This document shows positions 1 through 56,875 of a stretch of DNA of 56,875 nucleotides, piece after piece. The translations under genes were made by a program, and so were the position numbers. The first letter of the stretch is position 1. Every line of letters begins with the position of its first letter. Origin of the DNA: an uncultured Gemmatimonadota bacterium (GTDB lineage Bacteria; Gemmatimonadota; Gemmatimonadetes; Gemmatimonadales; GWC2-71-9); the NCBI GenBank assembly GCA_937961295.1, contig CALGOK010000144.1, positions 1 to 56,875 of the forward strand, given 5' to 3'. Under the pieces are notes generated by a model. That model saw only the letters and a list, made by a program, of their open reading frames with translations. It searched no databases and was not told the origin of the DNA.

Positions 1-60
1 ATCGAGGAGCGGCATGGAGGAATCGGACACCGGACCGGTCATTCGGAAATCTCGAGGGAA

Positions 61-135
61 CTGTCACCCCGAGTCCTCGCGCAGCGAGGGCGAGGGGGAG
101 GGGGGAGGGGGCGGGGGCTGTCTCCTCACGGCGAG
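61..135. repeat. Palindromic extragenic repeat, GTCACCCCGAG family (copy near window edge)
   Basis: 61-98 CTGTCACCCCGAGTCCTCGCGCAGCGAGGGCGAGGGGG equals the reverse complement of 40286-40323 and differs by 1 nt from 41337-41374. The right boundary is uncertain. Confidence 0.7.
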
Positions 136-288
136 GATTGCCCCGGCGCCCGGACCCTTCGCTCATGCCGCGGCGTGGCACCTCAAGTTTCGCATCCTGG
201 CGAGGCCGCGGGGCATTCGCGCCGGGTCCGCCCGCCGGGCCTTCGCTTCTCTCTTCTCTCCGTCAGGCGAACTCGTTCCCTCGCCGCA

Positions 289-732
289 TTACTGCGCCCT
301 GGTCATCTCCACGCGCAGCAGCACCACCGAGTCGGCGGTGGTCACGCCGGGGTAGCGCGCGGTGACGGTGCCGACCATGCGGCCGTCGACCAGGCGGTAC
401 ACGCCGGTGGTGCTCACCATCTGGCCGGGTCGCAGGGCGCTCGGGTATTCGCCGCTCACCAGCATGATGCTGTCGCCGGCCACGGTCACGTTGGTCGGCT
501 GGGGCTCGCGGCCCGCGAGCACCATGTGGTAGGCACCGTTGCTGGCGGTGAACTGGCCGGTGACGATCACGGTGTCGGCGTCCATCGGGCGCGTCTGGAA
601 GTTCCAGATGCCCTCGATGTCGGCGGCACTCAGGGCGGGCGCCATGGTCGTGGTGTCCATCGCGGCGTCGTCGGCGTCCTCGGCGGCGCAGGCCACGAGG
701 AGCGAGGCGGCACAGAGCAGGGCTAGGCGCAT
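289..732 (-). CDS. Small secreted lipoprotein, function unknown (paralog of 838..1275)
   Basis: Internal ATG at 732 gives MRLALLCAASLLVACAAE, a lipobox-like signal. It aligns along its length with the neighbouring ORF (IEGIWNFQTRPMDADTVIVTG versus LVGTWAFEVMPLDRDTVIVTG). Confidence 0.75.
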   Translation of the reverse strand: MRLALLCAASLLVACAAEDADDAAMDTTTMAPALSAADIEGIWNFQTRPMDADTVIVTGQFTASNGAYHMVLAGREPQPTNVTVAGDSIMLVSGEYPSALRPGQMVSTTGVYRLVDGRMVGTVTARYPGVTTADSVVLLRVEMTRAQ

Positions 733-837
733 CAGAGGCTCCAATGTGGGGAATCGGGGGTGACGGAGGCTACCGCGGTGTCGCCGAACCGGCAACCGGG
801 CGCTTCGCTTCTCTCTTCTCTCTTCTCTCTGCCATAA

Positions 838-1275
838 CTACTCCCTCACCCTCGTCATTCTCGCCCGATACTGCGCCACCGAGTCGCCGCTGGTCATCCC
901 GTCGTAGCGCGACGTCACCACGCCCACGAGTTCGCCGTCCTGCACCACGTAGCTGCCGGTGGTGGTCACCATCACGCCGTCGTAGATGGCGCTCTGGTAC
1001 GGCCCGGTGCGGGTGCGGACGGTGTCGCCGTCGACGGTGATGGTGCTGGTGTGCGACTCGCGGCCGGTGAGGGTCATGGTGAACACCGGCGGGTCGCCCG
1101 CGCCCACCAGCGTGCCGGTGACGATCACGGTGTCGCGGTCGAGCGGCATGACCTCGAACGCCCAGGTGCCGACCAGGTCGGCGGTGCCGAGCGGTGGGGC
1201 GGCGGGGGCATCAGCATCGGCGGCCGGTTCGGCGGCGCAGGCGGCGAGGAGGAGGAGGGCGGGGAGGGTGCGCAT
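838..1275 (-). CDS. Small secreted lipoprotein, function unknown (paralog of 289..732)
   Basis: ATG at 1275 gives MRTLPALLLLAACAAE. It is a tandem paralog of the downstream gene and ends ...RARMTRV like its partner (...RVEMTRA). Confidence 0.75.
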   Translation of the reverse strand: MRTLPALLLLAACAAEPAADADAPAAPPLGTADLVGTWAFEVMPLDRDTVIVTGTLVGAGDPPVFTMTLTGRESHTSTITVDGDTVRTRTGPYQSAIYDGVMVTTTGSYVVQDGELVGVVTSRYDGMTSGDSVAQYRARMTRVRE

Positions 1276-1293
1276 GGGATTAATGGTAGTTGT

Positions 1294-1368
1294 GGTGAAG
1301 GGTGAAGGGTGACGGGTGAAGGGGGGCGGTCGGGCAAGCCCTTCACCCGTCACCCTTCACCCTTCACC
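1294..1368 (-). terminator. Perfect 30-bp inverted repeat built from tandem heptamers (GGTGAAG-like x4); probable terminator or 5' leader hairpin
   Basis: 1294-1323 GGTGAAGGGTGAAGGGTGACGGGTGAAGGG is the exact reverse complement of 1339-1368, with a 15-nt loop. It lies 11 nt downstream of the stop of 1379..2458 and 19 nt upstream of the start at 1275. Confidence 0.55.
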
Positions 1369-1378
1369 CTTCACCGTC

Positions 1379-2458
1379 CTACCGCTTGTAGGTCTGCGCT
1401 GCCGCGGTGAACGCCGTGGGCGCGGTGGCGCCCATGAACATCTCGATCCGCAGCGTCTCGGGGCCGGTCATTTCCACCAGGAAGTAGCGATCGGCTTGCA
1501 CCGGATGTTGCCACCACCGGCGCAGTCCGGCCACCGAGCGGTAGACCACCTTGCCCGACGATGGCGACACCGTGGCGAAGTCGGTGGCGGCGGGTTCGAT
1601 CCAGTAGACGGTGGACTCGCCGGTGCCGAAGCCGCCGGTGGCGATCACCCGTTCGCCGGCGGTGGTGGGGATCTCGGTGAACGCCAGGTGCTTGCTCCAG
1701 TTGGCCGGGCTGGTCTCGGCGCTCTGGTCGTAGGGAAGCGACTCGTGGAACCAGTTGCCGATCAGGCGGCCGGCCATGTCGTAGACCAGCTTGCCGTCCT
1801 CGTCGTTGGCACCAGTGCGATCGACCATCGCCGCCAGTTGCGCGCGCAGTGCGGGGGTGAAGCGCGACAGCGGCTTGACGGCGTGCTTCATCTTGATGCC
1901 GTAGCGCTCGCCACGAATGAACCCGTTGGTGACAGCCATGTCCACCAATCCGAAGTCGACTCCACCGGCCATGCCCGAGTTGGTGCCGATCCGCTGGCCG
2001 GCGGTCAGCTGGCTTCCCACCCCGATGCCGGGGTCGAGAATGATGTGGCCCATGTAGTACCAGGTCCGCTCGCCACCGACCTCGCCGAGCGGCTGGGGTC
2101 CGACCTCGATCCCGGCATCCGGCCCGCCGCCGTAAACGGCCCGGACGTGGCCCGCTGCCGGGGCGTACACCACGTAGGCACCGCTGGGCGGCTGGCCCAC
2201 CGTGGTGTGGGTAAGGCCGATGTGGTCGCTGGGGAAGGTGTGCCCGGGCGGATTGAGGTTGCCGATCGGGGCGACGTTCTCGAGGTCGGCGAGCGCCATC
2301 GGCAGGACGGTGAACTGGATCGTCTGCTGCGGCGGGGGCGGTGGCGGTCCGGGTGGTGGTGGCGTGGTGTTGCCGGTGCCGGTGGAGCCGGAGCTGCAGG
2401 CGGTGGCGAGCAACACGACGAGCAGGGCAGTGCCTGGCAGCGGGGCGACACGGATCAC
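1379..2458 (-). CDS. Lipoprotein with Pro-rich linker; possible degenerate LytM/M23-like domain
   Basis: GTG at 2458 gives VIRVAPLPGTALLVVLLATACSSGS followed by PPPPGPPPPPPQ. GHIILDPGIGVGSQLTAGQRIGTNSG resembles the M23 barrel signature, but the HxH motif is not seen. The upstream part of ORF 1379..2728 looks non-coding. Confidence 0.65.
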   Translation of the reverse strand: MIRVAPLPGTALLVVLLATACSSGSTGTGNTTPPPPGPPPPPPQQTIQFTVLPMALADLENVAPIGNLNPPGHTFPSDHIGLTHTTVGQPPSGAYVVYAPAAGHVRAVYGGGPDAGIEVGPQPLGEVGGERTWYYMGHIILDPGIGVGSQLTAGQRIGTNSGMAGGVDFGLVDMAVTNGFIRGERYGIKMKHAVKPLSRFTPALRAQLAAMVDRTGANDEDGKLVYDMAGRLIGNWFHESLPYDQSAETSPANWSKHLAFTEIPTTAGERVIATGGFGTGESTVYWIEPAATDFATVSPSSGKVVYRSVAGLRRWWQHPVQADRYFLVEMTGPETLRIEMFMGATAPTAFTAAAQTYKR

Positions 2459-2584
2459 GACACGCTCCGGGGATGGGACTTTGGATGATACTTCCGATCG
2501 GCGCGGATGTGGCGGACGTGGACGGGATCTCGACAAACCGCTCGGCGGCTCGTAGACTGGGATCTCCCCATTCCCTGAGTTCCC

Positions 2585-3859
2585 ATGCGGCTTCCCCTCC
2601 TGTTGGCCGTGGTGCTCGTGGCCGGGTGCGATGGTGCGCCGGCACGCTCCGGCAACCTCGGACTCGCCAGTGGCGAGCCGGTGCTTCCCGACACCCAGAC
2701 GATCGACGGCGTGCTGGTGATGCGGCACGGCGCCGACGCGTTCGCGCGCGCGCCGGTGTGGACGCTCGACACGGTGCCGCAGGTGGTGATTGATGGGGGG
2801 GAGGAGTTTGATCTCTCCGGGGTGCCCGCACCACCGATTCAGTTGTCAGGTGGCCGCTGGGTCACGCTTAAGGCGATCTCTGGCGTGGAGCTCGTGCTCT
2901 TCGACAGCACAGGTCATCCGATCCGGTTGATCGCGGGCATGGGCTCCGGTCCAGGCGAGTTGATGCGGCCGCAGCTGGTCGCCTCACCCGGCGGTGACAC
3001 TCTGGCGGTGGTCGATGATGCCAACCGCACCCGCAACCTCTATCACCCCGACCACGGACTGGTCAGCTCCGACCGGTTCGACGGCACGGTGGCGCTGTTC
3101 TGTTTCCGTCCGGGCGGTTGGTTGCCGGACGGTCGGGCCGTCGCGATTGGTGGCTGCAGCTCGAACCGGCGAAGCGCAGACGGCGAGCTGAGCACCGACA
3201 CGCCGTTGGTGTTGATCGCCGCAGACATGTCGTCCACCGACACGGTCGCGATGGTCCCCGGCGCCCAGATGAGGATGGCCGAGGCACGGAGCGGGTCACA
3301 CCGCATGATGGTGCCGATGTGGGTGCGGCTCGGGCGTGCCACGTCGGTGACCACAGTCGACAGCGCGATCGTGGTGGCGAGCGGGGTGGGCGGCTACGTG
3401 CTCGAGCTGCGCGACGGCACGGGTCGGGTGACCGGACGCATCGAGGTGGATCGACCGGCCGTGATGGTGACCGACGCGATGCGGGAGGCGGTCATCGCCC
3501 TCGAGCTCGAGCGGCTCTCGACCTACTCCGAGGGTGGCCAGATGAATCCCGACGCGGAGCGGATGACGCGCGAGGGCCCGATCGCCGACACGCTCCCGGC
3601 GTATCAAGCCGTGTTCCCTGGAGAGGGTGGCCTGTTCTGGGTCATGGATCATGTGTTGCCGGGCGACACGACCTGGGCCGCCACGGCATTCAGGGCCGAC
3701 GGCGCGATCGTCGCACGGATTCGGGGGTCGTTGACGCCGGGTCCCTATGGCGCAGGTCCTGTAGCGTTCCTGCGCGACCGGGTGATCATGCGCGAGGCGG
3801 ATGGGGATGGGGTGGTGAGGTTTGGGGTTTATGGGGTGATCGGCGTCGGCCATCGCTGA
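2585..3859 (+). CDS. Lipoprotein, function unknown
   Basis: ATG at 2585 gives MRLPLLLAVVLVAGCDG, a lipobox. It is a 424-aa ORF with coding-like composition and no catalytic motif I recognise. Confidence 0.7.
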   Translation: MRLPLLLAVVLVAGCDGAPARSGNLGLASGEPVLPDTQTIDGVLVMRHGADAFARAPVWTLDTVPQVVIDGGEEFDLSGVPAPPIQLSGGRWVTLKAISGVELVLFDSTGHPIRLIAGMGSGPGELMRPQLVASPGGDTLAVVDDANRTRNLYHPDHGLVSSDRFDGTVALFCFRPGGWLPDGRAVAIGGCSSNRRSADGELSTDTPLVLIAADMSSTDTVAMVPGAQMRMAEARSGSHRMMVPMWVRLGRATSVTTVDSAIVVASGVGGYVLELRDGTGRVTGRIEVDRPAVMVTDAMREAVIALELERLSTYSEGGQMNPDAERMTREGPIADTLPAYQAVFPGEGGLFWVMDHVLPGDTTWAATAFRADGAIVARIRGSLTPGPYGAGPVAFLRDRVIMREADGDGVVRFGVYGVIGVGHR

Positions 3860-3926
3860 TTCCTCACCGCGACGACGAGCTCGAGGTTCGAGTTCTCCAC
3901 GATCATGATGCAATCGGGGATGCGAG

Positions 3927-5792
3927 ATGAGAGCATGGCACTTTCGAGAGTTCCTGCCCGGCGACAATCTGTCCGACCCCGATTTCACGAAGGCGTTGTT
4001 CGCTAGTGATGACGAAGCCTCATTGGGCCGCTCATTGATACGGGAGGCGATCCAGAACTCATTGGACGCACAGCGGCCCGATGCCACTGCAGTAACGGTC
4101 CGTATCGGTGTGTTCCGGTTCTCAAACGCTCTGTCGCCGCGTGAGATCAGCGAGTTCCTGAGCGGTGCGTGGCCTCATGTGTGTGCGGACGATGCAGGAC
4201 TGGAGGATCCACCAACTCAAGGTGAGCGCGTTCCCTTCCTGGTGATTGAGGACTTTGGCACCCATGGACTGGTCGGGGATCCGGAGCATTGGCAACCTAC
4301 CGAGATCTCGAGCAACGGGTTCTACCTCTTCTTTCGGGCTCTCGGCCGGAGCGGAAAGTCTGATGAGGAGCGGGGTCGATGGGGGGTTGGCAAGTTTGTG
4401 TTCCCGATGTCCAGTCGAGCACACATGATCTGGGGCCTCACTGTACCATCGGACTCGGGGTCTCCGCTGCTGATGGGCCGAGCTGTGCTTAGGACGCACA
4501 CTATCGGCCCACAGTCATTCCACCCGGATGGGCATTGGGGGGATCGGCTGGATGAGGGTTCAAGACTCGTGTCGCCGGTCAGGGATCCGGAGACCGTCCA
4601 ACGATTCGTGGAGCGGTTCCGACTGGAGCGCGGAAACGAACCGGGGCTCTCGGTTGTAGTTCCCTACGTTGATCGCGACATCGCAATTCCCATCCTTCGT
4701 CACTCTGCCATAGTAGAGTACTTCCTACCTCTATTGCGCGGCGAGCTGAGTATGGAGCTCGCACACGACGGTGGTGTGGAGATCGTCGATGGACACGCCG
4801 TACGCGAGTTTGTGTCAGAGGCCAACTCTCGCTCGGCCCAAGAGCGACTTGCGCTCGCAATCGCCGTCACCGACGGAGAGACCCGACAAATTGTCTGGCC
4901 GCAGATCTTCAGGTATGACGACATGGAATGGTCGTCTGCGCTCATCAGCGACGGCGTTATCGAGGAGTTGCGAGACTGTTTGGAGTCTGGGCAGGCTGTG
5001 TCGGTCGTTCTCCGGCTCGTCATCTGCAGCAGAATGGGCGCTGAAGACCTTGAGGGCCGGATTGTTGTCCACTTGCGACGAGTTGAAGGTCTGGGCAACT
5101 GCCGTCCGCTCCTGATCCGCGCCGGTATTTCCGTTGCCGGGGAACGAACCAAGGCACTACTGGATCATGTCTCGATTCTGCTCGCCGAGGACTGTCCGGT
5201 GGCTACTATGATCGGAGATGCGGAGACGCCTGCTCATGAACAGCTCCAACATGATCTACTCAAGGGCAAGTACCAGTATCCGAGGAAGATGATCTCTTTC
5301 GTGCGGGATGCCGCTAGCAACCTGTTGAGGACAGTATGGGAGGCAGATCAAGCCGATGATCCATTCGCGCTTGCAAACTACTTTCCCCTCATTTCCATCG
5401 ACGGCCGCAAGGCGGACAAGCCAACTCCTCGAAAGCGAGGCAATCATCCGGAACCGGAACCAACTCTGCCTGAGAAGCCAAGGCGATTCAACATCCGCAA
5501 GACTGCGGACGGCTTCCGGGTTGAAGGGAACCGAAATGCAACTACGTATCCGGAGGAGCTGAGCATTTCCGTCGCATACGATGTTCGGCGAGGGAATCCG
5601 TTCAAGAGGTACCGCAGGTTCGACTTCGACCTAGAGACCCTGCCAAGGTCGGTTATCGATTGCGAGCTGGCCTCAATCGAGCCAAACAGGATCGTAGCGC
5701 GCCCGAGTTCGGCCGGGTTTGCGGTGGGCGTCTCTGGCTTCGACTCCCGTCGCGACCTGGTTGTGCGTGTGGTTGCTTCAGGTGGTGAGTGA
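3927..5792 (+). CDS. GHKL-superfamily ATPase (MORC/Hsp90/MutL-like Bergerat fold), 621 aa
   Basis: N-box SLIREAIQNSLDA (E40, N44, D47), G1 box FLVIEDFGTHGL (D109-x-G-x-x-G) and G2 box GRWGVGKFVF are all present. The start is an ATG with GGGGA 6 nt upstream. GC is lower than in the flanks. Confidence 0.8.
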   Translation: MRAWHFREFLPGDNLSDPDFTKALFASDDEASLGRSLIREAIQNSLDAQRPDATAVTVRIGVFRFSNALSPREISEFLSGAWPHVCADDAGLEDPPTQGERVPFLVIEDFGTHGLVGDPEHWQPTEISSNGFYLFFRALGRSGKSDEERGRWGVGKFVFPMSSRAHMIWGLTVPSDSGSPLLMGRAVLRTHTIGPQSFHPDGHWGDRLDEGSRLVSPVRDPETVQRFVERFRLERGNEPGLSVVVPYVDRDIAIPILRHSAIVEYFLPLLRGELSMELAHDGGVEIVDGHAVREFVSEANSRSAQERLALAIAVTDGETRQIVWPQIFRYDDMEWSSALISDGVIEELRDCLESGQAVSVVLRLVICSRMGAEDLEGRIVVHLRRVEGLGNCRPLLIRAGISVAGERTKALLDHVSILLAEDCPVATMIGDAETPAHEQLQHDLLKGKYQYPRKMISFVRDAASNLLRTVWEADQADDPFALANYFPLISIDGRKADKPTPRKRGNHPEPEPTLPEKPRRFNIRKTADGFRVEGNRNATTYPEELSISVAYDVRRGNPFKRYRRFDFDLETLPRSVIDCELASIEPNRIVARPSSAGFAVGVSGFDSRRDLVVRVVASGGE

Positions 5793-6541
5793 TGAGTGTG
5801 AGTCACCTGAACTACACGGGCAGGAAGCGGATCGCGCGGACATCTGTGTTGGTTGGAGTCGGAGGTGAACTCCCGGACGCTTCAGTGGTGGCTTCCTTCG
5901 ACCTCCAACCATACGATTTCCCCGGAACTGCGAGAGTTGTGATCGAGGCCCAAGCCGGGTGGACGATCCAGCGCTTTGACTTCGGTACGGTTCAAGAGTA
6001 CCGAGCGCCTTCCGATTCGAGGCTGAGCGAGTTCGCGTCGCTGGCCGGCCTCCTGTTCCGACTCAAGGTCGTGGCCACAGGTGATCAAGAGGGACGTCTG
6101 CTGGGCGCCGCGGATCGCCTCCGACCGTCCGGTGCCACCGAGGAGGCAGCTCAGCGCTCATTTGTGGTTGTTCGGCCAGAGGATCTTGGCGATCGCATCT
6201 GGCAACTTGACTTCGATGAGCATCAGCCTTTGCTCCTTGTGAATAGCGGCATGGGTGATCATCACGAGTTCCTGCGGCGAAGGTCAGTAGCAGCACTTGT
6301 TCTGCCAGAGGTGTTCAGTCAACTGCTTCGACATGCTGTCGAATATGGATCTGAAGAGGAGGAGCTCGACAACTGGCGCAGTATGGCTATCAGGATGGGA
6401 GAGCACATGGCTGCTCGAAGCTTGCCACAGGTTGACGATCCTGAAGCCATAGCGGATTGGGTCGATGATTGTGTCCGAGTCTTTTGTCGACGGCATCGCT
6501 TCTTAGAGGCGATGGCAGAGTGGGTCGAGGGGGCAGAATGA
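5792..6541 (+). CDS. Hypothetical protein, translationally coupled to the GHKL ATPase
   Basis: ATG 5792 overlaps the upstream TGA stop (TGATG); GTG 5789 is an alternative start. About 249 aa, acidic C-terminal half, no motif I recognise. Confidence 0.65.
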   Translation: MSVSHLNYTGRKRIARTSVLVGVGGELPDASVVASFDLQPYDFPGTARVVIEAQAGWTIQRFDFGTVQEYRAPSDSRLSEFASLAGLLFRLKVVATGDQEGRLLGAADRLRPSGATEEAAQRSFVVVRPEDLGDRIWQLDFDEHQPLLLVNSGMGDHHEFLRRRSVAALVLPEVFSQLLRHAVEYGSEEEELDNWRSMAIRMGEHMAARSLPQVDDPEAIADWVDDCVRVFCRRHRFLEAMAEWVEGAE

Positions 6542-7260
6542 GTGGGACTCTCAGGTCGCTTACTGAAGAGGGATTCAGGGAAGCATCACTTCGGCTCGCA
6601 CGTATTCGCTCCGGCGAATCCCATGAGCTCGGGTCTGATCTTCTTGGCGATCCGACGTACAGTAATAGCACAACCATCCCCTTCGAGCCCGTGACTCATG
6701 CAGCCGCGACGTCGCGGTGGCATCTGGCAATCTTCCTCTTCCGAATGTTCGACCAGTACCGCGACGCGATGACACCGGGTACGTGGTCCTGGTTTGCGCT
6801 GCGATCACTGGGTGTTCTGAGTGTCGAGGGCGATTCCAAGCGGATTGTGAAGGAAGACGCGCGATACCTGCTGCAGGAGAGAGACTACAGAAAGGCCTAC
6901 AGGCACCTGCTTGCTGGCCCATTCTTGCTCTTCTCTGCTCACAGCAACGACCCGACAGCCGTCAGAGGTCTGTTGGCGACCCGGCTGGATGCACCCGGGG
7001 AGGTCTACGAGCAGCTGGCTTCTCGCAAGTTTCTTATCACGAGCCGTGGTGTGGTTCGCCTCGCGACCACCATGTACTTCGACGAATCCAATGAGAGGTT
7101 GCGGCGCGGTGCCGGCGGATCGGGTGCGGGCAGTCCGCGTCGATTCAGCGAAGTGCTCCAGCAGCTGGATCTCACCTACGATCTGCAGGACATTTCGAAC
7201 GAGAGGCTTGCCGTGCTGCTACCGCGGGAGTTCGCTCGGTTCCTCAAGGCTAGCACATGA
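6538..7260 (+). CDS. Hypothetical protein, third gene of the GHKL operon
   Basis: ATG 6538 overlaps the upstream stop as ATGA (6538-6541). 240 aa, no motif I recognise. The upstream part of ORF 6469..7260 is ignored. Confidence 0.65.
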   Translation: MSGTLRSLTEEGFREASLRLARIRSGESHELGSDLLGDPTYSNSTTIPFEPVTHAAATSRWHLAIFLFRMFDQYRDAMTPGTWSWFALRSLGVLSVEGDSKRIVKEDARYLLQERDYRKAYRHLLAGPFLLFSAHSNDPTAVRGLLATRLDAPGEVYEQLASRKFLITSRGVVRLATTMYFDESNERLRRGAGGSGAGSPRRFSEVLQQLDLTYDLQDISNERLAVLLPREFARFLKAST

Positions 7261-7388
7261 TCTGGGCCTCCCCACCAAGCAATGGGCTCCCGGTCGAAGT
7301 AGGGCGGGCTTCGGGGGCTTCCGGTTGCTTGACAAAAAGAGGACGGAGCTAGTTGCGATCTGTCTGTATGTGTCTTAATGTCATCTCT

Positions 7389-8660
7389 ATGTCCCTCCGA
7401 ACGAACCCCGAAAATGGCGACTCCAGGCGCTTCCGCGAGCTGCGGGAGCTTCTTGGCCTGTCCCAACGCGAAGCCGCGGCGAAGTTGGGCTTCTCGGCCC
7501 GTCAGGTAGCCCGCTGGGAGGCTGGCGAGGTCAAGGTCAGACGAGCCGCCCTGACTGCCCTCGAGGCACTCTGTCCGGCGGAGCCCGTGGGCACGGGCAG
7601 GTTCACCTTCATCGACCTGTTCGCGGGCATCGGCGGGTTTCGTCTCGGATTCGAGTCGGTCGGTGGCCGCTGCGTCTTCACTTCCGAATGGGACCGGCAC
7701 GCCCAGAAGAGCTACAAGGCCAATTTCGGCGACCATGAGGTTCACGGAGACATCCGGCGTATCGAGGCCGACGACGTTCCGGATCATGACGTCCTCCTTG
7801 CCGGATTTCCATGTCAGCCGTTCAGTATTGCGGGGGTCTCCAAGAAGAATGCCCTCGGACGGAGTCACGGATTCGAATGCGAGACCCAGGGAACCCTCTT
7901 CTTCGACATCGAGCGGATCATCGAGGCCAAGCAGCCTCGCGCATTTGTGCTCGAGAACGTGAAGAACCTCGTATCCCACGATCGCCGCAACACGTTCAGT
8001 GTCATCAAGCGCACCTTGTCGGAGAAGCTGGGATACCGGATCGCCTGCCGCGTCATCGATGCAAGGCATTGGGTTCCTCAGCACCGCGAGCGGATCTTCA
8101 TCGTCGGGCTTCACCCGGACCTAGAATCGCGGTTCGACTTCGACGAAGTAGTTGTTCCCGATGCAGGTCCGCGTCTGAACTCGATCCTTCATCCCACGGA
8201 TGGCACCGGACCCGCGGAGGAACCCTACACCGACAATGCGGGACGTCCGTCGCGGAAGTACGTTCTCTCGGACCACTTGTGGAGTTACCTGAAGGCCTAC
8301 GCTTCCAAGCACAAGGCGAAGGGCAACGGATTCGGGTTCGGCTTGGTCAAGCCAGGTGACACCGCCAGAACCCTCTCCGCCCGCTACTACAAGGACGGAT
8401 CCGAGATCCTGATCCATCGGGGGCGAGGGAATCCGCGCCGGCTGACGCCACGCGAGTGTGCCCGACTCATGGGTTTCGACGCCGGGCGGAAGGAGCCATT
8501 CCGGATCGTCGTGTCGGACACCCAGGCCTACAAGCAGTTCGGCAATGCTGTCGCAGTTCCGGTGGTCAAGTCGATCGCAAAGGCGCTGCAGCCATATCTA
8601 CAGGGTCGCCGAACGGGGAAGGGCATTGAGTCGGAGGCCCTTGAGCTCCAGCTGGCCTGA
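7389..8660 (+). CDS. dcm: DNA (cytosine-5) methyltransferase, Dcm/M.EcoRII type, with N-terminal XRE-type HTH
   Basis: [28 protein letters not shown] (motif I), [29 protein letters not shown] (motif IV), FVLENVKNL and [10 protein letters not shown] match E. coli Dcm closely. The N-terminal [23 protein letters not shown] is an HTH. The start could be 7353 (TTG), 7368 or 7389. Confidence 0.92.
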
Positions 8661-8662
8661 GA

Positions 8663-9079
8663 ATGGCCGACATTGTCAGCAAGGCCGTCCGAAGCCGGAT
8701 GATGAGCGGCATCAGGGGGCGTGACACTGAACCGGAGAGAGTTGTACGATCGCACCTCCACCGGGCGGGACTACGGTTTCGCCTTCACGCACGCGAGCTT
8801 CCAGGCAGCCCGGACGTGGTCCTCCCAAAATGGAAGACTGTTGTGTTCGTTCATGGATGCTATTGGCACCGCCATCCCGGATGTCGATTCGCAACCACTC
8901 CGTCGACAAACACAAGCTTCTGGAATCAGAAGTTCGAGCTGAACGTGTCTCGTGATGTGCGGAACCAAAGAGCCCTCCGTCGCCTCGGATGGCGTGTGCT
9001 GACTGTGTGGGAGTGCAACCTTTCGAGTGAGCGACTTCGCCGCCTTGTCCGGACAATTCGATCTTCCCATCGAGCCTGA
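8663..9079 (+). CDS. vsr: Very short patch repair endonuclease
   Basis: SRMMSGIRGRDTEPE...PGSPDVVLPKWKTVVFVHGCYWHRHPGC...NTSFWNQKF..N..RD is the Vsr signature. The gene starts 3 nt after the dcm stop. Confidence 0.9.
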   Translation: MADIVSKAVRSRMMSGIRGRDTEPERVVRSHLHRAGLRFRLHARELPGSPDVVLPKWKTVVFVHGCYWHRHPGCRFATTPSTNTSFWNQKFELNVSRDVRNQRALRRLGWRVLTVWECNLSSERLRRLVRTIRSSHRA

Positions 9080-10295
9080 CACACCGATACTGCTGGCTGC
9101 GAAGCGGCTTGCCGCAGTAGAGATATCGGTGTCGGCTTCCAACCAGCATGAACTCAACGCAGGGATGCTCCGGAAGGCGCTCGCGCTTCCCGAAGCGGGA
9201 GTGTCGGGGCGCCTCGAGCTGCACTACGTCGGTACGAGCGCACGTCTCCTCGATCATGAGTCCACTTTGTACACGCTTTACGACTCGCGAAAGGGCAAGC
9301 CCCGAAGCGCCGAGTATCGGCTCTACTACGCGTCTGCCATGCTGCAGCAACGTGCGAGTGAGGGCGACATCCTCATCGTCTTGCGCCAACCTGATTCCAC
9401 GGACCTTCACGCTCTGGTTGTGCCTGCAGGCTCTCAGCTCGGCAGTACGCTTTCTGTAATCCTCGACGATATCGGATCGCCTCTCTCGACTCGCTTCCGC
9501 CACGTCCGAAAGGCGATCGGAGTGGGTGCCCTTGAGCAACTGCTCGCGAGTCTCACAGAACCTATCGCCGGGCCGGATGCAGGCCGTGTGATTGCCGCAG
9601 CGGACAAGACGTTCGTGTCAGGAGTCCTCGCCAGCGACCAATTGCCCACTACCCGGTCCATGGCAGAAGAAGCACAGAGGATTCTCGCGGAACTTTGGCC
9701 CGGTCCGATCGATGCCGATCAGCATCTGTTCTGGCTGCTCGAGGTCGAGACGTTTCTGTTCCAGCACCTGGAACAACAGCTCGGCCAGCAGGCCTTGGAT
9801 GCAGCGACCCAAGAAGGGCGGATCCCGTTCGAGGCAGCGGTCGCACTGGTGCTGTCTCGACTTCAGTCAAGGAAGTCCCGGCGAGGGCAAAGCCTCCAGC
9901 ACCATTTCGCGGCAGTCCTGACCCGCAACGGAATCCCCTACACGGCACAGGGCGTGACGGAAGGGAAGGAATCGCCCGACTTCATCATTCCCGGTCAGGC
10001 GGCATACGACGACAAGACGCTACCCGATGATCTGTTGAGAATGGTCGCGTGCAAGTCTGTGGTCCGTGAGCGCTGGAGGCAGATTCTGTCCGAGGCCGCG
10101 CGCATTGAAGCGAAGTACCTTCTCACTGTAGATACGGATCTCTCGACGGATGGGCTGCAGGCAATGCGAGCTGCGAACCTCTCGGTGTTTATGCCCCGGC
10201 AAGTCCTAGACACAGCTTATGATGGCGGAGGATATGACAGGAATCTCCGCGACGTTGGTGCTCTGCTGGATGAGCTTCGCGCAGTGCTCCGGTAG
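9027..10295 (+). CDS. Type IIE restriction endonuclease, EcoRII family
   Basis: The C-terminal half SRKSRRGQSLQHHF...GKESPDFIIPGQAAYDD...LLRMVACKSVVRERWRQILSEAARI closely parallels EcoRII as I recall it (NRRKSRAGKSLELHL...KKPDFLFPS...LRMLAVKTTCKDRWRQILNEA). The GTG start at 9027 overlaps vsr by 53 nt; TTG at 9045 is an alternative. Confidence 0.85.
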   Translation: MSDFAALSGQFDLPIEPDTPILLAAKRLAAVEISVSASNQHELNAGMLRKALALPEAGVSGRLELHYVGTSARLLDHESTLYTLYDSRKGKPRSAEYRLYYASAMLQQRASEGDILIVLRQPDSTDLHALVVPAGSQLGSTLSVILDDIGSPLSTRFRHVRKAIGVGALEQLLASLTEPIAGPDAGRVIAAADKTFVSGVLASDQLPTTRSMAEEAQRILAELWPGPIDADQHLFWLLEVETFLFQHLEQQLGQQALDAATQEGRIPFEAAVALVLSRLQSRKSRRGQSLQHHFAAVLTRNGIPYTAQGVTEGKESPDFIIPGQAAYDDKTLPDDLLRMVACKSVVRERWRQILSEAARIEAKYLLTVDTDLSTDGLQAMRAANLSVFMPRQVLDTAYDGGGYDRNLRDVGALLDELRAVLR

Positions 10296-10335
10296 CGAGA
10301 TTGACATTGAGTCTCAGGTGCAGGAGAATGTCGGC

Positions 10336-10365
10336 AGGGTGCCGGGTCGCCAACCCCGGCACCCT
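10336..10365. terminator. Bidirectional stem-loop between convergent genes (right edge of island 1)
   Basis: AGGGTGCCGGG (10336-10346) pairs with CCCGGCACCCT (10355-10365), with an 8-nt loop. It sits between the endonuclease stop (10295) and the stop of 10399..10794. Confidence 0.6.
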
Positions 10366-10398
10366 CGCCAGAATCCGGCGGAAGCTCGAGGCGAGCGG

Positions 10399-10794
10399 CT
10401 AGCCCGCCATTCGCCACCCCGTCCGCGCCTCCGGGAACGCCCTGATCACCAGCTCCCGCGCGGCGGCCACCTCGTCCATCGCGCAGATCCAGTTGCACCC
10501 GACTCCGTCGCACCCCGGGCAGATGAGCGGTGCGTCGTCGGTCTCCTCGCCGAGCCAGCCGGAACCGCGGCACGCCGGGCACCGATCACGCAGCGGCGCG
10601 AACACCCGGTCGGCCAGGTCACGGTGCGCTCCCTTGTGCGCCAACCCGTGCACCCGCACGTAGCGTTCGGTCCACTCCGACGATCGCGGCCACCACCCCG
10701 CGAACGTTCCCTTCTTGCGATGCTCGGCACACATCGGCTCCGGTCCGCACTTGCCGGGACCGCAGCAGAGGTAACTCCAGACACGCTGAGGCAT
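10399..10794 (-). CDS. Cys-rich small protein with two DnaJ-type CxxCxGxG zinc-finger motifs
   Basis: ATG at 10794 gives MPQRVWSYLCCGPGKCGPEPMC.... CPACRGSGW and CPGCDGVGC are CxxCxGxG motifs. The upstream part of the ORF runs into a repeat element. Confidence 0.55.
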   Translation of the reverse strand: MPQRVWSYLCCGPGKCGPEPMCAEHRKKGTFAGWWPRSSEWTERYVRVHGLAHKGAHRDLADRVFAPLRDRCPACRGSGWLGEETDDAPLICPGCDGVGCNWICAMDEVAAARELVIRAFPEARTGWRMAG

Positions 10795-10973
10795 GGGAAC
10801 CCACCCTTTCGCTTGGCGTCGCCGCCTCGCGCGCGCATCCCCCGTGAGTGGGGAGCCACCGTGACCCTCGGGCGAGGGGTCGGTTGGCAGGCGGCCACGT
10901 GCCGCCACTCCTGATGCCCGGCCCGCCGAGACGGAGGCGGACCGTGAGAAGATCATAACAATTTCCCCGGAGC

Positions 10974-11087
10974 CTGTCACCCCGAGGTCGCGTAGCGACC
11001 GAGGGGGCGGAACCTGCCGAATGCACGTGCAAGCTCCGCCCCCTCGCTTCTCCCTCGCTTCGCTCGGGACAAGGCTCGGGGTGACAG
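10974..11087. repeat. Palindromic extragenic repeat, GTCACCCCGAG family (full unit)
   Basis: CTGTCACCCCGAGG...GAGGGGGCGGAAC...GCTCCGCCCCCTC...CTCGGGGTGACAG. The outer and inner inverted repeats are both visible. Confidence 0.85.
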
Positions 11088-11145
11088 CAGCTCGTCAGAA
11101 GACTCACAACTGGTTTCAGGTGTCCTCGTGCGATACTCTAGGCAG

Positions 11146-12045
11146 ATGAATTGGTCATCACTGTTCGCTGTCGGATTGCTCCTCCCCGCCTGCGCCCCCG
11201 CTCAGGCGCCCGGGCTCCCGTTCGAGTTCGCCGGCCACATCTTCTTCCACGCCACCATCAACGGCGACTCCGCCCGGCTGCTCTACGACCCGATCGACAA
11301 CCTGATGCTCGATCGCCAGTTCGTCCTCCGCCGGCCCGGCTGGCACCGCACCTGGCGCGACATCGGATATCCGGCGCGGGCCACGGCACGGGGCGGCGGC
11401 GGGGATGAAGTGGAGGTGACCTTCGCCGATTCGGTGACCCTCGAACTCGGCGAGATGCGCCGATTCCTCCCGCGCGTCCCCGTCATCCCGCTCGACTCGA
11501 TGCTCGGCAACGCCGCCGACAGACAGGTCGACGGACTGCTCGGCACCACCTTTTTTGGCGATCAGGCCCTGCAGCTCAACTTCACCACCCTGCGCGCCCA
11601 ACTGCTCGACCCCGCGACCATCGACACCACCGGCTGGCAGGTGCTGCCTCTCATCGTCACCGGCCCGCGCGCCACCACCATGCTGCAGGTCACCTGGCCC
11701 GACGGCTCACACGACTCGCTCCGCACCCTGATCGACCTCGGCATGAGCGCCACGCTCCGCGTCAGCACCCGCGAAACCAACGCCCGCAACCTCACCCGCC
11801 ACGCCACCTCCACCACCGCCGATACGCTCGGTCGCGGACTCGGCGGCACGCTGACGTCTCTGCCGGTGGAAGGGACAACGGTGCAGTTCGGCAAACTCAC
11901 CAGCGAACCGTTCCGCACCTGGCTCGCCCGCGAACCCACCGGCGCCGACGCCAACCCGCCCTACGACGCGCTGATCGGGTTCGGCGTGCTGGCGCGGTTC
12001 GAGATCATCTACGATCCGGGGAATGAGAGGATGCTGGTGAGGTGA
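11146..12045 (+). CDS. Secreted protein, possibly retropepsin-like (clan AA) aspartyl protease fold
   Basis: MNWSSLFAVGLLLPACAPAQA is a signal peptide. LLGTTFFGDQALQLNF and ALIGFGVLARFEIIYDPGNERMLV resemble the retropepsin-like C-terminal strands. The catalytic D(T/S)G is not clear. Confidence 0.6.
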   Translation: MNWSSLFAVGLLLPACAPAQAPGLPFEFAGHIFFHATINGDSARLLYDPIDNLMLDRQFVLRRPGWHRTWRDIGYPARATARGGGGDEVEVTFADSVTLELGEMRRFLPRVPVIPLDSMLGNAADRQVDGLLGTTFFGDQALQLNFTTLRAQLLDPATIDTTGWQVLPLIVTGPRATTMLQVTWPDGSHDSLRTLIDLGMSATLRVSTRETNARNLTRHATSTTADTLGRGLGGTLTSLPVEGTTVQFGKLTSEPFRTWLAREPTGADANPPYDALIGFGVLARFEIIYDPGNERMLVR

Positions 12046-12058
12046 TCCCCTTGGGGCC

Positions 12059-12203
12059 CTGTCACCCCGAGGAACTGTCACCCCGAGGGAGCGTAGCGAC
12101 CGAGGGGGCGGAACCCGCCGAATGCGAATGCCGGCCTCCGCCCCCTCACTGCTCCCTCGCTTCGCTCGGGACAAGGCTCGGGGTGACAGTTCCTCGGGGT
12201 GAC
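12059..12203. repeat. Palindromic repeat, GTCACCCCGAG family, with duplicated termini
   Basis: The left end is TGTCACCCCGAGGAAC followed by TGTCACCCCGAGGG. The right end is CTCGGGGTGACAGTTCCTCGGGGTGAC. It starts 13 nt after the upstream stop. Confidence 0.85.
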
Positions 12204-12219
12204 TGGCATACATTGCACC

Positions 12220-13323
12220 ATGCCTAAGCTCACTGATGTCCCAACCCCCGCCCTCGTCCTCGACCGCGCCATCCTCGCGCGCAACCTCGACCGCATGACC
12301 CGCGCGGTGGGTCGCCACGGCGTGGTGCTCCGCCCGCACCTCAAGACCGCCAAGAGCGCCGACGTGGCGCGGATGGCGATGGAACGCGGCGCCAAGGGGA
12401 TCACGGTGTCGACCGTCGCCGAGGCGGCGTACTTCGCCGAACACCGCTTCGACGACATCCTGCTGGCGGTGAGCATCACACCGGAGAAGCTCGCGCGACT
12501 CGAACCGGTGATCGCCAAGGGCGCGCGAGTGACGGTGCTCACCGACAGCATCGCGGTGGCCAAGGCGATTGCCGAATCACCGCTGCCGGTGCGCGCGCTG
12601 ATCGAGATCGATTGCGGCGAGCATCGCTCCGGCGTCTTTGCCGACGATCCGGTGCTGCTCGAGATCGCCGGCGCGCTGGGCGACCGGCTGGCCGGGGTGA
12701 TGACCCACGCCGGCTACCGCGGCAGAACGCCCGCGGAACACGCCGTGGTCGCGGAGCAGGAACGCACCGCGGTGGTCGACGCGGCGGAGCTGATCGGGCG
12801 GAGCGGTCGCTCGGTTGAGGTCGTGTCGGTCGGCTCGACGCCCACGGCGATGTTTGCCGAGCGACTCGATGGAGTGACCGAGGTGCGGGCGGGGGTGTAC
12901 ATGTTCGGCGACCTGTTCCAGGCGGCGATCGGTGCATGCGCCCACGACGAGATCGCGGTGACGGTGCTCGCGTCGGTGATCGGCCACCGGGTGGAGCACG
13001 GCGTGCTGGTGCTCGATGCCGGCGCGCTGGCGCTGTCCAAGGATCGCAGCACCGAGACCACCGCGCACGACGCGGGATTCGGCACGGTGTGGGACCTGGA
13101 TGGCAAGCCTGCGTTCGGTACCACGAAGATCGTGCGCGTCTACCAGGAGCACGGCCTGGCGATGTGCGAAGGCCACTGGCCGTGGGATGCGCTGCCGATC
13201 GGCGCCAAGGTGCGCATCGCGCCGAACCACAGCTGCATCACCGCCGCGGCCTACGACCGCTACCACGTGGTGGACGGCGGGCAGGAGGTGGTGGCGGAGT
13301 GGGGTAGGTGCGTGGGGTGGTAG
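12220..13323 (+). CDS. PLP-dependent D-serine deaminase / D-threonine aldolase-like enzyme (alanine racemase N-terminal fold)
   Basis: TPALVLDRAILARNLDRM....VLRPHLKTAKS carries the PLP lysine in an HxKT context. The length and the C-terminal ...RIAPNHSCITAA motif fit the DSD1 family. Confidence 0.8.
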   Translation: MPKLTDVPTPALVLDRAILARNLDRMTRAVGRHGVVLRPHLKTAKSADVARMAMERGAKGITVSTVAEAAYFAEHRFDDILLAVSITPEKLARLEPVIAKGARVTVLTDSIAVAKAIAESPLPVRALIEIDCGEHRSGVFADDPVLLEIAGALGDRLAGVMTHAGYRGRTPAEHAVVAEQERTAVVDAAELIGRSGRSVEVVSVGSTPTAMFAERLDGVTEVRAGVYMFGDLFQAAIGACAHDEIAVTVLASVIGHRVEHGVLVLDAGALALSKDRSTETTAHDAGFGTVWDLDGKPAFGTTKIVRVYQEHGLAMCEGHWPWDALPIGAKVRIAPNHSCITAAAYDRYHVVDGGQEVVAEWGRCVGW

Positions 13324-13373
13324 GAGCCGTCCCCCCGCCCGCTTCCCGACTCCGGGATCCTGACGTACTCTCG

Positions 13374-13892
13374 ATGCCTCCCCACCCAAGGAGACACCCC
13401 GTGATCCGGTCCCGCGTCCCAGCCGCCCTCGCCACGCTCCTGCTGCTCGCCGCGTGCACCGCCGAGCAGGCGCCTCCCGCCGAACCGGTCGAGAGCGATC
13501 AGGCGGCAGTGGCCGCCGCGATCGACTCGGCGTTCACGGCGTTCTTCGACGCCGCCAAGGTCGGTGACGTCGACGCCATGCTCACCCACCTCACCGCCGA
13601 TGCCCGGATCCTCGAGCCCGGGATTCGTGCGGGCCGCGACGAGTTCGGGACGATCGTTCGTGAACTCTTCGGGGCTGACGGCGGGGTGGTCTCGATCGAC
13701 CTCAGGCGCGACGATCTCTTCGGCCACGGCGACGTGGTGTACGACGTGGGCGAGTATGACGAGGTCCTCGCCACGGTGCATGGCGAGATGCGGATCGAAG
13801 GGAACTACTTCATCCGCTGGGAGCGCGGCGACGACGGCGCCTGGCGGATCGACCGCGTGGTGGTGGGCCCGCGCGCGGCACCGGAGATGTAG
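13374..13892 (+). CDS. Lipoprotein with SnoaL/DUF4440-like (NTF2 fold) domain
   Basis: The signal ...VPAALATLLLLAACTAEQ is present. The body (AAAIDSAFTAFFDAAKVGDVDAMLTHLTADARILEPG...YFIRWERGDDGAWRIDRVVV) is typical NTF2-like. The start is ATG 13374 or GTG 13401. Confidence 0.7.
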   Translation: MPPHPRRHPVIRSRVPAALATLLLLAACTAEQAPPAEPVESDQAAVAAAIDSAFTAFFDAAKVGDVDAMLTHLTADARILEPGIRAGRDEFGTIVRELFGADGGVVSIDLRRDDLFGHGDVVYDVGEYDEVLATVHGEMRIEGNYFIRWERGDDGAWRIDRVVVGPRAAPEM

Positions 13893-13936
13893 GCGAAGCT
13901 CGAGATCCCTGCGCCACAACCGAACGGAGCACCGAC

Positions 13937-14035
13937 ATGAGCGGTTTGTCCATTGGAATCTTCGTGGGTGTGTTCGTGGTGATCGTGCTGGCGGGGTGGT
14001 ACGTGGCTACGCGCTCGAAGGACGGCCAGTCGTAA
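13937..14035 (+). CDS. Possible 32-aa single-pass membrane peptide
   Basis: ATG 13937 to TAA 14033-14035 encodes MSGLSIGIFVGVFVVIVLAGWYVATRSKDGQS. It sits tightly between neighbouring genes and is too short for the ORF track. Confidence 0.35.
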   Translation: MSGLSIGIFVGVFVVIVLAGWYVATRSKDGQS

Positions 14036-14037
14036 CC

Positions 14038-14541
14038 ATGGCGGATCCGGTGTTCCGCGACGCCACGGCCGACGACGTCGCCGAGATCGTGGCGCTCCGG
14101 AACGCCACGGCGGACGCGCTCACCGCGAGGCACGGCAAGGGTCACTGGTCGAACCAGGTCACCGACCGCTCGGTGCTGCTCGACGTGCGCCGGGCTCGGC
14201 TGCGCATCGGCCGCACCGGCGGACGCCTGGTGACGGTCCTGCAACTGGGCACCCGCAAGCCATGGGCGATCGACGTCAGCCATTTCACCCCGGTCGCACG
14301 ACCGCTCTATCTCACCAACATGGCCGTGGCGGTGAGCGAGCAGCGCCGTGGCCTCGGCCGAATGGCGCTCGATGACGCGATTGATGTTGCGCGGACCTGG
14401 CCGGCCGACGCGATCCGGCTCGACGCCTACGACGGACCCGCCGGTGCCGGCCCGTTCTACGAGCGCTGCGGGTTCACGCCGCACGGGCAGGTGACGTATC
14501 GCGGGACGCCGCTCGCCTACTTCGAGATGCTGCTGGGGTGA
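14038..14541 (+). CDS. GNAT-family N-acetyltransferase
   Basis: ATG 14038 gives MADPVFRDATADDVAEIVALRN.... MAVAVSEQRRGLGRMALDDAI is the Q/RxxGxG/A acetyl-CoA motif. The protein ends ...FYERCGF. Confidence 0.85.
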   Translation: MADPVFRDATADDVAEIVALRNATADALTARHGKGHWSNQVTDRSVLLDVRRARLRIGRTGGRLVTVLQLGTRKPWAIDVSHFTPVARPLYLTNMAVAVSEQRRGLGRMALDDAIDVARTWPADAIRLDAYDGPAGAGPFYERCGFTPHGQVTYRGTPLAYFEMLLG

Positions 14542-14565
14542 CAGGGCCCATGTATGTGAAGTTGC

Positions 14566-15093
14566 CTAAGGCCTGCCCCGCAGCACCCCCGCCACCTTCT
14601 CCAGGGTGTTCCAGCTTCGCGTCGTGGCCGGCGCGCCAAACAGCCTGTCGAGCGCGCCGAGCCGCGAGATCGCCTTCATGTGGCGACGATAGACTCCCAC
14701 CACGAAGCGTTCATGAACCGCCAACAGCTTCACGTCCCAGTCGCCTGTTTCCGGAAGCGAAATCGGAAGCGAGGCTCCGCGCTTGGGCGAATGAGAGAAG
14801 AGAGAAGCGAAGCGCACCAGCTCCTTCTTCTCCGGATAGCCCTTGAACCAGTCGCCCGATACCAGGTCGAGCACGTCCTTCCCCGCGCAGATCATGATCT
14901 CGGTGTCAAACGGCAATCGCTCGGCAAACTACGCGCGCAGTTCCGTGACGGACACCTTCTCCCGGATCACGAACGTTCCCGCGGCGCCGATGTTCACGGC
15001 GTCGAGGTGCGACAGGTCCTTGGCCAGGCGAGCGGGACTGAACGTCCGGTGCCCGCCGACGTTGACGCCGCGGAGGAGGACGAGGTGGGGCAT
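14566..15093 (-). pseudogene. DUF1697-family gene interrupted by one in-frame TAG
   Basis: From ATG 15093 the frame reads MPHLVLLRGVNVGGHRTFSPARLAKDL...VTELRA*FAERLPFDTEIMICAG.... The TAG is at 14929-14931 in the same frame as ORF 14566..14916. LLRGxNVGG is the DUF1697 N-terminal signature. Confidence 0.75.
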
Positions 15094-15219
15094 GGGGGAA
15101 ATGTCGCCCCAAGCGCGCCAAGCGGGGGAGGCTGACGGAGTCCATCATGGCGACGGAGGGGCCGCAATTCCATTCGCCACAACGCGTTAGCCGGTGCCGC
15201 GTCTTCGTGGTGACTCTCG

Positions 15220-15255
15220 ATATGCTCTTGCAAGCATATACCGCAAGAGGCATAT
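15220..15255 (+). promoter_or_regulatory. Putative operator of the toxin-antitoxin operon
   Basis: ATATGCT-N6-AGCATAT (15220-15239) is followed by GCAAGAGGCATAT (15243-15255), which mirrors ATATGCTCTTGC. It ends 4 nt before the toxin ATG. Confidence 0.45.
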
Positions 15256-15258
15256 TCG

Positions 15259-15624
15259 ATGGAGTCGTCCAGGCCGGCATGGCGGGTTGAGGTCAGCCAC
15301 GAGTTTCGGGTCTGGTGGCACGGGCTAGATCACACGGCGAGGAAGGCGCTCGCTCCCAGGATCCGCCTCATTCGTGAACAGGGTCCAGCGCTTGGCTATC
15401 CGTACTCGTCGCAGATTCAGGGATCACGGTTCGGCCGGCTGCGGGAGTTGCGAGTCCAGCATGCGGGGAGACCGTATCGCCTGCTCTATGCCTTCGACCA
15501 CCGCCGAGTGGCGATCCTGCTGGTGGGTGGTGACAAGGGAAAGGACGACCGGTGGTATGAACGAATGGTTCCTCGCGCGGAGGCCATTCTGGAACGACAT
15601 CTCAGCGAGTCCGGAGGAGAATGA
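15259..15624 (+). CDS. Type II toxin, RelE/HigB superfamily (Gp49-like)
   Basis: GPALGYPYSSQIQGSRFGRLRELRVQHAGRPYRLLYAFDHRRVAILLVGGDKGKDDRWY matches the Gp49/HigB-2 pattern. The toxin lies upstream of the antitoxin. Confidence 0.8.
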   Translation: MESSRPAWRVEVSHEFRVWWHGLDHTARKALAPRIRLIREQGPALGYPYSSQIQGSRFGRLRELRVQHAGRPYRLLYAFDHRRVAILLVGGDKGKDDRWYERMVPRAEAILERHLSESGGE

Positions 15625-15932
15625 TGCCAAACGTGAGCTGGGACGAACTCGAGGCGGAGTTCTCCCCCGAGACACGCAAGGAGATAAGGGAGCGCGCCCG
15701 GGAGATCGGCATGATCCTGAGCCTCATGGACTTGCTCCACGAGCGCGAGCTCACGCAAGCCGAGATCGCCGAACGGCTGCAGCGCGCCCAGAGCAACATC
15801 TCGCGCATCCTGCGTCGTGCCGACGTGCGGGTCAGCACGCTGCGATCGGTGATCGAGGCGATGGGGGGCGAGCTGGAGCTGGTCGCGCGGTTTCCGGATG
15901 CGACGTATGCGATCGCGGGTGGGGAGGGGTAG
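15621..15932 (+). CDS. XRE-family HTH antitoxin
   Basis: There is an ATGA overlap with the toxin stop. LTQAEIAERLQRAQSNISRIL is an HTH motif. Confidence 0.8.
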   Translation: MMPNVSWDELEAEFSPETRKEIRERAREIGMILSLMDLLHERELTQAEIAERLQRAQSNISRILRRADVRVSTLRSVIEAMGGELELVARFPDATYAIAGGEG

Positions 15933-15934
15933 CA

Positions 15935-16156
15935 CTGTCACCCTGAGGGAGCGCAGCGACCGAGGGGGCGGAGCTTGCACGTGCAGACTCCGCCCCCTCG
16001 CCTTGAACTGTCACCCCGAGCCGGCCGCTCTTCGCGGCCGCCCCGAGTCTTGTCCCGAGCGAAGCGAGGGAGAGCACAGCGAACGAGGGGGCGGCGCTTG
16101 CCGAATGCGAATGCCGGCCTCCGCCCCCTCGGTCGCTACGCTCCCTCGGGGTGACA
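15935..16156. repeat. Composite of two GTCACCCCGAG-family units
   Basis: CTGTCACCCTGAGGGAGCGCAGCGACCGAGGGGGCGGAGC..., then AACTGTCACCCCGAGCC..., ending ...CCCTCGGTCGCTACGCTCCCTCGGGGTGACA. It begins 2 nt after the antitoxin stop. Confidence 0.85.
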
Positions 16157-16178
16157 TGGCCCATATGAGTGGGATTGC

Positions 16179-16478
16179 CTAAGGCAAGCTCCACCCAAGC
16201 TTGCGAGCCAGGTCCTCCCACTCCGGATTCATCGACTCCACCAGATCCAGCCGATCGAGGCGCTTCCAGCCCTTGATCTCCTTCTCGCGCGCGATCGCTT
16301 GCAACTGTCCGGAGACAGCCTCGTAGTAGACGAGACACCGCGTGTTGTGGCGCGCGGAGTAGGAAGTGGCGTCGCCGTTCTGGTGCTCCGCCCAGCGGCG
16401 ATGCAGGTCGTTCGTGACGCCGACGTAGAGCTCGCGACTCGGCGAGGCGAGGATATACACCCACATGAGCTTGGCCAT
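16179..16478 (-). CDS. GIY-YIG nuclease family protein (UPF0213-like, 99 aa)
   Basis: WVYILASPSRELYVGVTNDLHRRWAEHQ...YYEAVSGQLQAIAREKEIKGWKR carries the GIY...YVG, R, E and N core motifs. Confidence 0.88.
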   Translation of the reverse strand: MAKLMWVYILASPSRELYVGVTNDLHRRWAEHQNGDATSYSARHNTRCLVYYEAVSGQLQAIAREKEIKGWKRLDRLDLVESMNPEWEDLARKLGWSLP

Positions 16479-16542
16479 GTGGGATGTTCACGTGAGGAAG
16501 GCGAATGCCGTGGTACATGTTCGCGCAGCGGTACACGAGAAA

Positions 16543-16725
16543 GTGTCACCTCGAGGAGCTGTCACCCCGAGCGAAGCGAGGGGGCGGAGCTTGCCTTGGG
16601 CAACAGCTTCTTTCTTGTGGCCTGTCACCCCGAGGGTGCCCGCATGGCACCCGAGGGGGCGGAGGCCGGCATTCGCATCTTGCAGGTGCCGCCCCCTCGG
16701 GTGCTTCGCACCCTCGGGGTGACAT
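16543..16725. repeat. Composite of GTCACCCCGAG-family units
   Basis: GTGTCACCTCGAGGAGCTGTCACCCCGAGCGAAGCGAGGGGGCGGAGC... then CCTGTCACCCCGAGGGTGCCC...CACCCTCGGGGTGACAT. Confidence 0.85.
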
Positions 16726-16750
16726 ACCCGCTGACCCAAGAGGATCCACG

Positions 16751-17500
16751 ATGCCCACCCCCCGTCTCGCCCTGATCGCTGCCCTGCTCTTCCCGGTGCC
16801 TGCTGTGGCGCAGCACCGCGAGGTGACCTTTGCCGCATCCGATGGCCAGCAGGTGTTCGGCACCTGGTACTCCGCCGGCCGGCCGCCAAAGGCGATCATC
16901 ATCGCGGCGCACCAGGCGGGGGCGAGTGGTGACGCGGAGTACAACGAGATCGCGTTCAAGCTCGCGGTGCAGGGCTACGACGTGCTGGCGATCGATCAGC
17001 GTTCGGGCGGCGACCGGTTCGGCGGCGTCAATCGCACCGTGGCCGCGCGCGGCATCAGCGGCGGCTACTGCGAGGCGGAGGCCGACATCACGGGCGCGCT
17101 GCGCTTCGTGCGCGACCGCAGTGCCGGGATCCCGATCGTGCTCTGGGGAAGCAGCTACAGTGCGGCGCTGGTGATCCGCGTCGCGGCCACCGATCGCGAG
17201 CGCGTGGCGGGGGTGCTGGCGTTCTCGCCCGCGTCGGGCACGCCGATGGACGGCTGCCGAGCGGAGGAGTCGGCGCAGCAGCTCTCGGTGCCGCTGATGG
17301 TGCTCCGGCCGCAGTCAGAGATTGCGATCGAATCGGTCGCCGAGCAGGCCGAGCTCTTCCGCGCGGCGGGGCACACGGTGGTGGTGGCCGATCCCGGCGT
17401 GCACGGCTCGTCGATGCTGGTGGCGGAGCGGGTGCCCGGCGGGATGGTGGATGGGACGTGGGAGAGGGTGCTGGGGTGGTTGGGTGGAGTGGTGCCGTAG
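16751..17500 (+). CDS. Secreted alpha/beta hydrolase-fold protein
   Basis: ATG 16751 gives MPTPRLALIAALLFPVPAVAQ. LWGSSYSAAL is a GxSxG-like nucleophile elbow. The upstream 82 codons of the ORF only translate repeat elements. Confidence 0.75.
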   Translation: MPTPRLALIAALLFPVPAVAQHREVTFAASDGQQVFGTWYSAGRPPKAIIIAAHQAGASGDAEYNEIAFKLAVQGYDVLAIDQRSGGDRFGGVNRTVAARGISGGYCEAEADITGALRFVRDRSAGIPIVLWGSSYSAALVIRVAATDRERVAGVLAFSPASGTPMDGCRAEESAQQLSVPLMVLRPQSEIAIESVAEQAELFRAAGHTVVVADPGVHGSSMLVAERVPGGMVDGTWERVLGWLGGVVP

Positions 17501-17502
17501 GC

Positions 17503-17593
17503 GTCATCCCGAGCGAAGCGCCCCGTCAGGGGCGCGCAGTCGAGGGATCCCTCGACTCCGGGCCCGCTCCGCGGGCCCTCCGCTCGGGATGAC
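17503..17593. repeat. Palindromic repeat, GTCATCCCGAGCG variant
   Basis: GTCATCCCGAGCGAAGCGCCCC...GGGCCCTCCGCTCGGGATGAC. The same architecture as the main family, with T for C in the terminus. Confidence 0.8.
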
Positions 17594-17618
17594 GTCGCTC
17601 CCTTCGGGGAGCGACGTC
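17591..17618. terminator. 12-bp perfect stem with TTCG tetraloop between convergent genes
   Basis: GACGTCGCTCCC-TTCG-GGGAGCGACGTC. It overlaps the last 2 nt of the stop codon of 17617..17991. Confidence 0.55.
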
Positions 17619-17991
17619 ACCCCTTCCTCGCCCGCCTCGCCTTCCGGAGCCTCCGCCCGATCACCGTCGGCGCCAGGAACAGCGCCAGGCACACCACTGC
17701 GCGCAGCAGGTAGCCGCGTTCGGGGAAGGTGGCGGTGGCCATCTGGTAGCCGTGGTACGCCCACGCGAGGGTGACCGGTACCAGCAGTGCCATCACCGCC
17801 ACGCGGGCACCCTTGGGGACGGTCCCCTTCTCGTCGAACAGCACGGTGACCATGGCGACCATGAGGGCGGCGAGGAGGGTCGGGCCCGACTCGACGTCGC
17901 TGCTGGTCATGACGCCGAGCAGGATGAGCACCAGATAGGCGACGGCGGTGTAGGCCGCGACGAAGGCGATCAGCTTGGCGGCGGCTTTCAT
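17617..17991 (-). CDS. Integral membrane protein (about 4 TM), function unknown
   Basis: ATG 17991 gives MKAAAKLIAFVAAYTAVAYLVLILLGV.... There are four hydrophobic segments and a basic tail RRLRKARRARKG. Confidence 0.65.
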   Translation of the reverse strand: MKAAAKLIAFVAAYTAVAYLVLILLGVMTSSDVESGPTLLAALMVAMVTVLFDEKGTVPKGARVAVMALLVPVTLAWAYHGYQMATATFPERGYLLRAVVCLALFLAPTVIGRRLRKARRARKG

Positions 17992-18155
17992 GGGCGGGGT
18001 GGCCTTGGTTGGGATGGAACCAATATGGGGCCTGTCCCGGCCTCCGGGGCCTGTTCTCCCGATGAAGACCCCCAAGCAACGCAAGGAGGCGGTGGAAGGG
18101 GGCGGAGGAAGGGTGAAGCCAGCCGAGCGGATCCGCCCCCGAAGGCCTTCTGGGA

Positions 18156-19331
18156 TCAGCTTCCGGTCTTGAACGCTCCCGCCACCGCGCTGAGGAGCGA
18201 GGTTCCGTCCACCACCAGCATAGCCGAAGGCCAGCTCCAGATGTTCTTCCGACCGTCAGTGGTCTTGGCACGGTACAGGCTCGTGCCCACATACAGTCCG
18301 ATCGCCGAGCCCTCGGTCAACTGCTTGCTAAAGAGGGCGATCGGTGCAATGCCAGCGAAGAACCGCTCGGTGGGCGCTGTTGCCGAGACCCCCGCAAAGA
18401 ACCGGATCCGTCGTGTTTCGCGGACTGTTGGGAACACGGTGAACTCGATGCCGACAATCGGGTCGAAGTTTGGCGTCTCGATCTGAGAAGTGGTTTGTGA
18501 GAGCACCGTGTCTCGAGTAATCGTGATCTCGCGTCCCGATCCAGGGTCGATCTCGGTGTACTGATACTTGCCGATCTCCTTGGTCACCGTCATCGCATCG
18601 TCATTTCCTTCGCCAAGGAACGCAGCGCTCCAAACCAGTCCGCCGCTGAGCTTTGGGCGGGCTCGCGCCACCGCATTGAATGACCTACGATCAGTCCCCT
18701 CCACGAGGCGGGCCCAAACGGTTTGCTCACCTACGGCGGGACCGAGCCTCCAGGTTGCCTCGGCCACGCACTTGCCGCCGGCGACGGCGGTGCCATACGC
18801 CGTGTCCGGTGATACCGTTCCACCGGCTGAGGGTGCGAAGTACACACGTTGCTCCGCGCAAGGCTTCCGGCTCGCATCTAGGTAGACCTGCAGTGCGCGG
18901 GGCAGAATCAGCCCCGTCGAGGTGCTCTGGGAATCGTTCTTGATCTCGAGCATCCTCCCCAGCGGGTCGCGAGCCTGAATGTAGAGCGTTCGGGCATGGG
19001 TGATGCTGTTCATCTCGGCTTCCAACGCAATGCGGATAGTCTGTCCAGGCGCTATGATGCCTTCCCAGACGACCGCAGCGATACCCGTGTTGCCCGATAC
19101 GACAGGGGACACAACACCTTCATCGGTGGTCCCGATGACGATCACGTTCTGAATGACTGAGGTTGGGGTGGTTCCGGTGGTCCGGACCTGGAAGGTGACC
19201 TTCTTCGTTCCGGCTGGAACAGTCTGAGTGCAGCCTGCCGGATCCGGGACGCAGTCGAGCGATTGAGCAGTGAGTTGAGAGAAGATGCCCATCGTGAGGG
19301 CGATCGGTAGTGCGTGGCGGACGGGAGTCAT
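18156..19331 (-). CDS. Secreted protein, function unknown (lower-GC gene)
   Basis: ATG 19331 gives MTPVRHALPIALTMGIFSQLTAQS, a signal peptide. The protein is Thr/Val-rich and beta-rich, with no motif I recognise. Confidence 0.65.
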   Translation of the reverse strand: MTPVRHALPIALTMGIFSQLTAQSLDCVPDPAGCTQTVPAGTKKVTFQVRTTGTTPTSVIQNVIVIGTTDEGVVSPVVSGNTGIAAVVWEGIIAPGQTIRIALEAEMNSITHARTLYIQARDPLGRMLEIKNDSQSTSTGLILPRALQVYLDASRKPCAEQRVYFAPSAGGTVSPDTAYGTAVAGGKCVAEATWRLGPAVGEQTVWARLVEGTDRRSFNAVARARPKLSGGLVWSAAFLGEGNDDAMTVTKEIGKYQYTEIDPGSGREITITRDTVLSQTTSQIETPNFDPIVGIEFTVFPTVRETRRIRFFAGVSATAPTERFFAGIAPIALFSKQLTEGSAIGLYVGTSLYRAKTTDGRKNIWSWPSAMLVVDGTSLLSAVAGAFKTGS

Positions 19332-19785
19332 GGGGGAGCTCCTTGGCAGCCGGAGGGCGATGGCAGCATTGGGAGTTGTGCGGCTACGGTGTCGCCCGGT
19401 ACACGCCTCAGCAAGACGAACAAATCCCGGCATGAGAAAAACACTAGTGTCGAATCGGCAGGCGTCTCGGGCCTCTAGTGCGCCTCATCGTAGTGCTCGT
19501 CGGGGGTTCCGCCGGATGATCCGGGGTCTGCCATCTGGTCCGTTTACGGTGATCTGGAGAGCCTGTTCATCGCCGAACGGCCAAGAGCGCGGCATGCAGA
19601 TTCGCGCGTCGCTTCGACAGTGGCCGCACCCACGGATCGAATCACCATGTTCGGCGCACGCGCCAACATGGTGAGCCTGCCGAGCCCGAGACATTCATGC
19701 CCCACCGCCAGGCGCAGGGACTGAAGAATGCGGCGAGAGACTTGGGGGCCGGCCGCTGAGGTGTTCGACGGCCGCTCCCAGTGGT

Positions 19786-19831
19786 CGCGCCCCCTCGCTG
19801 CGCGAGGGGTGACAGTTCCTCGGGGTGACAG
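19786..19831. repeat. Partial GTCACCCCGAG-family unit (right arm, duplicated terminus)
   Basis: GCGCCCCCTCGCTGCGCGAGGGGTGACAGTTCCTCGGGGTGACAG. It ends 2 nt before the stop of the ankyrin gene. Confidence 0.75.
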
Positions 19832-19833
19832 TC

Positions 19834-21219
19834 CTACCGGCAGACGATCTCGTGAATCCTCCGCGGAGCCTCATCCTCCGGGGCCTCGCGGTACCCCTCC
19901 TCAGCCAGCTCCCTTGCCGTCATGCTCGGCATGAAGCCCTCGAGGTCGCGATTCGCGCCCCGCTCCACCAGTAGTTCCACCAGCCGCACAAGCCGGTTGC
20001 TCACCGCGAAATTGAGGAGCGGCTGTCCCCACGGAGCCGCGTTGATGTCGAGGCCGTGCCCAATCAGCAAATCGATCGCCCCGGCGCGCTGGTTCACGCC
20101 CGCGACCAGGAATGCCTCCCACATCACCTCGGCGTCGTCGGCGTCTTGGCGCTGGGGAATGTGAAGGTTCACGGCAAGGAAGTCGGGCCGGCGATAGTGA
20201 GCTGCGGCAGCGAGCGATCCGGTGGAGGTGAAGTAGCGCTGCATCGCGGTCGTATTCCCAAGTCCGGCGTGAACCCAGAACGCGTCGACGGGAGGGACCA
20301 GTGAGGCGATCAGGTCGACCGGTGCCGGATCATGGCAAACCATCAGCGCGCGTTCGAGCAGGGTGACGCCGTTGGGCGGAATCCAGGCCGGGTCGGCGCC
20401 CTTGTCGAGGAAGTAGCGCACCTGGGAAGGCGAGGTGTGCAGCCAGATCTGGTGCAGTTGCCTGGTCGCAATTTCCGGGAGCGCAGGTGTCTGCGACTCG
20501 AGCCAAGCGACGACCTGATCAATCGCAGGGCCAGGATTCCGCTGCTGCATCGTCCAGGCGTTCTGCAGCAGCGTCGAGGGGTGATAGCCGCGCCACTCGG
20601 GATTCAACAGTTCGGGGTGATGGGCGGTGATGGTCTGAAGCGCGGCGAGATCGGCTGTGCGCATCGCCTCGATCGCGTCTCCAAAGGGAGTCTGGCGCCA
20701 GGGCTCGGTTTCGGGTTCGTGCGCCGGCGCCGCGCGCATCAGTGCGTCCCAGCTCGGGAAGCGTGCCAGCCGGGCGACCGCGAGTTGGACTTCGTGTTCG
20801 GTGACGGGTGTGTCGTAGATCTCGTCGTTGCTCTTGCCGATCAGGCGCGGGACGAATGCTGCCAGCGCATGCGCGCCGCCGGGGAGCCGCCGCTGATGGA
20901 GCGCCAGGTGGTGCTGCACCCGCTGCTGGTAGTAGTCCGCCGACCACGAGTTGGCGGACGAACCGGTTGCCTCATGGCGGTGCCAGATCTCGAAGTAGCG
21001 CACAAGTTGCGGCCAGGAGGTGAAGCCGTACTCGCGAGCGATGACCAGCTGGGCGTCGGCCAGCTTCCAGTCCGCGCGACGGCGTCGTGCGGTGGGGAGG
21101 AGTGCGGTGCGTTGGAGTGCCGCGGCATCGCCGGCCTGGAGGGCGCGGAGGAGGCGCTTGGCCTGCTTGCGTTCGAACTCGAGTGACGGGCGCGGCGGGA
21201 GCGGGCGGGGGGAGGACAT
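19834..21219 (-). CDS. Ankyrin-repeat protein
   Basis: ATG 21219 gives MSSPRPLPPRPSLEFERKQAKRLLRAL.... The C-terminal LLIGHGLDINAAPWGQPLLNFAVSNRLVRLVELLVERGANRDL is ankyrin-like. Confidence 0.7.
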   Translation of the reverse strand: MSSPRPLPPRPSLEFERKQAKRLLRALQAGDAAALQRTALLPTARRRRADWKLADAQLVIAREYGFTSWPQLVRYFEIWHRHEATGSSANSWSADYYQQRVQHHLALHQRRLPGGAHALAAFVPRLIGKSNDEIYDTPVTEHEVQLAVARLARFPSWDALMRAAPAHEPETEPWRQTPFGDAIEAMRTADLAALQTITAHHPELLNPEWRGYHPSTLLQNAWTMQQRNPGPAIDQVVAWLESQTPALPEIATRQLHQIWLHTSPSQVRYFLDKGADPAWIPPNGVTLLERALMVCHDPAPVDLIASLVPPVDAFWVHAGLGNTTAMQRYFTSTGSLAAAAHYRRPDFLAVNLHIPQRQDADDAEVMWEAFLVAGVNQRAGAIDLLIGHGLDINAAPWGQPLLNFAVSNRLVRLVELLVERGANRDLEGFMPSMTARELAEEGYREAPEDEAPRRIHEIVCR

Positions 21220-21402
21220 GGAGACTCCTTTCGTCGGCCCCGTCCGCGTGGTGGGCCCAAAGGAGTTCCGGAGCTGTGGCTGCGCGAGTGCAACGCTCGG
21301 ATGGGACGATCCCTTCCCGCGGACCGGAGGCGCTCCGAGGGCGCCTGTATCGAGGATGCGGGGGGCGACGTCGGGCGTCAATGAGGCACTGTCCCCCGGG
21401 AC

Positions 21403-21600
21403 CTGTCACTCCGACCCCGAGCCTTGCCCCGAGCGAAGGGAGGGGACAAGCGTGGGGGGCGGAGCCTGCCTTAGGCAACCTTCACTCCAAGGGGTCCTGT
21501 CACCCCGAGGGAGCCCGAAGGGCGACCGAGGGGGCGGAGGCCGGCAGTCGCATTCGCCGGGCTCCGCCCCCTCGGTCGCTGCGCTCCCTCGGGGTGACAG
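21403..21600. repeat. Composite of two GTCACCCCGAG-family units
   Basis: CCTGTCACTCCGACCCCGAGCC... then CCTGTCACCCCGAGGGAGCCCGAAGGGCGACCGAGGGGGCGGAGGCC...CTCCGCCCCCTCGGTCGCTGCGCTCCCTCGGGGTGACAG. Confidence 0.85.
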
Positions 21601-21628
21601 GGCCCCGGCCTCTTGGTGACAATTCCCC

Positions 21629-22981
21629 ATGCCCACCACCCACCGCCAGATCCTCACCCTCGCCTGGCCCATCGTCCTCGCCAATGCTGGCGTGCCGCTG
21701 CTGGGCCTGGTCGACACCGCCGTCATCGGCCACGTGGGCACCACGGCCGACCTCGGCGCCATCGGGCTCGGCGCGCTGATCTTCTCGTTCGTCTTCTGGG
21801 GGTTCGGGTTCCTGCGGATGGGGACCACCGGCTTCGTGGCGCAGGCGTGGGGCCGGGGCGACAGCGCCGAGGTGCGCGCGACGGTGGTGCGGGCGCTGGG
21901 GCTGGCGGTGGTGGTGGGGACGGTGCTGATCGCGGTGCAGCAGCCGATCGCGTGGCTGGCGCTCGAGCTGATCGGCGCCAGCGACCAGGTGGAGCGGCTC
22001 ACCCGCGGGTACTACGACCTGCGGATCTGGGCGGCGCCGGCGTCGCTGGGGATGTTCGCGGTGACCGGCGCGCTGGTGGGGCTGGGGCGCACCCGCGCGG
22101 TGCTGCTGGTGCAGGTGGTGCTCAACGGCCTCAACGCCGCGCTCGATGTGCTCCTTGCCGGGGTGCTGGGGATGGGCGTCGGCGGGATCGCGCTGGGGAC
22201 CGCGCTGGCGGAGTGGACCGCGGTGGCGGTGGGGATGTGGGTGCTGTGGCGGATCGTCCGCGCCGAACGGAAGGACAGCGAGCCGTGGTGGCCGCGCGAG
22301 CGGCTCCGCGACTGGGCCAAGGCGCGCGAGCTGCTGGCGGCCAACGCCGACATCATGGTGCGGACGCTGTTCCTGCTGCTGGGATTCGGGTGGTTCGTCA
22401 ACCAGGGGGCGCAGTTCGGCGACCGGATCCTGGCGGCCAACTACGTGCTGCTGCAGCTGATCGCGCTGAGCGCGTACTTGCTGGATGGGTATGCGCATTC
22501 GACGGAGATACTCGTGGGGCGGGCGATTGGTAGAGCGCGCGCAATGTCACCCCGAGGGAGCGCAGCGACCGAGGGGGCGGAGCCCAGCGAGTTCGACGCA
22601 GCCGTGAAGGTCTCCACCCACCTCGCCGCCATCAGCGCGGTTGTCCTCTCGCTGCTGGTGCTGGCCTTCGGCCCGTGGATGATCCGTGCGCTCACCGATC
22701 TCGCCCCGGTGCGCGAGGTGGCGGTGGACTACCTGCCATGGACAGCGCTCTACATCGCGGTATCGTTTGCGGCGTTCCAGCTCGACGGCATCTTCATCGG
22801 CGCCACGGCCACGCGAGCGATGCGGAACGCGTCGGTGCTTTCGTGCCTGGGGTTCATCGCGCTGTCGCTGCCGCTGATCGGCGCGTGGGAGAACACCGGG
22901 CTGTGGGTGGCGTTCGTGGGGTTCGTGGTGCTCAGGGCGGGGGCGTTGGGGGTGCTCTATGGCAGAGTCGGGACAGGATAG
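21629..22981 (+). CDS. MATE-family efflux transporter (DinF/NorM-like)
   Basis: The N-terminus TTHRQILTLAWPIVLANAGVPLLGLVDTAVIGHVG is MATE-typical. There are about 12 hydrophobic segments in 450 aa. The gene contains an in-frame repeat-derived segment. Confidence 0.88.
   Translation: MPTTHRQILTLAWPIVLANAGVPLLGLVDTAVIGHVGTTADLGAIGLGALIFSFVFWGFGFLRMGTTGFVAQAWGRGDSAEVRATVVRALGLAVVVGTVLIAVQQPIAWLALELIGASDQVERLTRGYYDLRIWAAPASLGMFAVTGALVGLGRTRAVLLVQVVLNGLNAALDVLLAGVLGMGVGGIALGTALAEWTAVAVGMWVLWRIVRAERKDSEPWWPRERLRDWAKARELLAANADIMVRTLFLLLGFGWFVNQGAQFGDRILAANYVLLQLIALSAYLLDGYAHSTEILVGRAIGRARAMSPRGSAATEGAEPSEFDAAVKVSTHLAAISAVVLSLLVLAFGPWMIRALTDLAPVREVAVDYLPWTALYIAVSFAAFQLDGIFIGATATRAMRNASVLSCLGFIALSLPLIGAWENTGLWVAFVGFVVLRAGALGVLYGRVGTG
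22545..22591. repeat. Half GTCACCCCGAG-family unit embedded in frame in the MATE gene
   Basis: TGTCACCCCGAGGGAGCGCAGCGACCGAGGGGGCGGAGC matches 15936-15974 with 1 mismatch. It is translated as ...MSPRGSAATEGAEPSEF.... Confidence 0.8.
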
Positions 22982-23159
22982 AAAGCGCAGTGCTGAAACT
23001 GGGGCTACACGGGGCGGTCTCGTGGAGGCCCCGCGAGCGGACCGGAGCGAAACGGCGGGAAAGCATCGGGTCCGCTGGCCCTGACGTTCAAGGCGCTCGG
23101 TGGTGCCAGTCGACGCAAAGTGTAGGCACCACCGGGGCCCGGCCGCCGGGGAGTACTCG

Positions 23160-23423
23160 CTACCGAGGATTCTCGGTTGGACGGGCGGCGATGGGTAGCT
23201 GATCCTTCATGCTTACGATGACCTCGTCACCGACGGTTGGATACCGATCCGTCCGACCTCCGACGAAGGAGCTGATGTGGAGTGTCAGGCGGCTCGAGGT
23301 CTGCTCGGCGCGGAGCTCTATAAACCCACTGCTGTGCGAGACCTTGGATACGTGTGCACTGATCCGCTGGATGGCGTCGCTCACTTTGTCCCCCGAGGGT
23401 TGGTGGTTCGGTGGGTTGTTCAC
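23160..23423 (-). CDS. Small hypothetical protein (87 aa) coupled to the HD-domain gene
   Basis: GTG at 23421-23423 overlaps the TGA stop of the upstream gene at 23420-23422 (GTGA). The longer ORF start at 23483 would overlap by 64 nt. No motif recognised. Confidence 0.45.
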   Translation of the reverse strand: MNNPPNHQPSGDKVSDAIQRISAHVSKVSHSSGFIELRAEQTSSRLTLHISSFVGGRTDRYPTVGDEVIVSMKDQLPIAARPTENPR

Positions 23424-24925
23424 CGGTCTGTGAAGAAGTGCAAGTAGGTTGAAGAAGCAGGAAGGCGACCGCTCTCGCACCAATGTGGGATCTGGTATGT
23501 ATCCGGGTCGGAGGCTGGCGCGGGTGGGTAGTCGGCACCGCCAATCTTGTCCCGCTCAAGGACGAACGGAAGCCCTGTGCCCTTGAGCAGCGTGCTCTCG
23601 GTGGACCAATGGCGGACCTTCGGGTCGGGGACTCCTGCCTGACGCAGCCGCTCGACGAATTGCTGTGTTCTCGAATCAGTCAAGGTCTCGCGCTCTGCGT
23701 GGTCGACCTCCGTAATGTCGAGCCGGCCGAGGTAGCGAGGCAGCTCTCTCCCAACCAAGGTCTGATGATAAGCTCGGCGACTGGAGTGTTTGTCCCGCAG
23801 GCTGGCGTCGATTACGCTGGACATCACGTACTCATCCGTAAACGAGATGAAGTCCTCCAGTGCGAGGGGTCGGCCGATGCCGAGCCCGGGCTTCTCAACA
23901 GCCGCTTTCAGTGCGTCTGCCAAGAGCGCATTCAGGACCACGTTCGTCTTGTGGTTGAGCACTTGATTGAATAGCTGGTATCGACTCCAGAGAAAGTCAT
24001 CGACTGCTTGACACGCCCGCTTCCGCAATCCAACGCTGAGAACCGGGCCACCAGCTTCTCCTACGCAGAGCTCAAGGGCGTTGATAATTACCCCAACATC
24101 ACAGAGACCATACAGTGTGCCGGTGAACCGGGAGTCGCGATTGAGGTAGTCTAGTCGATCAACGTCTACGGTGCCGCTAATAAGCGTAGAGAGTGCGCGC
24201 TGCAGCTGCTTCGGCTGCTCGCGCTCAGGAACTGCCTCAATGCCGGGTATGTAATTCGACACCTGAACTGCACAGCGCTTGAACACTTCGGACGGAGTCA
24301 ATGACCGTGCGATCATCGACCGTATGTCGTCCGCGAAGTCGATCGGATCCACCGCTAAGAGCGCTGCGCTCGTGTCTGTGACCTTCTCAGCATAGTGGCC
24401 GTCGAAGAGAACCCCAATTAGGAGAAGGCCGAACTCCTCGTGCGATGGATATGGGGCGAGCTCCAGCTCCCCGGCCTCGATCCTACCCGACAACCACCTG
24501 CTGAGACCGTTGTCGCTTCCCCATTCGCTCGCGAGTTCGGGAACCGAAGGAAAAAACGGCTTGCCGTCAATCCTAACGTGCTCGATGGAGTGTGAGAACG
24601 CGGAGTGGCCACAATCGTGCAACAATGCCGCTGTCTCGAATACTTGCCGGATGTACTGAAACTCTTTGCTCGCGAGGGCAGCGGGGTCGCTACGTGAGAC
24701 GTTCTCGAAAAGGCTATTGAATGCCCTTCCGGCAAGGTGGAATGTGCCCAGGGAATGGCTGAACCGAGTATGGACCGCCCCAGGAAACACGAAGTGCAAT
24801 AGGCCGTTCTGCTTGATGTATCTCAGTCGCTGAAAGATTGGGGTGTCCACGATGGCGGCTTGTATGGGCCCGAGCGGAATGTCCTCGTGAATTGGGTCGC
24901 GGACGATTCGAGGGCGGACGTTCAA
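23420..24925 (-). CDS. HD-domain phosphohydrolase, SAMHD1/dNTP triphosphohydrolase-like
   Basis: IVRDPIHEDIPLGPIQAAIVDTPIFQRLRYIKQNGLLHFVFPGAVHTRFSHSLGT and ...LLHDCGHSAFSH carry the H..HD..D signature of SAMHD1-like HD proteins. The start is TTG at 24925 with GGAG 6 nt upstream. Confidence 0.8.
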   Translation of the reverse strand: MNVRPRIVRDPIHEDIPLGPIQAAIVDTPIFQRLRYIKQNGLLHFVFPGAVHTRFSHSLGTFHLAGRAFNSLFENVSRSDPAALASKEFQYIRQVFETAALLHDCGHSAFSHSIEHVRIDGKPFFPSVPELASEWGSDNGLSRWLSGRIEAGELELAPYPSHEEFGLLLIGVLFDGHYAEKVTDTSAALLAVDPIDFADDIRSMIARSLTPSEVFKRCAVQVSNYIPGIEAVPEREQPKQLQRALSTLISGTVDVDRLDYLNRDSRFTGTLYGLCDVGVIINALELCVGEAGGPVLSVGLRKRACQAVDDFLWSRYQLFNQVLNHKTNVVLNALLADALKAAVEKPGLGIGRPLALEDFISFTDEYVMSSVIDASLRDKHSSRRAYHQTLVGRELPRYLGRLDITEVDHAERETLTDSRTQQFVERLRQAGVPDPKVRHWSTESTLLKGTGLPFVLERDKIGGADYPPAPASDPDTYQIPHWCESGRLPASSTYLHFFTDR

Positions 24926-25411
24926 TTGGGGCTCCGGGGTTCAACACGCCTGAGGATGCTGGAGACCGCTCGGAGGCATTGGATATCGCCCATGTCCACG
25001 AAGCACGCCCGACTCTAGGCCCGTCGCGTGGTTCGGGCCATGCGGCAGGTGGGCAGCTCGAAGGTAGGCCATTGGGCTGTCTGAGCGCAATTCCGCGGCC
25101 GTTGGGTTCAGAGTGATCTCGGGCCCGGTTCGGGCAGGAGCCGTTAGGCCGGGTAGTGGCTGTCCCGCGGGCAGGAGGCCAAACATGGGGACCCGACAAT
25201 GCCGATGTCCGGGTCCCCTCCGGCTTGCAGGTTCGTGCCCCTGCTCCCGCATCCCGCCGCCGATCGCGGCAAGTCGCCAGAACGCGTTGCGTGCGGGTGC
25301 TGTGAGGGACGAACGATCGGGACCCGCCAAGCGTTTTCTCGTATCTGTGGACCTCGGCTTCCTGACTACATTGCTAACGAATACGGCTGTTGTCACACTC
25401 GGGAGCTGGCA

Positions 25412-26848
25412 GTGGAGGATGAAGTGGACTCTTCTCGGGAGCGTGAACCCACCCTGCGATCACTGCGTCTTCGCAGAGGTGAGTCTCTTGCCGCGCTCGC
25501 CAGGGCTACGGGACTTGAGCGGACGGCAATCGTGCGTTGGGAGCGAGGCCTCGAGGCGCCGCCGCACGCTGCCCTCGCCCGGTTGTCGGCTCATTTCGGC
25601 GTCGCGCTGCCCGAACTCGCGTCCGCACAGTCCGAGCTCTTGGGTTCTGGGGTCCGTGGAGAAGGGTATGTAACCGCAATCCCCGACCGAATGGGTACTC
25701 AGAAGCGGGCGTTGCCCATCGAGCCAGGCAAGCATAGGGTCGTTGATTTGTTCTGCGGCTCTGGCGGGTTCTCCTATGGATTCGAGATGACGGGCAAGTT
25801 TGTTGTTACTGCTGGGGTTGACTTGTTGGCGGATAGAGCCGCCACCTTTCGGGTCAACCATGCGTACGCGGACACGCACGTCGTCGACATCCGTTCATTG
25901 TCTCTTAAGTCACTTGAGTCGAGTGCAGGCGAGCCCGCTGTTGTCATCGGCGGACCTCCTTGCCAGGGCTTCTCGTCCATTCGACCGTTTCGAAACCTGA
26001 CACTAGAAGATCCGCGGAATGGCCTATTCGAACAGTTCGCAGTCGTTGTCGCTGAGCTACAGCCGACCTTCTTTGTATTGGAGAACGTCCTCGGTCTGCT
26101 GACGCACGATGGGGGAGCGACCTTCAGTCATCTCGTCACAATCCTTAGCGCCGCCGGTTACTCCGTGGACCACCGAGTCGTGAACGCAGCACAGTTCGGA
26201 CTGCCACAGAACCGGGAGCGACTGATCATTGTCGGAAGGCGAGGCCGAAGCCGCTTTGAGTGGCCCATGCCCACTCACTCCACTCAGCACCGGAGCATGG
26301 CGGGGTCAGCGCCGAGGATTCACTGTGATCCGCTCTTCAGTGAGGCAATGCCGGAGGCCGTCACGGTCATGGAGGCCATACATGACTTGCCACCACTCGC
26401 GGCCGGCGAGGCCAGCGACAGGTACTTAGACGGGATTGACCTTACCCCTTACGAGCGTGCGATGCGAGGGGAGGAGGCTCGTCTCACGCTGCATGCGGCC
26501 ACTCGTCATTCCCCGAAGATGCTCGAGATCATACGGCACGCAGGCCACTCACGGGCGGCCCTGCCGGCCGGGTTGACTAAGAGTGGATTCAGTTCAAGCT
26601 ATAGTCGGCTGGACGCAGACAAGCCGAGTGTTACACTGACAGTCAACTTCGTCCACCCGGCATCGAATCGCTGCATCCACCCAACCCAGGACCGTGCTCT
26701 CACCCCACGCGAAGGGGCGAGGCTTCAAGGATTCCCGGATAGGTTCACGTTCGTCGGTACCCGAGGCCAGATCGTTAAGCAGATCGGCAACGCTGTTCCG
26801 CCGCTGTTGGGAAGGGCCATCGCGACAGCAATAGCGGAGCAGCTCTGA
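25412..26848 (+). CDS. DNA (cytosine-5) methyltransferase with N-terminal XRE-type HTH
   Basis: VVDLFCGSGGFSYGF (motif I), VIGGPPCQGFSS (IV), FVLENVLGL (VI), QNRERLIIVG (VIII) and GNAVPPLL (X) are present. The N-terminal LRRGESLAALARATGLERTAIVRWERG is an HTH. The proposed start is GTG 25412 with GGGAG 6 nt upstream; the ORF is open from 25199. Confidence 0.88.
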   Translation: MEDEVDSSREREPTLRSLRLRRGESLAALARATGLERTAIVRWERGLEAPPHAALARLSAHFGVALPELASAQSELLGSGVRGEGYVTAIPDRMGTQKRALPIEPGKHRVVDLFCGSGGFSYGFEMTGKFVVTAGVDLLADRAATFRVNHAYADTHVVDIRSLSLKSLESSAGEPAVVIGGPPCQGFSSIRPFRNLTLEDPRNGLFEQFAVVVAELQPTFFVLENVLGLLTHDGGATFSHLVTILSAAGYSVDHRVVNAAQFGLPQNRERLIIVGRRGRSRFEWPMPTHSTQHRSMAGSAPRIHCDPLFSEAMPEAVTVMEAIHDLPPLAAGEASDRYLDGIDLTPYERAMRGEEARLTLHAATRHSPKMLEIIRHAGHSRAALPAGLTKSGFSSSYSRLDADKPSVTLTVNFVHPASNRCIHPTQDRALTPREGARLQGFPDRFTFVGTRGQIVKQIGNAVPPLLGRAIATAIAEQL

Positions 26849-27466
26849 CTAGGAGCCATACTCTGCGAGGTATCGCCGGACGTTTGCAAACGGGCAGTAG
26901 TGTTCATCAAAGTACAGCAGACGAAGCTTCCTCATTCCTTGGGTCGAAACAACCGCCGTCTTGCCAGAATCCCCGTCGGTGTTGCTCACGCTAAAGTCCG
27001 ACAGTTCCAAGTGTCCGAGGCGAATCTCCCAGATGTATGGAACTACACCCCTGATACTCCGCTGAAATGTGCCATCCTCCTGCACCAAGACGTACCGTGC
27101 CGTGAGGTAATGGCCCGCCTTGGGGAGGTGGCCTTTCGGCCGATTCGTTTCCAGCGCGACCTTTACTTCGATGTTGCAGGCGCCGGCAGCAGTCCCTCGC
27201 AGGTCCTGGTATTTGTGAGCCCCCGCTCTCTCAAAGACCCCGCCACTTGATCGCACGATGCCGGTTGCGAGGAGATTTCCGATCATGGCCGACAGGTTCG
27301 CGAGCTCCACCAGCTCTGCGAGGTGCACTCCTAGCGTCTGGTCGATCGAGTCAACGAGTCGGTAGGCCTCCGCAGCTCCGTCGAGCAGCATCTTTTCGGA
27401 CAAGCCGCAGCCTAGCGGGTCGCTGTGACGGATTGGGTGTCGCAGATGGCGGGTTGGGGCGGACAT
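26849..27466 (-). CDS. Putative type II restriction endonuclease (PD-(D/E)XK)
   Basis: Its stop codon directly abuts the methyltransferase stop (TGA 26846-26848, TAG complement 26849-26851). YQDLRGTAAGACNIEVKVALE fits D-x11-ExK. The start is uncertain (ATG 27466, TTG 27526 or ATG 27391). Confidence 0.6.
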   Translation of the reverse strand: MSAPTRHLRHPIRHSDPLGCGLSEKMLLDGAAEAYRLVDSIDQTLGVHLAELVELANLSAMIGNLLATGIVRSSGGVFERAGAHKYQDLRGTAAGACNIEVKVALETNRPKGHLPKAGHYLTARYVLVQEDGTFQRSIRGVVPYIWEIRLGHLELSDFSVSNTDGDSGKTAVVSTQGMRKLRLLYFDEHYCPFANVRRYLAEYGS

Positions 27467-27782
27467 TGCGATGATTCTGATCGCGTTCTTTTGTACCGTC
27501 AAGTCAGGCTGCAAGGGGGTCAGCAACCGGATTCAGGTTGGGTGCCTATGTGTGCTGACGGAAGAGATCCGGTTGCGCTATGCCCCCAGCACAGGGTTCA
27601 CCTGCGCGAGGGCCGACCCTTTCCGTCGACGGACTACTTGTGCCGTGCGCGCCCGCTCGGCGGGCGCAACCACCCCCGGGGGCGTGCCGAGCAGATCTGC
27701 GCCGCCCAGGGACTCGGCCCTCGTGCAGGTAGTAGCGTCAACCGGATACTGCCGGAGTTCTAGAGCCGAGGTCGTTTCCCCC

Positions 27783-29231
27783 ATGCCCACCCCCAAGCAC
27801 GCCTTCCTCGCCGCCCTCGAGTGCCCCACCAAGGGGTGGCGCGCGCAGAACCTCACCCCCGCCACGCCGGCCCCTGGCGACCAGTGGCGCTTCTACGAGG
27901 GCCAGGAGGTGCAGCGCCGCGCCCGCGAATGGCTCGGCCCCGGCCGCTACCTCCAGCGCACCCCGCGACAAACCGCCGCGGAGGCGACCGCGGAAGCCAT
28001 CGCCGACCCGGCGACCACCCTCCTCTTCGAGGCCACCTTCGAAGCCCACGGCGCCGTCGCCCGCGCCGACGCGCTCCGACGACTTGGGCAGGGATGGGAA
28101 CTGATCGAGATCAAGTCGGGGTCGAACACCGAGTCCAAGAAGATCAAGCCGGAGTACATCGACGACGTCGGCTTCACCGCCGCCGTGCTCCTCGCCGCCA
28201 ACCTCCCCATCCACCGCGTCTCGCTGGTGATGGTCAACGGCGACTACACCCACGGCACCGGCGACAACCTGCTCACCACCGTCGACGTCACCGCCGACGC
28301 GCTCGAACGCGCCGCCACCTTCGGCAACATCCTCCCCGAACTCACCGACACACTCGCCGGCGAGGAACCCGCACCCACCCTCTGCTTCGCCTGCAAGAAC
28401 TGCGAACACTGGGGCGTCGACTGTCTGGGCATCGGCATCCCCGACCCGCTGTTCGACATCCCACGTATCTCCGCCCAGAAGTTCGAGGAGCTCAAACCCT
28501 ACGAGCGGATCTCGCACCTGCCGCCCGACACCAAGCTCACCGACATCCAGGCGATGCACGTGGAGGTGATGCGCTCGAACACGCCACGCATCAATCCGGA
28601 CGGACTGGCACTGCTCGACCAGCTCCGCTCCCCCGTGCACTACCTCGACTTCGAGGCGGTGCAGCCGGCGATTCCGCAGTTCGACGGTACCCGCCCGTAC
28701 CGGAAGCACCCGTTCCAGTTCTCGCTCCACGTCCGCGACGGCAACGGCAGCGAACGCCACCACGAGTACCTCGCCCCGATCGACGGCGACTGGCGCCGCG
28801 AACTCACCGAGGAACTTCTCCGGTTCCTCGGCGATGAGGGATCGATCGTGGTCTACTCCAGCTACGAGCGGCAGGTGCTCACCCAGCTCGCCGAGTGGTT
28901 CCCCGACCTGGAGGCACCACTCGGCGCGGTGATCGAGCGGCTGTTCGACCTCGAGAAGGTGATCAAGGAGGGCTACATCCACCCTGGCTTCCGTGGGCGC
29001 AGCTCGATCAAGAAGGTGCTCCCCGTGCTGGCCCCCGACTGCAGCTACGACGGGATGGCGGTGGCCGGCGGCGAGGACGCCGCGGCGGTGTTCGGCTTCA
29101 TGTGGACCGGCCAGTACCCGGCAGAGGACCACGCGCGGCACCGCGCCGCACTGCTGGAGTACTGCAAGCTCGATTCGTTGGGGATGGTGCGGGTCCATGA
29201 GGCGCTGGAGGGGGTTCGGCGCCGGGTCTAG
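27783..29231 (+). CDS. DUF2779-like protein: N-terminal Cas4/RecB-like PD-(D/E)XK nuclease plus C-terminal RNase H-like exonuclease region
   Basis: ATG 27783. ARADALRR..GWELIEIKSGS is a D...ExK motif and CFACKNCEHWGVDC is a Cys cluster. YLDFEAV, FQFSLH, VVYSSYERQVL and LLEYCKLDSLGM fit the DUF2779 pattern as I remember it. Confidence 0.7.
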   Translation: MPTPKHAFLAALECPTKGWRAQNLTPATPAPGDQWRFYEGQEVQRRAREWLGPGRYLQRTPRQTAAEATAEAIADPATTLLFEATFEAHGAVARADALRRLGQGWELIEIKSGSNTESKKIKPEYIDDVGFTAAVLLAANLPIHRVSLVMVNGDYTHGTGDNLLTTVDVTADALERAATFGNILPELTDTLAGEEPAPTLCFACKNCEHWGVDCLGIGIPDPLFDIPRISAQKFEELKPYERISHLPPDTKLTDIQAMHVEVMRSNTPRINPDGLALLDQLRSPVHYLDFEAVQPAIPQFDGTRPYRKHPFQFSLHVRDGNGSERHHEYLAPIDGDWRRELTEELLRFLGDEGSIVVYSSYERQVLTQLAEWFPDLEAPLGAVIERLFDLEKVIKEGYIHPGFRGRSSIKKVLPVLAPDCSYDGMAVAGGEDAAAVFGFMWTGQYPAEDHARHRAALLEYCKLDSLGMVRVHEALEGVRRRV

Positions 29232-29235
29232 GCAA

Positions 29236-29370
29236 TGTCACCCCGACCCCGAGCTAAGCGAGGGGGAGGGGGCGGAGGCCGGCATTCGCATTCGCCAGCT
29301 TCCGCCCCCTCGGTCGCTACGCTCCCTCGGGGTGACAGTTCCTCGGGGTGACAGTTCCTCGGGATGACAG
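29236..29370. repeat. GTCACCCCGAG-family unit with triplicated right terminus
   Basis: TGTCACCCCGACCCCGAGC...CCCTCGGTCGCTACGCTCCCTCGGGGTGACAGTTCCTCGGGGTGACAGTTCCTCGGGATGACAG. It lies between two convergent stops, 4 nt from each. Confidence 0.85.
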
Positions 29371-29374
29371 TTCC

Positions 29375-29983
29375 TCAGAACTCCCCGCCCCGGATCGCCG
29401 GCGACGCGTACTGGCAGCTCACCGTCGGGTTCCAGTTCTCGAACATCCCCTTCGGGTTCTCCTTGTAGAGCCACACGTGCAGGGCGTAGAGGCCGAAGCT
29501 GTTGGCCTTCATCTCCTGGCCCAGCAACCGCGGTGGCGCACTGCCGGTCCACTGGTCCACCGGCACGACGTACTCCACCGCCACCAGCTTGAGCGACCCG
29601 TTGGACGCCGGCTCGTAGAGCAGCGCCTGCGGCTTGGTGATGTCGGGCAGCGACCCGCCGAGCAGGTTGGTGTTGACGTAGTGGAAGCCCATGCCGCCCT
29701 CCCGCTCGGGCGACTCATCCACCATGCACATGTCCATGAACAGGAAGGTGTAGTCGTCGGCCTGCGCTCGCGCGAACGAGTGATACTTGCTGGTGGCTTG
29801 CCGCACGATCTTGAGATCGGATTCGAGCTGCGCGTTGACCGACCGAGTGGAGATCGCAGACGGTCCCTCGGTCTGGGCGATCGACTCGGACCCGCAGCCG
29901 GCGAGTCCGGCGACGGCGATCAGGGTGGTGGCGGCGAGGAGGATGGGCGCCCGGCGGGGTGCGCGCGTGGTGAGGTTGGGCAT
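29375..29983 (-). CDS. Lipoprotein, function unknown
   Basis: ATG 29983 gives MPNLTTRAPRRAPILLAATTLIAVAGLAGCGS, a lipobox. Confidence 0.7.
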   Translation of the reverse strand: MPNLTTRAPRRAPILLAATTLIAVAGLAGCGSESIAQTEGPSAISTRSVNAQLESDLKIVRQATSKYHSFARAQADDYTFLFMDMCMVDESPEREGGMGFHYVNTNLLGGSLPDITKPQALLYEPASNGSLKLVAVEYVVPVDQWTGSAPPRLLGQEMKANSFGLYALHVWLYKENPKGMFENWNPTVSCQYASPAIRGGEF

Positions 29984-30114
29984 CGGTACAGTCTCCGGCG
30001 TCAGATGTGGCTGGCAACCGCGGCAGGGAGGCCCGCGTGGTGCCTGTATCTGGAAAAGCCGGAAACCGGTCCGAACTGGATCATCCCCCCGGGAAATGGG
30101 GGCAGGGCAGCGGC

Positions 30115-30645
30115 CTAGCCGGTCAGCTCGCGGTTGAGCCAGGCCCGGGCGATGGTCCAGTCGCGCTTGACCGTCGCCGTCGATATCCCGAGTGCCTCCG
30201 CCGTCTCCTCGATGCTCATCCCGCCAAAGAACCGGCACTCGACCACCCGGGCGAGCCGCTCCTCCACCCCCGCCAGCGCCACCAGCGCCTCGTCCAGCGC
30301 CAGCAGCTCCTCACCCCGCGACTCGGCCATGGCCATGGCGTCGTCGAGGGCGACCTGATCACGACCGCCGCCTCGCTTGTCGGCCCGCCGCGCGGCGGCG
30401 TGGTCGACCAGGATCCGCCGCATTGCCTGGGCGGCGACGCCAAGCACGTGGGACTGGTTCATCCAGCGGACCCGGTCGAGCCGGGAGAGCTTGAGGTAGG
30501 CCTCGTGCACCAGGCCGGTGGTGCCGAGCGAGTGGTCGGGGCGCTCGCCGCGGAGGTGCCGATGTGCGAGGGCGCGCAGCTCGCCGTACACCAGCGGGTA
30601 GAGTGCGTCGAGCGCGGGGTCGCGTTCGGGCGAGGTGTCGGTCAC
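30115..30645 (-). CDS. ECF-type sigma-70 factor of the kinase-associated class (PF07638-like)
   Basis: TGLVHEAYLKLSRLD and the C-terminal region-4 HTH MSIEETAEALGISTATVKRDW are present. The GTG start overlaps the upstream kinase stop (GTGA at 30642-30645). Confidence 0.85.
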   Translation of the reverse strand: MTDTSPERDPALDALYPLVYGELRALAHRHLRGERPDHSLGTTGLVHEAYLKLSRLDRVRWMNQSHVLGVAAQAMRRILVDHAAARRADKRGGGRDQVALDDAMAMAESRGEELLALDEALVALAGVEERLARVVECRFFGGMSIEETAEALGISTATVKRDWTIARAWLNRELTG

Positions 30646-33206
30646 GTCGGCTCCACCCGGACGAGCAGCGACAGGAACGCCGGGTCGCCCCGGATGCCGC
30701 GGAAGGCGGGATCGACCCGCAGGAACATCATCGAGTGCGAGCGCTGCTCACGCGCCTTGCGGAGCCACGCGAAGGCCAGGTCGTGGCGCCGGAGCGCCAC
30801 GTGCACCTTGGCAATGTCATACGACGGCACGTACAGCCCCGCCGCCTCGCGCTCGTCAAGCCGCGCGAGCAACAGCCGCGCCTCGTCGTGCTCACCCGCC
30901 AGCGCCAGCGTCCGGGCCAGCGACGCCATCGCCAGGCCGCTGCTGTCGGAGGTGGCCACCAGCCGCCGGTGCATCGCGATTGCCTGCGAAAGCGAGTCCA
31001 TCCCTGCCAACACGTCCCCGGCCCAGGTGAGTGCCGTGGCATAGTCGGGATTCACGGCGAGCACCGCGCGGAGCCGTTCCATCGCCACCGCATCCTCGCC
31101 GGCGAAGTGGTGCACCCATCCCTCGGCCGCCTTGGCGATGAGCGACAGCGGGTCCTCCTGCTGTGCACGCTGCATCTCGCGCACCGCCTCGTCGAATCGT
31201 CCGGCGGCCACCAGCAGGTTGGCGTACCACTGGTGGCCGGTGGCATAGCTGTCATCGAGTTCGAGCGCGCGCTTGAACGCCGCCTCGCCGGCTGCCAGGT
31301 CCCAGTGATAGTAGAGTGCCACGTAGCCGAGCGTCGCATGGGGCGCGGCCAGCGCCGGATCGAGCGCGATCGCGCGCTCCGCCGCCGCCTCGGCCGCGGG
31401 AAACGCCTCGCGCGGCGGCAAGTAGTCGTAGAAGCCGAGCACTGCGTTGGCGTCGGCGACGCCGACCCAGGCAGGGGCGTAGGTGGAGTCCCGGGCAACC
31501 GCCAGCTCGAAGAAGCGCCGCGCCGACCGGAGGCCGGCCTCGCTGCGGGTGCCCCAGGCGTAGCGGCCCTTGAGGTAGAGCTCGTAGGCCGCGGCATCGG
31601 GCCGCCCCGCGTCGGCCTCGGTGTCGCCGATCACCAGCCGCAGTTGCAGGCCGCGGGCCACCGCCTGGGCAATGTCCTGCTGCACCACGAAGGCCTCGCC
31701 CACCGGGCGCTCGAACAGCTGCGACCAGACCCGGAAGCCGTCACTCACCCGCACCAGCGACGCGCGGATCCGCAGCTGGTCGCCCGAGCGCTGCAGATTG
31801 CCCTCGACCACGTGCGACACGCCGAGTTGCCGGCCGATGGTGCGGAGGTCGGCGGTGCTGGCGCGGTGCGCAAACGACGACGTGCTCGACGCCACGCGCA
31901 GGCCGTCGACCCGCGACAGCGTGGCGATCAGCTCCTCGGTGAGACCATCGGCGTAGTACTGCTGGTCGCCGGTGACGCTGCGATCGACGATTGGCAGCAC
32001 GGCGATCGACAGGCGCTGTTCGTCCCTGACAAGCGCGGCCGCGCCATCGCCGCGCGCGGAAAGGTACCAGGTGCCACCGGCCAGCAGCGCCACCACGATC
32101 AACATGGCGGCCACGATGGTGCGGGTGCGCCGGGCGGCACGCTGCGCCACCGCGAATGCGTCGTCCCAGATGATGCCGTGCAGCGCTTCCTCGAATTCGG
32201 CCGCGGTCTGGTAGCGCGCCGCCGGATCGTGCTGCAATGCCTTGGCGGTCACCTCACGGAGTGACGGCGGAACCGACTCGGCCAGCGCGGGCGGCAGCGA
32301 CGGTGCGGGAAGGGCCTGCTCACCGCTGCGTGCCGCCACGTGGCCGTCGGTGTAGGGCCGCTCCCCGGTGAGCATCTCGTAGAACATCGCGCCGGCCGAC
32401 CACAGGTCGCTCCGGGCGTCCACCACGCCACCGACGGCCTGCTCGGGGCTCATGTAGGCGGCGGTGCCGACGGGGCCGCCGCCGGTGACGCCGCGCGCCG
32501 CGTCCTCCAGCTTGGCGACCCCGAAGTCGAGCAGCTTCACCACTCCATCGCCGGTCACCAGCACATTCGACGGCTTGATGTCCCGGTGCACGATGCCACG
32601 GGCGTGCGCCGTGCCGAGACCGCGGAGCACGTCGATGAGGATGGCCACGGCACGGGTGGCCGGCATCGGGCCGGCGAGCAGGTCGCGCTGGACGGTGATC
32701 CCCTCGTAGTAGGGCATCACCAGGTAGCGGGCGCCGTTCGCGGTGGTGCCGATCTCGTGGATCGCGCAGATGTTGGGGTGATCGAGCGCGGCGATGGCGC
32801 GGGCCTCACGCTCGAATCGCTCCGCGGCAACGGGATCGTCGCCGAGGTGCGGCGCCAGGAACTTGAGGGCGACGCGACGGTCGAGCTCACGGTCGTGGGC
32901 GCGGTACACCTCTCCCATGCCGCCGCCGGCCACCCTCGTTTCGATGCGGTAGTGGCCGATCTCCTGGCCGTCGCGCGCCACGGGGCGGAGCGAGGCGGCG
33001 AGGGTGGCGACGTCGCCGGCGAGGCGGTCGACCGCACCGGGCTCGTCGTGGGCGCGGAGCAGCGCCAGCACCTCGACGGCGAGGGTCGGATCGTCACCGC
33101 TGGCGGTTTCGAGGAAGGCGGCCCGGGCGTCGGGGGCCTCCGCCAGCGCCGCCGCGAAGAGATCCTTGATCCGTTTCCAGCGTGCCGGCGGGGTGTCAGC
33201 GGCCAT
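30642..33206 (-). CDS. Ser/Thr protein kinase with TM segment and C-terminal TPR region
   Basis: ATG 33206. GGGMGEVYRAHD, VALKFL, IVHRDIKPSNVL, DFGVAK and GTAAYMSPEQ are Hanks kinase motifs. The TM segment is TIVAAMLIVVALLAGGTWYL, followed by TPR-like repeats. Confidence 0.9.
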   Translation of the reverse strand: MAADTPPARWKRIKDLFAAALAEAPDARAAFLETASGDDPTLAVEVLALLRAHDEPGAVDRLAGDVATLAASLRPVARDGQEIGHYRIETRVAGGGMGEVYRAHDRELDRRVALKFLAPHLGDDPVAAERFEREARAIAALDHPNICAIHEIGTTANGARYLVMPYYEGITVQRDLLAGPMPATRAVAILIDVLRGLGTAHARGIVHRDIKPSNVLVTGDGVVKLLDFGVAKLEDAARGVTGGGPVGTAAYMSPEQAVGGVVDARSDLWSAGAMFYEMLTGERPYTDGHVAARSGEQALPAPSLPPALAESVPPSLREVTAKALQHDPAARYQTAAEFEEALHGIIWDDAFAVAQRAARRTRTIVAAMLIVVALLAGGTWYLSARGDGAAALVRDEQRLSIAVLPIVDRSVTGDQQYYADGLTEELIATLSRVDGLRVASSTSSFAHRASTADLRTIGRQLGVSHVVEGNLQRSGDQLRIRASLVRVSDGFRVWSQLFERPVGEAFVVQQDIAQAVARGLQLRLVIGDTEADAGRPDAAAYELYLKGRYAWGTRSEAGLRSARRFFELAVARDSTYAPAWVGVADANAVLGFYDYLPPREAFPAAEAAAERAIALDPALAAPHATLGYVALYYHWDLAAGEAAFKRALELDDSYATGHQWYANLLVAAGRFDEAVREMQRAQQEDPLSLIAKAAEGWVHHFAGEDAVAMERLRAVLAVNPDYATALTWAGDVLAGMDSLSQAIAMHRRLVATSDSSGLAMASLARTLALAGEHDEARLLLARLDEREAAGLYVPSYDIAKVHVALRRHDLAFAWLRKAREQRSHSMMFLRVDPAFRGIRGDPAFLSLLVRVEPT

Positions 33207-33347
33207 GGGGTGAATGTACGGCGCGGGGCGAAGGCGAGGGAGGAGCCGGCACCTCGAGTCCCCTCGCTGCGTTCCCGGTGCTGATGCCGCCCTCTGGTGT
33301 CGGCTCGTGGCGACGGGTAGCGTTTGGCCGTTCCCGGCCACGGCGGC

Positions 33348-33842
33348 ATGCTTCAACCGCCCGAGACCCCTCAGGGGAGGAACGACGTGTCCCCATCCGC
33401 AGAGCCCGAGCGCCCGCCCCTCCGTTCATCGCTGCTGCTCGGCACGGCGGCGATGACCCTGGTGTTCGCGATCGCCAAGGTGGTGGCGGTGTCCACCTCC
33501 ACGGACACGCATCCGCTGCAGATGCCATGGCTTGTGTACCTGATGGCGGTGCTGCTCGCGGTGCTCGTGGGTGCGCGAATCGGTCGCGCACGAGACACAG
33601 ATCTGATCGCGACAGCCGTGCGGCACTTCCTCGTCCTGCTGTCGGGGATCGCGCTTGGCGTGGTGGTGTGGGTGGTGCTGGAGGAGCAGGTGCTGCGCCG
33701 CTTGAGTGGCGGCACCGCCCCACTGTACATGGAACACGCGGCACCCATGGAGGTGGGAATCATCCTGGGCGCCAGCATCCTTCCGGCCGTGCTCGGCATG
33801 GGGGTCGGCCTGTTGTTGGGCCGCTTCTGGCGCCCCGCTTGA
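33348..33842 (+). CDS. Integral membrane protein, function unknown
   Basis: There are four hydrophobic segments (LLLGTAAMTLVFAIAKVV, WLVYLMAVLLAVLVGA, HFLVLLSGIALGVVVWVVL, GIILGASILPAVLGMGVGLLLG). The start is ATG 33348 or TTG 33324. Confidence 0.6.
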   Translation: MLQPPETPQGRNDVSPSAEPERPPLRSSLLLGTAAMTLVFAIAKVVAVSTSTDTHPLQMPWLVYLMAVLLAVLVGARIGRARDTDLIATAVRHFLVLLSGIALGVVVWVVLEEQVLRRLSGGTAPLYMEHAAPMEVGIILGASILPAVLGMGVGLLLGRFWRPA

Positions 33843-33898
33843 CCCCCACTTGATCCCCCTCCGGCATCGTCGCTCCAGACCTCCGACTGGAGCGCACC

Positions 33899-34918
33899 AT
33901 GCCGCCCACACGTCGCACCCTCGTTCCCCTGATGGCCCTGTTCCTCGCCGGCTGCACCGACGCCTTCACCGGCGGCATCTGGGGCGGCGGCGGGCGTGGC
34001 GGCGATTCCCAGCCGCCGCCCGACTACAGCGGTTCGCTCGCCAGCGGCATCGCCGCCGCGCGCGGCATGGCCCGCTACCTCGCCGCCCAGGCGGTGGACG
34101 AGCTTCCCGCAGGGAACGCGACCTTCGTCGAGGCGGCCCCGGTGGCGCGAACCGGCGCGGTGAGCGTGGGGATCCGGAGCACGCGGGTTCCGCGATACCA
34201 GCCCGATTCGCGTGGCACGTCGTTCTCCCCCGACGCCGGCCAGATACAATCGATCGGCACGAGGGACACGCCAGGGGCCAGCGTCGCGATGGATGTGGCG
34301 GTGGGACTCCTCCCCGGCGTGGCGGTGGGCGCAACACGCGTGATGAGCGTCGAATTCCTCGGCTCGGCACTCTTCGCGGACCACTCCACGCGCACCTCGA
34401 GCGGCACCCTGATGCGCGAAGGTCCGTCGTTCGGGGTCGGTGTCAGGCTCGGCATGATGACCGAGACGCCGACGCTGCCGGGAGTGTCGCTCAGCCTTCG
34501 GCGTCAGGCTCTCCCAACCACTGCCTTCCGGTCGGCCGAGTTGCCCACCCACGGCGCGCCGATGGAGCTCGGCATGGGCCAAGCCACCGGCACGGCGACC
34601 TCGCTCCGGCTCGCCGCAGGCAAGACTTTCGGTCGCGTCGGCCTGTCGCTGGGATGGGGACACGACGCGGTGTCGGGTGAGGGCGTGGTGTTCGCCGAGG
34701 TGGGTTCCGGCGAGAAGCGCTTGGAACAGCTCTCCTACCAAAGCTCGCGGTGGTCGGTGTTCGGTGGGGTGGATGTGCGCGTCGTGCCGCAACTCGCCCT
34801 GGGTGTCGAGTTCGCCCACGGCAACAGCTCGTTCCAGGGACTCGGCGACCCACTGGTGGGTGAAGGGACCAGCTGGTCGCGGAGCCGGCTGAGCGTCGGG
34901 GCACGGGTGCGGCCCTAG
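33899..34918 (+). CDS. Lipoprotein, probable beta-barrel/outer-membrane protein (paralog of 35780..36751)
   Basis: MPPTRRTLVPLMALFLAGCTD is a lipobox. It shares PGVSLSLRRQALPTTAFRS and SLRLAAGKTFGRVGLSLGWGHD with the paralog. The C-terminus has alternating beta-strand-like patterns. Confidence 0.75.
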   Translation: MPPTRRTLVPLMALFLAGCTDAFTGGIWGGGGRGGDSQPPPDYSGSLASGIAAARGMARYLAAQAVDELPAGNATFVEAAPVARTGAVSVGIRSTRVPRYQPDSRGTSFSPDAGQIQSIGTRDTPGASVAMDVAVGLLPGVAVGATRVMSVEFLGSALFADHSTRTSSGTLMREGPSFGVGVRLGMMTETPTLPGVSLSLRRQALPTTAFRSAELPTHGAPMELGMGQATGTATSLRLAAGKTFGRVGLSLGWGHDAVSGEGVVFAEVGSGEKRLEQLSYQSSRWSVFGGVDVRVVPQLALGVEFAHGNSSFQGLGDPLVGEGTSWSRSRLSVGARVRP

Positions 34919-34986
34919 GAGCCGCGACCTCGCGCCGTTGGTGTTCACCCTGTAGCGTCTAGTCGGTCCCGATCCGGGAGGTTGCC

Positions 34987-35484
34987 ATGGCACGGTCGGC
35001 CCTGATGTCGCTGGTCCTCCTCGTCCTCGCGCCGCTGGTCGCGGTCGCGCAGGCGCCATCGCTCGGCAGCACCTTGCGGGTGCGCGGGGCCTGCCCCACC
35101 GCCCCCGATTGCCCCACGGTGATCGGCACGCTGCGACACCACTCGGGCGACTCGCTGGTGATCCGCGAGCCCGACGGTGTCGAGCATCATCTCCGCGTCG
35201 GACCCGCCACCACGGTCGACTACCCCCACGGCACCCGCCGCTACACCCTGGAGGGACTGGGGCTCGGTGCGGTCGCCGGGTTGGTCGTTGGATCGATCAG
35301 TCAGGCGAACTGCACGGGCTATTGTGGCTATGAGGTCACGGGAGGTCTGCTCCTGGGATCCGGTGTCGGTGCCCTGGTAGGCGCAATCATCCGCACGACA
35401 CGATGGGAACGGGTGCCACCCGCGGCGCTAGCGGTGCGACGCGTGGGCGATCGTTCCGTGGTGGCACTGGGCGTGGAGTTCTAG
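34987..35484 (+). CDS. Secreted small protein with C-terminal glycine-zipper segment
   Basis: GGGAGG lies upstream of ATG 34987. The signal is MARSALMSLVLLVLAPLVAVAQA. Glycine-zipper segments are GLGLGAVAGLVVGSI and GLLLGSGVGALVGAII. It is a paralog of 36828..37352 and 37565..38113. Confidence 0.75.
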   Translation: MARSALMSLVLLVLAPLVAVAQAPSLGSTLRVRGACPTAPDCPTVIGTLRHHSGDSLVIREPDGVEHHLRVGPATTVDYPHGTRRYTLEGLGLGAVAGLVVGSISQANCTGYCGYEVTGGLLLGSGVGALVGAIIRTTRWERVPPAALAVRRVGDRSVVALGVEF

Positions 35485-35547
35485 CGGGCGGAGCGGCGCC
35501 CGACGGCGCCGTGAGTGTTTCTGGCGCTTCCCGTTTACGGAGATTAC

Positions 35548-35690
35548 ATGCCCCGTCTCTCGCTCGTCGCCGTCGGCGCGAGTCCGGTCGCCGGACTGCG
35601 CGCTGCACACACCGCCGTGCTCATTCCCGTCGGCGCCGTTGCCGGCCTGGTGGTCGGGGCGATGCTCAAGATGGAGAATCGAGGACGACG
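35548..35690 (+). pseudogene. Probable internally deleted remnant of a glycine-zipper paralog
   Basis: MPRLSLVAVGA...PVGAVAGLVVGAMLKMENR keeps only the start and the glycine zipper of the 37565..38113 type. The 5' region matches 37530-37590 closely. Confidence 0.35.
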
Positions 35691-35779
35691 CCACAGCTCC
35701 AACCATCGACTCTACTCGCTTGATGGTCCCGTCACGCACCGGGGCGATCCTGTTGCCGGTTCATTGCCTGGAGGTCACG

Positions 35780-36751
35780 ATGTCACGTGTGACGCATGCG
35801 CCTTTCCTCGCCGTGGTGGCGCTCCTGGGAGCCTGTGGCCCCTACAATCCGTTCCACGTGGAGGTCTTCGACGGCCTCGGCAAGGCGCGTGACATTGCCC
35901 AGCGACTCGCCATGGAGTCCATGGATGATGTGGTCGGTGGCAACGCCGTGCTGGGACAGGGGGGACCGACCGTACGCGCCGGGGGAGTGACGGTCGTGGT
36001 GCGGGCTTCGCGGCGCGATCGCGGGACCCCGACCCTGGACGGCGCGACGCTGAGCGAGCAGGGCAGCCAGTCGGCGACGATTCCGGTCATGACATCGTCG
36101 TCCATGACGGTCGCGGCCGACCTGGCGTTCACGCCTTGGGCGGGATTCCGGAGCGGGAAGACCCGAATCCTCTCGCTCGAGGCGCTTGTTTCGGTGTCGG
36201 CGCAGGACAAGTCCGGAAGCGGCCAACTGGGACTCGAGCGGTCTGGTGGACTGGCGCTCGGGCTCGGAAGCCGGATCGGCATCGTTGGCGAAACCCAGCA
36301 AGTGCCAGGAGTCTCACTCAGCTTCAAGCGCACGACCCTGCCGGCGCTTGCGTTCCGTACCACCGGGATACCCACCGACGCCGGACGATCAATCGAGCTC
36401 GGCATGAGCCAGTTCGATGGTCACGTCAGCAGCGTTCGCCTCGCGGCGGAGAAGCACTTCGGTCGCCTCGGCGTCACTGCCGGGTGGGGGAACGATGATC
36501 TGCAAGCCACCGCCGCGCTTGAAGCCACCATCACCGATCCGGGCGGCGTCACCGACACCCAGGGTGGCTCCTTCGATGCGTCACGACAGGTGCTCTTCAT
36601 CGGTGGATCGTACCGGTTGAGCAGGGCTGTCTCGGTCGCCGCCGAGGTGAGTCGGGCCACGCACACCGCGCCGCCGAGCTGGAACACGGTTGGGACGAGC
36701 AGCTCCTGGTCGAGTACCCTGATGAGCGTGGGGGTGCAATTCGGGCACTGA
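35780..36751 (+). CDS. Lipoprotein, probable beta-barrel/outer-membrane protein (paralog of 33899..34918)
   Basis: ATG 35780 gives MSRVTHAPFLAVVALLGACGP. PGVSLSFKRTTLPALAFRT and SVRLAAEKHFGRLGVTAGWGND match the paralog. Confidence 0.75.
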   Translation: MSRVTHAPFLAVVALLGACGPYNPFHVEVFDGLGKARDIAQRLAMESMDDVVGGNAVLGQGGPTVRAGGVTVVVRASRRDRGTPTLDGATLSEQGSQSATIPVMTSSSMTVAADLAFTPWAGFRSGKTRILSLEALVSVSAQDKSGSGQLGLERSGGLALGLGSRIGIVGETQQVPGVSLSFKRTTLPALAFRTTGIPTDAGRSIELGMSQFDGHVSSVRLAAEKHFGRLGVTAGWGNDDLQATAALEATITDPGGVTDTQGGSFDASRQVLFIGGSYRLSRAVSVAAEVSRATHTAPPSWNTVGTSSSWSSTLMSVGVQFGH

Positions 36752-36827
36752 ACGCGACGGGACCGAGCCTCTGGTGCCGACGATCCACGACCCGTAGCAT
36801 TGAGTGGTGTCCGCTCAGGAGGTTACC

Positions 36828-37352
36828 GTGGCATGCAGGATCCCGTACCCGCTGGTCAGGGCGTTCGGCCTTCTCACGCTCGCGGCCACGACCGCAGCAG
36901 CGCAGGACGTTCCTCTGGGTTCCCGGATCCGGGTGCTCGGCACGTGCCCGGCTATCGCCGGATGCGATCCCGTGATCGGTACCCTCCACCAACGCCAGGG
37001 CGACTCACTGGTGGTCCGGACCGAGGATGGCAGTGAACGTCGGCTGCTTCTCGGCCCACGTGCCACGCTCGAGGTACATCGCGGTCGCCGGGGCCAGACG
37101 GTCCAGGGGCTCCTGGTCGGGTCGCTCGCCGGTCTGGTCGCCGGGGCCATCGACGCCAAGCGCTGCCACAAGGCGCCCGGCGAGGACCTGTGCGACCTGA
37201 GCTATGCCTTCGGGACCCTCGCGGGAGCCGGGATCGGCATGCTGGTCGGCGCGGTGATCAAGACGGACAGGTGGGAGGCGGTGCCGCGCGCGACCACCGT
37301 GATGGCGCCTGGCGTGAGGGGGGTGCGGTTGGGGGTGCAGTTGGCGATCTGA
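36828..37352 (+). CDS. Secreted small protein with glycine-zipper segment (paralog)
   Basis: AGGAGG lies 5 nt upstream of GTG 36828. GSRIRVLGTCPAIAGCDPVIGTL and GLLVGSLAGLVAGAI...GAGIGMLVGAVIKTDRWE parallel 34987..35484. Confidence 0.7.
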   Translation: MACRIPYPLVRAFGLLTLAATTAAAQDVPLGSRIRVLGTCPAIAGCDPVIGTLHQRQGDSLVVRTEDGSERRLLLGPRATLEVHRGRRGQTVQGLLVGSLAGLVAGAIDAKRCHKAPGEDLCDLSYAFGTLAGAGIGMLVGAVIKTDRWEAVPRATTVMAPGVRGVRLGVQLAI

Positions 37353-37390
37353 GGCGATCGCCCGTTCCACAGGGGTGGCATCTCCCCGGC

Positions 37391-37515
37391 ATCCGCCGCT
37401 ACACCCTCAAACGACACGGCCTCGGCGCGAGCATTCGCACCACACGATGTCAACGGGTTCCACCGGCGGCGCTGGCGGTGCGACGGGTCGGTGGTCGTTC
37501 CGTGGTGGCATCGGT
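37391..37515 (+). pseudogene. Deleted fragment of a 34987..35484-type gene
   Basis: It reads RRYTLKRHGLGASIRTTRCQRVPPAALAVRRVGGRSVVA, against RRYTLEGLGLGAV...IIRTTRWERVPPAALAVRRVGDRSVVA in the intact copy. The glycine-zipper core is missing. Confidence 0.6.
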
Positions 37516-37564
37516 GCCCAGTCCCGCGAGTGTGTTTCCGGCGCTTCGCATCCCCGGAGGTTTC

Positions 37565-38113
37565 ATGCCTCGTCTCTCGCTCCTCGCACTTGGCGCCCTG
37601 ACACTCGTGCCGCTGGTATTGCACGCCCAGGACGTCCGCCCCGGATCGCGGATCCGGGTGCGCGGACCGTGCGGCATCGGGGAGCACTGTGTCCCGGTCA
37701 CCGGGAGCTATGTGGCGTGGAACGGCACCACCCTGACGCTTCGCGACGGGCAGGGCGCGCAGCGGCAGCACGAGATCAGTCCCGCATCGACCGTGGAGGT
37801 GTTCCGGGGTAGCCGCGGCCATGCGCTGGCGGGACTCGCATTCGGAGCCGGCCTCGGACTGATCGTCGGCGTGATCGCTGCCGACGACTGTGCCAACGAG
37901 CTCGAACTGAGTCCCGTTGCCGGACTCTGCGGCGGCACCTACGTGGTCGGTGGTGTCGGCGTCGGTGCCCTGACGGGCTTGCTGGTCGGCGCGCTGATGA
38001 AGAGCGAGCGGTGGGATCGGCTGTCGGCTCCCACTACGGCGATGAGCGAGCGGTCGTTCGTCGTCGTGCCGGTGCGGGGCGGGGTCGGAGTGGGGATGGG
38101 GGTGAGGTTCTGA
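37565..38113 (+). CDS. Secreted small protein with glycine-zipper segment (paralog)
   Basis: ATG 37565 gives MPRLSLLALGALTLVPLVLHAQ. GSRIRVRGPCGIGEHCVPVTGS and GLAFGAGLGLIVGVI...GVGVGALTGLLVGALMKSERWD are present. Confidence 0.75.
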   Translation: MPRLSLLALGALTLVPLVLHAQDVRPGSRIRVRGPCGIGEHCVPVTGSYVAWNGTTLTLRDGQGAQRQHEISPASTVEVFRGSRGHALAGLAFGAGLGLIVGVIAADDCANELELSPVAGLCGGTYVVGGVGVGALTGLLVGALMKSERWDRLSAPTTAMSERSFVVVPVRGGVGVGMGVRF

Positions 38114-38164
38114 GGCCCGCGGGCACCATCGTCCTGCTCCACGAAGTCCACCACCCACATCGTC

Positions 38165-38767
38165 CTACTCAGGCAGCACCAGGCTCCGGCCCTTCCGGGT
38201 GATCGGCGTCACTGCGCCCGGTTGCTGAATGAACTCGGCAAGTGCGGCGCGCAGCTGCTCGGTGTCGGCGGTGATCAGGATATCGGACGGGCCGAGGACC
38301 CCCTCGGTGAGTCGCACGTGGGAAACGGAGAGCGATCCCCCGGCGATGGCATCCGCGAGGGCGTCGAGGTCGAATGCAGCGAACTCGAGTTCTGCTCCCG
38401 TACGCCGCACCAGGTACTGCGAATATGTCTCGAGCGCCCACGGGTAGTAGCCCACGGAATCGCTGCCAGGCAGCGAGCTGAGGTCGAGCCGCACCTCGAG
38501 CAGGTCATAGTCTCCCCCGAACGTCCCGATTCGGAGCTCGTACGACGGGGTTTGGGCCTCAGGGTCTGGGGAGGTGATCCTGTAGACTCCGGGCTTGGAC
38601 TCCGTGATCAACAGGCTCACCGAGTCTTCGGGGCCAACGAGGGTCCAGCTACCCAGGATCCTCGAATCGGTGATGCCGGCATCGTAGGGAACCGCGGGCT
38701 TCAGCGAGACGACCGACGTGCAGGCACCGAGGGTGACCAGGCAGGCAAGCAGGAACCCGGAACGCAC
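38165..38767 (-). CDS. Lipoprotein, function unknown
   Basis: GTG 38767 is preceded by AGGAGG. MRSGFLLACLVTLGACTS is a lipobox. Confidence 0.7.
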   Translation of the reverse strand: MRSGFLLACLVTLGACTSVVSLKPAVPYDAGITDSRILGSWTLVGPEDSVSLLITESKPGVYRITSPDPEAQTPSYELRIGTFGGDYDLLEVRLDLSSLPGSDSVGYYPWALETYSQYLVRRTGAELEFAAFDLDALADAIAGGSLSVSHVRLTEGVLGPSDILITADTEQLRAALAEFIQQPGAVTPITRKGRSLVLPE

Positions 38768-38873
38768 GACTCCTCCTTGGTGGGGACGGGCGCGGCGCCG
38801 GGAATCGGAGTGCCGATCCGGCGGCGCTCAACCCTACCGCCGTGGCGGCGCGGCGCAAGGGGAGGTCCGGGTC

Positions 38874-38950
38874 CTGTCATTTCGAGCCGGCCGCGAAGAG
38901 CGGCGGGCTTCCGCCCCCTCCCCCTCACTTCGTTCGGGGTCGGGGTGACA
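38874..38950. repeat. Degenerate GTCACCCCGAG-family unit
   Basis: CTGTCATTTCGAGCCGGCCGCGAAGAGCGGC...CCGCCCCCTCCCCCTCACTTCGTTCGGGGTCGGGGTGACAAG. Confidence 0.75.
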
Positions 38951-39028
38951 AGCGCTTCCGCGGCGCGCATCGGTGAAACCACCCCCACCTTCGCGCGTCC
39001 GGTACCCGGAACCCTCCCCGGAGTCCCG

Positions 39029-40102
39029 ATGCGCCTGTGCGCCCCCGCGGCCCTCCTTGTCGCGTGCACCATTTCCGCCGCCGCTCAGCAGCCCGCCCGC
39101 GAAGCGACCCTCGGCTTTCCGATCGGCATCGCCCAGCTCGCCGACGGTACCTTCCTCATCAGCGAACGCCGCAACCACCGGGTGATGCGCCTCGACGCCG
39201 ACGCCGGCACGCTCACGCCGTTCGCGGGAACGGGGGAGGCCGGATTCTCGGGCGACGGTGGGCCCGCACGCCAAGCGCAGCTGCAGTGTCCAGACGCGGT
39301 GGACGCCGACTCGCGCGGGAACGTCTACATCGCCGATCGCTGCAACGAACGGATCCGGCGCGTCGACGCCGCCACGGGCGTGATCACCACGGTGGCCGGC
39401 AGCGGGTTGCGCGGTCCCGGGCCGGACGGCCCCGCGCTCGACGTGAACCTGATGGGGGTGTTCTACCTGCGGGTGCACGACGACAACACGATCCTCTTCA
39501 CCGACACCGACGCGCACCGCATTCGTGAACTCGACCTGCGGCGGGGCACGATCACCACGCTCGCCGGCAACGGCTACCGCGGCTTCAGCGGCGACGGCGG
39601 ACCGGCACGCGACGCGACGCTGGCCAGGCCTCACGTGGTGCTCCGACTCCGCAACGGCAACCTGGTCATCGGCGATTCATTCAATCGCCGGATCCGCGAG
39701 GTGTCGGCGCGCGACGGCACCATCCGCACCATCGCCGGCGTGGGCGACGCGCTGGGCGAGCGACCGGCGCAGCACGGCGCGCTCGCGCTCGAGTCGCCGC
39801 TGCTGTTCTTCGGTGAGATCCATGAACTCGACGACGGCGACCTGCTCTGGACCGAGTGGGGTTCGAGCCAGATCGTGCGGCTCGACCGCACCACCGGCCG
39901 GCTGCGCGTGGTCGCCGGTTCGACCGCGTTCGGGCGCCACGATCCCGACGGCGCGCTCAGCGACAATCCGGCGATCGGCGCGATGGTCGACTTCGTGATT
40001 GACGAGCAGGGCCGCTACGTGGTGACGGTGTCGGGCGAGGGACTGGTCCGGCGGATCGACGTCGCGCGCGGGACGGTGGAGACGCTGGCGGGGAGGCCGT
40101 AG
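39029..40102 (+). CDS. Secreted NHL-repeat beta-propeller protein
   Basis: ATG 39029 gives MRLCAPAALLVACTISAAAQ. It has repeated units ...FAGTGEAGFSGDGGPARQAQL..P..V..D..GN.YIAD..N.RIRRVD.. (at least 4 copies). Confidence 0.85.
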   Translation: MRLCAPAALLVACTISAAAQQPAREATLGFPIGIAQLADGTFLISERRNHRVMRLDADAGTLTPFAGTGEAGFSGDGGPARQAQLQCPDAVDADSRGNVYIADRCNERIRRVDAATGVITTVAGSGLRGPGPDGPALDVNLMGVFYLRVHDDNTILFTDTDAHRIRELDLRRGTITTLAGNGYRGFSGDGGPARDATLARPHVVLRLRNGNLVIGDSFNRRIREVSARDGTIRTIAGVGDALGERPAQHGALALESPLLFFGEIHELDDGDLLWTEWGSSQIVRLDRTTGRLRVVAGSTAFGRHDPDGALSDNPAIGAMVDFVIDEQGRYVVTVSGEGLVRRIDVARGTVETLAGRP

Positions 40103-40104
40103 AA

Positions 40105-40325
40105 CTGTCACCCCGAGGAACTGCCACCCCGAGGAACTGTCACCCCGAGGGAGCGAAGCGACCGAGGGGGAGGGGGCGGAGGCCGGCAGGGATCTGAGTT
40201 GGCCGCGGGCTCGACGTGAATCGGAGCCCTGTCACCCCGAGGAAGCGAAGCGACCGAGGGGGCGGAGCCTGCCCGGCAAGCTCCGCCCCCTCGCCCTCGC
40301 TGCGCGAGGACTCGGGGTGACAGTT
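40105..40325. repeat. Composite of two GTCACCCCGAG-family units with triplicated left terminus
   Basis: CTGTCACCCCGAGGAACTGCCACCCCGAGGAACTGTCACCCCGAGGGAGCG... then CCTGTCACCCCGAGGAAGCG...GACTCGGGGTGACAGTTC. It fills the whole gap between two convergent stops. Confidence 0.88.
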
Positions 40326-41261
40326 CTACGGACTCCCGGCCAAAAACCCCAGCATCACCTCGCGCACCACCGCGGCCTCCTCGATGTGCGGCAGGTGGCC
40401 AGCGAAGTCGACCGGGACGAATTGCGCGTCCGGGATGGCGCGCAGCACCACCTCCGACTTGTCGAACGGCACCGTCTGGTCTTCCCGCCCCCAGATGAGC
40501 AGCACCGGCACGCCGGTGCGCGACACCTCGCCGTAGAGCGCCGCCATGTCGGTCGTGCCGAAGTTGCGGAGCGTGGAGAGCAGCGCGCGCCCGAAGCCGC
40601 GGTACTGCATCTGCACCCGGTACTGATCCACCCAGGTGGGAAAGCGTTCCGGGTGCACGAAGTCGCTCAGCTGTCCCTCGTCCATGGTCGGCACGCCGAT
40701 CACCTGGAAGAACCACGGCCCGATCACCGGCCAACTCACCGGTGCGGTGAGCACGATGCTGTCGACCACCGGATCGACCAGCGTGAGGGTGCGGACGCGA
40801 CTCGGATACTTCACCGTGAATGCCGCGGTGGTGTAGCCGCCGAACGACAGTCCCATCAAGTCCACCGGTCCGGTCACGCGAAGCGAATCGAGCAGCTCGG
40901 TGAGCTGACCGACGATCAGCGACTCGTCGTATTCCACGTCGGGACGATCGGAGTACCCGCGCCCGAACGCGTCGTAGCGGATCACCCGGTAGCCGTCAGC
41001 GGCAAGTCCCACCACGGTCGAGTCCCAGATGTACATCGGCACCGAGAAGCCGTGCACCAGCACCACGGTGCGGCCGGTGTCGGGTCCGGTGATGTCGTAG
41101 TGCGTCACCCCCTGCGACAGCGTCACGAACTCGCCGGGCGCCTGGGCGCGGGCCTCGTCGTCGAGGTCGGCGCGCTCGGGATTGCGGATGACCGTGAGGG
41201 CCACCAGCGCGATGACAATGAAGACCAGTACCGAGAGGAGGATCCGGATGGCGCGTTGCAT
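40326..41261 (-). CDS. Alpha/beta hydrolase with N-terminal membrane anchor
   Basis: VVLVHGFSVPMYIWD is the HG oxyanion motif and LMGLSFGG is the GxSxG nucleophile. The N-terminal TM segment is ILLSVLVFIVIALVALTVI. Confidence 0.85.
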   Translation of the reverse strand: MQRAIRILLSVLVFIVIALVALTVIRNPERADLDDEARAQAPGEFVTLSQGVTHYDITGPDTGRTVVLVHGFSVPMYIWDSTVVGLAADGYRVIRYDAFGRGYSDRPDVEYDESLIVGQLTELLDSLRVTGPVDLMGLSFGGYTTAAFTVKYPSRVRTLTLVDPVVDSIVLTAPVSWPVIGPWFFQVIGVPTMDEGQLSDFVHPERFPTWVDQYRVQMQYRGFGRALLSTLRNFGTTDMAALYGEVSRTGVPVLLIWGREDQTVPFDKSEVVLRAIPDAQFVPVDFAGHLPHIEEAAVVREVMLGFLAGSP

Positions 41262-41336
41262 GGCAGGGCCGGCGCGGGTGGGGCGGGGGGATGCTTGGAG
41301 GTTAGTGCGGTGGCGAGAATCCGTTACCCTGAGGCG

Positions 41337-41467
41337 CTGTCACCCCGAGCCCTCGCGCAGCGAGGGCGAGGGGGCGGAGCCTGCCGAATGCGAATGCCGG
41401 CCTAAACCCCCTCGCTCGCTGCGCTCACTCGGGGCGGCCGCGAAGAGCGGCCGGCTCGGGGAGACAG
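41337..41467. repeat. GTCACCCCGAG-family unit
   Basis: CTGTCACCCCGAGCCCTCGCGCAGCGAGGGCGAGGGGGCGGAGCCTGCCGAATGCGAATGCCGGCC...GGCCGGCTCGGGGAGACAG. Confidence 0.85.
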
Positions 41468-41490
41468 CCGCGCGGAGGGCGGGGAGGTCC

Positions 41491-44241
41491 TTAATCCACC
41501 GTCCCGCCGATTCCCCGGTTGGCCAGCCGCTCGAAGCGCGAGTTGCCGTTGAGCGGTCGGAAGGTGGGATCGGTCTTCAGGTAGCCGGGCGTGACGTAGT
41601 ACTGTCGTCCCATCAACTCCTGGAGGGCATCGAGGGCCCGCTCGGTTTCGTTTGCGGCAATCAGCGTGCGGACATACTGGTGCAGCACGTAGTTCACGTT
41701 GTCGGGGCCGATCCCGGTGGTGTCCGCGATGGCGATCTCGGCCTCGCGGAGCGCCTCGGTCTTCTTCCCGGCCACCGCCAGTGAGGCGGCGTTGAGAATC
41801 CGGAGCTGGGCGTCGTCGGGCGCTGCCTCGATCTGCCGTCGCGCCACGGCGAGTGACGAATCAGCCCAGGCCGCAGCACGCGCCCGGTCTCCCTGCTGCC
41901 ACGCGGCGGTCGAGAGCGCCTGGCCCCACCACGCGCGGTCGTCATCGAACGACGCTGGAGTCAATCGGTACAGCAGCTGGCGCTGCTGGTCACTCAGCAG
42001 GAATGCCAGCTCATGGTACCCGGCGAAGTACGCCACGACCTCGGTCTCTGGCACGTCCTTGGTGAGCTCGGCGATCGCGCGCTTGGCACCGTCAAGGTCG
42101 TTGTTGGCGAGGTAGGCGGCGGCGATCCACTGCATCCCTGCGTAGCTCGTCGTGCCGAGAGCCTGCAACTCCTTGGCGGTGGCCAGTGCCTCGTCGTGCT
42201 GACCGGTGTACAACTGTGCGCGAATCAGTGATCCGAGATTCCGCTTGTCGAGCGGATCGATCTCGCGGGCCCGGGCGAGCTTCTCGAACATCGCCTGGAA
42301 CTTGCCGTCCTGCAGGTCATAGGAGGACATCGTCCGGAGTGCCCAAGTCGACTTGGGGTCGAGCCGGAAGGCCTCTTCCGCTGCGGATCGCGCCGCCTGC
42401 TGGTCACGCCCCACGGTGCCGTAGTAGTTGCTGGCGACCATGTGAGCGGCAGAGGAGTCAGGGCCCAGCGCCAGGGTGCGCTCCATCGCCTCCTGGGAGC
42501 GCCGCGCCACGGCGGGATCGCGCGTGCCGGAGAGCCAGAGGTCGGTCAGGGCGACGGAGAGGTGCCCCCACGCCTGGAAGAAGTTCGAGTCGAGGGCCAC
42601 CGCGCGTTCCATCAGCGTCGCCCTCTCGCGTGCCGCCACGGCGCCACCTGGGTTGATCGCCCGTCCCTTGAGATAGAGGTCGTAGGCCTCGGCGTTGTCG
42701 GTCGGCCGCCCCGCCAGGTCCTCCTGCTCGTTGCCGCCGAGCGCCGCGCCGAGTGCCCCGGCAACGCGAGTGGCAATCTGGCCCTGCACGGCAAACGGAT
42801 CCTTTACGTCGCCATCGAAGGTGTCGCGCCAGGTCACCTGTCCGGTCTGCCCATTGACCAACTCGGTGGTCACGCGGAACTGCTTGCTACCATCGGCGGC
42901 GGTGGCCCACCGCACGCGACCCATCAGCACCTGATCGACTCGAAGCTCCTTGGCGATGTCGGTGGGTGCCTTGGTGGTTCCGCGATACTGGTCGGAAGAG
43001 GCCGACGCGATCACGGTGAACCTGTCGAGCCGCGTCAGCCGGTCGCGCAGCTCCTCGACAATGCCGTCGGCGAAGTAGGCGTCCTCCTCGGCGCCCTGGT
43101 TCTCGAACGGCAGCACCGCGACGCTGCGCACCGTGGTGGCGGACCCCGAACCGCCGCCGAAGATCTTCATCGAGCCGGCGCCGAGGGCAAGGACGACGAG
43201 CGCAGCGACGGCGAGCTTCCACCAGGGGGTCGATCGCTGCTGGCTGATGGCCGATTGCCCACCGGCCATTGACGATCGACCATCGACCTCGGCTGCCGTG
43301 AGCGCATCGGCCAGCTCGTTCGCCGTGGCATACCGATCGGCCCGCGACTTGGCCAGTGCCTTGAGCACGGCGGTGTCCACTGCAGCGGGCAGGGCGCTGC
43401 GCGTCCTGGTGAGCGGTCTCGGATCCTCGGTGATGCTGCGCGAAATGATCGCCTGGGCCGTGGGCCCGGTGAACGGTGGCTCGCCGGCCAGCATCTCGTA
43501 GAGGACGCAGCCCAGTGCGTACACATCGGTGCGGCCGTCGAGGTCGGGATCGCCGCTCGACTGTTCGGGCGACATGTAGGCCGGAGTGCCGATGGCGAGG
43601 CCGGTCTTGGTGAGCGCCCCGGCGTCCTCGGTGGCGCGCGCGATGCCGAAGTCGGCCACCAAGGCGTGGCCGTCACTGATCAGGATGTTGGCGGGCTTGA
43701 TGTCGCGGTGGATGATGCCGCGCTTGTGGGCATAGGCGAGTGCCTCGGCGACCTCGCGCGCGAGGCGGAGCGCCTCGCCCACCGGCAGCTGCTTCTCGCG
43801 CTTGAGCCGTGCCGGCAGTGATTCACCCTCTACCAGCGGCATCACGTAGTACAGGACGCCGTCCTCGGAGCCGGAGTCGTGCACCGGCAGGATGTGCGGA
43901 TGCGACAGCTTGGCCGCGATCTCCACCTCGCGCAGGAACCGCTCGGCACCGAGCGTCTCGGCGAGCTCGGGACGCATCACCTTGACCGCCACCTTGCGGT
44001 GGTGCTTGAGGTCCTCTGCGAGGTACACGGTGGCCATGCCGCCCTCGCCGAGGACCCGCTCGATCTTGTAGTTACGGCTAAGCGCCTTGCGGACCCTGGA
44101 CACCTCGATCGCCCCGGTGGGCATGGTGCGCTCGGGCACCCCCGGTTCGGTGGGGGTGGGCGTGCCGCACTTGAGGCAGAAGAGTGCCTCGTCGGGGAGC
44201 GGCGTCTGGCAGTTGGCGCAGGAGCGGGGCGTGTCGGTCAC
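41491..44241 (-). CDS. Ser/Thr protein kinase with N-terminal zinc ribbon, TM segment and C-terminal TPR region
   Basis: The proposed GTG start at 44241 (VTDTPRSCANCQTPLPDEALFCLKCG) is conserved with the paralog. GEGGMATVYLAED, VAVKVM, IIHRDIKPANIL, DFGIA and GTPAYMSPEQ are kinase motifs. Confidence 0.9.
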   Translation of the reverse strand: MTDTPRSCANCQTPLPDEALFCLKCGTPTPTEPGVPERTMPTGAIEVSRVRKALSRNYKIERVLGEGGMATVYLAEDLKHHRKVAVKVMRPELAETLGAERFLREVEIAAKLSHPHILPVHDSGSEDGVLYYVMPLVEGESLPARLKREKQLPVGEALRLAREVAEALAYAHKRGIIHRDIKPANILISDGHALVADFGIARATEDAGALTKTGLAIGTPAYMSPEQSSGDPDLDGRTDVYALGCVLYEMLAGEPPFTGPTAQAIISRSITEDPRPLTRTRSALPAAVDTAVLKALAKSRADRYATANELADALTAAEVDGRSSMAGGQSAISQQRSTPWWKLAVAALVVLALGAGSMKIFGGGSGSATTVRSVAVLPFENQGAEEDAYFADGIVEELRDRLTRLDRFTVIASASSDQYRGTTKAPTDIAKELRVDQVLMGRVRWATAADGSKQFRVTTELVNGQTGQVTWRDTFDGDVKDPFAVQGQIATRVAGALGAALGGNEQEDLAGRPTDNAEAYDLYLKGRAINPGGAVAARERATLMERAVALDSNFFQAWGHLSVALTDLWLSGTRDPAVARRSQEAMERTLALGPDSSAAHMVASNYYGTVGRDQQAARSAAEEAFRLDPKSTWALRTMSSYDLQDGKFQAMFEKLARAREIDPLDKRNLGSLIRAQLYTGQHDEALATAKELQALGTTSYAGMQWIAAAYLANNDLDGAKRAIAELTKDVPETEVVAYFAGYHELAFLLSDQQRQLLYRLTPASFDDDRAWWGQALSTAAWQQGDRARAAAWADSSLAVARRQIEAAPDDAQLRILNAASLAVAGKKTEALREAEIAIADTTGIGPDNVNYVLHQYVRTLIAANETERALDALQELMGRQYYVTPGYLKTDPTFRPLNGNSRFERLANRGIGGTVD

Positions 44242-44338
44242 GGGGCTCCGGTTGTCGCGGGAATCCCTGAAGAAACGGCGGAATGGGGGAGGGCGCAACT
44301 CTCCGTCCCGCCCTCGGGCTTCAGCCCGAGTGGCGGGG

Positions 44339-47101
<2,763 letters not shown>

Positions 47102-47242
47102 ATGACTCCGGGCACTGGGCGTCGGGACCACCGGGAACGACCGCCATGAAATCAACGGGCGACCGGGAAAGGGCGCAACACCCTCTCCGGCAGGTCGCGC
47201 CGCCGGGCTCTGGGTACATTGTCAAGATCACGAACCCTGGAC

Positions 47243-48634
47243 ATGCCGATGTCCCGTTTGCTTCGCCTCCTCGCCGTCCTCCTCGCTCCATCGACCCTCG
47301 CTGCCCAGGCGCTCCCCCCCGCGGCGACCGTGCACCGACTTGCCGATTCGCTGGCCCGCGCGTTCGTGGCGGCGGAGAAGTCACCCAGCGTGGCGATTGG
47401 CATCGTCCGCGGGAGCGACACTGTCACCCTGGCCGCCTACGGAATGGCGGATCTTGAGAACGGAATCGCGGCCACGGCGCGCTCGGTCTACCGGATCGGG
47501 TCGGTGACCAAGCAGTTCACTGCAGCGATGATCATGCAGCTGGTCGAGGGCGACTCGCTGAACCTGGACGATCCGATCGGCGGCCATCTCGACAGCCTGC
47601 CGGCAGCGTGGCAGCCGGTCACCGTGCGGCAACTGCTGAACCACACCTCCGGGATCCCCAGCTACACCGCGCTGGGACCCGAGTGGATGAAGCGCTGGGG
47701 CGAGGAGATGACCCCCGAGGCGATCGTCGCGCTCACGGCGGACAAGCCGATGGACTTCTCGCCCGGCACCGATTGGCGATACGACAACACCGGCTACGTG
47801 CTCCTGGGCATGCTGATCGAGAAGGCCACCGGGCAGACGTGGGCGGCGGCACTGCAGACGCGACTCGCTGAGCCGCTTGGGCTCACCGACACACGCGAGT
47901 GCCTGACCACTCCGATCATTCCGCGACGCGTGCGCGGCTATGACCGGAACGCCGGTGCCTGGGTGAACACGCAGTATCTGGCGATGTCGCAGCCTTATGC
48001 CGCGGGGGCGATGTGCTCCACGGTGCACGACCTGGCGCGGTGGAACCGGGCGCTCCACTCCGGCAAGGTCGTCTCGGAGGAGTCGTACCGGCTGATGGTC
48101 ACGCCCGACCTGCCGTCCGGAGTGAACGGGCCAGGGTATGGCTTCGGATTGATGCAGGACATGGTGGCGGGTCGCACGATGATCAGCCACGGTGGTGGGA
48201 TCCACGGCTTCAACACCGCCAATGCCTGGGTGCCGAGCGCCGAGCTGTCGGTCTCGGTGCTGACCAACTCGGGGGGCGCTCCGGCACCCGAACTCCTCCA
48301 GCAGCTGGCACTGGTCGCACTCGGCCAGCCGCTGCCCACGCGTCCGCCGGTGGTTTCCCTGGCCGCGAACGAGCGCGATCGCTATGTGGGGGTGTTCACG
48401 CTGAACTTTCCCGGCGCGGGACAACGCACGTTCACCGTCGCGCTTGCCGATACCGGACTGAGCGGGACACTCGAGGGACAACAACCCGTGCCAATGCTCT
48501 ACTTCGGCAACGACACGTTCGGGGTGAACTTCGATCCCAGCGTGCGGCTGACCTTCACAGTACGCGACGGTCGCGCCATGTCGATGACACTCGAGCAACG
48601 CGGGCGCACGGTGTCGGGTGAACGCACGCAGTGA
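47243..48634 (+). CDS. Serine hydrolase, beta-lactamase/PBP (class C-like) family
   Basis: The signal is MPMSRLLRLLAVLLAPSTLAAQA. YRIGSVTKQFTA is the SxxK motif and YDNTGY is the YxN motif. Confidence 0.85.
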   Translation: MPMSRLLRLLAVLLAPSTLAAQALPPAATVHRLADSLARAFVAAEKSPSVAIGIVRGSDTVTLAAYGMADLENGIAATARSVYRIGSVTKQFTAAMIMQLVEGDSLNLDDPIGGHLDSLPAAWQPVTVRQLLNHTSGIPSYTALGPEWMKRWGEEMTPEAIVALTADKPMDFSPGTDWRYDNTGYVLLGMLIEKATGQTWAAALQTRLAEPLGLTDTRECLTTPIIPRRVRGYDRNAGAWVNTQYLAMSQPYAAGAMCSTVHDLARWNRALHSGKVVSEESYRLMVTPDLPSGVNGPGYGFGLMQDMVAGRTMISHGGGIHGFNTANAWVPSAELSVSVLTNSGGAPAPELLQQLALVALGQPLPTRPPVVSLAANERDRYVGVFTLNFPGAGQRTFTVALADTGLSGTLEGQQPVPMLYFGNDTFGVNFDPSVRLTFTVRDGRAMSMTLEQRGRTVSGERTQ

Positions 48635-48680
48635 CCCGTCGAGCCAAGGTTCCTCCCTCTCTCAGATGTGGGGTCGCAGC

Positions 48681-49901
48681 ATGATCCGTCCAGCGATGGC
48701 TGCCAGCGGTGCGGCGCTGCTCCTTCTCGCCTCGTGCGCTTCCGCCGACGAGACCGACACTGCGACGGATCGCCACGCCTACGTCTGGGCCGGCGCGATG
48801 GACTCCACCGGGCAGGACGCCCTGCTGGTGCTCGACGTCGACACCGCCTCGGCCAGCTACGGAGCCGTCATCGGACAGCTGATGGTCGATCGCCACGGAT
48901 CGATGCCGCACCACATCGAGCGACGCGTGCACGACGGCACCCTGTTCGCCAATGGCTGGCAGGGCAACACCACCTGGATCTTCGATGTCAGCGACCCGGC
49001 GGCGCCCGCCATCCGCGGCTCGTTCAGCAGGGCGGATGGCGTCGCGGGATGGACGCACGACTTCGCCCGCCTGCCCAACGGCAACATGCTGGTCGCCTTC
49101 AACGCCGGTCCCGGCGACTACTTCGGTGCCGGCGGCGTTGCCGAGGTGGATGCTCGGGGGACGATCCTGCGGGCGAGGAGCGCAGTCGTGCCCGGCATGG
49201 TGGACGACACGGCGGCGGCACCCTACGTGGTCCATCAGGTGGCGGGGCGACCGCGGGCGCTGGTCGGGCTCACCGAGATGGGGATGCCGGGGCAGACGGA
49301 GTACTACAACACCAGTGGCCTACAGCTGTGGAACACCGACTCGCTCCGCCCGGTGGCGTTGATTGCGCTGCCCTCGAACGGGATGGACGACGGTCATCTC
49401 TGGCCGTCGAGCATCGAGGTCATCGCGTCGGGTGCCGTGTACAGCAACACCTTCCGCTGCGGGCTCTACCGGATCTCCAACCTGGACGGCGACAGCCCGA
49501 GCGCGGAGCGGGTGTTCACCTTCCCCGGTGGTGACGACGACCACTTGTGCGGCGTGGGAATCACCATCGGCGACTTCTGGCTGCAGTCGGTGCCGATGCT
49601 GCCGGGGGTGATGGTGCTCGACCTCCGCGAACCCGCCAACGTGCGCGAGGCGTCGCGATTCGTGATGGACAGCGTCGCGCTGCCGAATGTCCACTGGCTT
49701 TCGCGCGACGCCTCGGGCACGCGGGTCGCGATCACCAGCGGCATGGGGCACTGGCTGGTGATGGCACGGTTCAACCCGGCCACCGGTACACTCGCGTTTG
49801 ATGAGCGGTTCGGCACGCGCGACGATGGCACGCCCGGTCGCCTGGTGACCGACCGCGAGGGCCGCGCGATGATGCCGCATGGCGTGGCGTGGGGGCCGTA
49901 G
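48681..49901 (+). CDS. Lipoprotein, beta-propeller-like; N-terminal pattern reminiscent of the selenium-binding protein (SBP56) family
   Basis: MIRPAMAASGAALLLLASCAS is a lipobox. YVWAGAMDSTGQDALLVLDVDTASASYGAVIGQLMVDRHGSMPHH resembles the SBP56 N-terminal signature. The assignment is tentative. Confidence 0.6.
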   Translation: MIRPAMAASGAALLLLASCASADETDTATDRHAYVWAGAMDSTGQDALLVLDVDTASASYGAVIGQLMVDRHGSMPHHIERRVHDGTLFANGWQGNTTWIFDVSDPAAPAIRGSFSRADGVAGWTHDFARLPNGNMLVAFNAGPGDYFGAGGVAEVDARGTILRARSAVVPGMVDDTAAAPYVVHQVAGRPRALVGLTEMGMPGQTEYYNTSGLQLWNTDSLRPVALIALPSNGMDDGHLWPSSIEVIASGAVYSNTFRCGLYRISNLDGDSPSAERVFTFPGGDDDHLCGVGITIGDFWLQSVPMLPGVMVLDLREPANVREASRFVMDSVALPNVHWLSRDASGTRVAITSGMGHWLVMARFNPATGTLAFDERFGTRDDGTPGRLVTDREGRAMMPHGVAWGP

Positions 49902-49982
49902 GGGGTGACAGATCGTGAGGAATGCCGTGGCCGACCCATGAGTCGGCCCTGCGCCTGATGCTCCCCGCGATATCATTCACCC

Positions 49983-52199
49983 ATGCCCGACCCCCGTACC
50001 CAGCTCGCGGCGGCGGTTGCCGATCGCTACGATATCCAGCGCGAAATCGGCGCCGGGGGGTCGGCGTGGGTCTATCTCGCCCGCGACCTTCGGCACGGCC
50101 GCGACGTGGCGATCAAGGTGCTCCGTCCCGCCCTCGCCGAGGCGCTGGGCATCCAGCGGTTCCTCAACGAGATCCGGATCACCGCCGGCCTGCAGCATCC
50201 CCACATCCTGACGCTGCTCGATTCAGGCGAGGCCGATGGCCTCCTCTTCTACGTGCTGCCGTACGTGGAGGGGGAGTCGCTCCGCGACCGCCTCGATCGC
50301 GAGGGTCAGCTCGAGGTGGCGGAGGCGCTCCGGCTGATCGAGCAGGTGGCCTCCGCGCTGGCATCGGCGCACCGTCGTGGCGTGCTGCACCGCGACATCA
50401 AGCCGGGGAACATCCTGCTGCAGGAGGGCGACGCGATGCTGGCTGACTTCGGCATCGCGCTCGCCACCGACCACGACCGGACCCGCATCACGGAGGTCGG
50501 CACGTGGCTCGGCACGCCGGAGTACATGTCGCTGGAGCAGGCGACCGCCGAGCGGGCGCTCGATGAGCGCTCGGATCTCTACTCACTCGCAGCGGTGCTG
50601 TACGAGATGCTCGCCGGTGAACCCCCCTACACCGCGCCGACGCCGCATGCGCTCATCGCCAAGCGGATGGTTGATCCGGTGCCGCGGATCCGCCGGGTGC
50701 GCCCGGCCGTTCCAGTCGCGGTGGAGGCGGCGCTGCTCAAGGCGCTCGCGCGCGATGCGGCGGACCGCCACCCCAGCGTGACCGCGTTCGTCGAGGCGCT
50801 GCGCGCTCCCGAGCCGTCGGTCCGGCAGCAGGAGACGGTCGCGGTGCTGCCGTTCCGGACCGTGGGTGGCGATGCGGACAACGACGTGTTTGCCGACGGC
50901 ATCACCGAGGACGTGATCGCGCACCTCGCCAAGCTGCAGGGGCTGCGCGTCATCTCGCGCGCCTCGGTGATGCGGTTCCGCGACCGCTCAGTGGGGCTTG
51001 CGGCGATCGCCGCGGAGCTGGATGCGACCACGGTGCTCGACGGCAGCGTGCGGCGATCGGGCGACCGGGTGCGCATCGTGACGCAACTCGTGGATCCGGT
51101 GACCGGCCGCGGACTGTGGTCGGAAACGTACGATCGACAACTCACCGACATCTTCGCGATCCAGTCGGAGGTGGCGGTCAGCATTGCGACGACTCTCCGG
51201 ACCACGCTCTCCCCGGCCGAGCACGGCCGGCTCCAGCGCGAGCCGACCAAGGATCTCACCGCCTACAGCTACTACGTCACCGGACGACACCTGCTGATCG
51301 AGTTCTCCAACGAGACGATGCGACGGGCGATCGAGAGCTTCGAGAAGGCGGTGGCGCGGGACCCGGACTATGCGGAGGCGCATGCCGGGATCGCCTACGC
51401 GTGGCTCGAGCTCGGCGAGACGGGTGCCGAGCCGCCGGAGATCGCCTACGGCCATGCCCGTTCCGCGGCGGAGCGGGCCCTGGAGCTCGACCCCGAGCTC
51501 GCGGCGGCGCACTGCTTCCTTGGCTACCTCCGCGTGGTGACGGCCTTCGATTGGGCCGGTGCCGAGGCGGGACTGCGGCGCGCGATCGAGCTGCAGCCCG
51601 GCTTCGCCGACGCCTACGACCTCTACGGCCGCCTTTGCGGCGCGATGCGCCGCTTCGACGAGGCGATTGCCAACTCCGAGCGGGCCCAACTGCTGGATCC
51701 GCTGGCGCACCGCAACGACCTGGCCACCCAGTACATGCGGGCCGGTCGCGACGAGGAGGCACTCGCCGTGATCAAGCGCTGGGCGGACACCGAGTTCGGC
51801 GGGCCGCGGACCTTCGCCACGCTCGGCTGGGCGCTCTGGCGGCTCGGTCGCCGTGAGGAGGGCCTGGCCGAGCTGGACCGCGCCGCGCGGGCGTCGGGAA
51901 ACCATCCCCAGTGGCTGGCCCAGCACGGCCAGATGCTGGCCATGAGCGGTGAAGCGGACCGGGCCAGGGCGATCCTCGAGGGACTCCGGGCCCGGAGCGC
52001 CACCGAGTTCGTCTCGCCGTATCACCTTGCGTATCTGCACACCGGGCTCGGCGAGCGCGACGAGGCGATCGCACTGCTCTCCGACGTGATCGACCAGCGA
52101 TCCGGCTCGGCCTACGGGATTGACGGCTCGTTCCTGTTCGCGTCACTGCGCGACCACCCGGGGTACGCGGAGCTTCGACGGAAGCTGAAGCTGGGGTGA
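49983..52199 (+). CDS. Ser/Thr protein kinase with C-terminal TPR region
   Basis: GAGGSAWVYLARD, VAIKVL, VLHRDIKPGNIL, DFGIA and GTPEYMSLEQ are kinase motifs, followed by TPR-like repeats. The TGA stop lies inside a GGGGTGACAG repeat terminus. Confidence 0.9.
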   Translation: MPDPRTQLAAAVADRYDIQREIGAGGSAWVYLARDLRHGRDVAIKVLRPALAEALGIQRFLNEIRITAGLQHPHILTLLDSGEADGLLFYVLPYVEGESLRDRLDREGQLEVAEALRLIEQVASALASAHRRGVLHRDIKPGNILLQEGDAMLADFGIALATDHDRTRITEVGTWLGTPEYMSLEQATAERALDERSDLYSLAAVLYEMLAGEPPYTAPTPHALIAKRMVDPVPRIRRVRPAVPVAVEAALLKALARDAADRHPSVTAFVEALRAPEPSVRQQETVAVLPFRTVGGDADNDVFADGITEDVIAHLAKLQGLRVISRASVMRFRDRSVGLAAIAAELDATTVLDGSVRRSGDRVRIVTQLVDPVTGRGLWSETYDRQLTDIFAIQSEVAVSIATTLRTTLSPAEHGRLQREPTKDLTAYSYYVTGRHLLIEFSNETMRRAIESFEKAVARDPDYAEAHAGIAYAWLELGETGAEPPEIAYGHARSAAERALELDPELAAAHCFLGYLRVVTAFDWAGAEAGLRRAIELQPGFADAYDLYGRLCGAMRRFDEAIANSERAQLLDPLAHRNDLATQYMRAGRDEEALAVIKRWADTEFGGPRTFATLGWALWRLGRREEGLAELDRAARASGNHPQWLAQHGQMLAMSGEADRARAILEGLRARSATEFVSPYHLAYLHTGLGERDEAIALLSDVIDQRSGSAYGIDGSFLFASLRDHPGYAELRRKLKLG

Positions 52200-52213
52200 C
52201 AGTTGCTCGCCGC

Positions 52214-53005
52214 TCAAGGCACCCTGACGCTCAGGCAGCTCGGCCCGCCGTCCATTTTGCGGAACTCCGACATCTCCAGCGTCACCACCTTGTGCCCCAT
52301 CGCCTTGATGCGCGCGGCGAGGCCAGGAGCGCCGCTGGGCATCAGGACGGTGTCGTTCACGCGAATGCAGTTGGCGCCGTAGAGCTCGTCCTCGGGGACC
52401 ACCAGCACCGTGAAATCAACCAGCGAAGGATCGGCGGCGATGGACGAGACGGCGACGATGTGCTTGTCGCCGAGGTAGCCCATGCCGCTCTTGAGGTGGA
52501 GCAACCCGCCCTCGCCGCGGATGTCGATGGTCGAGACGAGATACCCGTGCGGTGCCAGCCATGCCGCGAGCTGCTCCGCACCCGACGCATTGGTGCGGTT
52601 GGAGATCCCCACGAAGAAGTGGTCGCCGGCCTGGCACACGTCGCCGCCGTCGAGCGTGCCGGGTGGCTCGATGGTGGCCACCTCGCCGAACTGCTTCGTC
52701 AGCGCCCGACGCATTGCCTCGACTTCACCTTGGCGACTCGCTGCCCCCGGCCGGGTGATCATCGCACCGTGGCGCGTCACCACCGCGGTGTCCTCGACAA
52801 AGGTGGAGTCGGGGTGCGCGGGATCGGCGGGAAGCGAGGTGAGCTTCACGCCGCACTTCTCGAGCGCTCGGCAGTAGGCGGAGTGCTGCTCGCGGGCCAG
52901 GGCGTGATCGGGCAGCCCCAGACCGGACATGGTGAGTCCGTCGGCGAAGGTGGCCGCGGGCGGGCAGGTGATGGCGCGGGTGAAGCGGATGCCGTTGGAG
53001 GTCAT
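52214..53005 (-). CDS. Dimethylarginine dimethylaminohydrolase-like amidinotransferase (guanidino-group modifying enzyme fold)
   Basis: PDSTFVEDTAVV, LDGGDV, LLHLKSG and the C-terminal EFRKMDGGPSCLSVR (catalytic Cys) fit the DDAH family. Confidence 0.8.
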   Translation of the reverse strand: MTSNGIRFTRAITCPPAATFADGLTMSGLGLPDHALAREQHSAYCRALEKCGVKLTSLPADPAHPDSTFVEDTAVVTRHGAMITRPGAASRQGEVEAMRRALTKQFGEVATIEPPGTLDGGDVCQAGDHFFVGISNRTNASGAEQLAAWLAPHGYLVSTIDIRGEGGLLHLKSGMGYLGDKHIVAVSSIAADPSLVDFTVLVVPEDELYGANCIRVNDTVLMPSGAPGLAARIKAMGHKVVTLEMSEFRKMDGGPSCLSVRVP

Positions 53006-53036
53006 GGGGGGATGCTAGCCTGAGGGGATCGTGGTC

Positions 53037-53130
53037 GTCATCCCGACCGCGGGCGCGCAGCGCCCGAGTGGGCGGAGATCGGCGTTCTCATTCGGCAGGC
53101 TCCGCCCCCTCGCTTCGCTCGGGGTGACAG
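53037..53130. repeat. Hybrid repeat unit (GTCATCCCGA left terminus, CTCGGGGTGAC right terminus)
   Basis: GTCATCCCGACCGCGGGCGCGCAGCGCCC...GGCAGGCTCCGCCCCCTCGCTTCGCTCGGGGTGACAG. This unit links the two terminus variants. Confidence 0.8.
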
Positions 53131-53183
53131 TTGCTCGAGACGGGATCTCTCACCCTTCGCCCCTCGCGCCTCGCGTTGTCGCC

Positions 53184-54545
53184 TCATGCTCGGTTGCGGA
53201 CTCGTACGACCATCCAATAGACCGGCCAGCTCAACCCCAGCAGGATCAGCGACCGGAGCGAGTTGCTCCAGTCGGTCACGATCGCGCCACCGAGGAAGGC
53301 GATCGAGCCGAGGAGGGCGATGCCGGTGGTGAACGGGAACCCCGGCACTCGCCAGGGGCGCGGCGCGTCGGGTTCGGTGCGGCGGAGCACGAACACTGAG
53401 GTGAACGACAGCGTGTAATTGGCGACGAAGAAGAATGCCGCGATGGCGAGCACGGTGTTGAAGGTGCCGGAGAGGATGAAGCCGATCGCGATGCCGATCG
53501 AGATCCAGTGCGAGGCGATCGGTGTTCCTCCGGCGTTCACTGCAGTCATCCGCACGGGAAGCAGCCGATCCTCGCCCATCGCCAGCGGTATGCGGCTCAC
53601 CATCATGAGGAGCGCGTTGATGCCGCCGAGGATCGAGCCGAGCACCAGCAGGCGAAGGACGGGGTCGCCGTTGGGACCGAAGAGCGTCGAGGCCATGGTG
53701 GCGGCGACGAACGGGTCGCCGGCCATCCGCTCCACGCCCACCACGCGCACCATGGCGAGGTTGAGCAGCAGGTAGATGGTGAGCACCACCAAGAGCCCAC
53801 CGATCATGGCCCGCGGCATCGAGCGGCCGGCAGCGACGGTTTCGTCACCGAAGTAGAGTGGCCCGGTCCAGCCGTCGTAGGTGTAGATCACCGACTGCAG
53901 CGCGATGATGAACGCCGCGAAGAGCGCGGCGCCGGCGGGGAGGATGGCCGGGGTGCTGACGGCGCGGTCAGGCACCGCCAGCACGAGCGCCGCAACACCC
54001 AGCGCCGTGAACGCCAGCGCCTTGAAGGCGCTCAGCAATTGCTGGGCGGCATCACCGGTGCGGACCCCGTGCCACTGCAGCATCCCGAACATCAGCACCA
54101 CGCCGGTGGCGATGACGCGTTCTTCGCCCGCGAAGTCGGGGATCCACGGCGCCGCGTACTCGGCGAACACGAACGCCATCAGCGCCGCCGATGCCGCGGT
54201 GGAGAGCCAGTCGGTCCAGCCGACGATGAAACCCGGGTATGGCCCGAGTGCGCGGTAGACGATGGGGTACTGCGCTCCCGAGCGCCGGATCATCGCCCCC
54301 GGCTCGGCGAGCGACATCGCGCCGAGGATGGCGTAGAGGCCGCCGAGGAGCCAGGCGGTGAGGAAGAGTCCGGTGGAGGGGAGCTGGGTGGCGACGTCGC
54401 CGGGAGTGCGGAGGATGCCGACGCCGATCGTGTTGCCCACCAGGACGGCGATGCCGAACGCGACGCCGAGAACCTGGTGGAGCCTGCCGGAGCCGGTCAG
54501 TGAGTGCCTCGATGCATCACACCACCTGTTGAGGGGATTTTCCAC
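53184..54545 (-). CDS. APC-superfamily amino acid permease
   Basis: 453 aa with about 12 TM segments. The N-terminus LGVAFGIAVLVGNTIGVGILRTPG is typical of APC transporters. The start is GTG. Confidence 0.85.
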   Translation of the reverse strand: MENPLNRWCDASRHSLTGSGRLHQVLGVAFGIAVLVGNTIGVGILRTPGDVATQLPSTGLFLTAWLLGGLYAILGAMSLAEPGAMIRRSGAQYPIVYRALGPYPGFIVGWTDWLSTAASAALMAFVFAEYAAPWIPDFAGEERVIATGVVLMFGMLQWHGVRTGDAAQQLLSAFKALAFTALGVAALVLAVPDRAVSTPAILPAGAALFAAFIIALQSVIYTYDGWTGPLYFGDETVAAGRSMPRAMIGGLLVVLTIYLLLNLAMVRVVGVERMAGDPFVAATMASTLFGPNGDPVLRLLVLGSILGGINALLMMVSRIPLAMGEDRLLPVRMTAVNAGGTPIASHWISIGIAIGFILSGTFNTVLAIAAFFFVANYTLSFTSVFVLRRTEPDAPRPWRVPGFPFTTGIALLGSIAFLGGAIVTDWSNSLRSLILLGLSWPVYWMVVRVRNRA

Positions 54546-54607
54546 GATACGGCGGGATGGGGGGATGCGACAGGGTTGGGGGCGACAGGCGACAGGCGAC
54601 GGGCGTG

Positions 54608-54785
54608 GTCATCCCGAGCGGAGCGGCCCGCAGGGCCGCGGAGTTGTCCTCATCCTGAGCGGAGCGACCCGCAGGGTCGCGCAGTCGAAGGATCTGCGCT
54701 GACGGCCAAGAGGTCCCCTCGCTACGCTCGGGGCAGGCACTTCGACTCCGGCGGCGCTTCGCGCCGCCTTCGCTCAGGATGAGGC
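54608..54785. repeat. GTCATCC(C/T)GAGCG-variant repeats (one short plus one full unit)
   Basis: GTCATCCCGAGCGGAGCGGCCCGCAGGGCCGCGGAG, then CCTCATCCTGAGCGGAGCGACCCGCAGGGTCGC...GCCTTCGCTCAGGATGAGG. Confidence 0.8.
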
Positions 54786-54818
54786 CCTTCCTTCCCCTCT
54801 CCCCTCTCCTCGCCCCCC

Positions 54819-55745
54819 TCAGCCCCCCACCACACACCGCAGCGCCGGCGCGATCATCGGAACATGATTGCGCCCCACCACCACGAACACCCGCTCGCCG
54901 TTCTGCGCCTCGGCGGCGATCATCCGCGCCATGTGCAGGTTGCGGAACTCGCTCGACACCCGATTGATCTTCTTGGTGATCGGCACGTCGACGGTGTCAC
55001 TGCCCATCTGCGGGCCGAACCACGATTGCGGCACCATGCGCCAGTCGGCCGGCTCGCTCCAGCGACGGCGATAGGCGGCCTCCAGTTCCGTAATCGTGGC
55101 GAAGGTGCCGTCGAATCCCTTGAACATCTTCCCGGTCATCTCGAGCAGTCGTGCCGTCTGCGCCTCGACCTCCTCCAGGCTCGACCCGGTGCCGCGCAGG
55201 CGCGCTGCTTCGCGCAGCACGAAGAAGAGCTTCACCTCTTCCGGCGTGAAGTGCGCGAGGGTCGCGTTGACCTCTTCCTGGGGGTTGGGTTCGAGCCGCG
55301 CGATCCGGGCGCCGTCGCGGCGCGCGAGGAATCGGAGGTATCCCGACTCGCCGGTGGTGCGGATGGTCTCGACGCCGTCGGCGGCGATGTCGCGGTTGGG
55401 TCCCTCGTAGAACACCACGGTCGCCCCCGCCGCCGCCCACGCCGAGTCGAGCTCGGCGAACTGGGGGTGCTCGGGATCGCGGCTGTGGCTCGCGCCGAAG
55501 AGGTGGATCGTTCCCGGACCGGTCCCCCGGAGGGTCTCGCGCCAGACCGCGGTCGCCTCGTACTCGGTGAACCAGGTGGCGTAGCCCCGGAGCGAGGCCT
55601 TGCAGGCGCCGAGCGGGTCGGCCTCCTGAGCCGCGAGGGGCGACAGGGCGAGGGATGCCCCGAGCGCAGCGAGGGGAGCGAGGATGGCGGCGCGAATCGG
55701 GACCAAGTTCGGACTCCGAACAGGAGGTGACGGGGGACGGGTCAC
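54819..55745 (-). CDS. Secreted protein, possibly TraB/GumN (Tiki-like) family
   Basis: IHLFGASHSRD and ERVFVVVGRNHVPMI resemble the two His-containing motifs of GumN/TraB proteins. The GTG start at 55745 lies inside a G-rich heptamer array. TTG 55706 (with GGAG 7 nt upstream) is a plausible alternative. Confidence 0.55.
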   Translation of the reverse strand: MTRPPSPPVRSPNLVPIRAAILAPLAALGASLALSPLAAQEADPLGACKASLRGYATWFTEYEATAVWRETLRGTGPGTIHLFGASHSRDPEHPQFAELDSAWAAAGATVVFYEGPNRDIAADGVETIRTTGESGYLRFLARRDGARIARLEPNPQEEVNATLAHFTPEEVKLFFVLREAARLRGTGSSLEEVEAQTARLLEMTGKMFKGFDGTFATITELEAAYRRRWSEPADWRMVPQSWFGPQMGSDTVDVPITKKINRVSSEFRNLHMARMIAAEAQNGERVFVVVGRNHVPMIAPALRCVVGG

Positions 55746-55971
55746 GGGTCACAGGGGACGGGTGACGGGGAGGCTGTACGTTTCAGAGTGGGACTTTGGT
55801 TTCAAGGACCCCCTCCGCCCAAACGGAGGTATGTTATGGAAGTCCGGCCCCCTCCCGACGCCTCATCGGAGCGTGCCTGCCATGCACCGTCTCACTCCGC
55901 TGATTCTTCCGACTGCGCAGCCCCGCCGCGGCCTGGCCCTTGGTGCCATGTCGCGGCGGAATTCTTTCAGG

Positions 55972-56036
55972 GATCGGAGATCAGAGATCGGAGATCGGAG
56001 AATGCAACTCTGATCTCCGATCTCCGTTCTCCGATC
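55972..56036. repeat. Imperfect long hairpin built from tandem GGAGATC-like heptamers
   Basis: GATCGGAGATCAGAGATCGGAGATCGGAGA-atgcaac-TCTGATCTCCGATCTCCGTTCTCCGATC has a 13-bp perfect core (GAGATCGGAGATC). It lies 29 nt upstream of ATG 56065. Confidence 0.7.
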
Positions 56037-56064
56037 TCGGCATTCACCTCTTCAGGAGGCACCA

Positions 56065-56547
56065 ATGAGCACAATACCGCTGGTGGACCTCGAGCAGGTT
56101 GACCCGAACGAGTGGGTGGTGGTCAACGAGGAGGTCACCGGCAGTCACACGCACGGGATGGTGAACTTCGAGGACGATCATCTGGTGTTGCACGGCGAGT
56201 TCGAGACCGATGGTGCCAACTCCACGTCGGTGCGCTCGCGCTCACTGCTCTCCCCGCTCAGTTCGGTGAACGGGATCGGGTTGATGGTCCGCGGCGATGG
56301 CCGCGAGTACCACTGCGATCTCCGCATCGAGGCCGAGGACGGCGAGGCGACGACCTGGACGGCGATCTTCGAGACGATGGCGGGCCAGGTGAGCGAGGTG
56401 CGGCTGCCGCTGGCGGCGTTCCGCACCGCCGACGGGCGGACCGCCGGCGAGGGCTTCCCCGACGGGATCCACTCGATCGGGTTCACGCTGGCCGACGGGC
56501 ACCACGGAGAGTTCAGGCTGGAAGTGCTGGCGGTGGTCGGGTACTAG
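56065..56547 (+). CDS. CIA30-domain (complex I intermediate-associated protein 30-like) protein
   Basis: AGGAGG lies 5 nt upstream of the ATG. VNEEVTGSHTHGMVNFEDDHLVLHGEF...GIGLMVRGDGREYHCDLR...IHSIGFTL fits the CIA30 beta-sandwich pattern. Confidence 0.75.
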   Translation: MSTIPLVDLEQVDPNEWVVVNEEVTGSHTHGMVNFEDDHLVLHGEFETDGANSTSVRSRSLLSPLSSVNGIGLMVRGDGREYHCDLRIEAEDGEATTWTAIFETMAGQVSEVRLPLAAFRTADGRTAGEGFPDGIHSIGFTLADGHHGEFRLEVLAVVGY

Positions 56548-56609
56548 GCGACGACGCGAGGCCTGCCCCGAGCGAAGCGAGGGGGCGAAGGGCGAGGGCC
56601 GAAGGGCGA

Positions 56610-56640
56610 GGGGCGGCGCATTTGCCGCCCTGTTTTCTGT
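56610..56640 (+). terminator. Rho-independent-type terminator
   Basis: GGGCGGC (56611-56617) pairs with GCCGCCC (56624-56630), followed by TGTTTTCTGT. It lies downstream of the CIA30 gene. Confidence 0.6.
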
Positions 56641-56720
56641 CCAGCTATTCGCGGCAGCGACAGATCAACGCTAGACTCACGGGGAACGCCCCTCGCCTCG
56701 CAGCAACCAGGAAGGTCGTC

Positions 56721-56875
56721 ATGCCGGTCCCCGCCTACGCAGCGTTTGACGCGACGTCGCCCCTCAAGCCCCACACCATCGAGCGCCGCGCGCCCGGTGA
56801 CAAGGACGTGGCCATCGACATCACCCACTGCGGTGTCTGCCACTCCGACCTCCACTTCGCGCGTGGCGAGTGGTT
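56721..56875 (+). CDS. Zn-dependent alcohol dehydrogenase (MDR family), N-terminal fragment running off the window
   Basis: MPVPAYAAFDATSPLKPHTIERRAPGDKDVAIDITHCGVCHSDLH carries the GHE/CGVCHSD zinc motif. Confidence 0.85.
   Translation, partial: MPVPAYAAFDATSPLKPHTIERRAPGDKDVAIDITHCGVCHSDLHFARGEW

What the first reader, a model, noticed from the sequence alone, without database searches (positions are those of the whole stretch)
3927..7260. Translationally coupled three-gene operon led by a GHKL (MORC/Hsp90-like) ATPase, directly upstream of an EcoRII-type R-M module: candidate uncharacterised defence system
Seen in sequence:
- Gene A (621 aa) carries a complete Bergerat-fold signature: REAIQNSLDA with E40/N44/D47, IEDFGTHGL and GRWGVGKF. 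About 450 further residues show nothing I recognise.
- Gene B starts on the stop of A (TGATG at 5790-5794).
- Gene C starts on the stop of B (ATGA at 6538-6541). The three are therefore almost certainly made stoichiometrically from one mRNA.
- B (about 249 aa, acidic C-terminus) and C (240 aa) show no nuclease, helicase, TM or other catalytic motif visible by eye.
- The operon has clearly lower GC than the flanks. It contains none of the repeat elements that saturate the core. It sits 128 nt upstream of, and co-oriented with, dcm-vsr-EcoRII.

Established knowledge:
- GHKL ATPases of the prokaryotic MORC/paraMORC type were described as components of R-M-like conflict operons.
- GHKL-type ATPases also occur in some experimentally validated anti-phage systems.

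Inference: this is an NTP-dependent sensor/clamp with two novel partner proteins, forming a defence or conflict module of a type I cannot match to any named system.
Basis: partly seen in the sequence, partly recalled or inferred. Interest (0 to 1): 0.85.

Follow-up and report, generated by a model that had tools for sequence, protein, structure and literature searches.

The report
GHKL-ATPase trio partnered with cytosine methylases
The three overlapping genes are real and form a widespread, experimentally untested cassette (a GHKL ATPase plus two small proteins, distantly related to the PADLOC candidate PDC-M33). Across phyla its steady partner is a cytosine-5 DNA methyltransferase rather than EcoRII, so it is probably the ATP-driven attacking arm of a restriction-modification-like defence.

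Summary
A (3927-5792), B (5792-6541) and C (6538-7260) overlap as TGATG and ATGA, and they lie in a low-GC island (about 0.59 against 0.69) together with dcm-vsr-EcoRII.

- **A** is a GHKL ATPase with a transducer domain. Foldseek matches Topo VI-B at 1.5e-11, and also Hsp90, SMCHD1 and MutL.
- **C** gives a confident model (pLDDT 94) with no fold match in PDB or BFVD.
- **B** could not be modelled.

None of the three hits Pfam, NCBIfam or PDB by sequence.

The trio is not wholly unmatched. Profile-profile comparisons tie it to the unvalidated PADLOC candidate PDC-M33:
- A: 100% probability, E 2e-38.
- C against DUF6339/PDC-M33C: 95%, E 3e-8.
- B: weak, supported mainly by intermediate sequences.

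PADLOC models themselves would miss it.

Relatives of A occur in 441 species genomes. The only recurrent neighbours are B, C, a C5 methyltransferase, Vsr and, less often, EcoRII. The methyltransferase is adjacent in 25 of 36 well-flanked window-type loci and 14 of 14 PDC-M33-type loci. It appears in several orientations and belongs to at least three subfamilies, usually with no recognisable restriction enzyme nearby.

Best reading (about 0.45): a methylation-guarded, ATP-gated effector resembling a restriction enzyme. No nuclease was found and no function has been tested.

The parts
3927..5792 (+). Gene A, 621 aa: GHKL ATPase, transducer domain, helical region, disordered Pro/Lys-rich linker and C-terminal beta-sandwich. 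It is a divergent homolog of PDC-M33A.
   Evidence: ORF. The AlphaFold model has pLDDT 83 and pTM 0.70. Foldseek matches Topo VI-B at 1.5e-11, plus Hsp90, SMCHD1, ParE and MutL N40. hhalign against PDC-M33A gives 99.9-100% probability, E 9e-31 and 2e-38. The search found 257 homologs.
4044..4067 (+). GHKL motif I (E40-x3-N44-x2-D47, in REAIQNSLDA).
   Evidence: E40, N44 and D47 are invariant in 28 homologs.
4251..4271 (+). GHKL motif II (D109-F-G-T-H-G-L, the DxGxG type).
   Evidence: E108, D109, T112, G114 and L115 are invariant.
4374..4394 (+). GHKL motif III / ATP-lid glycine loop (G150-R-W-G-V-G-K156).
   Evidence: G150, R151, W152, G153, G155 and K156 are invariant. The loop just before it (residues 141-150) has low pLDDT, as expected of a mobile lid.
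5217..5237 (+). Invariant D431-x-E433-x-P435-x-H437 loop (GDAENPAH), an ExxxH motif at the end of the transducer region.
   Evidence: It is invariant in alignment A1. E and H are also invariant in PDC-M33A proteins and align in hhalign. ExxxH in the C-terminal part of the S5 domain is the stated hallmark of paraMORC2 (PMC2292703). The loop has low pLDDT.
5487..5780 (+). C-terminal all-beta domain of A (residues 521-618), with conserved GGF, AYDVRRGNP and TGFD motifs.
   Evidence: Secondary structure and conservation. Only weak Foldseek matches to small beta-sandwich domains were found.
5792..6541 (+). Gene B, 249 aa: no known domain. It is a probable remote homolog of PDC-M33B.
   Evidence: Start verified. 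No Pfam, PADLOC, NCBIfam or PDB hit. A profile search of 1.84e9 representative proteins found 2214 at E<=1e-3, and the best 150 are all free-standing proteins of about 250 aa. Intermediate proteins hit both B profiles. hhalign gives 41%, E 2.8e-4.
6538..7260 (+). Gene C, 240 aa: divergent DUF6339/PDC-M33C-like protein whose fold is not represented in PDB or BFVD.
   Evidence: Start verified. Model has pLDDT 94.4 and pTM 0.90. Best Foldseek E is 2.5 in PDB and 0.27 in BFVD. hhalign against 52 DUF6339-type proteins gives 95.1%, E 3.3e-8 over 223 columns.
7261..7388 (+). 128-nt spacer between C and dcm, containing TTGACA at 7329-7334. dcm is probably a separate, self-regulated transcription unit.
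   Evidence: Sequence read. The promoter scan found no full consensus site here. The Dcm protein carries an N-terminal HTH_3 domain.
7389..8660 (+). dcm: HTH-fused C5 cytosine methyltransferase with a Dcm/M.EcoRII-like target-recognition region ([14 protein letters not shown]).
   Evidence: Pfam DNA_methylase 3.4e-83 and HTH_3 5e-9. PADLOC MTase_II 2.5e-146 and DrmMII 9.7e-134. Comparison of the target-recognition region.
8663..9079 (+). vsr: very-short-patch repair endonuclease.
   Evidence: Pfam Vsr 5.1e-27 and TIGR00632 2.4e-39.
9027..10295 (+). EcoRII-type restriction endonuclease. Only the catalytic C-domain is recognised and the true start is uncertain.
   Evidence: Pfam EcoRII-C 1.3e-38 at residues 245-396. 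PADLOC REase_II 7.9e-21.

Best explanation
A-B-C is a divergent clade of the three-gene PDC-M33/paraMORC-like cassette: a GHKL ATPase, a protein of about 250 aa, and a DUF6339-like protein.

**Shown**
- The three proteins are made from one tightly coupled operon.
- A has an intact GHKL ATP site and a transducer domain.
- The cassette's steady genomic partner is a cytosine-5 DNA methyltransferase, often with Vsr and only sometimes with a classical restriction enzyme.

**Inferred**
- The methyltransferase marks host DNA.
- A dimerises on ATP binding, as Topo VI-B, MORC and MutL do, to clamp or loop DNA.
- A then licenses attack on unmarked DNA, either through B and C or through a neighbouring methylation-sensitive nuclease. 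The catalytic centre is unknown. Candidates are the invariant D431/E433/H437 loop of A and the invariant H123/R201/R202/D215/E231 of C.
- In this window the cassette has been joined to a complete CCWGG-type Dcm-Vsr-EcoRII system on a single low-GC insert of about 6.5 kb. Two restriction arms would then share one methylation mark.
For: **Fold and motifs**

**Homology to PDC-M33A/B/C**
- Homology holds with the same gene order and similar protein sizes.

**Distribution and neighbours**
- Relatives of A occur in 441 of the species genomes scanned.
- Among 82 loci the only recurrent neighbours are B, C, Dcm, Vsr and EcoRII.
- A C5 methyltransferase lies within about 5 kb in 25 of 36 well-flanked complete loci, and in 14 of 14 well-flanked PDC-M33-type metagenome loci.
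- It occurs in at least four arrangements, with spacers as short as 1-52 nt. Examples are Dcm>ABC(>Vsr) and ABC>Dcm>Vsr.

**Partner swapping**
- The methyltransferases fall into at least three subfamilies with unrelated target-recognition regions.
- These subfamilies are interleaved on the tree of A, which indicates repeated swapping of partners.

**Absence of another restriction enzyme**
- Among 93 ORFs flanking 27 Dcm-positive, EcoRII-negative loci, no family matched more than 3 members in the 25 most frequent Pfam families shown (of 145 found). The only restriction-type hit among them is a single MvaI/BcnI.

**Plasmid relatives**
- These sit beside dcm together with EcoRII-like, MutH/Sau3AI-like or AlwI-like enzymes.

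**Island features**
- Low-GC insert.
- CCWGG is under-represented in the ABC operon, 3 observed against 8.1 expected.

**Precedent**
- MORC and paraMORC GHKL ATPases occur in R-M operons with Dcm and Vsr (PMC2292703).
Against: - No nuclease, helicase or DNA-binding domain was detected in A, B or C by Pfam, NCBIfam, PADLOC, PDB sequence search or Foldseek.
- B was never modelled.
- About 30% of complete window-type loci (11 of 36 well-flanked) have no C5 methyltransferase within 8-10 kb. A self-targeting restriction arm without its methylase should be toxic, unless the methylase is encoded elsewhere.
- Some Planctomycete lineages keep A alone, or A+B only.
- In this window and 10 other loci a complete EcoRII R-M system is already present, so a second arm is not strictly needed.
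- Some PDC-M33-type loci carry AspBHI-like/Mrr domains, which are typical of methylation-dependent enzymes, next to the methylase. That does not fit a simple 'unmethylated = foreign' rule.
- No member of the family has been tested experimentally.
Confidence: 0.45

Rival explanations
1. ABC is a self-sufficient defence system, for example abortive infection or DNA-end or DNA-structure sensing. On this view it merely travels embedded in R-M cassettes and does not use the methylation mark.
For: - PDC-M33 was defined by embedding in known defence systems.
- 11 of 36 well-flanked complete loci lack a nearby methylase.
- The Enterococcus plasmid copy sits next to AIPR with no dcm.
- Neighbours of the wider family include many unrelated nucleases and helicases.
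- GHKL domains do regulate effectors in validated systems such as VcSduA (PMC12137116).
Against: - The association is specific to C5 methyltransferases and is not spread over defence genes in general.
- It holds in 14 of 14 well-flanked PDC-M33-type loci.
- It is operon-tight, with spacers of 1-52 nt.
- It has been rebuilt repeatedly with different methylase subfamilies.
Confidence: 0.25
2. ABC has no nuclease of its own. It would be an ATP-driven DNA-looping or clamping helper that activates the neighbouring methylation-sensitive endonuclease (EcoRII, Sau3AI/MutH-like or Vsr), as MutL activates MutH and Vsr in E. coli.
For: - A has a MutL/Topo VI-B-like GHKL-plus-transducer module.
- Iyer et al. 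proposed DNA looping for MORC and paraMORC proteins in R-M operons, and cite the MutL-Vsr and MutL-MutH interactions.
- The partner enzymes seen are EcoRII-like and MutH/Sau3AI-like. EcoRII and Sau3AI need two recognition sites; this last point rests on my own knowledge.
- A Vsr-like protein damages DNA when the methylase is lost in Caulobacter (PMC12907096).
Against: - Eight of the 37 Dcm-linked complete window-type loci have no detectable Vsr, and most have no recognisable restriction enzyme.
- Partner nucleases belong to unrelated families, which argues against one specific protein-protein interface.
Confidence: 0.13
3. ABC is a repair module for damage linked to 5-methylcytosine. It would be a MutL-like partner dedicated to Vsr-initiated very-short-patch repair, not a defence system.
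For: - Vsr is present in 29 of 56 complete loci.
- A resembles the MutL N-terminal fragment (1bkn, 7.7e-5).
Against: - Vsr is absent from about half of window-type loci and from 35 of 45 PDC-M33-type loci.
- No mismatch sensor is present.
- The distribution is sporadic, on islands and plasmids, and includes 441 species.
- The best structural matches are Topo VI-B, not MutL.
- In Caulobacter the Vsr-like pathway appears independent of the mismatch-repair proteins (section headings).
Confidence: 0.06

Closest known systems
PADLOC phage defence candidate PDC-M33 (CAS_00129; families FAM_02818>>FAM_02838>>FAM_01881; Payne et al. 2024 bioRxiv 10.1101/2024.01.29.577857)
   Same: - It has three co-directional genes of matching sizes: about 630, 285 and 250 aa there, against 621, 249 and 240 aa here.
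- A is homologous over about 430-490 residues, including the ExxxH loop.
- C is homologous at 95% hhalign probability.
- B is linked through intermediate sequences.
- Both clades neighbour C5 methylases, Vsr and EcoRII-like genes.
   Different: - PADLOC models find only the N-terminal 125 residues of A (9e-11) and nothing for B or C, so the tool would not call this locus.
- Sequence identity is about 20%.
- This clade lives mainly in Gemmatimonadota, Planctomycetota, Verrucomicrobiota, Acidobacteriota and Chloroflexota rather than on Gram-positive plasmids.
- It lacks the small ORF of about 75 aa that precedes A in the plasmid copies.
- PDC-M33 is itself only a prediction.
paraMORC GHKL ATPases of R-M operons, especially paraMORC2 (Iyer, Abhiman & Aravind 2008, PMC2292703)
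   Same: - A GHKL domain is followed by an S5-like second domain.
- An ExxxH motif lies at the C-terminal end of that domain.
- The neighbourhoods contain cytosine methylases, Vsr and restriction genes.
   Different: - No Pfam HATPase_c_3 or MORC hit.
- The described paraMORC neighbourhoods centre on SFII helicases, which are absent here.
- The B and C partners were not described.
- Sequence-level membership of paraMORC2 could not be tested.
Topoisomerase VI B subunit / Top6BL (type IIB topoisomerase ATPase)
   Same: - It is the best structural match, over the GHKL and transducer domains (E 1.5e-11 to 1e-8).
- The ATP-gated dimer-clamp logic is the same.
   Different: - TM-scores are low (0.27-0.42) and identity is about 10%.
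- No Spo11/Toprim-type partner is present. C matches nothing in PDB, and B has no Pfam hit or PDB sequence hit.
- The context is a methylase island, not replication.
Class 2 DISARM and BREX (methylation-guarded multi-gene defence with no classical restriction enzyme)
   Same: - A DNA methyltransferase is paired with ATP-using proteins of unclear nuclease activity.
- The window's Dcm scores 9.7e-134 against the DrmMII model.
   Different: No DrmA/B/C, PglZ, BrxC or BrxL homolog is present. A, B and C hit none of those PADLOC models.
Mza (per my recollection: MutL-type GHKL, Z1, a DUF protein and an ATPase, found with Dcm/Vsr) and VcSduA (GHKL-Shedu)
   Same: Both place a GHKL ATPase inside a defence or R-M-like locus. 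VcSduA shows that a GHKL domain can control a nuclease.
   Different: No Z1, AIPR or DUF4263 nuclease domain is present, and no PADLOC hit to these systems was found. The description of Mza comes from my own knowledge and was not checked.

Membership tests
GHKL (Bergerat-fold) ATPase superfamily | Motif I ExxxNxxD, with the catalytic Glu and the Mg-binding Asn | tested here: met
   E40, N44 and D47 are invariant in 28 homologs.
GHKL (Bergerat-fold) ATPase superfamily | Motif II DxGxG and motif III glycine-rich ATP lid | tested here: met
   D109/T112/G114 and G150/G153/G155/K156 are invariant.
GHKL (Bergerat-fold) ATPase superfamily | Bergerat fold followed by a transducer (S5-like) domain | tested here: met
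   Foldseek gives probability 1.00 to Topo VI-B, Hsp90, the SMCHD1 ATPase module, ParE and MutL N40, with alignments of 450-750 columns. The model has pLDDT 83.
MORC family proper (Pfam HATPase_c_3 type) | Sequence match to the curated GHKL/MORC profiles | tested here: not met
   No Pfam family at E<=1 for A and none at E<=0.1 for 28 homologs.
paraMORC2 (Iyer et al. 2008) | [quoted passage not shown] | tested here: met
   E433 and H437 are invariant. The equivalent E380/H384 are invariant in PDC-M33A proteins. The motif definition was read.
paraMORC2 (Iyer et al. 2008) | Sequence clustering with the published paraMORC2 members | not testable with these tools
PADLOC PDC-M33 | A protein matches model PDC-M33A | tested here: inconclusive
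   hmmscan finds only residues 35-160 at 9.3e-11, or residues 30-296 at 1e-15 to 1e-23 for other clade members. hhalign gives 100%, E 2e-38 over 421 columns.
PADLOC PDC-M33 | B protein matches model PDC-M33B | tested here: inconclusive
   No hmmscan hit. hhalign gives 41%, E 2.8e-4 over 86 columns. Intermediate proteins hit PDC-M33B-type profiles at about 1e-28 and window-type B profiles at about 1e-8.
PADLOC PDC-M33 | C protein matches model PDC-M33C / Pfam DUF6339 | tested here: inconclusive
   No hmmscan hit to PADLOC or Pfam. hhalign against 52 DUF6339-type proteins gives 95.1%, E 3.3e-8 over 223 columns.
PADLOC PDC-M33 | Gene order A>>B>>C on one strand | tested here: met
   Genuine PDC-M33 loci have the same order.
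EcoRII-type Type II R-M with Vsr (the downstream module) | C5 methyltransferase, Vsr and EcoRII catalytic domain | tested here: met
   Pfam 3.4e-83, 5.1e-27 and 1.3e-38. EcoRII-N was not detected in the window copy.
Type IIB topoisomerase (Topo VI) | Spo11/Top6A-type partner (winged-helix Tyr plus Toprim) | tested here: not met
   C has no PDB fold match. B and C have no Pfam or PDB sequence match. B's fold was not modelled.
MutL | C-terminal dimerisation/endonuclease domain | tested here: not met
   There is no Pfam or PDB hit beyond the N-terminal module. The C-terminus of A is a small beta-sandwich after a disordered linker.
Named multi-gene defence systems in PADLOC v2 (DISARM, BREX, Druantia, Mza, Zorya and others) | Any core protein model matched by A, B or C | tested here: not met
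   Only PDC-M33A is matched.
Anti-phage defence system (functional class) | Demonstrated protection against phage or plasmid | not testable with these tools
   No paper in the library mentions PDC-M33 or DUF6339. PDC systems are candidates only.

The most novel reading that the evidence does not exclude
The C5 methyltransferase plus A-B-C would be a previously unrecognised class of ATP-dependent restriction-modification system. A Topo VI-B-like GHKL clamp would gate DNA cleavage by a nuclease of a new fold: the DUF6339-like C protein, or the ExxxH loop of A. The methyltransferase would supply both the self-mark and perhaps target recognition, which would explain why cassettes swap methylase partners freely.
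Probability: 0.3. Interest if true: 0.85.

Novelty: new variant of a known kind. Interest (0 to 1): 0.62.

Why it matters
If the reading holds, a cassette would add a GHKL-driven branch to the methylation-guarded defence systems, alongside Type I and III R-M, BREX and DISARM. Relatives of A occur in at least 441 species, and the B family has more than 2,000 clusters at 50% identity.

It would also assign a function to DUF6339 and to the paraMORC-type ATPases that were predicted in 2008 but never tested.

Three practical points follow:
- Current PADLOC models miss this whole environmental clade.
- The methyltransferase should be counted as part of the PDC-M33 candidate.
- There are testable targets and cultivable or sequenced sources. 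Suggested mutations are E40/N44/D109 and E433/H437 in A, and H123/R201/R202/D215/E231 in C. Sources are Planctopirus hydrillae JC280, Rhizobium leguminosarum pRlX5, Arthrobacter agilis pAAG24-152 and Priestia megaterium p3_GEB3.

Tried and rejected
**Searches that found nothing**
- Direct profile searches of A, B, C and of 28-32 homologs each against Pfam, NCBIfam, PADLOC and PDB sequences gave nothing except the partial PDC-M33A hit.
- tblastn of A against 50,697 phage records gave no match, so the cassette is not typically phage-borne.
- Foldseek of C against PDB and BFVD gave nothing.
- Literature searches for PDC-M33, DUF6339 and GHKL+Vsr found no characterisation.

**Analyses that were limited or failed**
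- The profile search of 1.84e9 representative proteins with B listed only same-length relatives among the best 150, and no annotated remote relative.
- hhalign of B and C against single sequences or 5-6 sequences of PDC-M33 type was too weak. It became informative only after 52-53 sequences were gathered from metagenomes.
- Two attempts to scan metagenomes with over-divergent alignments failed.

**Island borders**
- I looked for target-site duplications, tRNAs, terminators and promoters. No tRNA and no convincing flanking repeat or terminator were found.

**Ideas rejected**
- B or C as a Toprim/Spo11-like partner: there are no DxD or catalytic Tyr invariants, and C has no fold match.
- The TCS-like HEF_HK/Response_reg_2 elements that are associated with paraMORCs: no Pfam hit was found.
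- EcoRII as the specific partner: it is present in only a minority of loci.

Full report
**1. Observation**

The three reading frames are as described. A runs from 3927 to 5792 (621 aa), B from 5792 to 6541 (249 aa) and C from 6538 to 7260 (240 aa). A's TGA shares a base with B's ATG (TGATG, 5790-5794). B's TGA overlaps C's ATG (ATGA, 6538-6541). Purine-rich stretches lie just upstream of both starts. The start codons are supported by the aligned N-termini of homologs.

Downstream lie an HTH-fused C5 methyltransferase (ATG 7389; the ORF is open from 7353), vsr and an EcoRII-C-domain nuclease (Pfam 3.4e-83, 5.1e-27, 1.3e-38).

GC content falls to 0.55-0.63 from about 3750 to 10300, against 0.66-0.71 on both sides. 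The compositional island is therefore the trio plus the R-M genes, one insert of about 6.5 kb. The window's REP-like palindromic repeats are absent from it; the nearest copy is at 10966-11094. No tRNA, flanking direct repeat or terminator marks the borders.

**2. The proteins**

*Sequence searches.* None of A, B or C, nor 28-32 diverse homologs of each, matches any Pfam, NCBIfam or PDB sequence. The only hit is A residues 35-160 to PADLOC model PDC-M33A (9.3e-11).

*A.* The AlphaFold model (pLDDT 83, pTM 0.70) matches the following:
- Topo VI-B at 1.5e-11 to 1e-8;
- Hsp90;
- the SMCHD1 ATPase module;
- ParE;
- MutL N40.

This confirms a GHKL domain followed by a transducer-like domain. E40, N44, D47, D109, G114, G150, G153, G155 and K156 are invariant, so the ATP site is intact. 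After the transducer come four further elements:
- an invariant, poorly ordered D431-x-E433-x-P-x-H437 loop;
- a helical segment;
- a disordered Pro/Lys-rich linker (residues 474-516);
- a conserved beta-sandwich (residues 521-618).

*C.* The model is very confident (pLDDT 94, pTM 0.90) but has no structural neighbour in PDB (best E 2.5) or BFVD (best E 0.27). Its invariant residues include H123, Y180, R201, R202, Q209, T213, D215 and E231.

Its family is large: 2214 representatives at E<=1e-3 among 1.84e9 proteins. The best 150 listed are essentially all free-standing proteins of about 250 aa.

**3. Conservation and neighbours**

A has 257 relatives in the clustered protein database. It has relatives in 441 species genomes, and 80 of those loci were fetched. 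They span Gemmatimonadota, Planctomycetota, Verrucomicrobiota, Acidobacteriota, Chloroflexota and Proteobacteria.

In 82 non-redundant loci, B follows A in about 70 and C follows B in 56. The coupling is conserved:
- the A-to-B junction overlaps or is at most 30 nt in 61 of 70 loci;
- the B-to-C junction does so in 52 of 57 loci, with -4 nt the commonest value.

Clustering all ORFs within 8 kb showed that the only recurrent neighbours are a C5 methyltransferase, Vsr and EcoRII. Every other cluster occurs in 11 loci or fewer.

Of the 56 complete loci, 37 have the methylase, 29 have Vsr and only 10 have EcoRII. Of the 36 with at least 3 kb on both sides, 25 have the methylase. The arrangements vary:
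- Dcm>A-B-C(>Vsr), with spacers of 18-25 nt;
- A-B-C>Dcm>Vsr, with spacers of 1-52 nt;
- divergent;
- convergent.

**4. The methylases are not one family**

The EcoRII-linked methylases share the Dcm/M.EcoRII target-recognition sequence with the window's enzyme ([14 protein letters not shown], 63-76% core identity). The others form two further groups. They have 27-32% core identity and unrelated recognition regions, and no EcoRII is found beside them.

On a neighbour-joining tree of A, EcoRII-type loci and class-2b loci are interleaved inside the Gemmatimonadota clade that contains the window. Closely related trios have therefore swapped methylase partners repeatedly.

In the 27 Dcm-positive, EcoRII-negative loci, 93 flanking ORFs were scanned against Pfam. 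The 25 most frequent families (of 145 found) include no family matched by more than 3 members, and the only restriction-type hit among them is a single MvaI/BcnI. Most of the listed flanks are housekeeping genes. The cassette of methylase plus ABC, with or without Vsr, therefore looks self-contained.

**5. Link to a catalogued candidate**

tblastn against plasmids found distant relatives of A. On plasmids of Arthrobacter, Paenarthrobacter, Deinococcus, Priestia, Planococcus and Enterococcus the same layout appears: a small ORF, then A (about 630 aa), B (about 285 aa) and C (about 252 aa, annotated DUF6339). These cassettes lie beside dcm, sometimes with vsr, and beside restriction enzymes of different families (EcoRII-like, MutH/Sau3AI-like, AlwI-like) or beside AIPR.

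The Arthrobacter copy is a bona fide PADLOC PDC-M33A/B/C (3.5e-82, 6.4e-30, 1e-31), and the Enterococcus copy matches the A and B models (4.8e-47, 2.3e-11). PDC-M33 is cassette CAS_00129. It comprises three protein families with 98 listed instances, was proposed by 'guilt-by-embedding', and is not validated. Neither PDC-M33 nor DUF6339 appears in any paper of the searched library.

A metagenome scan seeded with PDC-M33A gave 80 more loci. Among 45 complete cassettes, 36 have a C5 methylase in the sequence held. All 14 loci with at least 2.5 kb on both sides have one. Vsr occurs in 10 and EcoRII in 2.

With 52-61 sequences per family, profile-profile comparison to the window's families gave the following:

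| Protein | hhalign probability | E-value | Aligned columns |
|---|---|---|---|
| A | 100% | 2e-38 | 421 |
| C | 95.1% | 3.3e-8 | 223 (nearly full length) |
| B | 41% | 2.8e-4 | 86 |

In addition, a set of intermediate B proteins hits both B profiles, at about 1e-28 and about 1e-8.

The ExxxH loop is shared by both clades. It is the stated hallmark of the paraMORC2 family of Iyer et al. 2008, who had already placed MORC and paraMORC GHKL ATPases in R-M operons with cytosine methylases and Vsr.

I conclude that the window's trio is a divergent, mainly environmental clade of the PDC-M33/paraMORC-like cassette. PADLOC's own models would miss it.

**6. How it most likely works**

*Shown:*
- one operon with translational coupling;
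- an intact GHKL ATP site with a transducer domain;
- a specific, repeatedly rebuilt linkage to C5 methyltransferases;
- usually no recognisable restriction enzyme nearby;
- an island or plasmid location.

*Inferred (confidence about 0.45):* the methylase marks self DNA. ATP-driven dimerisation of A clamps or loops DNA, by analogy with Topo VI-B, MORC and MutL. The complex with B and C then attacks or disables unmarked DNA. In this window the module is coupled to a complete CCWGG-type EcoRII system, so two arms would share one mark.

*Main weaknesses:*
- no nuclease was found;
- about 30% of window-type loci have no methylase within 8-10 kb;
- some Planctomycete lineages keep A alone, or A+B only;
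- some PDC-M33-type loci carry AspBHI-like/Mrr domains beside the methylase.

*Rivals:*
- an independent defence system that is merely embedded in R-M cassettes (0.25);
- a helper without a nuclease that activates neighbouring methylation-sensitive nucleases, as MutL activates MutH and Vsr (0.13);
- a Vsr-linked repair module (0.06).

**7. Novelty and verdict**

Two points need correcting. The system is not wholly unmatched, because it is a distant member of an existing but untested candidate and of a GHKL class predicted in 2008. Its meaningful partner is the C5 methyltransferase rather than EcoRII.

I rate it a new variant of a known, predicted kind. What is new:
- the wide environmental clade;
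- the methylase as a near-constant fourth component in both clades;
- the swapping of methylase partners;
- the lack of any fold match for the DUF6339-like protein.

Interest is 0.62. It is not a categorically new system, but it is a well-defined and testable candidate for a GHKL-driven, methylation-guarded defence.

Noticed in passing
window 58-101, 10966-11094, 12036-12219, 15932-16165, 16536-16733, 19806-19845, 21497-21608, 22541-22613, 29235-29384, 38903-38950, 40098-40326, 41314-41448, 53037-53139: A family of REP/MITE-like palindromic intergenic repeats is scattered through the window. Its core reads CTGTCACCCCGAGG...GAGGGGGCGG...CCGCCCCCTC...CCTCGGGGTGACAG. No copy lies inside the low-GC island.
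   Followed up: partly
window 41787-44251 vs 44635-47111, and 50344-50660: A tandem duplication of about 2.86 kb (71-85% identity) has partial inverted copies near 50.3-50.7 kb. The gene content was not examined.
   Followed up: no
window 289-795 (-) and 838-1353 (-): Two adjacent paralogous ORFs of 168 and 171 aa share repeated DNA segments (repeat families D16, D18 and D19; ORFs).
   Followed up: no
window 3927-7260: CCWGG, the expected EcoRII/Dcm site, occurs 3 times in the ABC operon against 8.1 expected. The host flanks are not depleted, with 165 observed against 140 expected.
   Followed up: partly
window 9027-10295: The EcoRII-like ORF shows only the EcoRII-C domain in Pfam, and no EcoRII-N hit. 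Its longest ORF overlaps vsr by 53 nt, so the true start is uncertain.
   Followed up: no
L035, L044, L045, L047-L051, L057, L061, L083 (A+B only); L049, L054, L058, L064, L066, L076, L077, L081, L082 (A only): Some Planctomycete lineages keep A with B but without C, with A-B spacers of 168-399 nt. Others keep A alone, in conserved synteny with unrelated genes. This could be decay or a new role for the ATPase.
   Followed up: partly
L123, L126, L128, L130-L134, L136, L138, L148, L149, L166, L169, L170 (ORF immediately upstream of A): A conserved protein of about 420-427 aa lies between the C5 methylase and A in many PDC-M33-type metagenome loci. The one member shown (L123) has no Pfam hit. It may be a further component of that subclade.
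   Followed up: partly
PDC-M33-type loci L092-L170 (flanking ORFs): Neighbours include RE_AspBHI_N (10 ORFs), Mrr_cat (8) and NgoFVII_C (8). These are domains typical of methylation-dependent or B3-type nucleases, and here they sit next to a C5 methylase. Which ORFs carry them was not resolved.
   Followed up: no
L011:6746-8485, L012:8325-9968: Class 2a methyltransferases, which directly precede A, carry a C-terminal extension of about 170 aa with no Pfam match. It could be a docking domain for the trio.
   Followed up: no
L139:6989-10514 and 12990-15356; L074:20970-21842: L139 carries two convergent PDC-M33-type cassettes on one contig. L074 carries a second partial copy of A.
   Followed up: no
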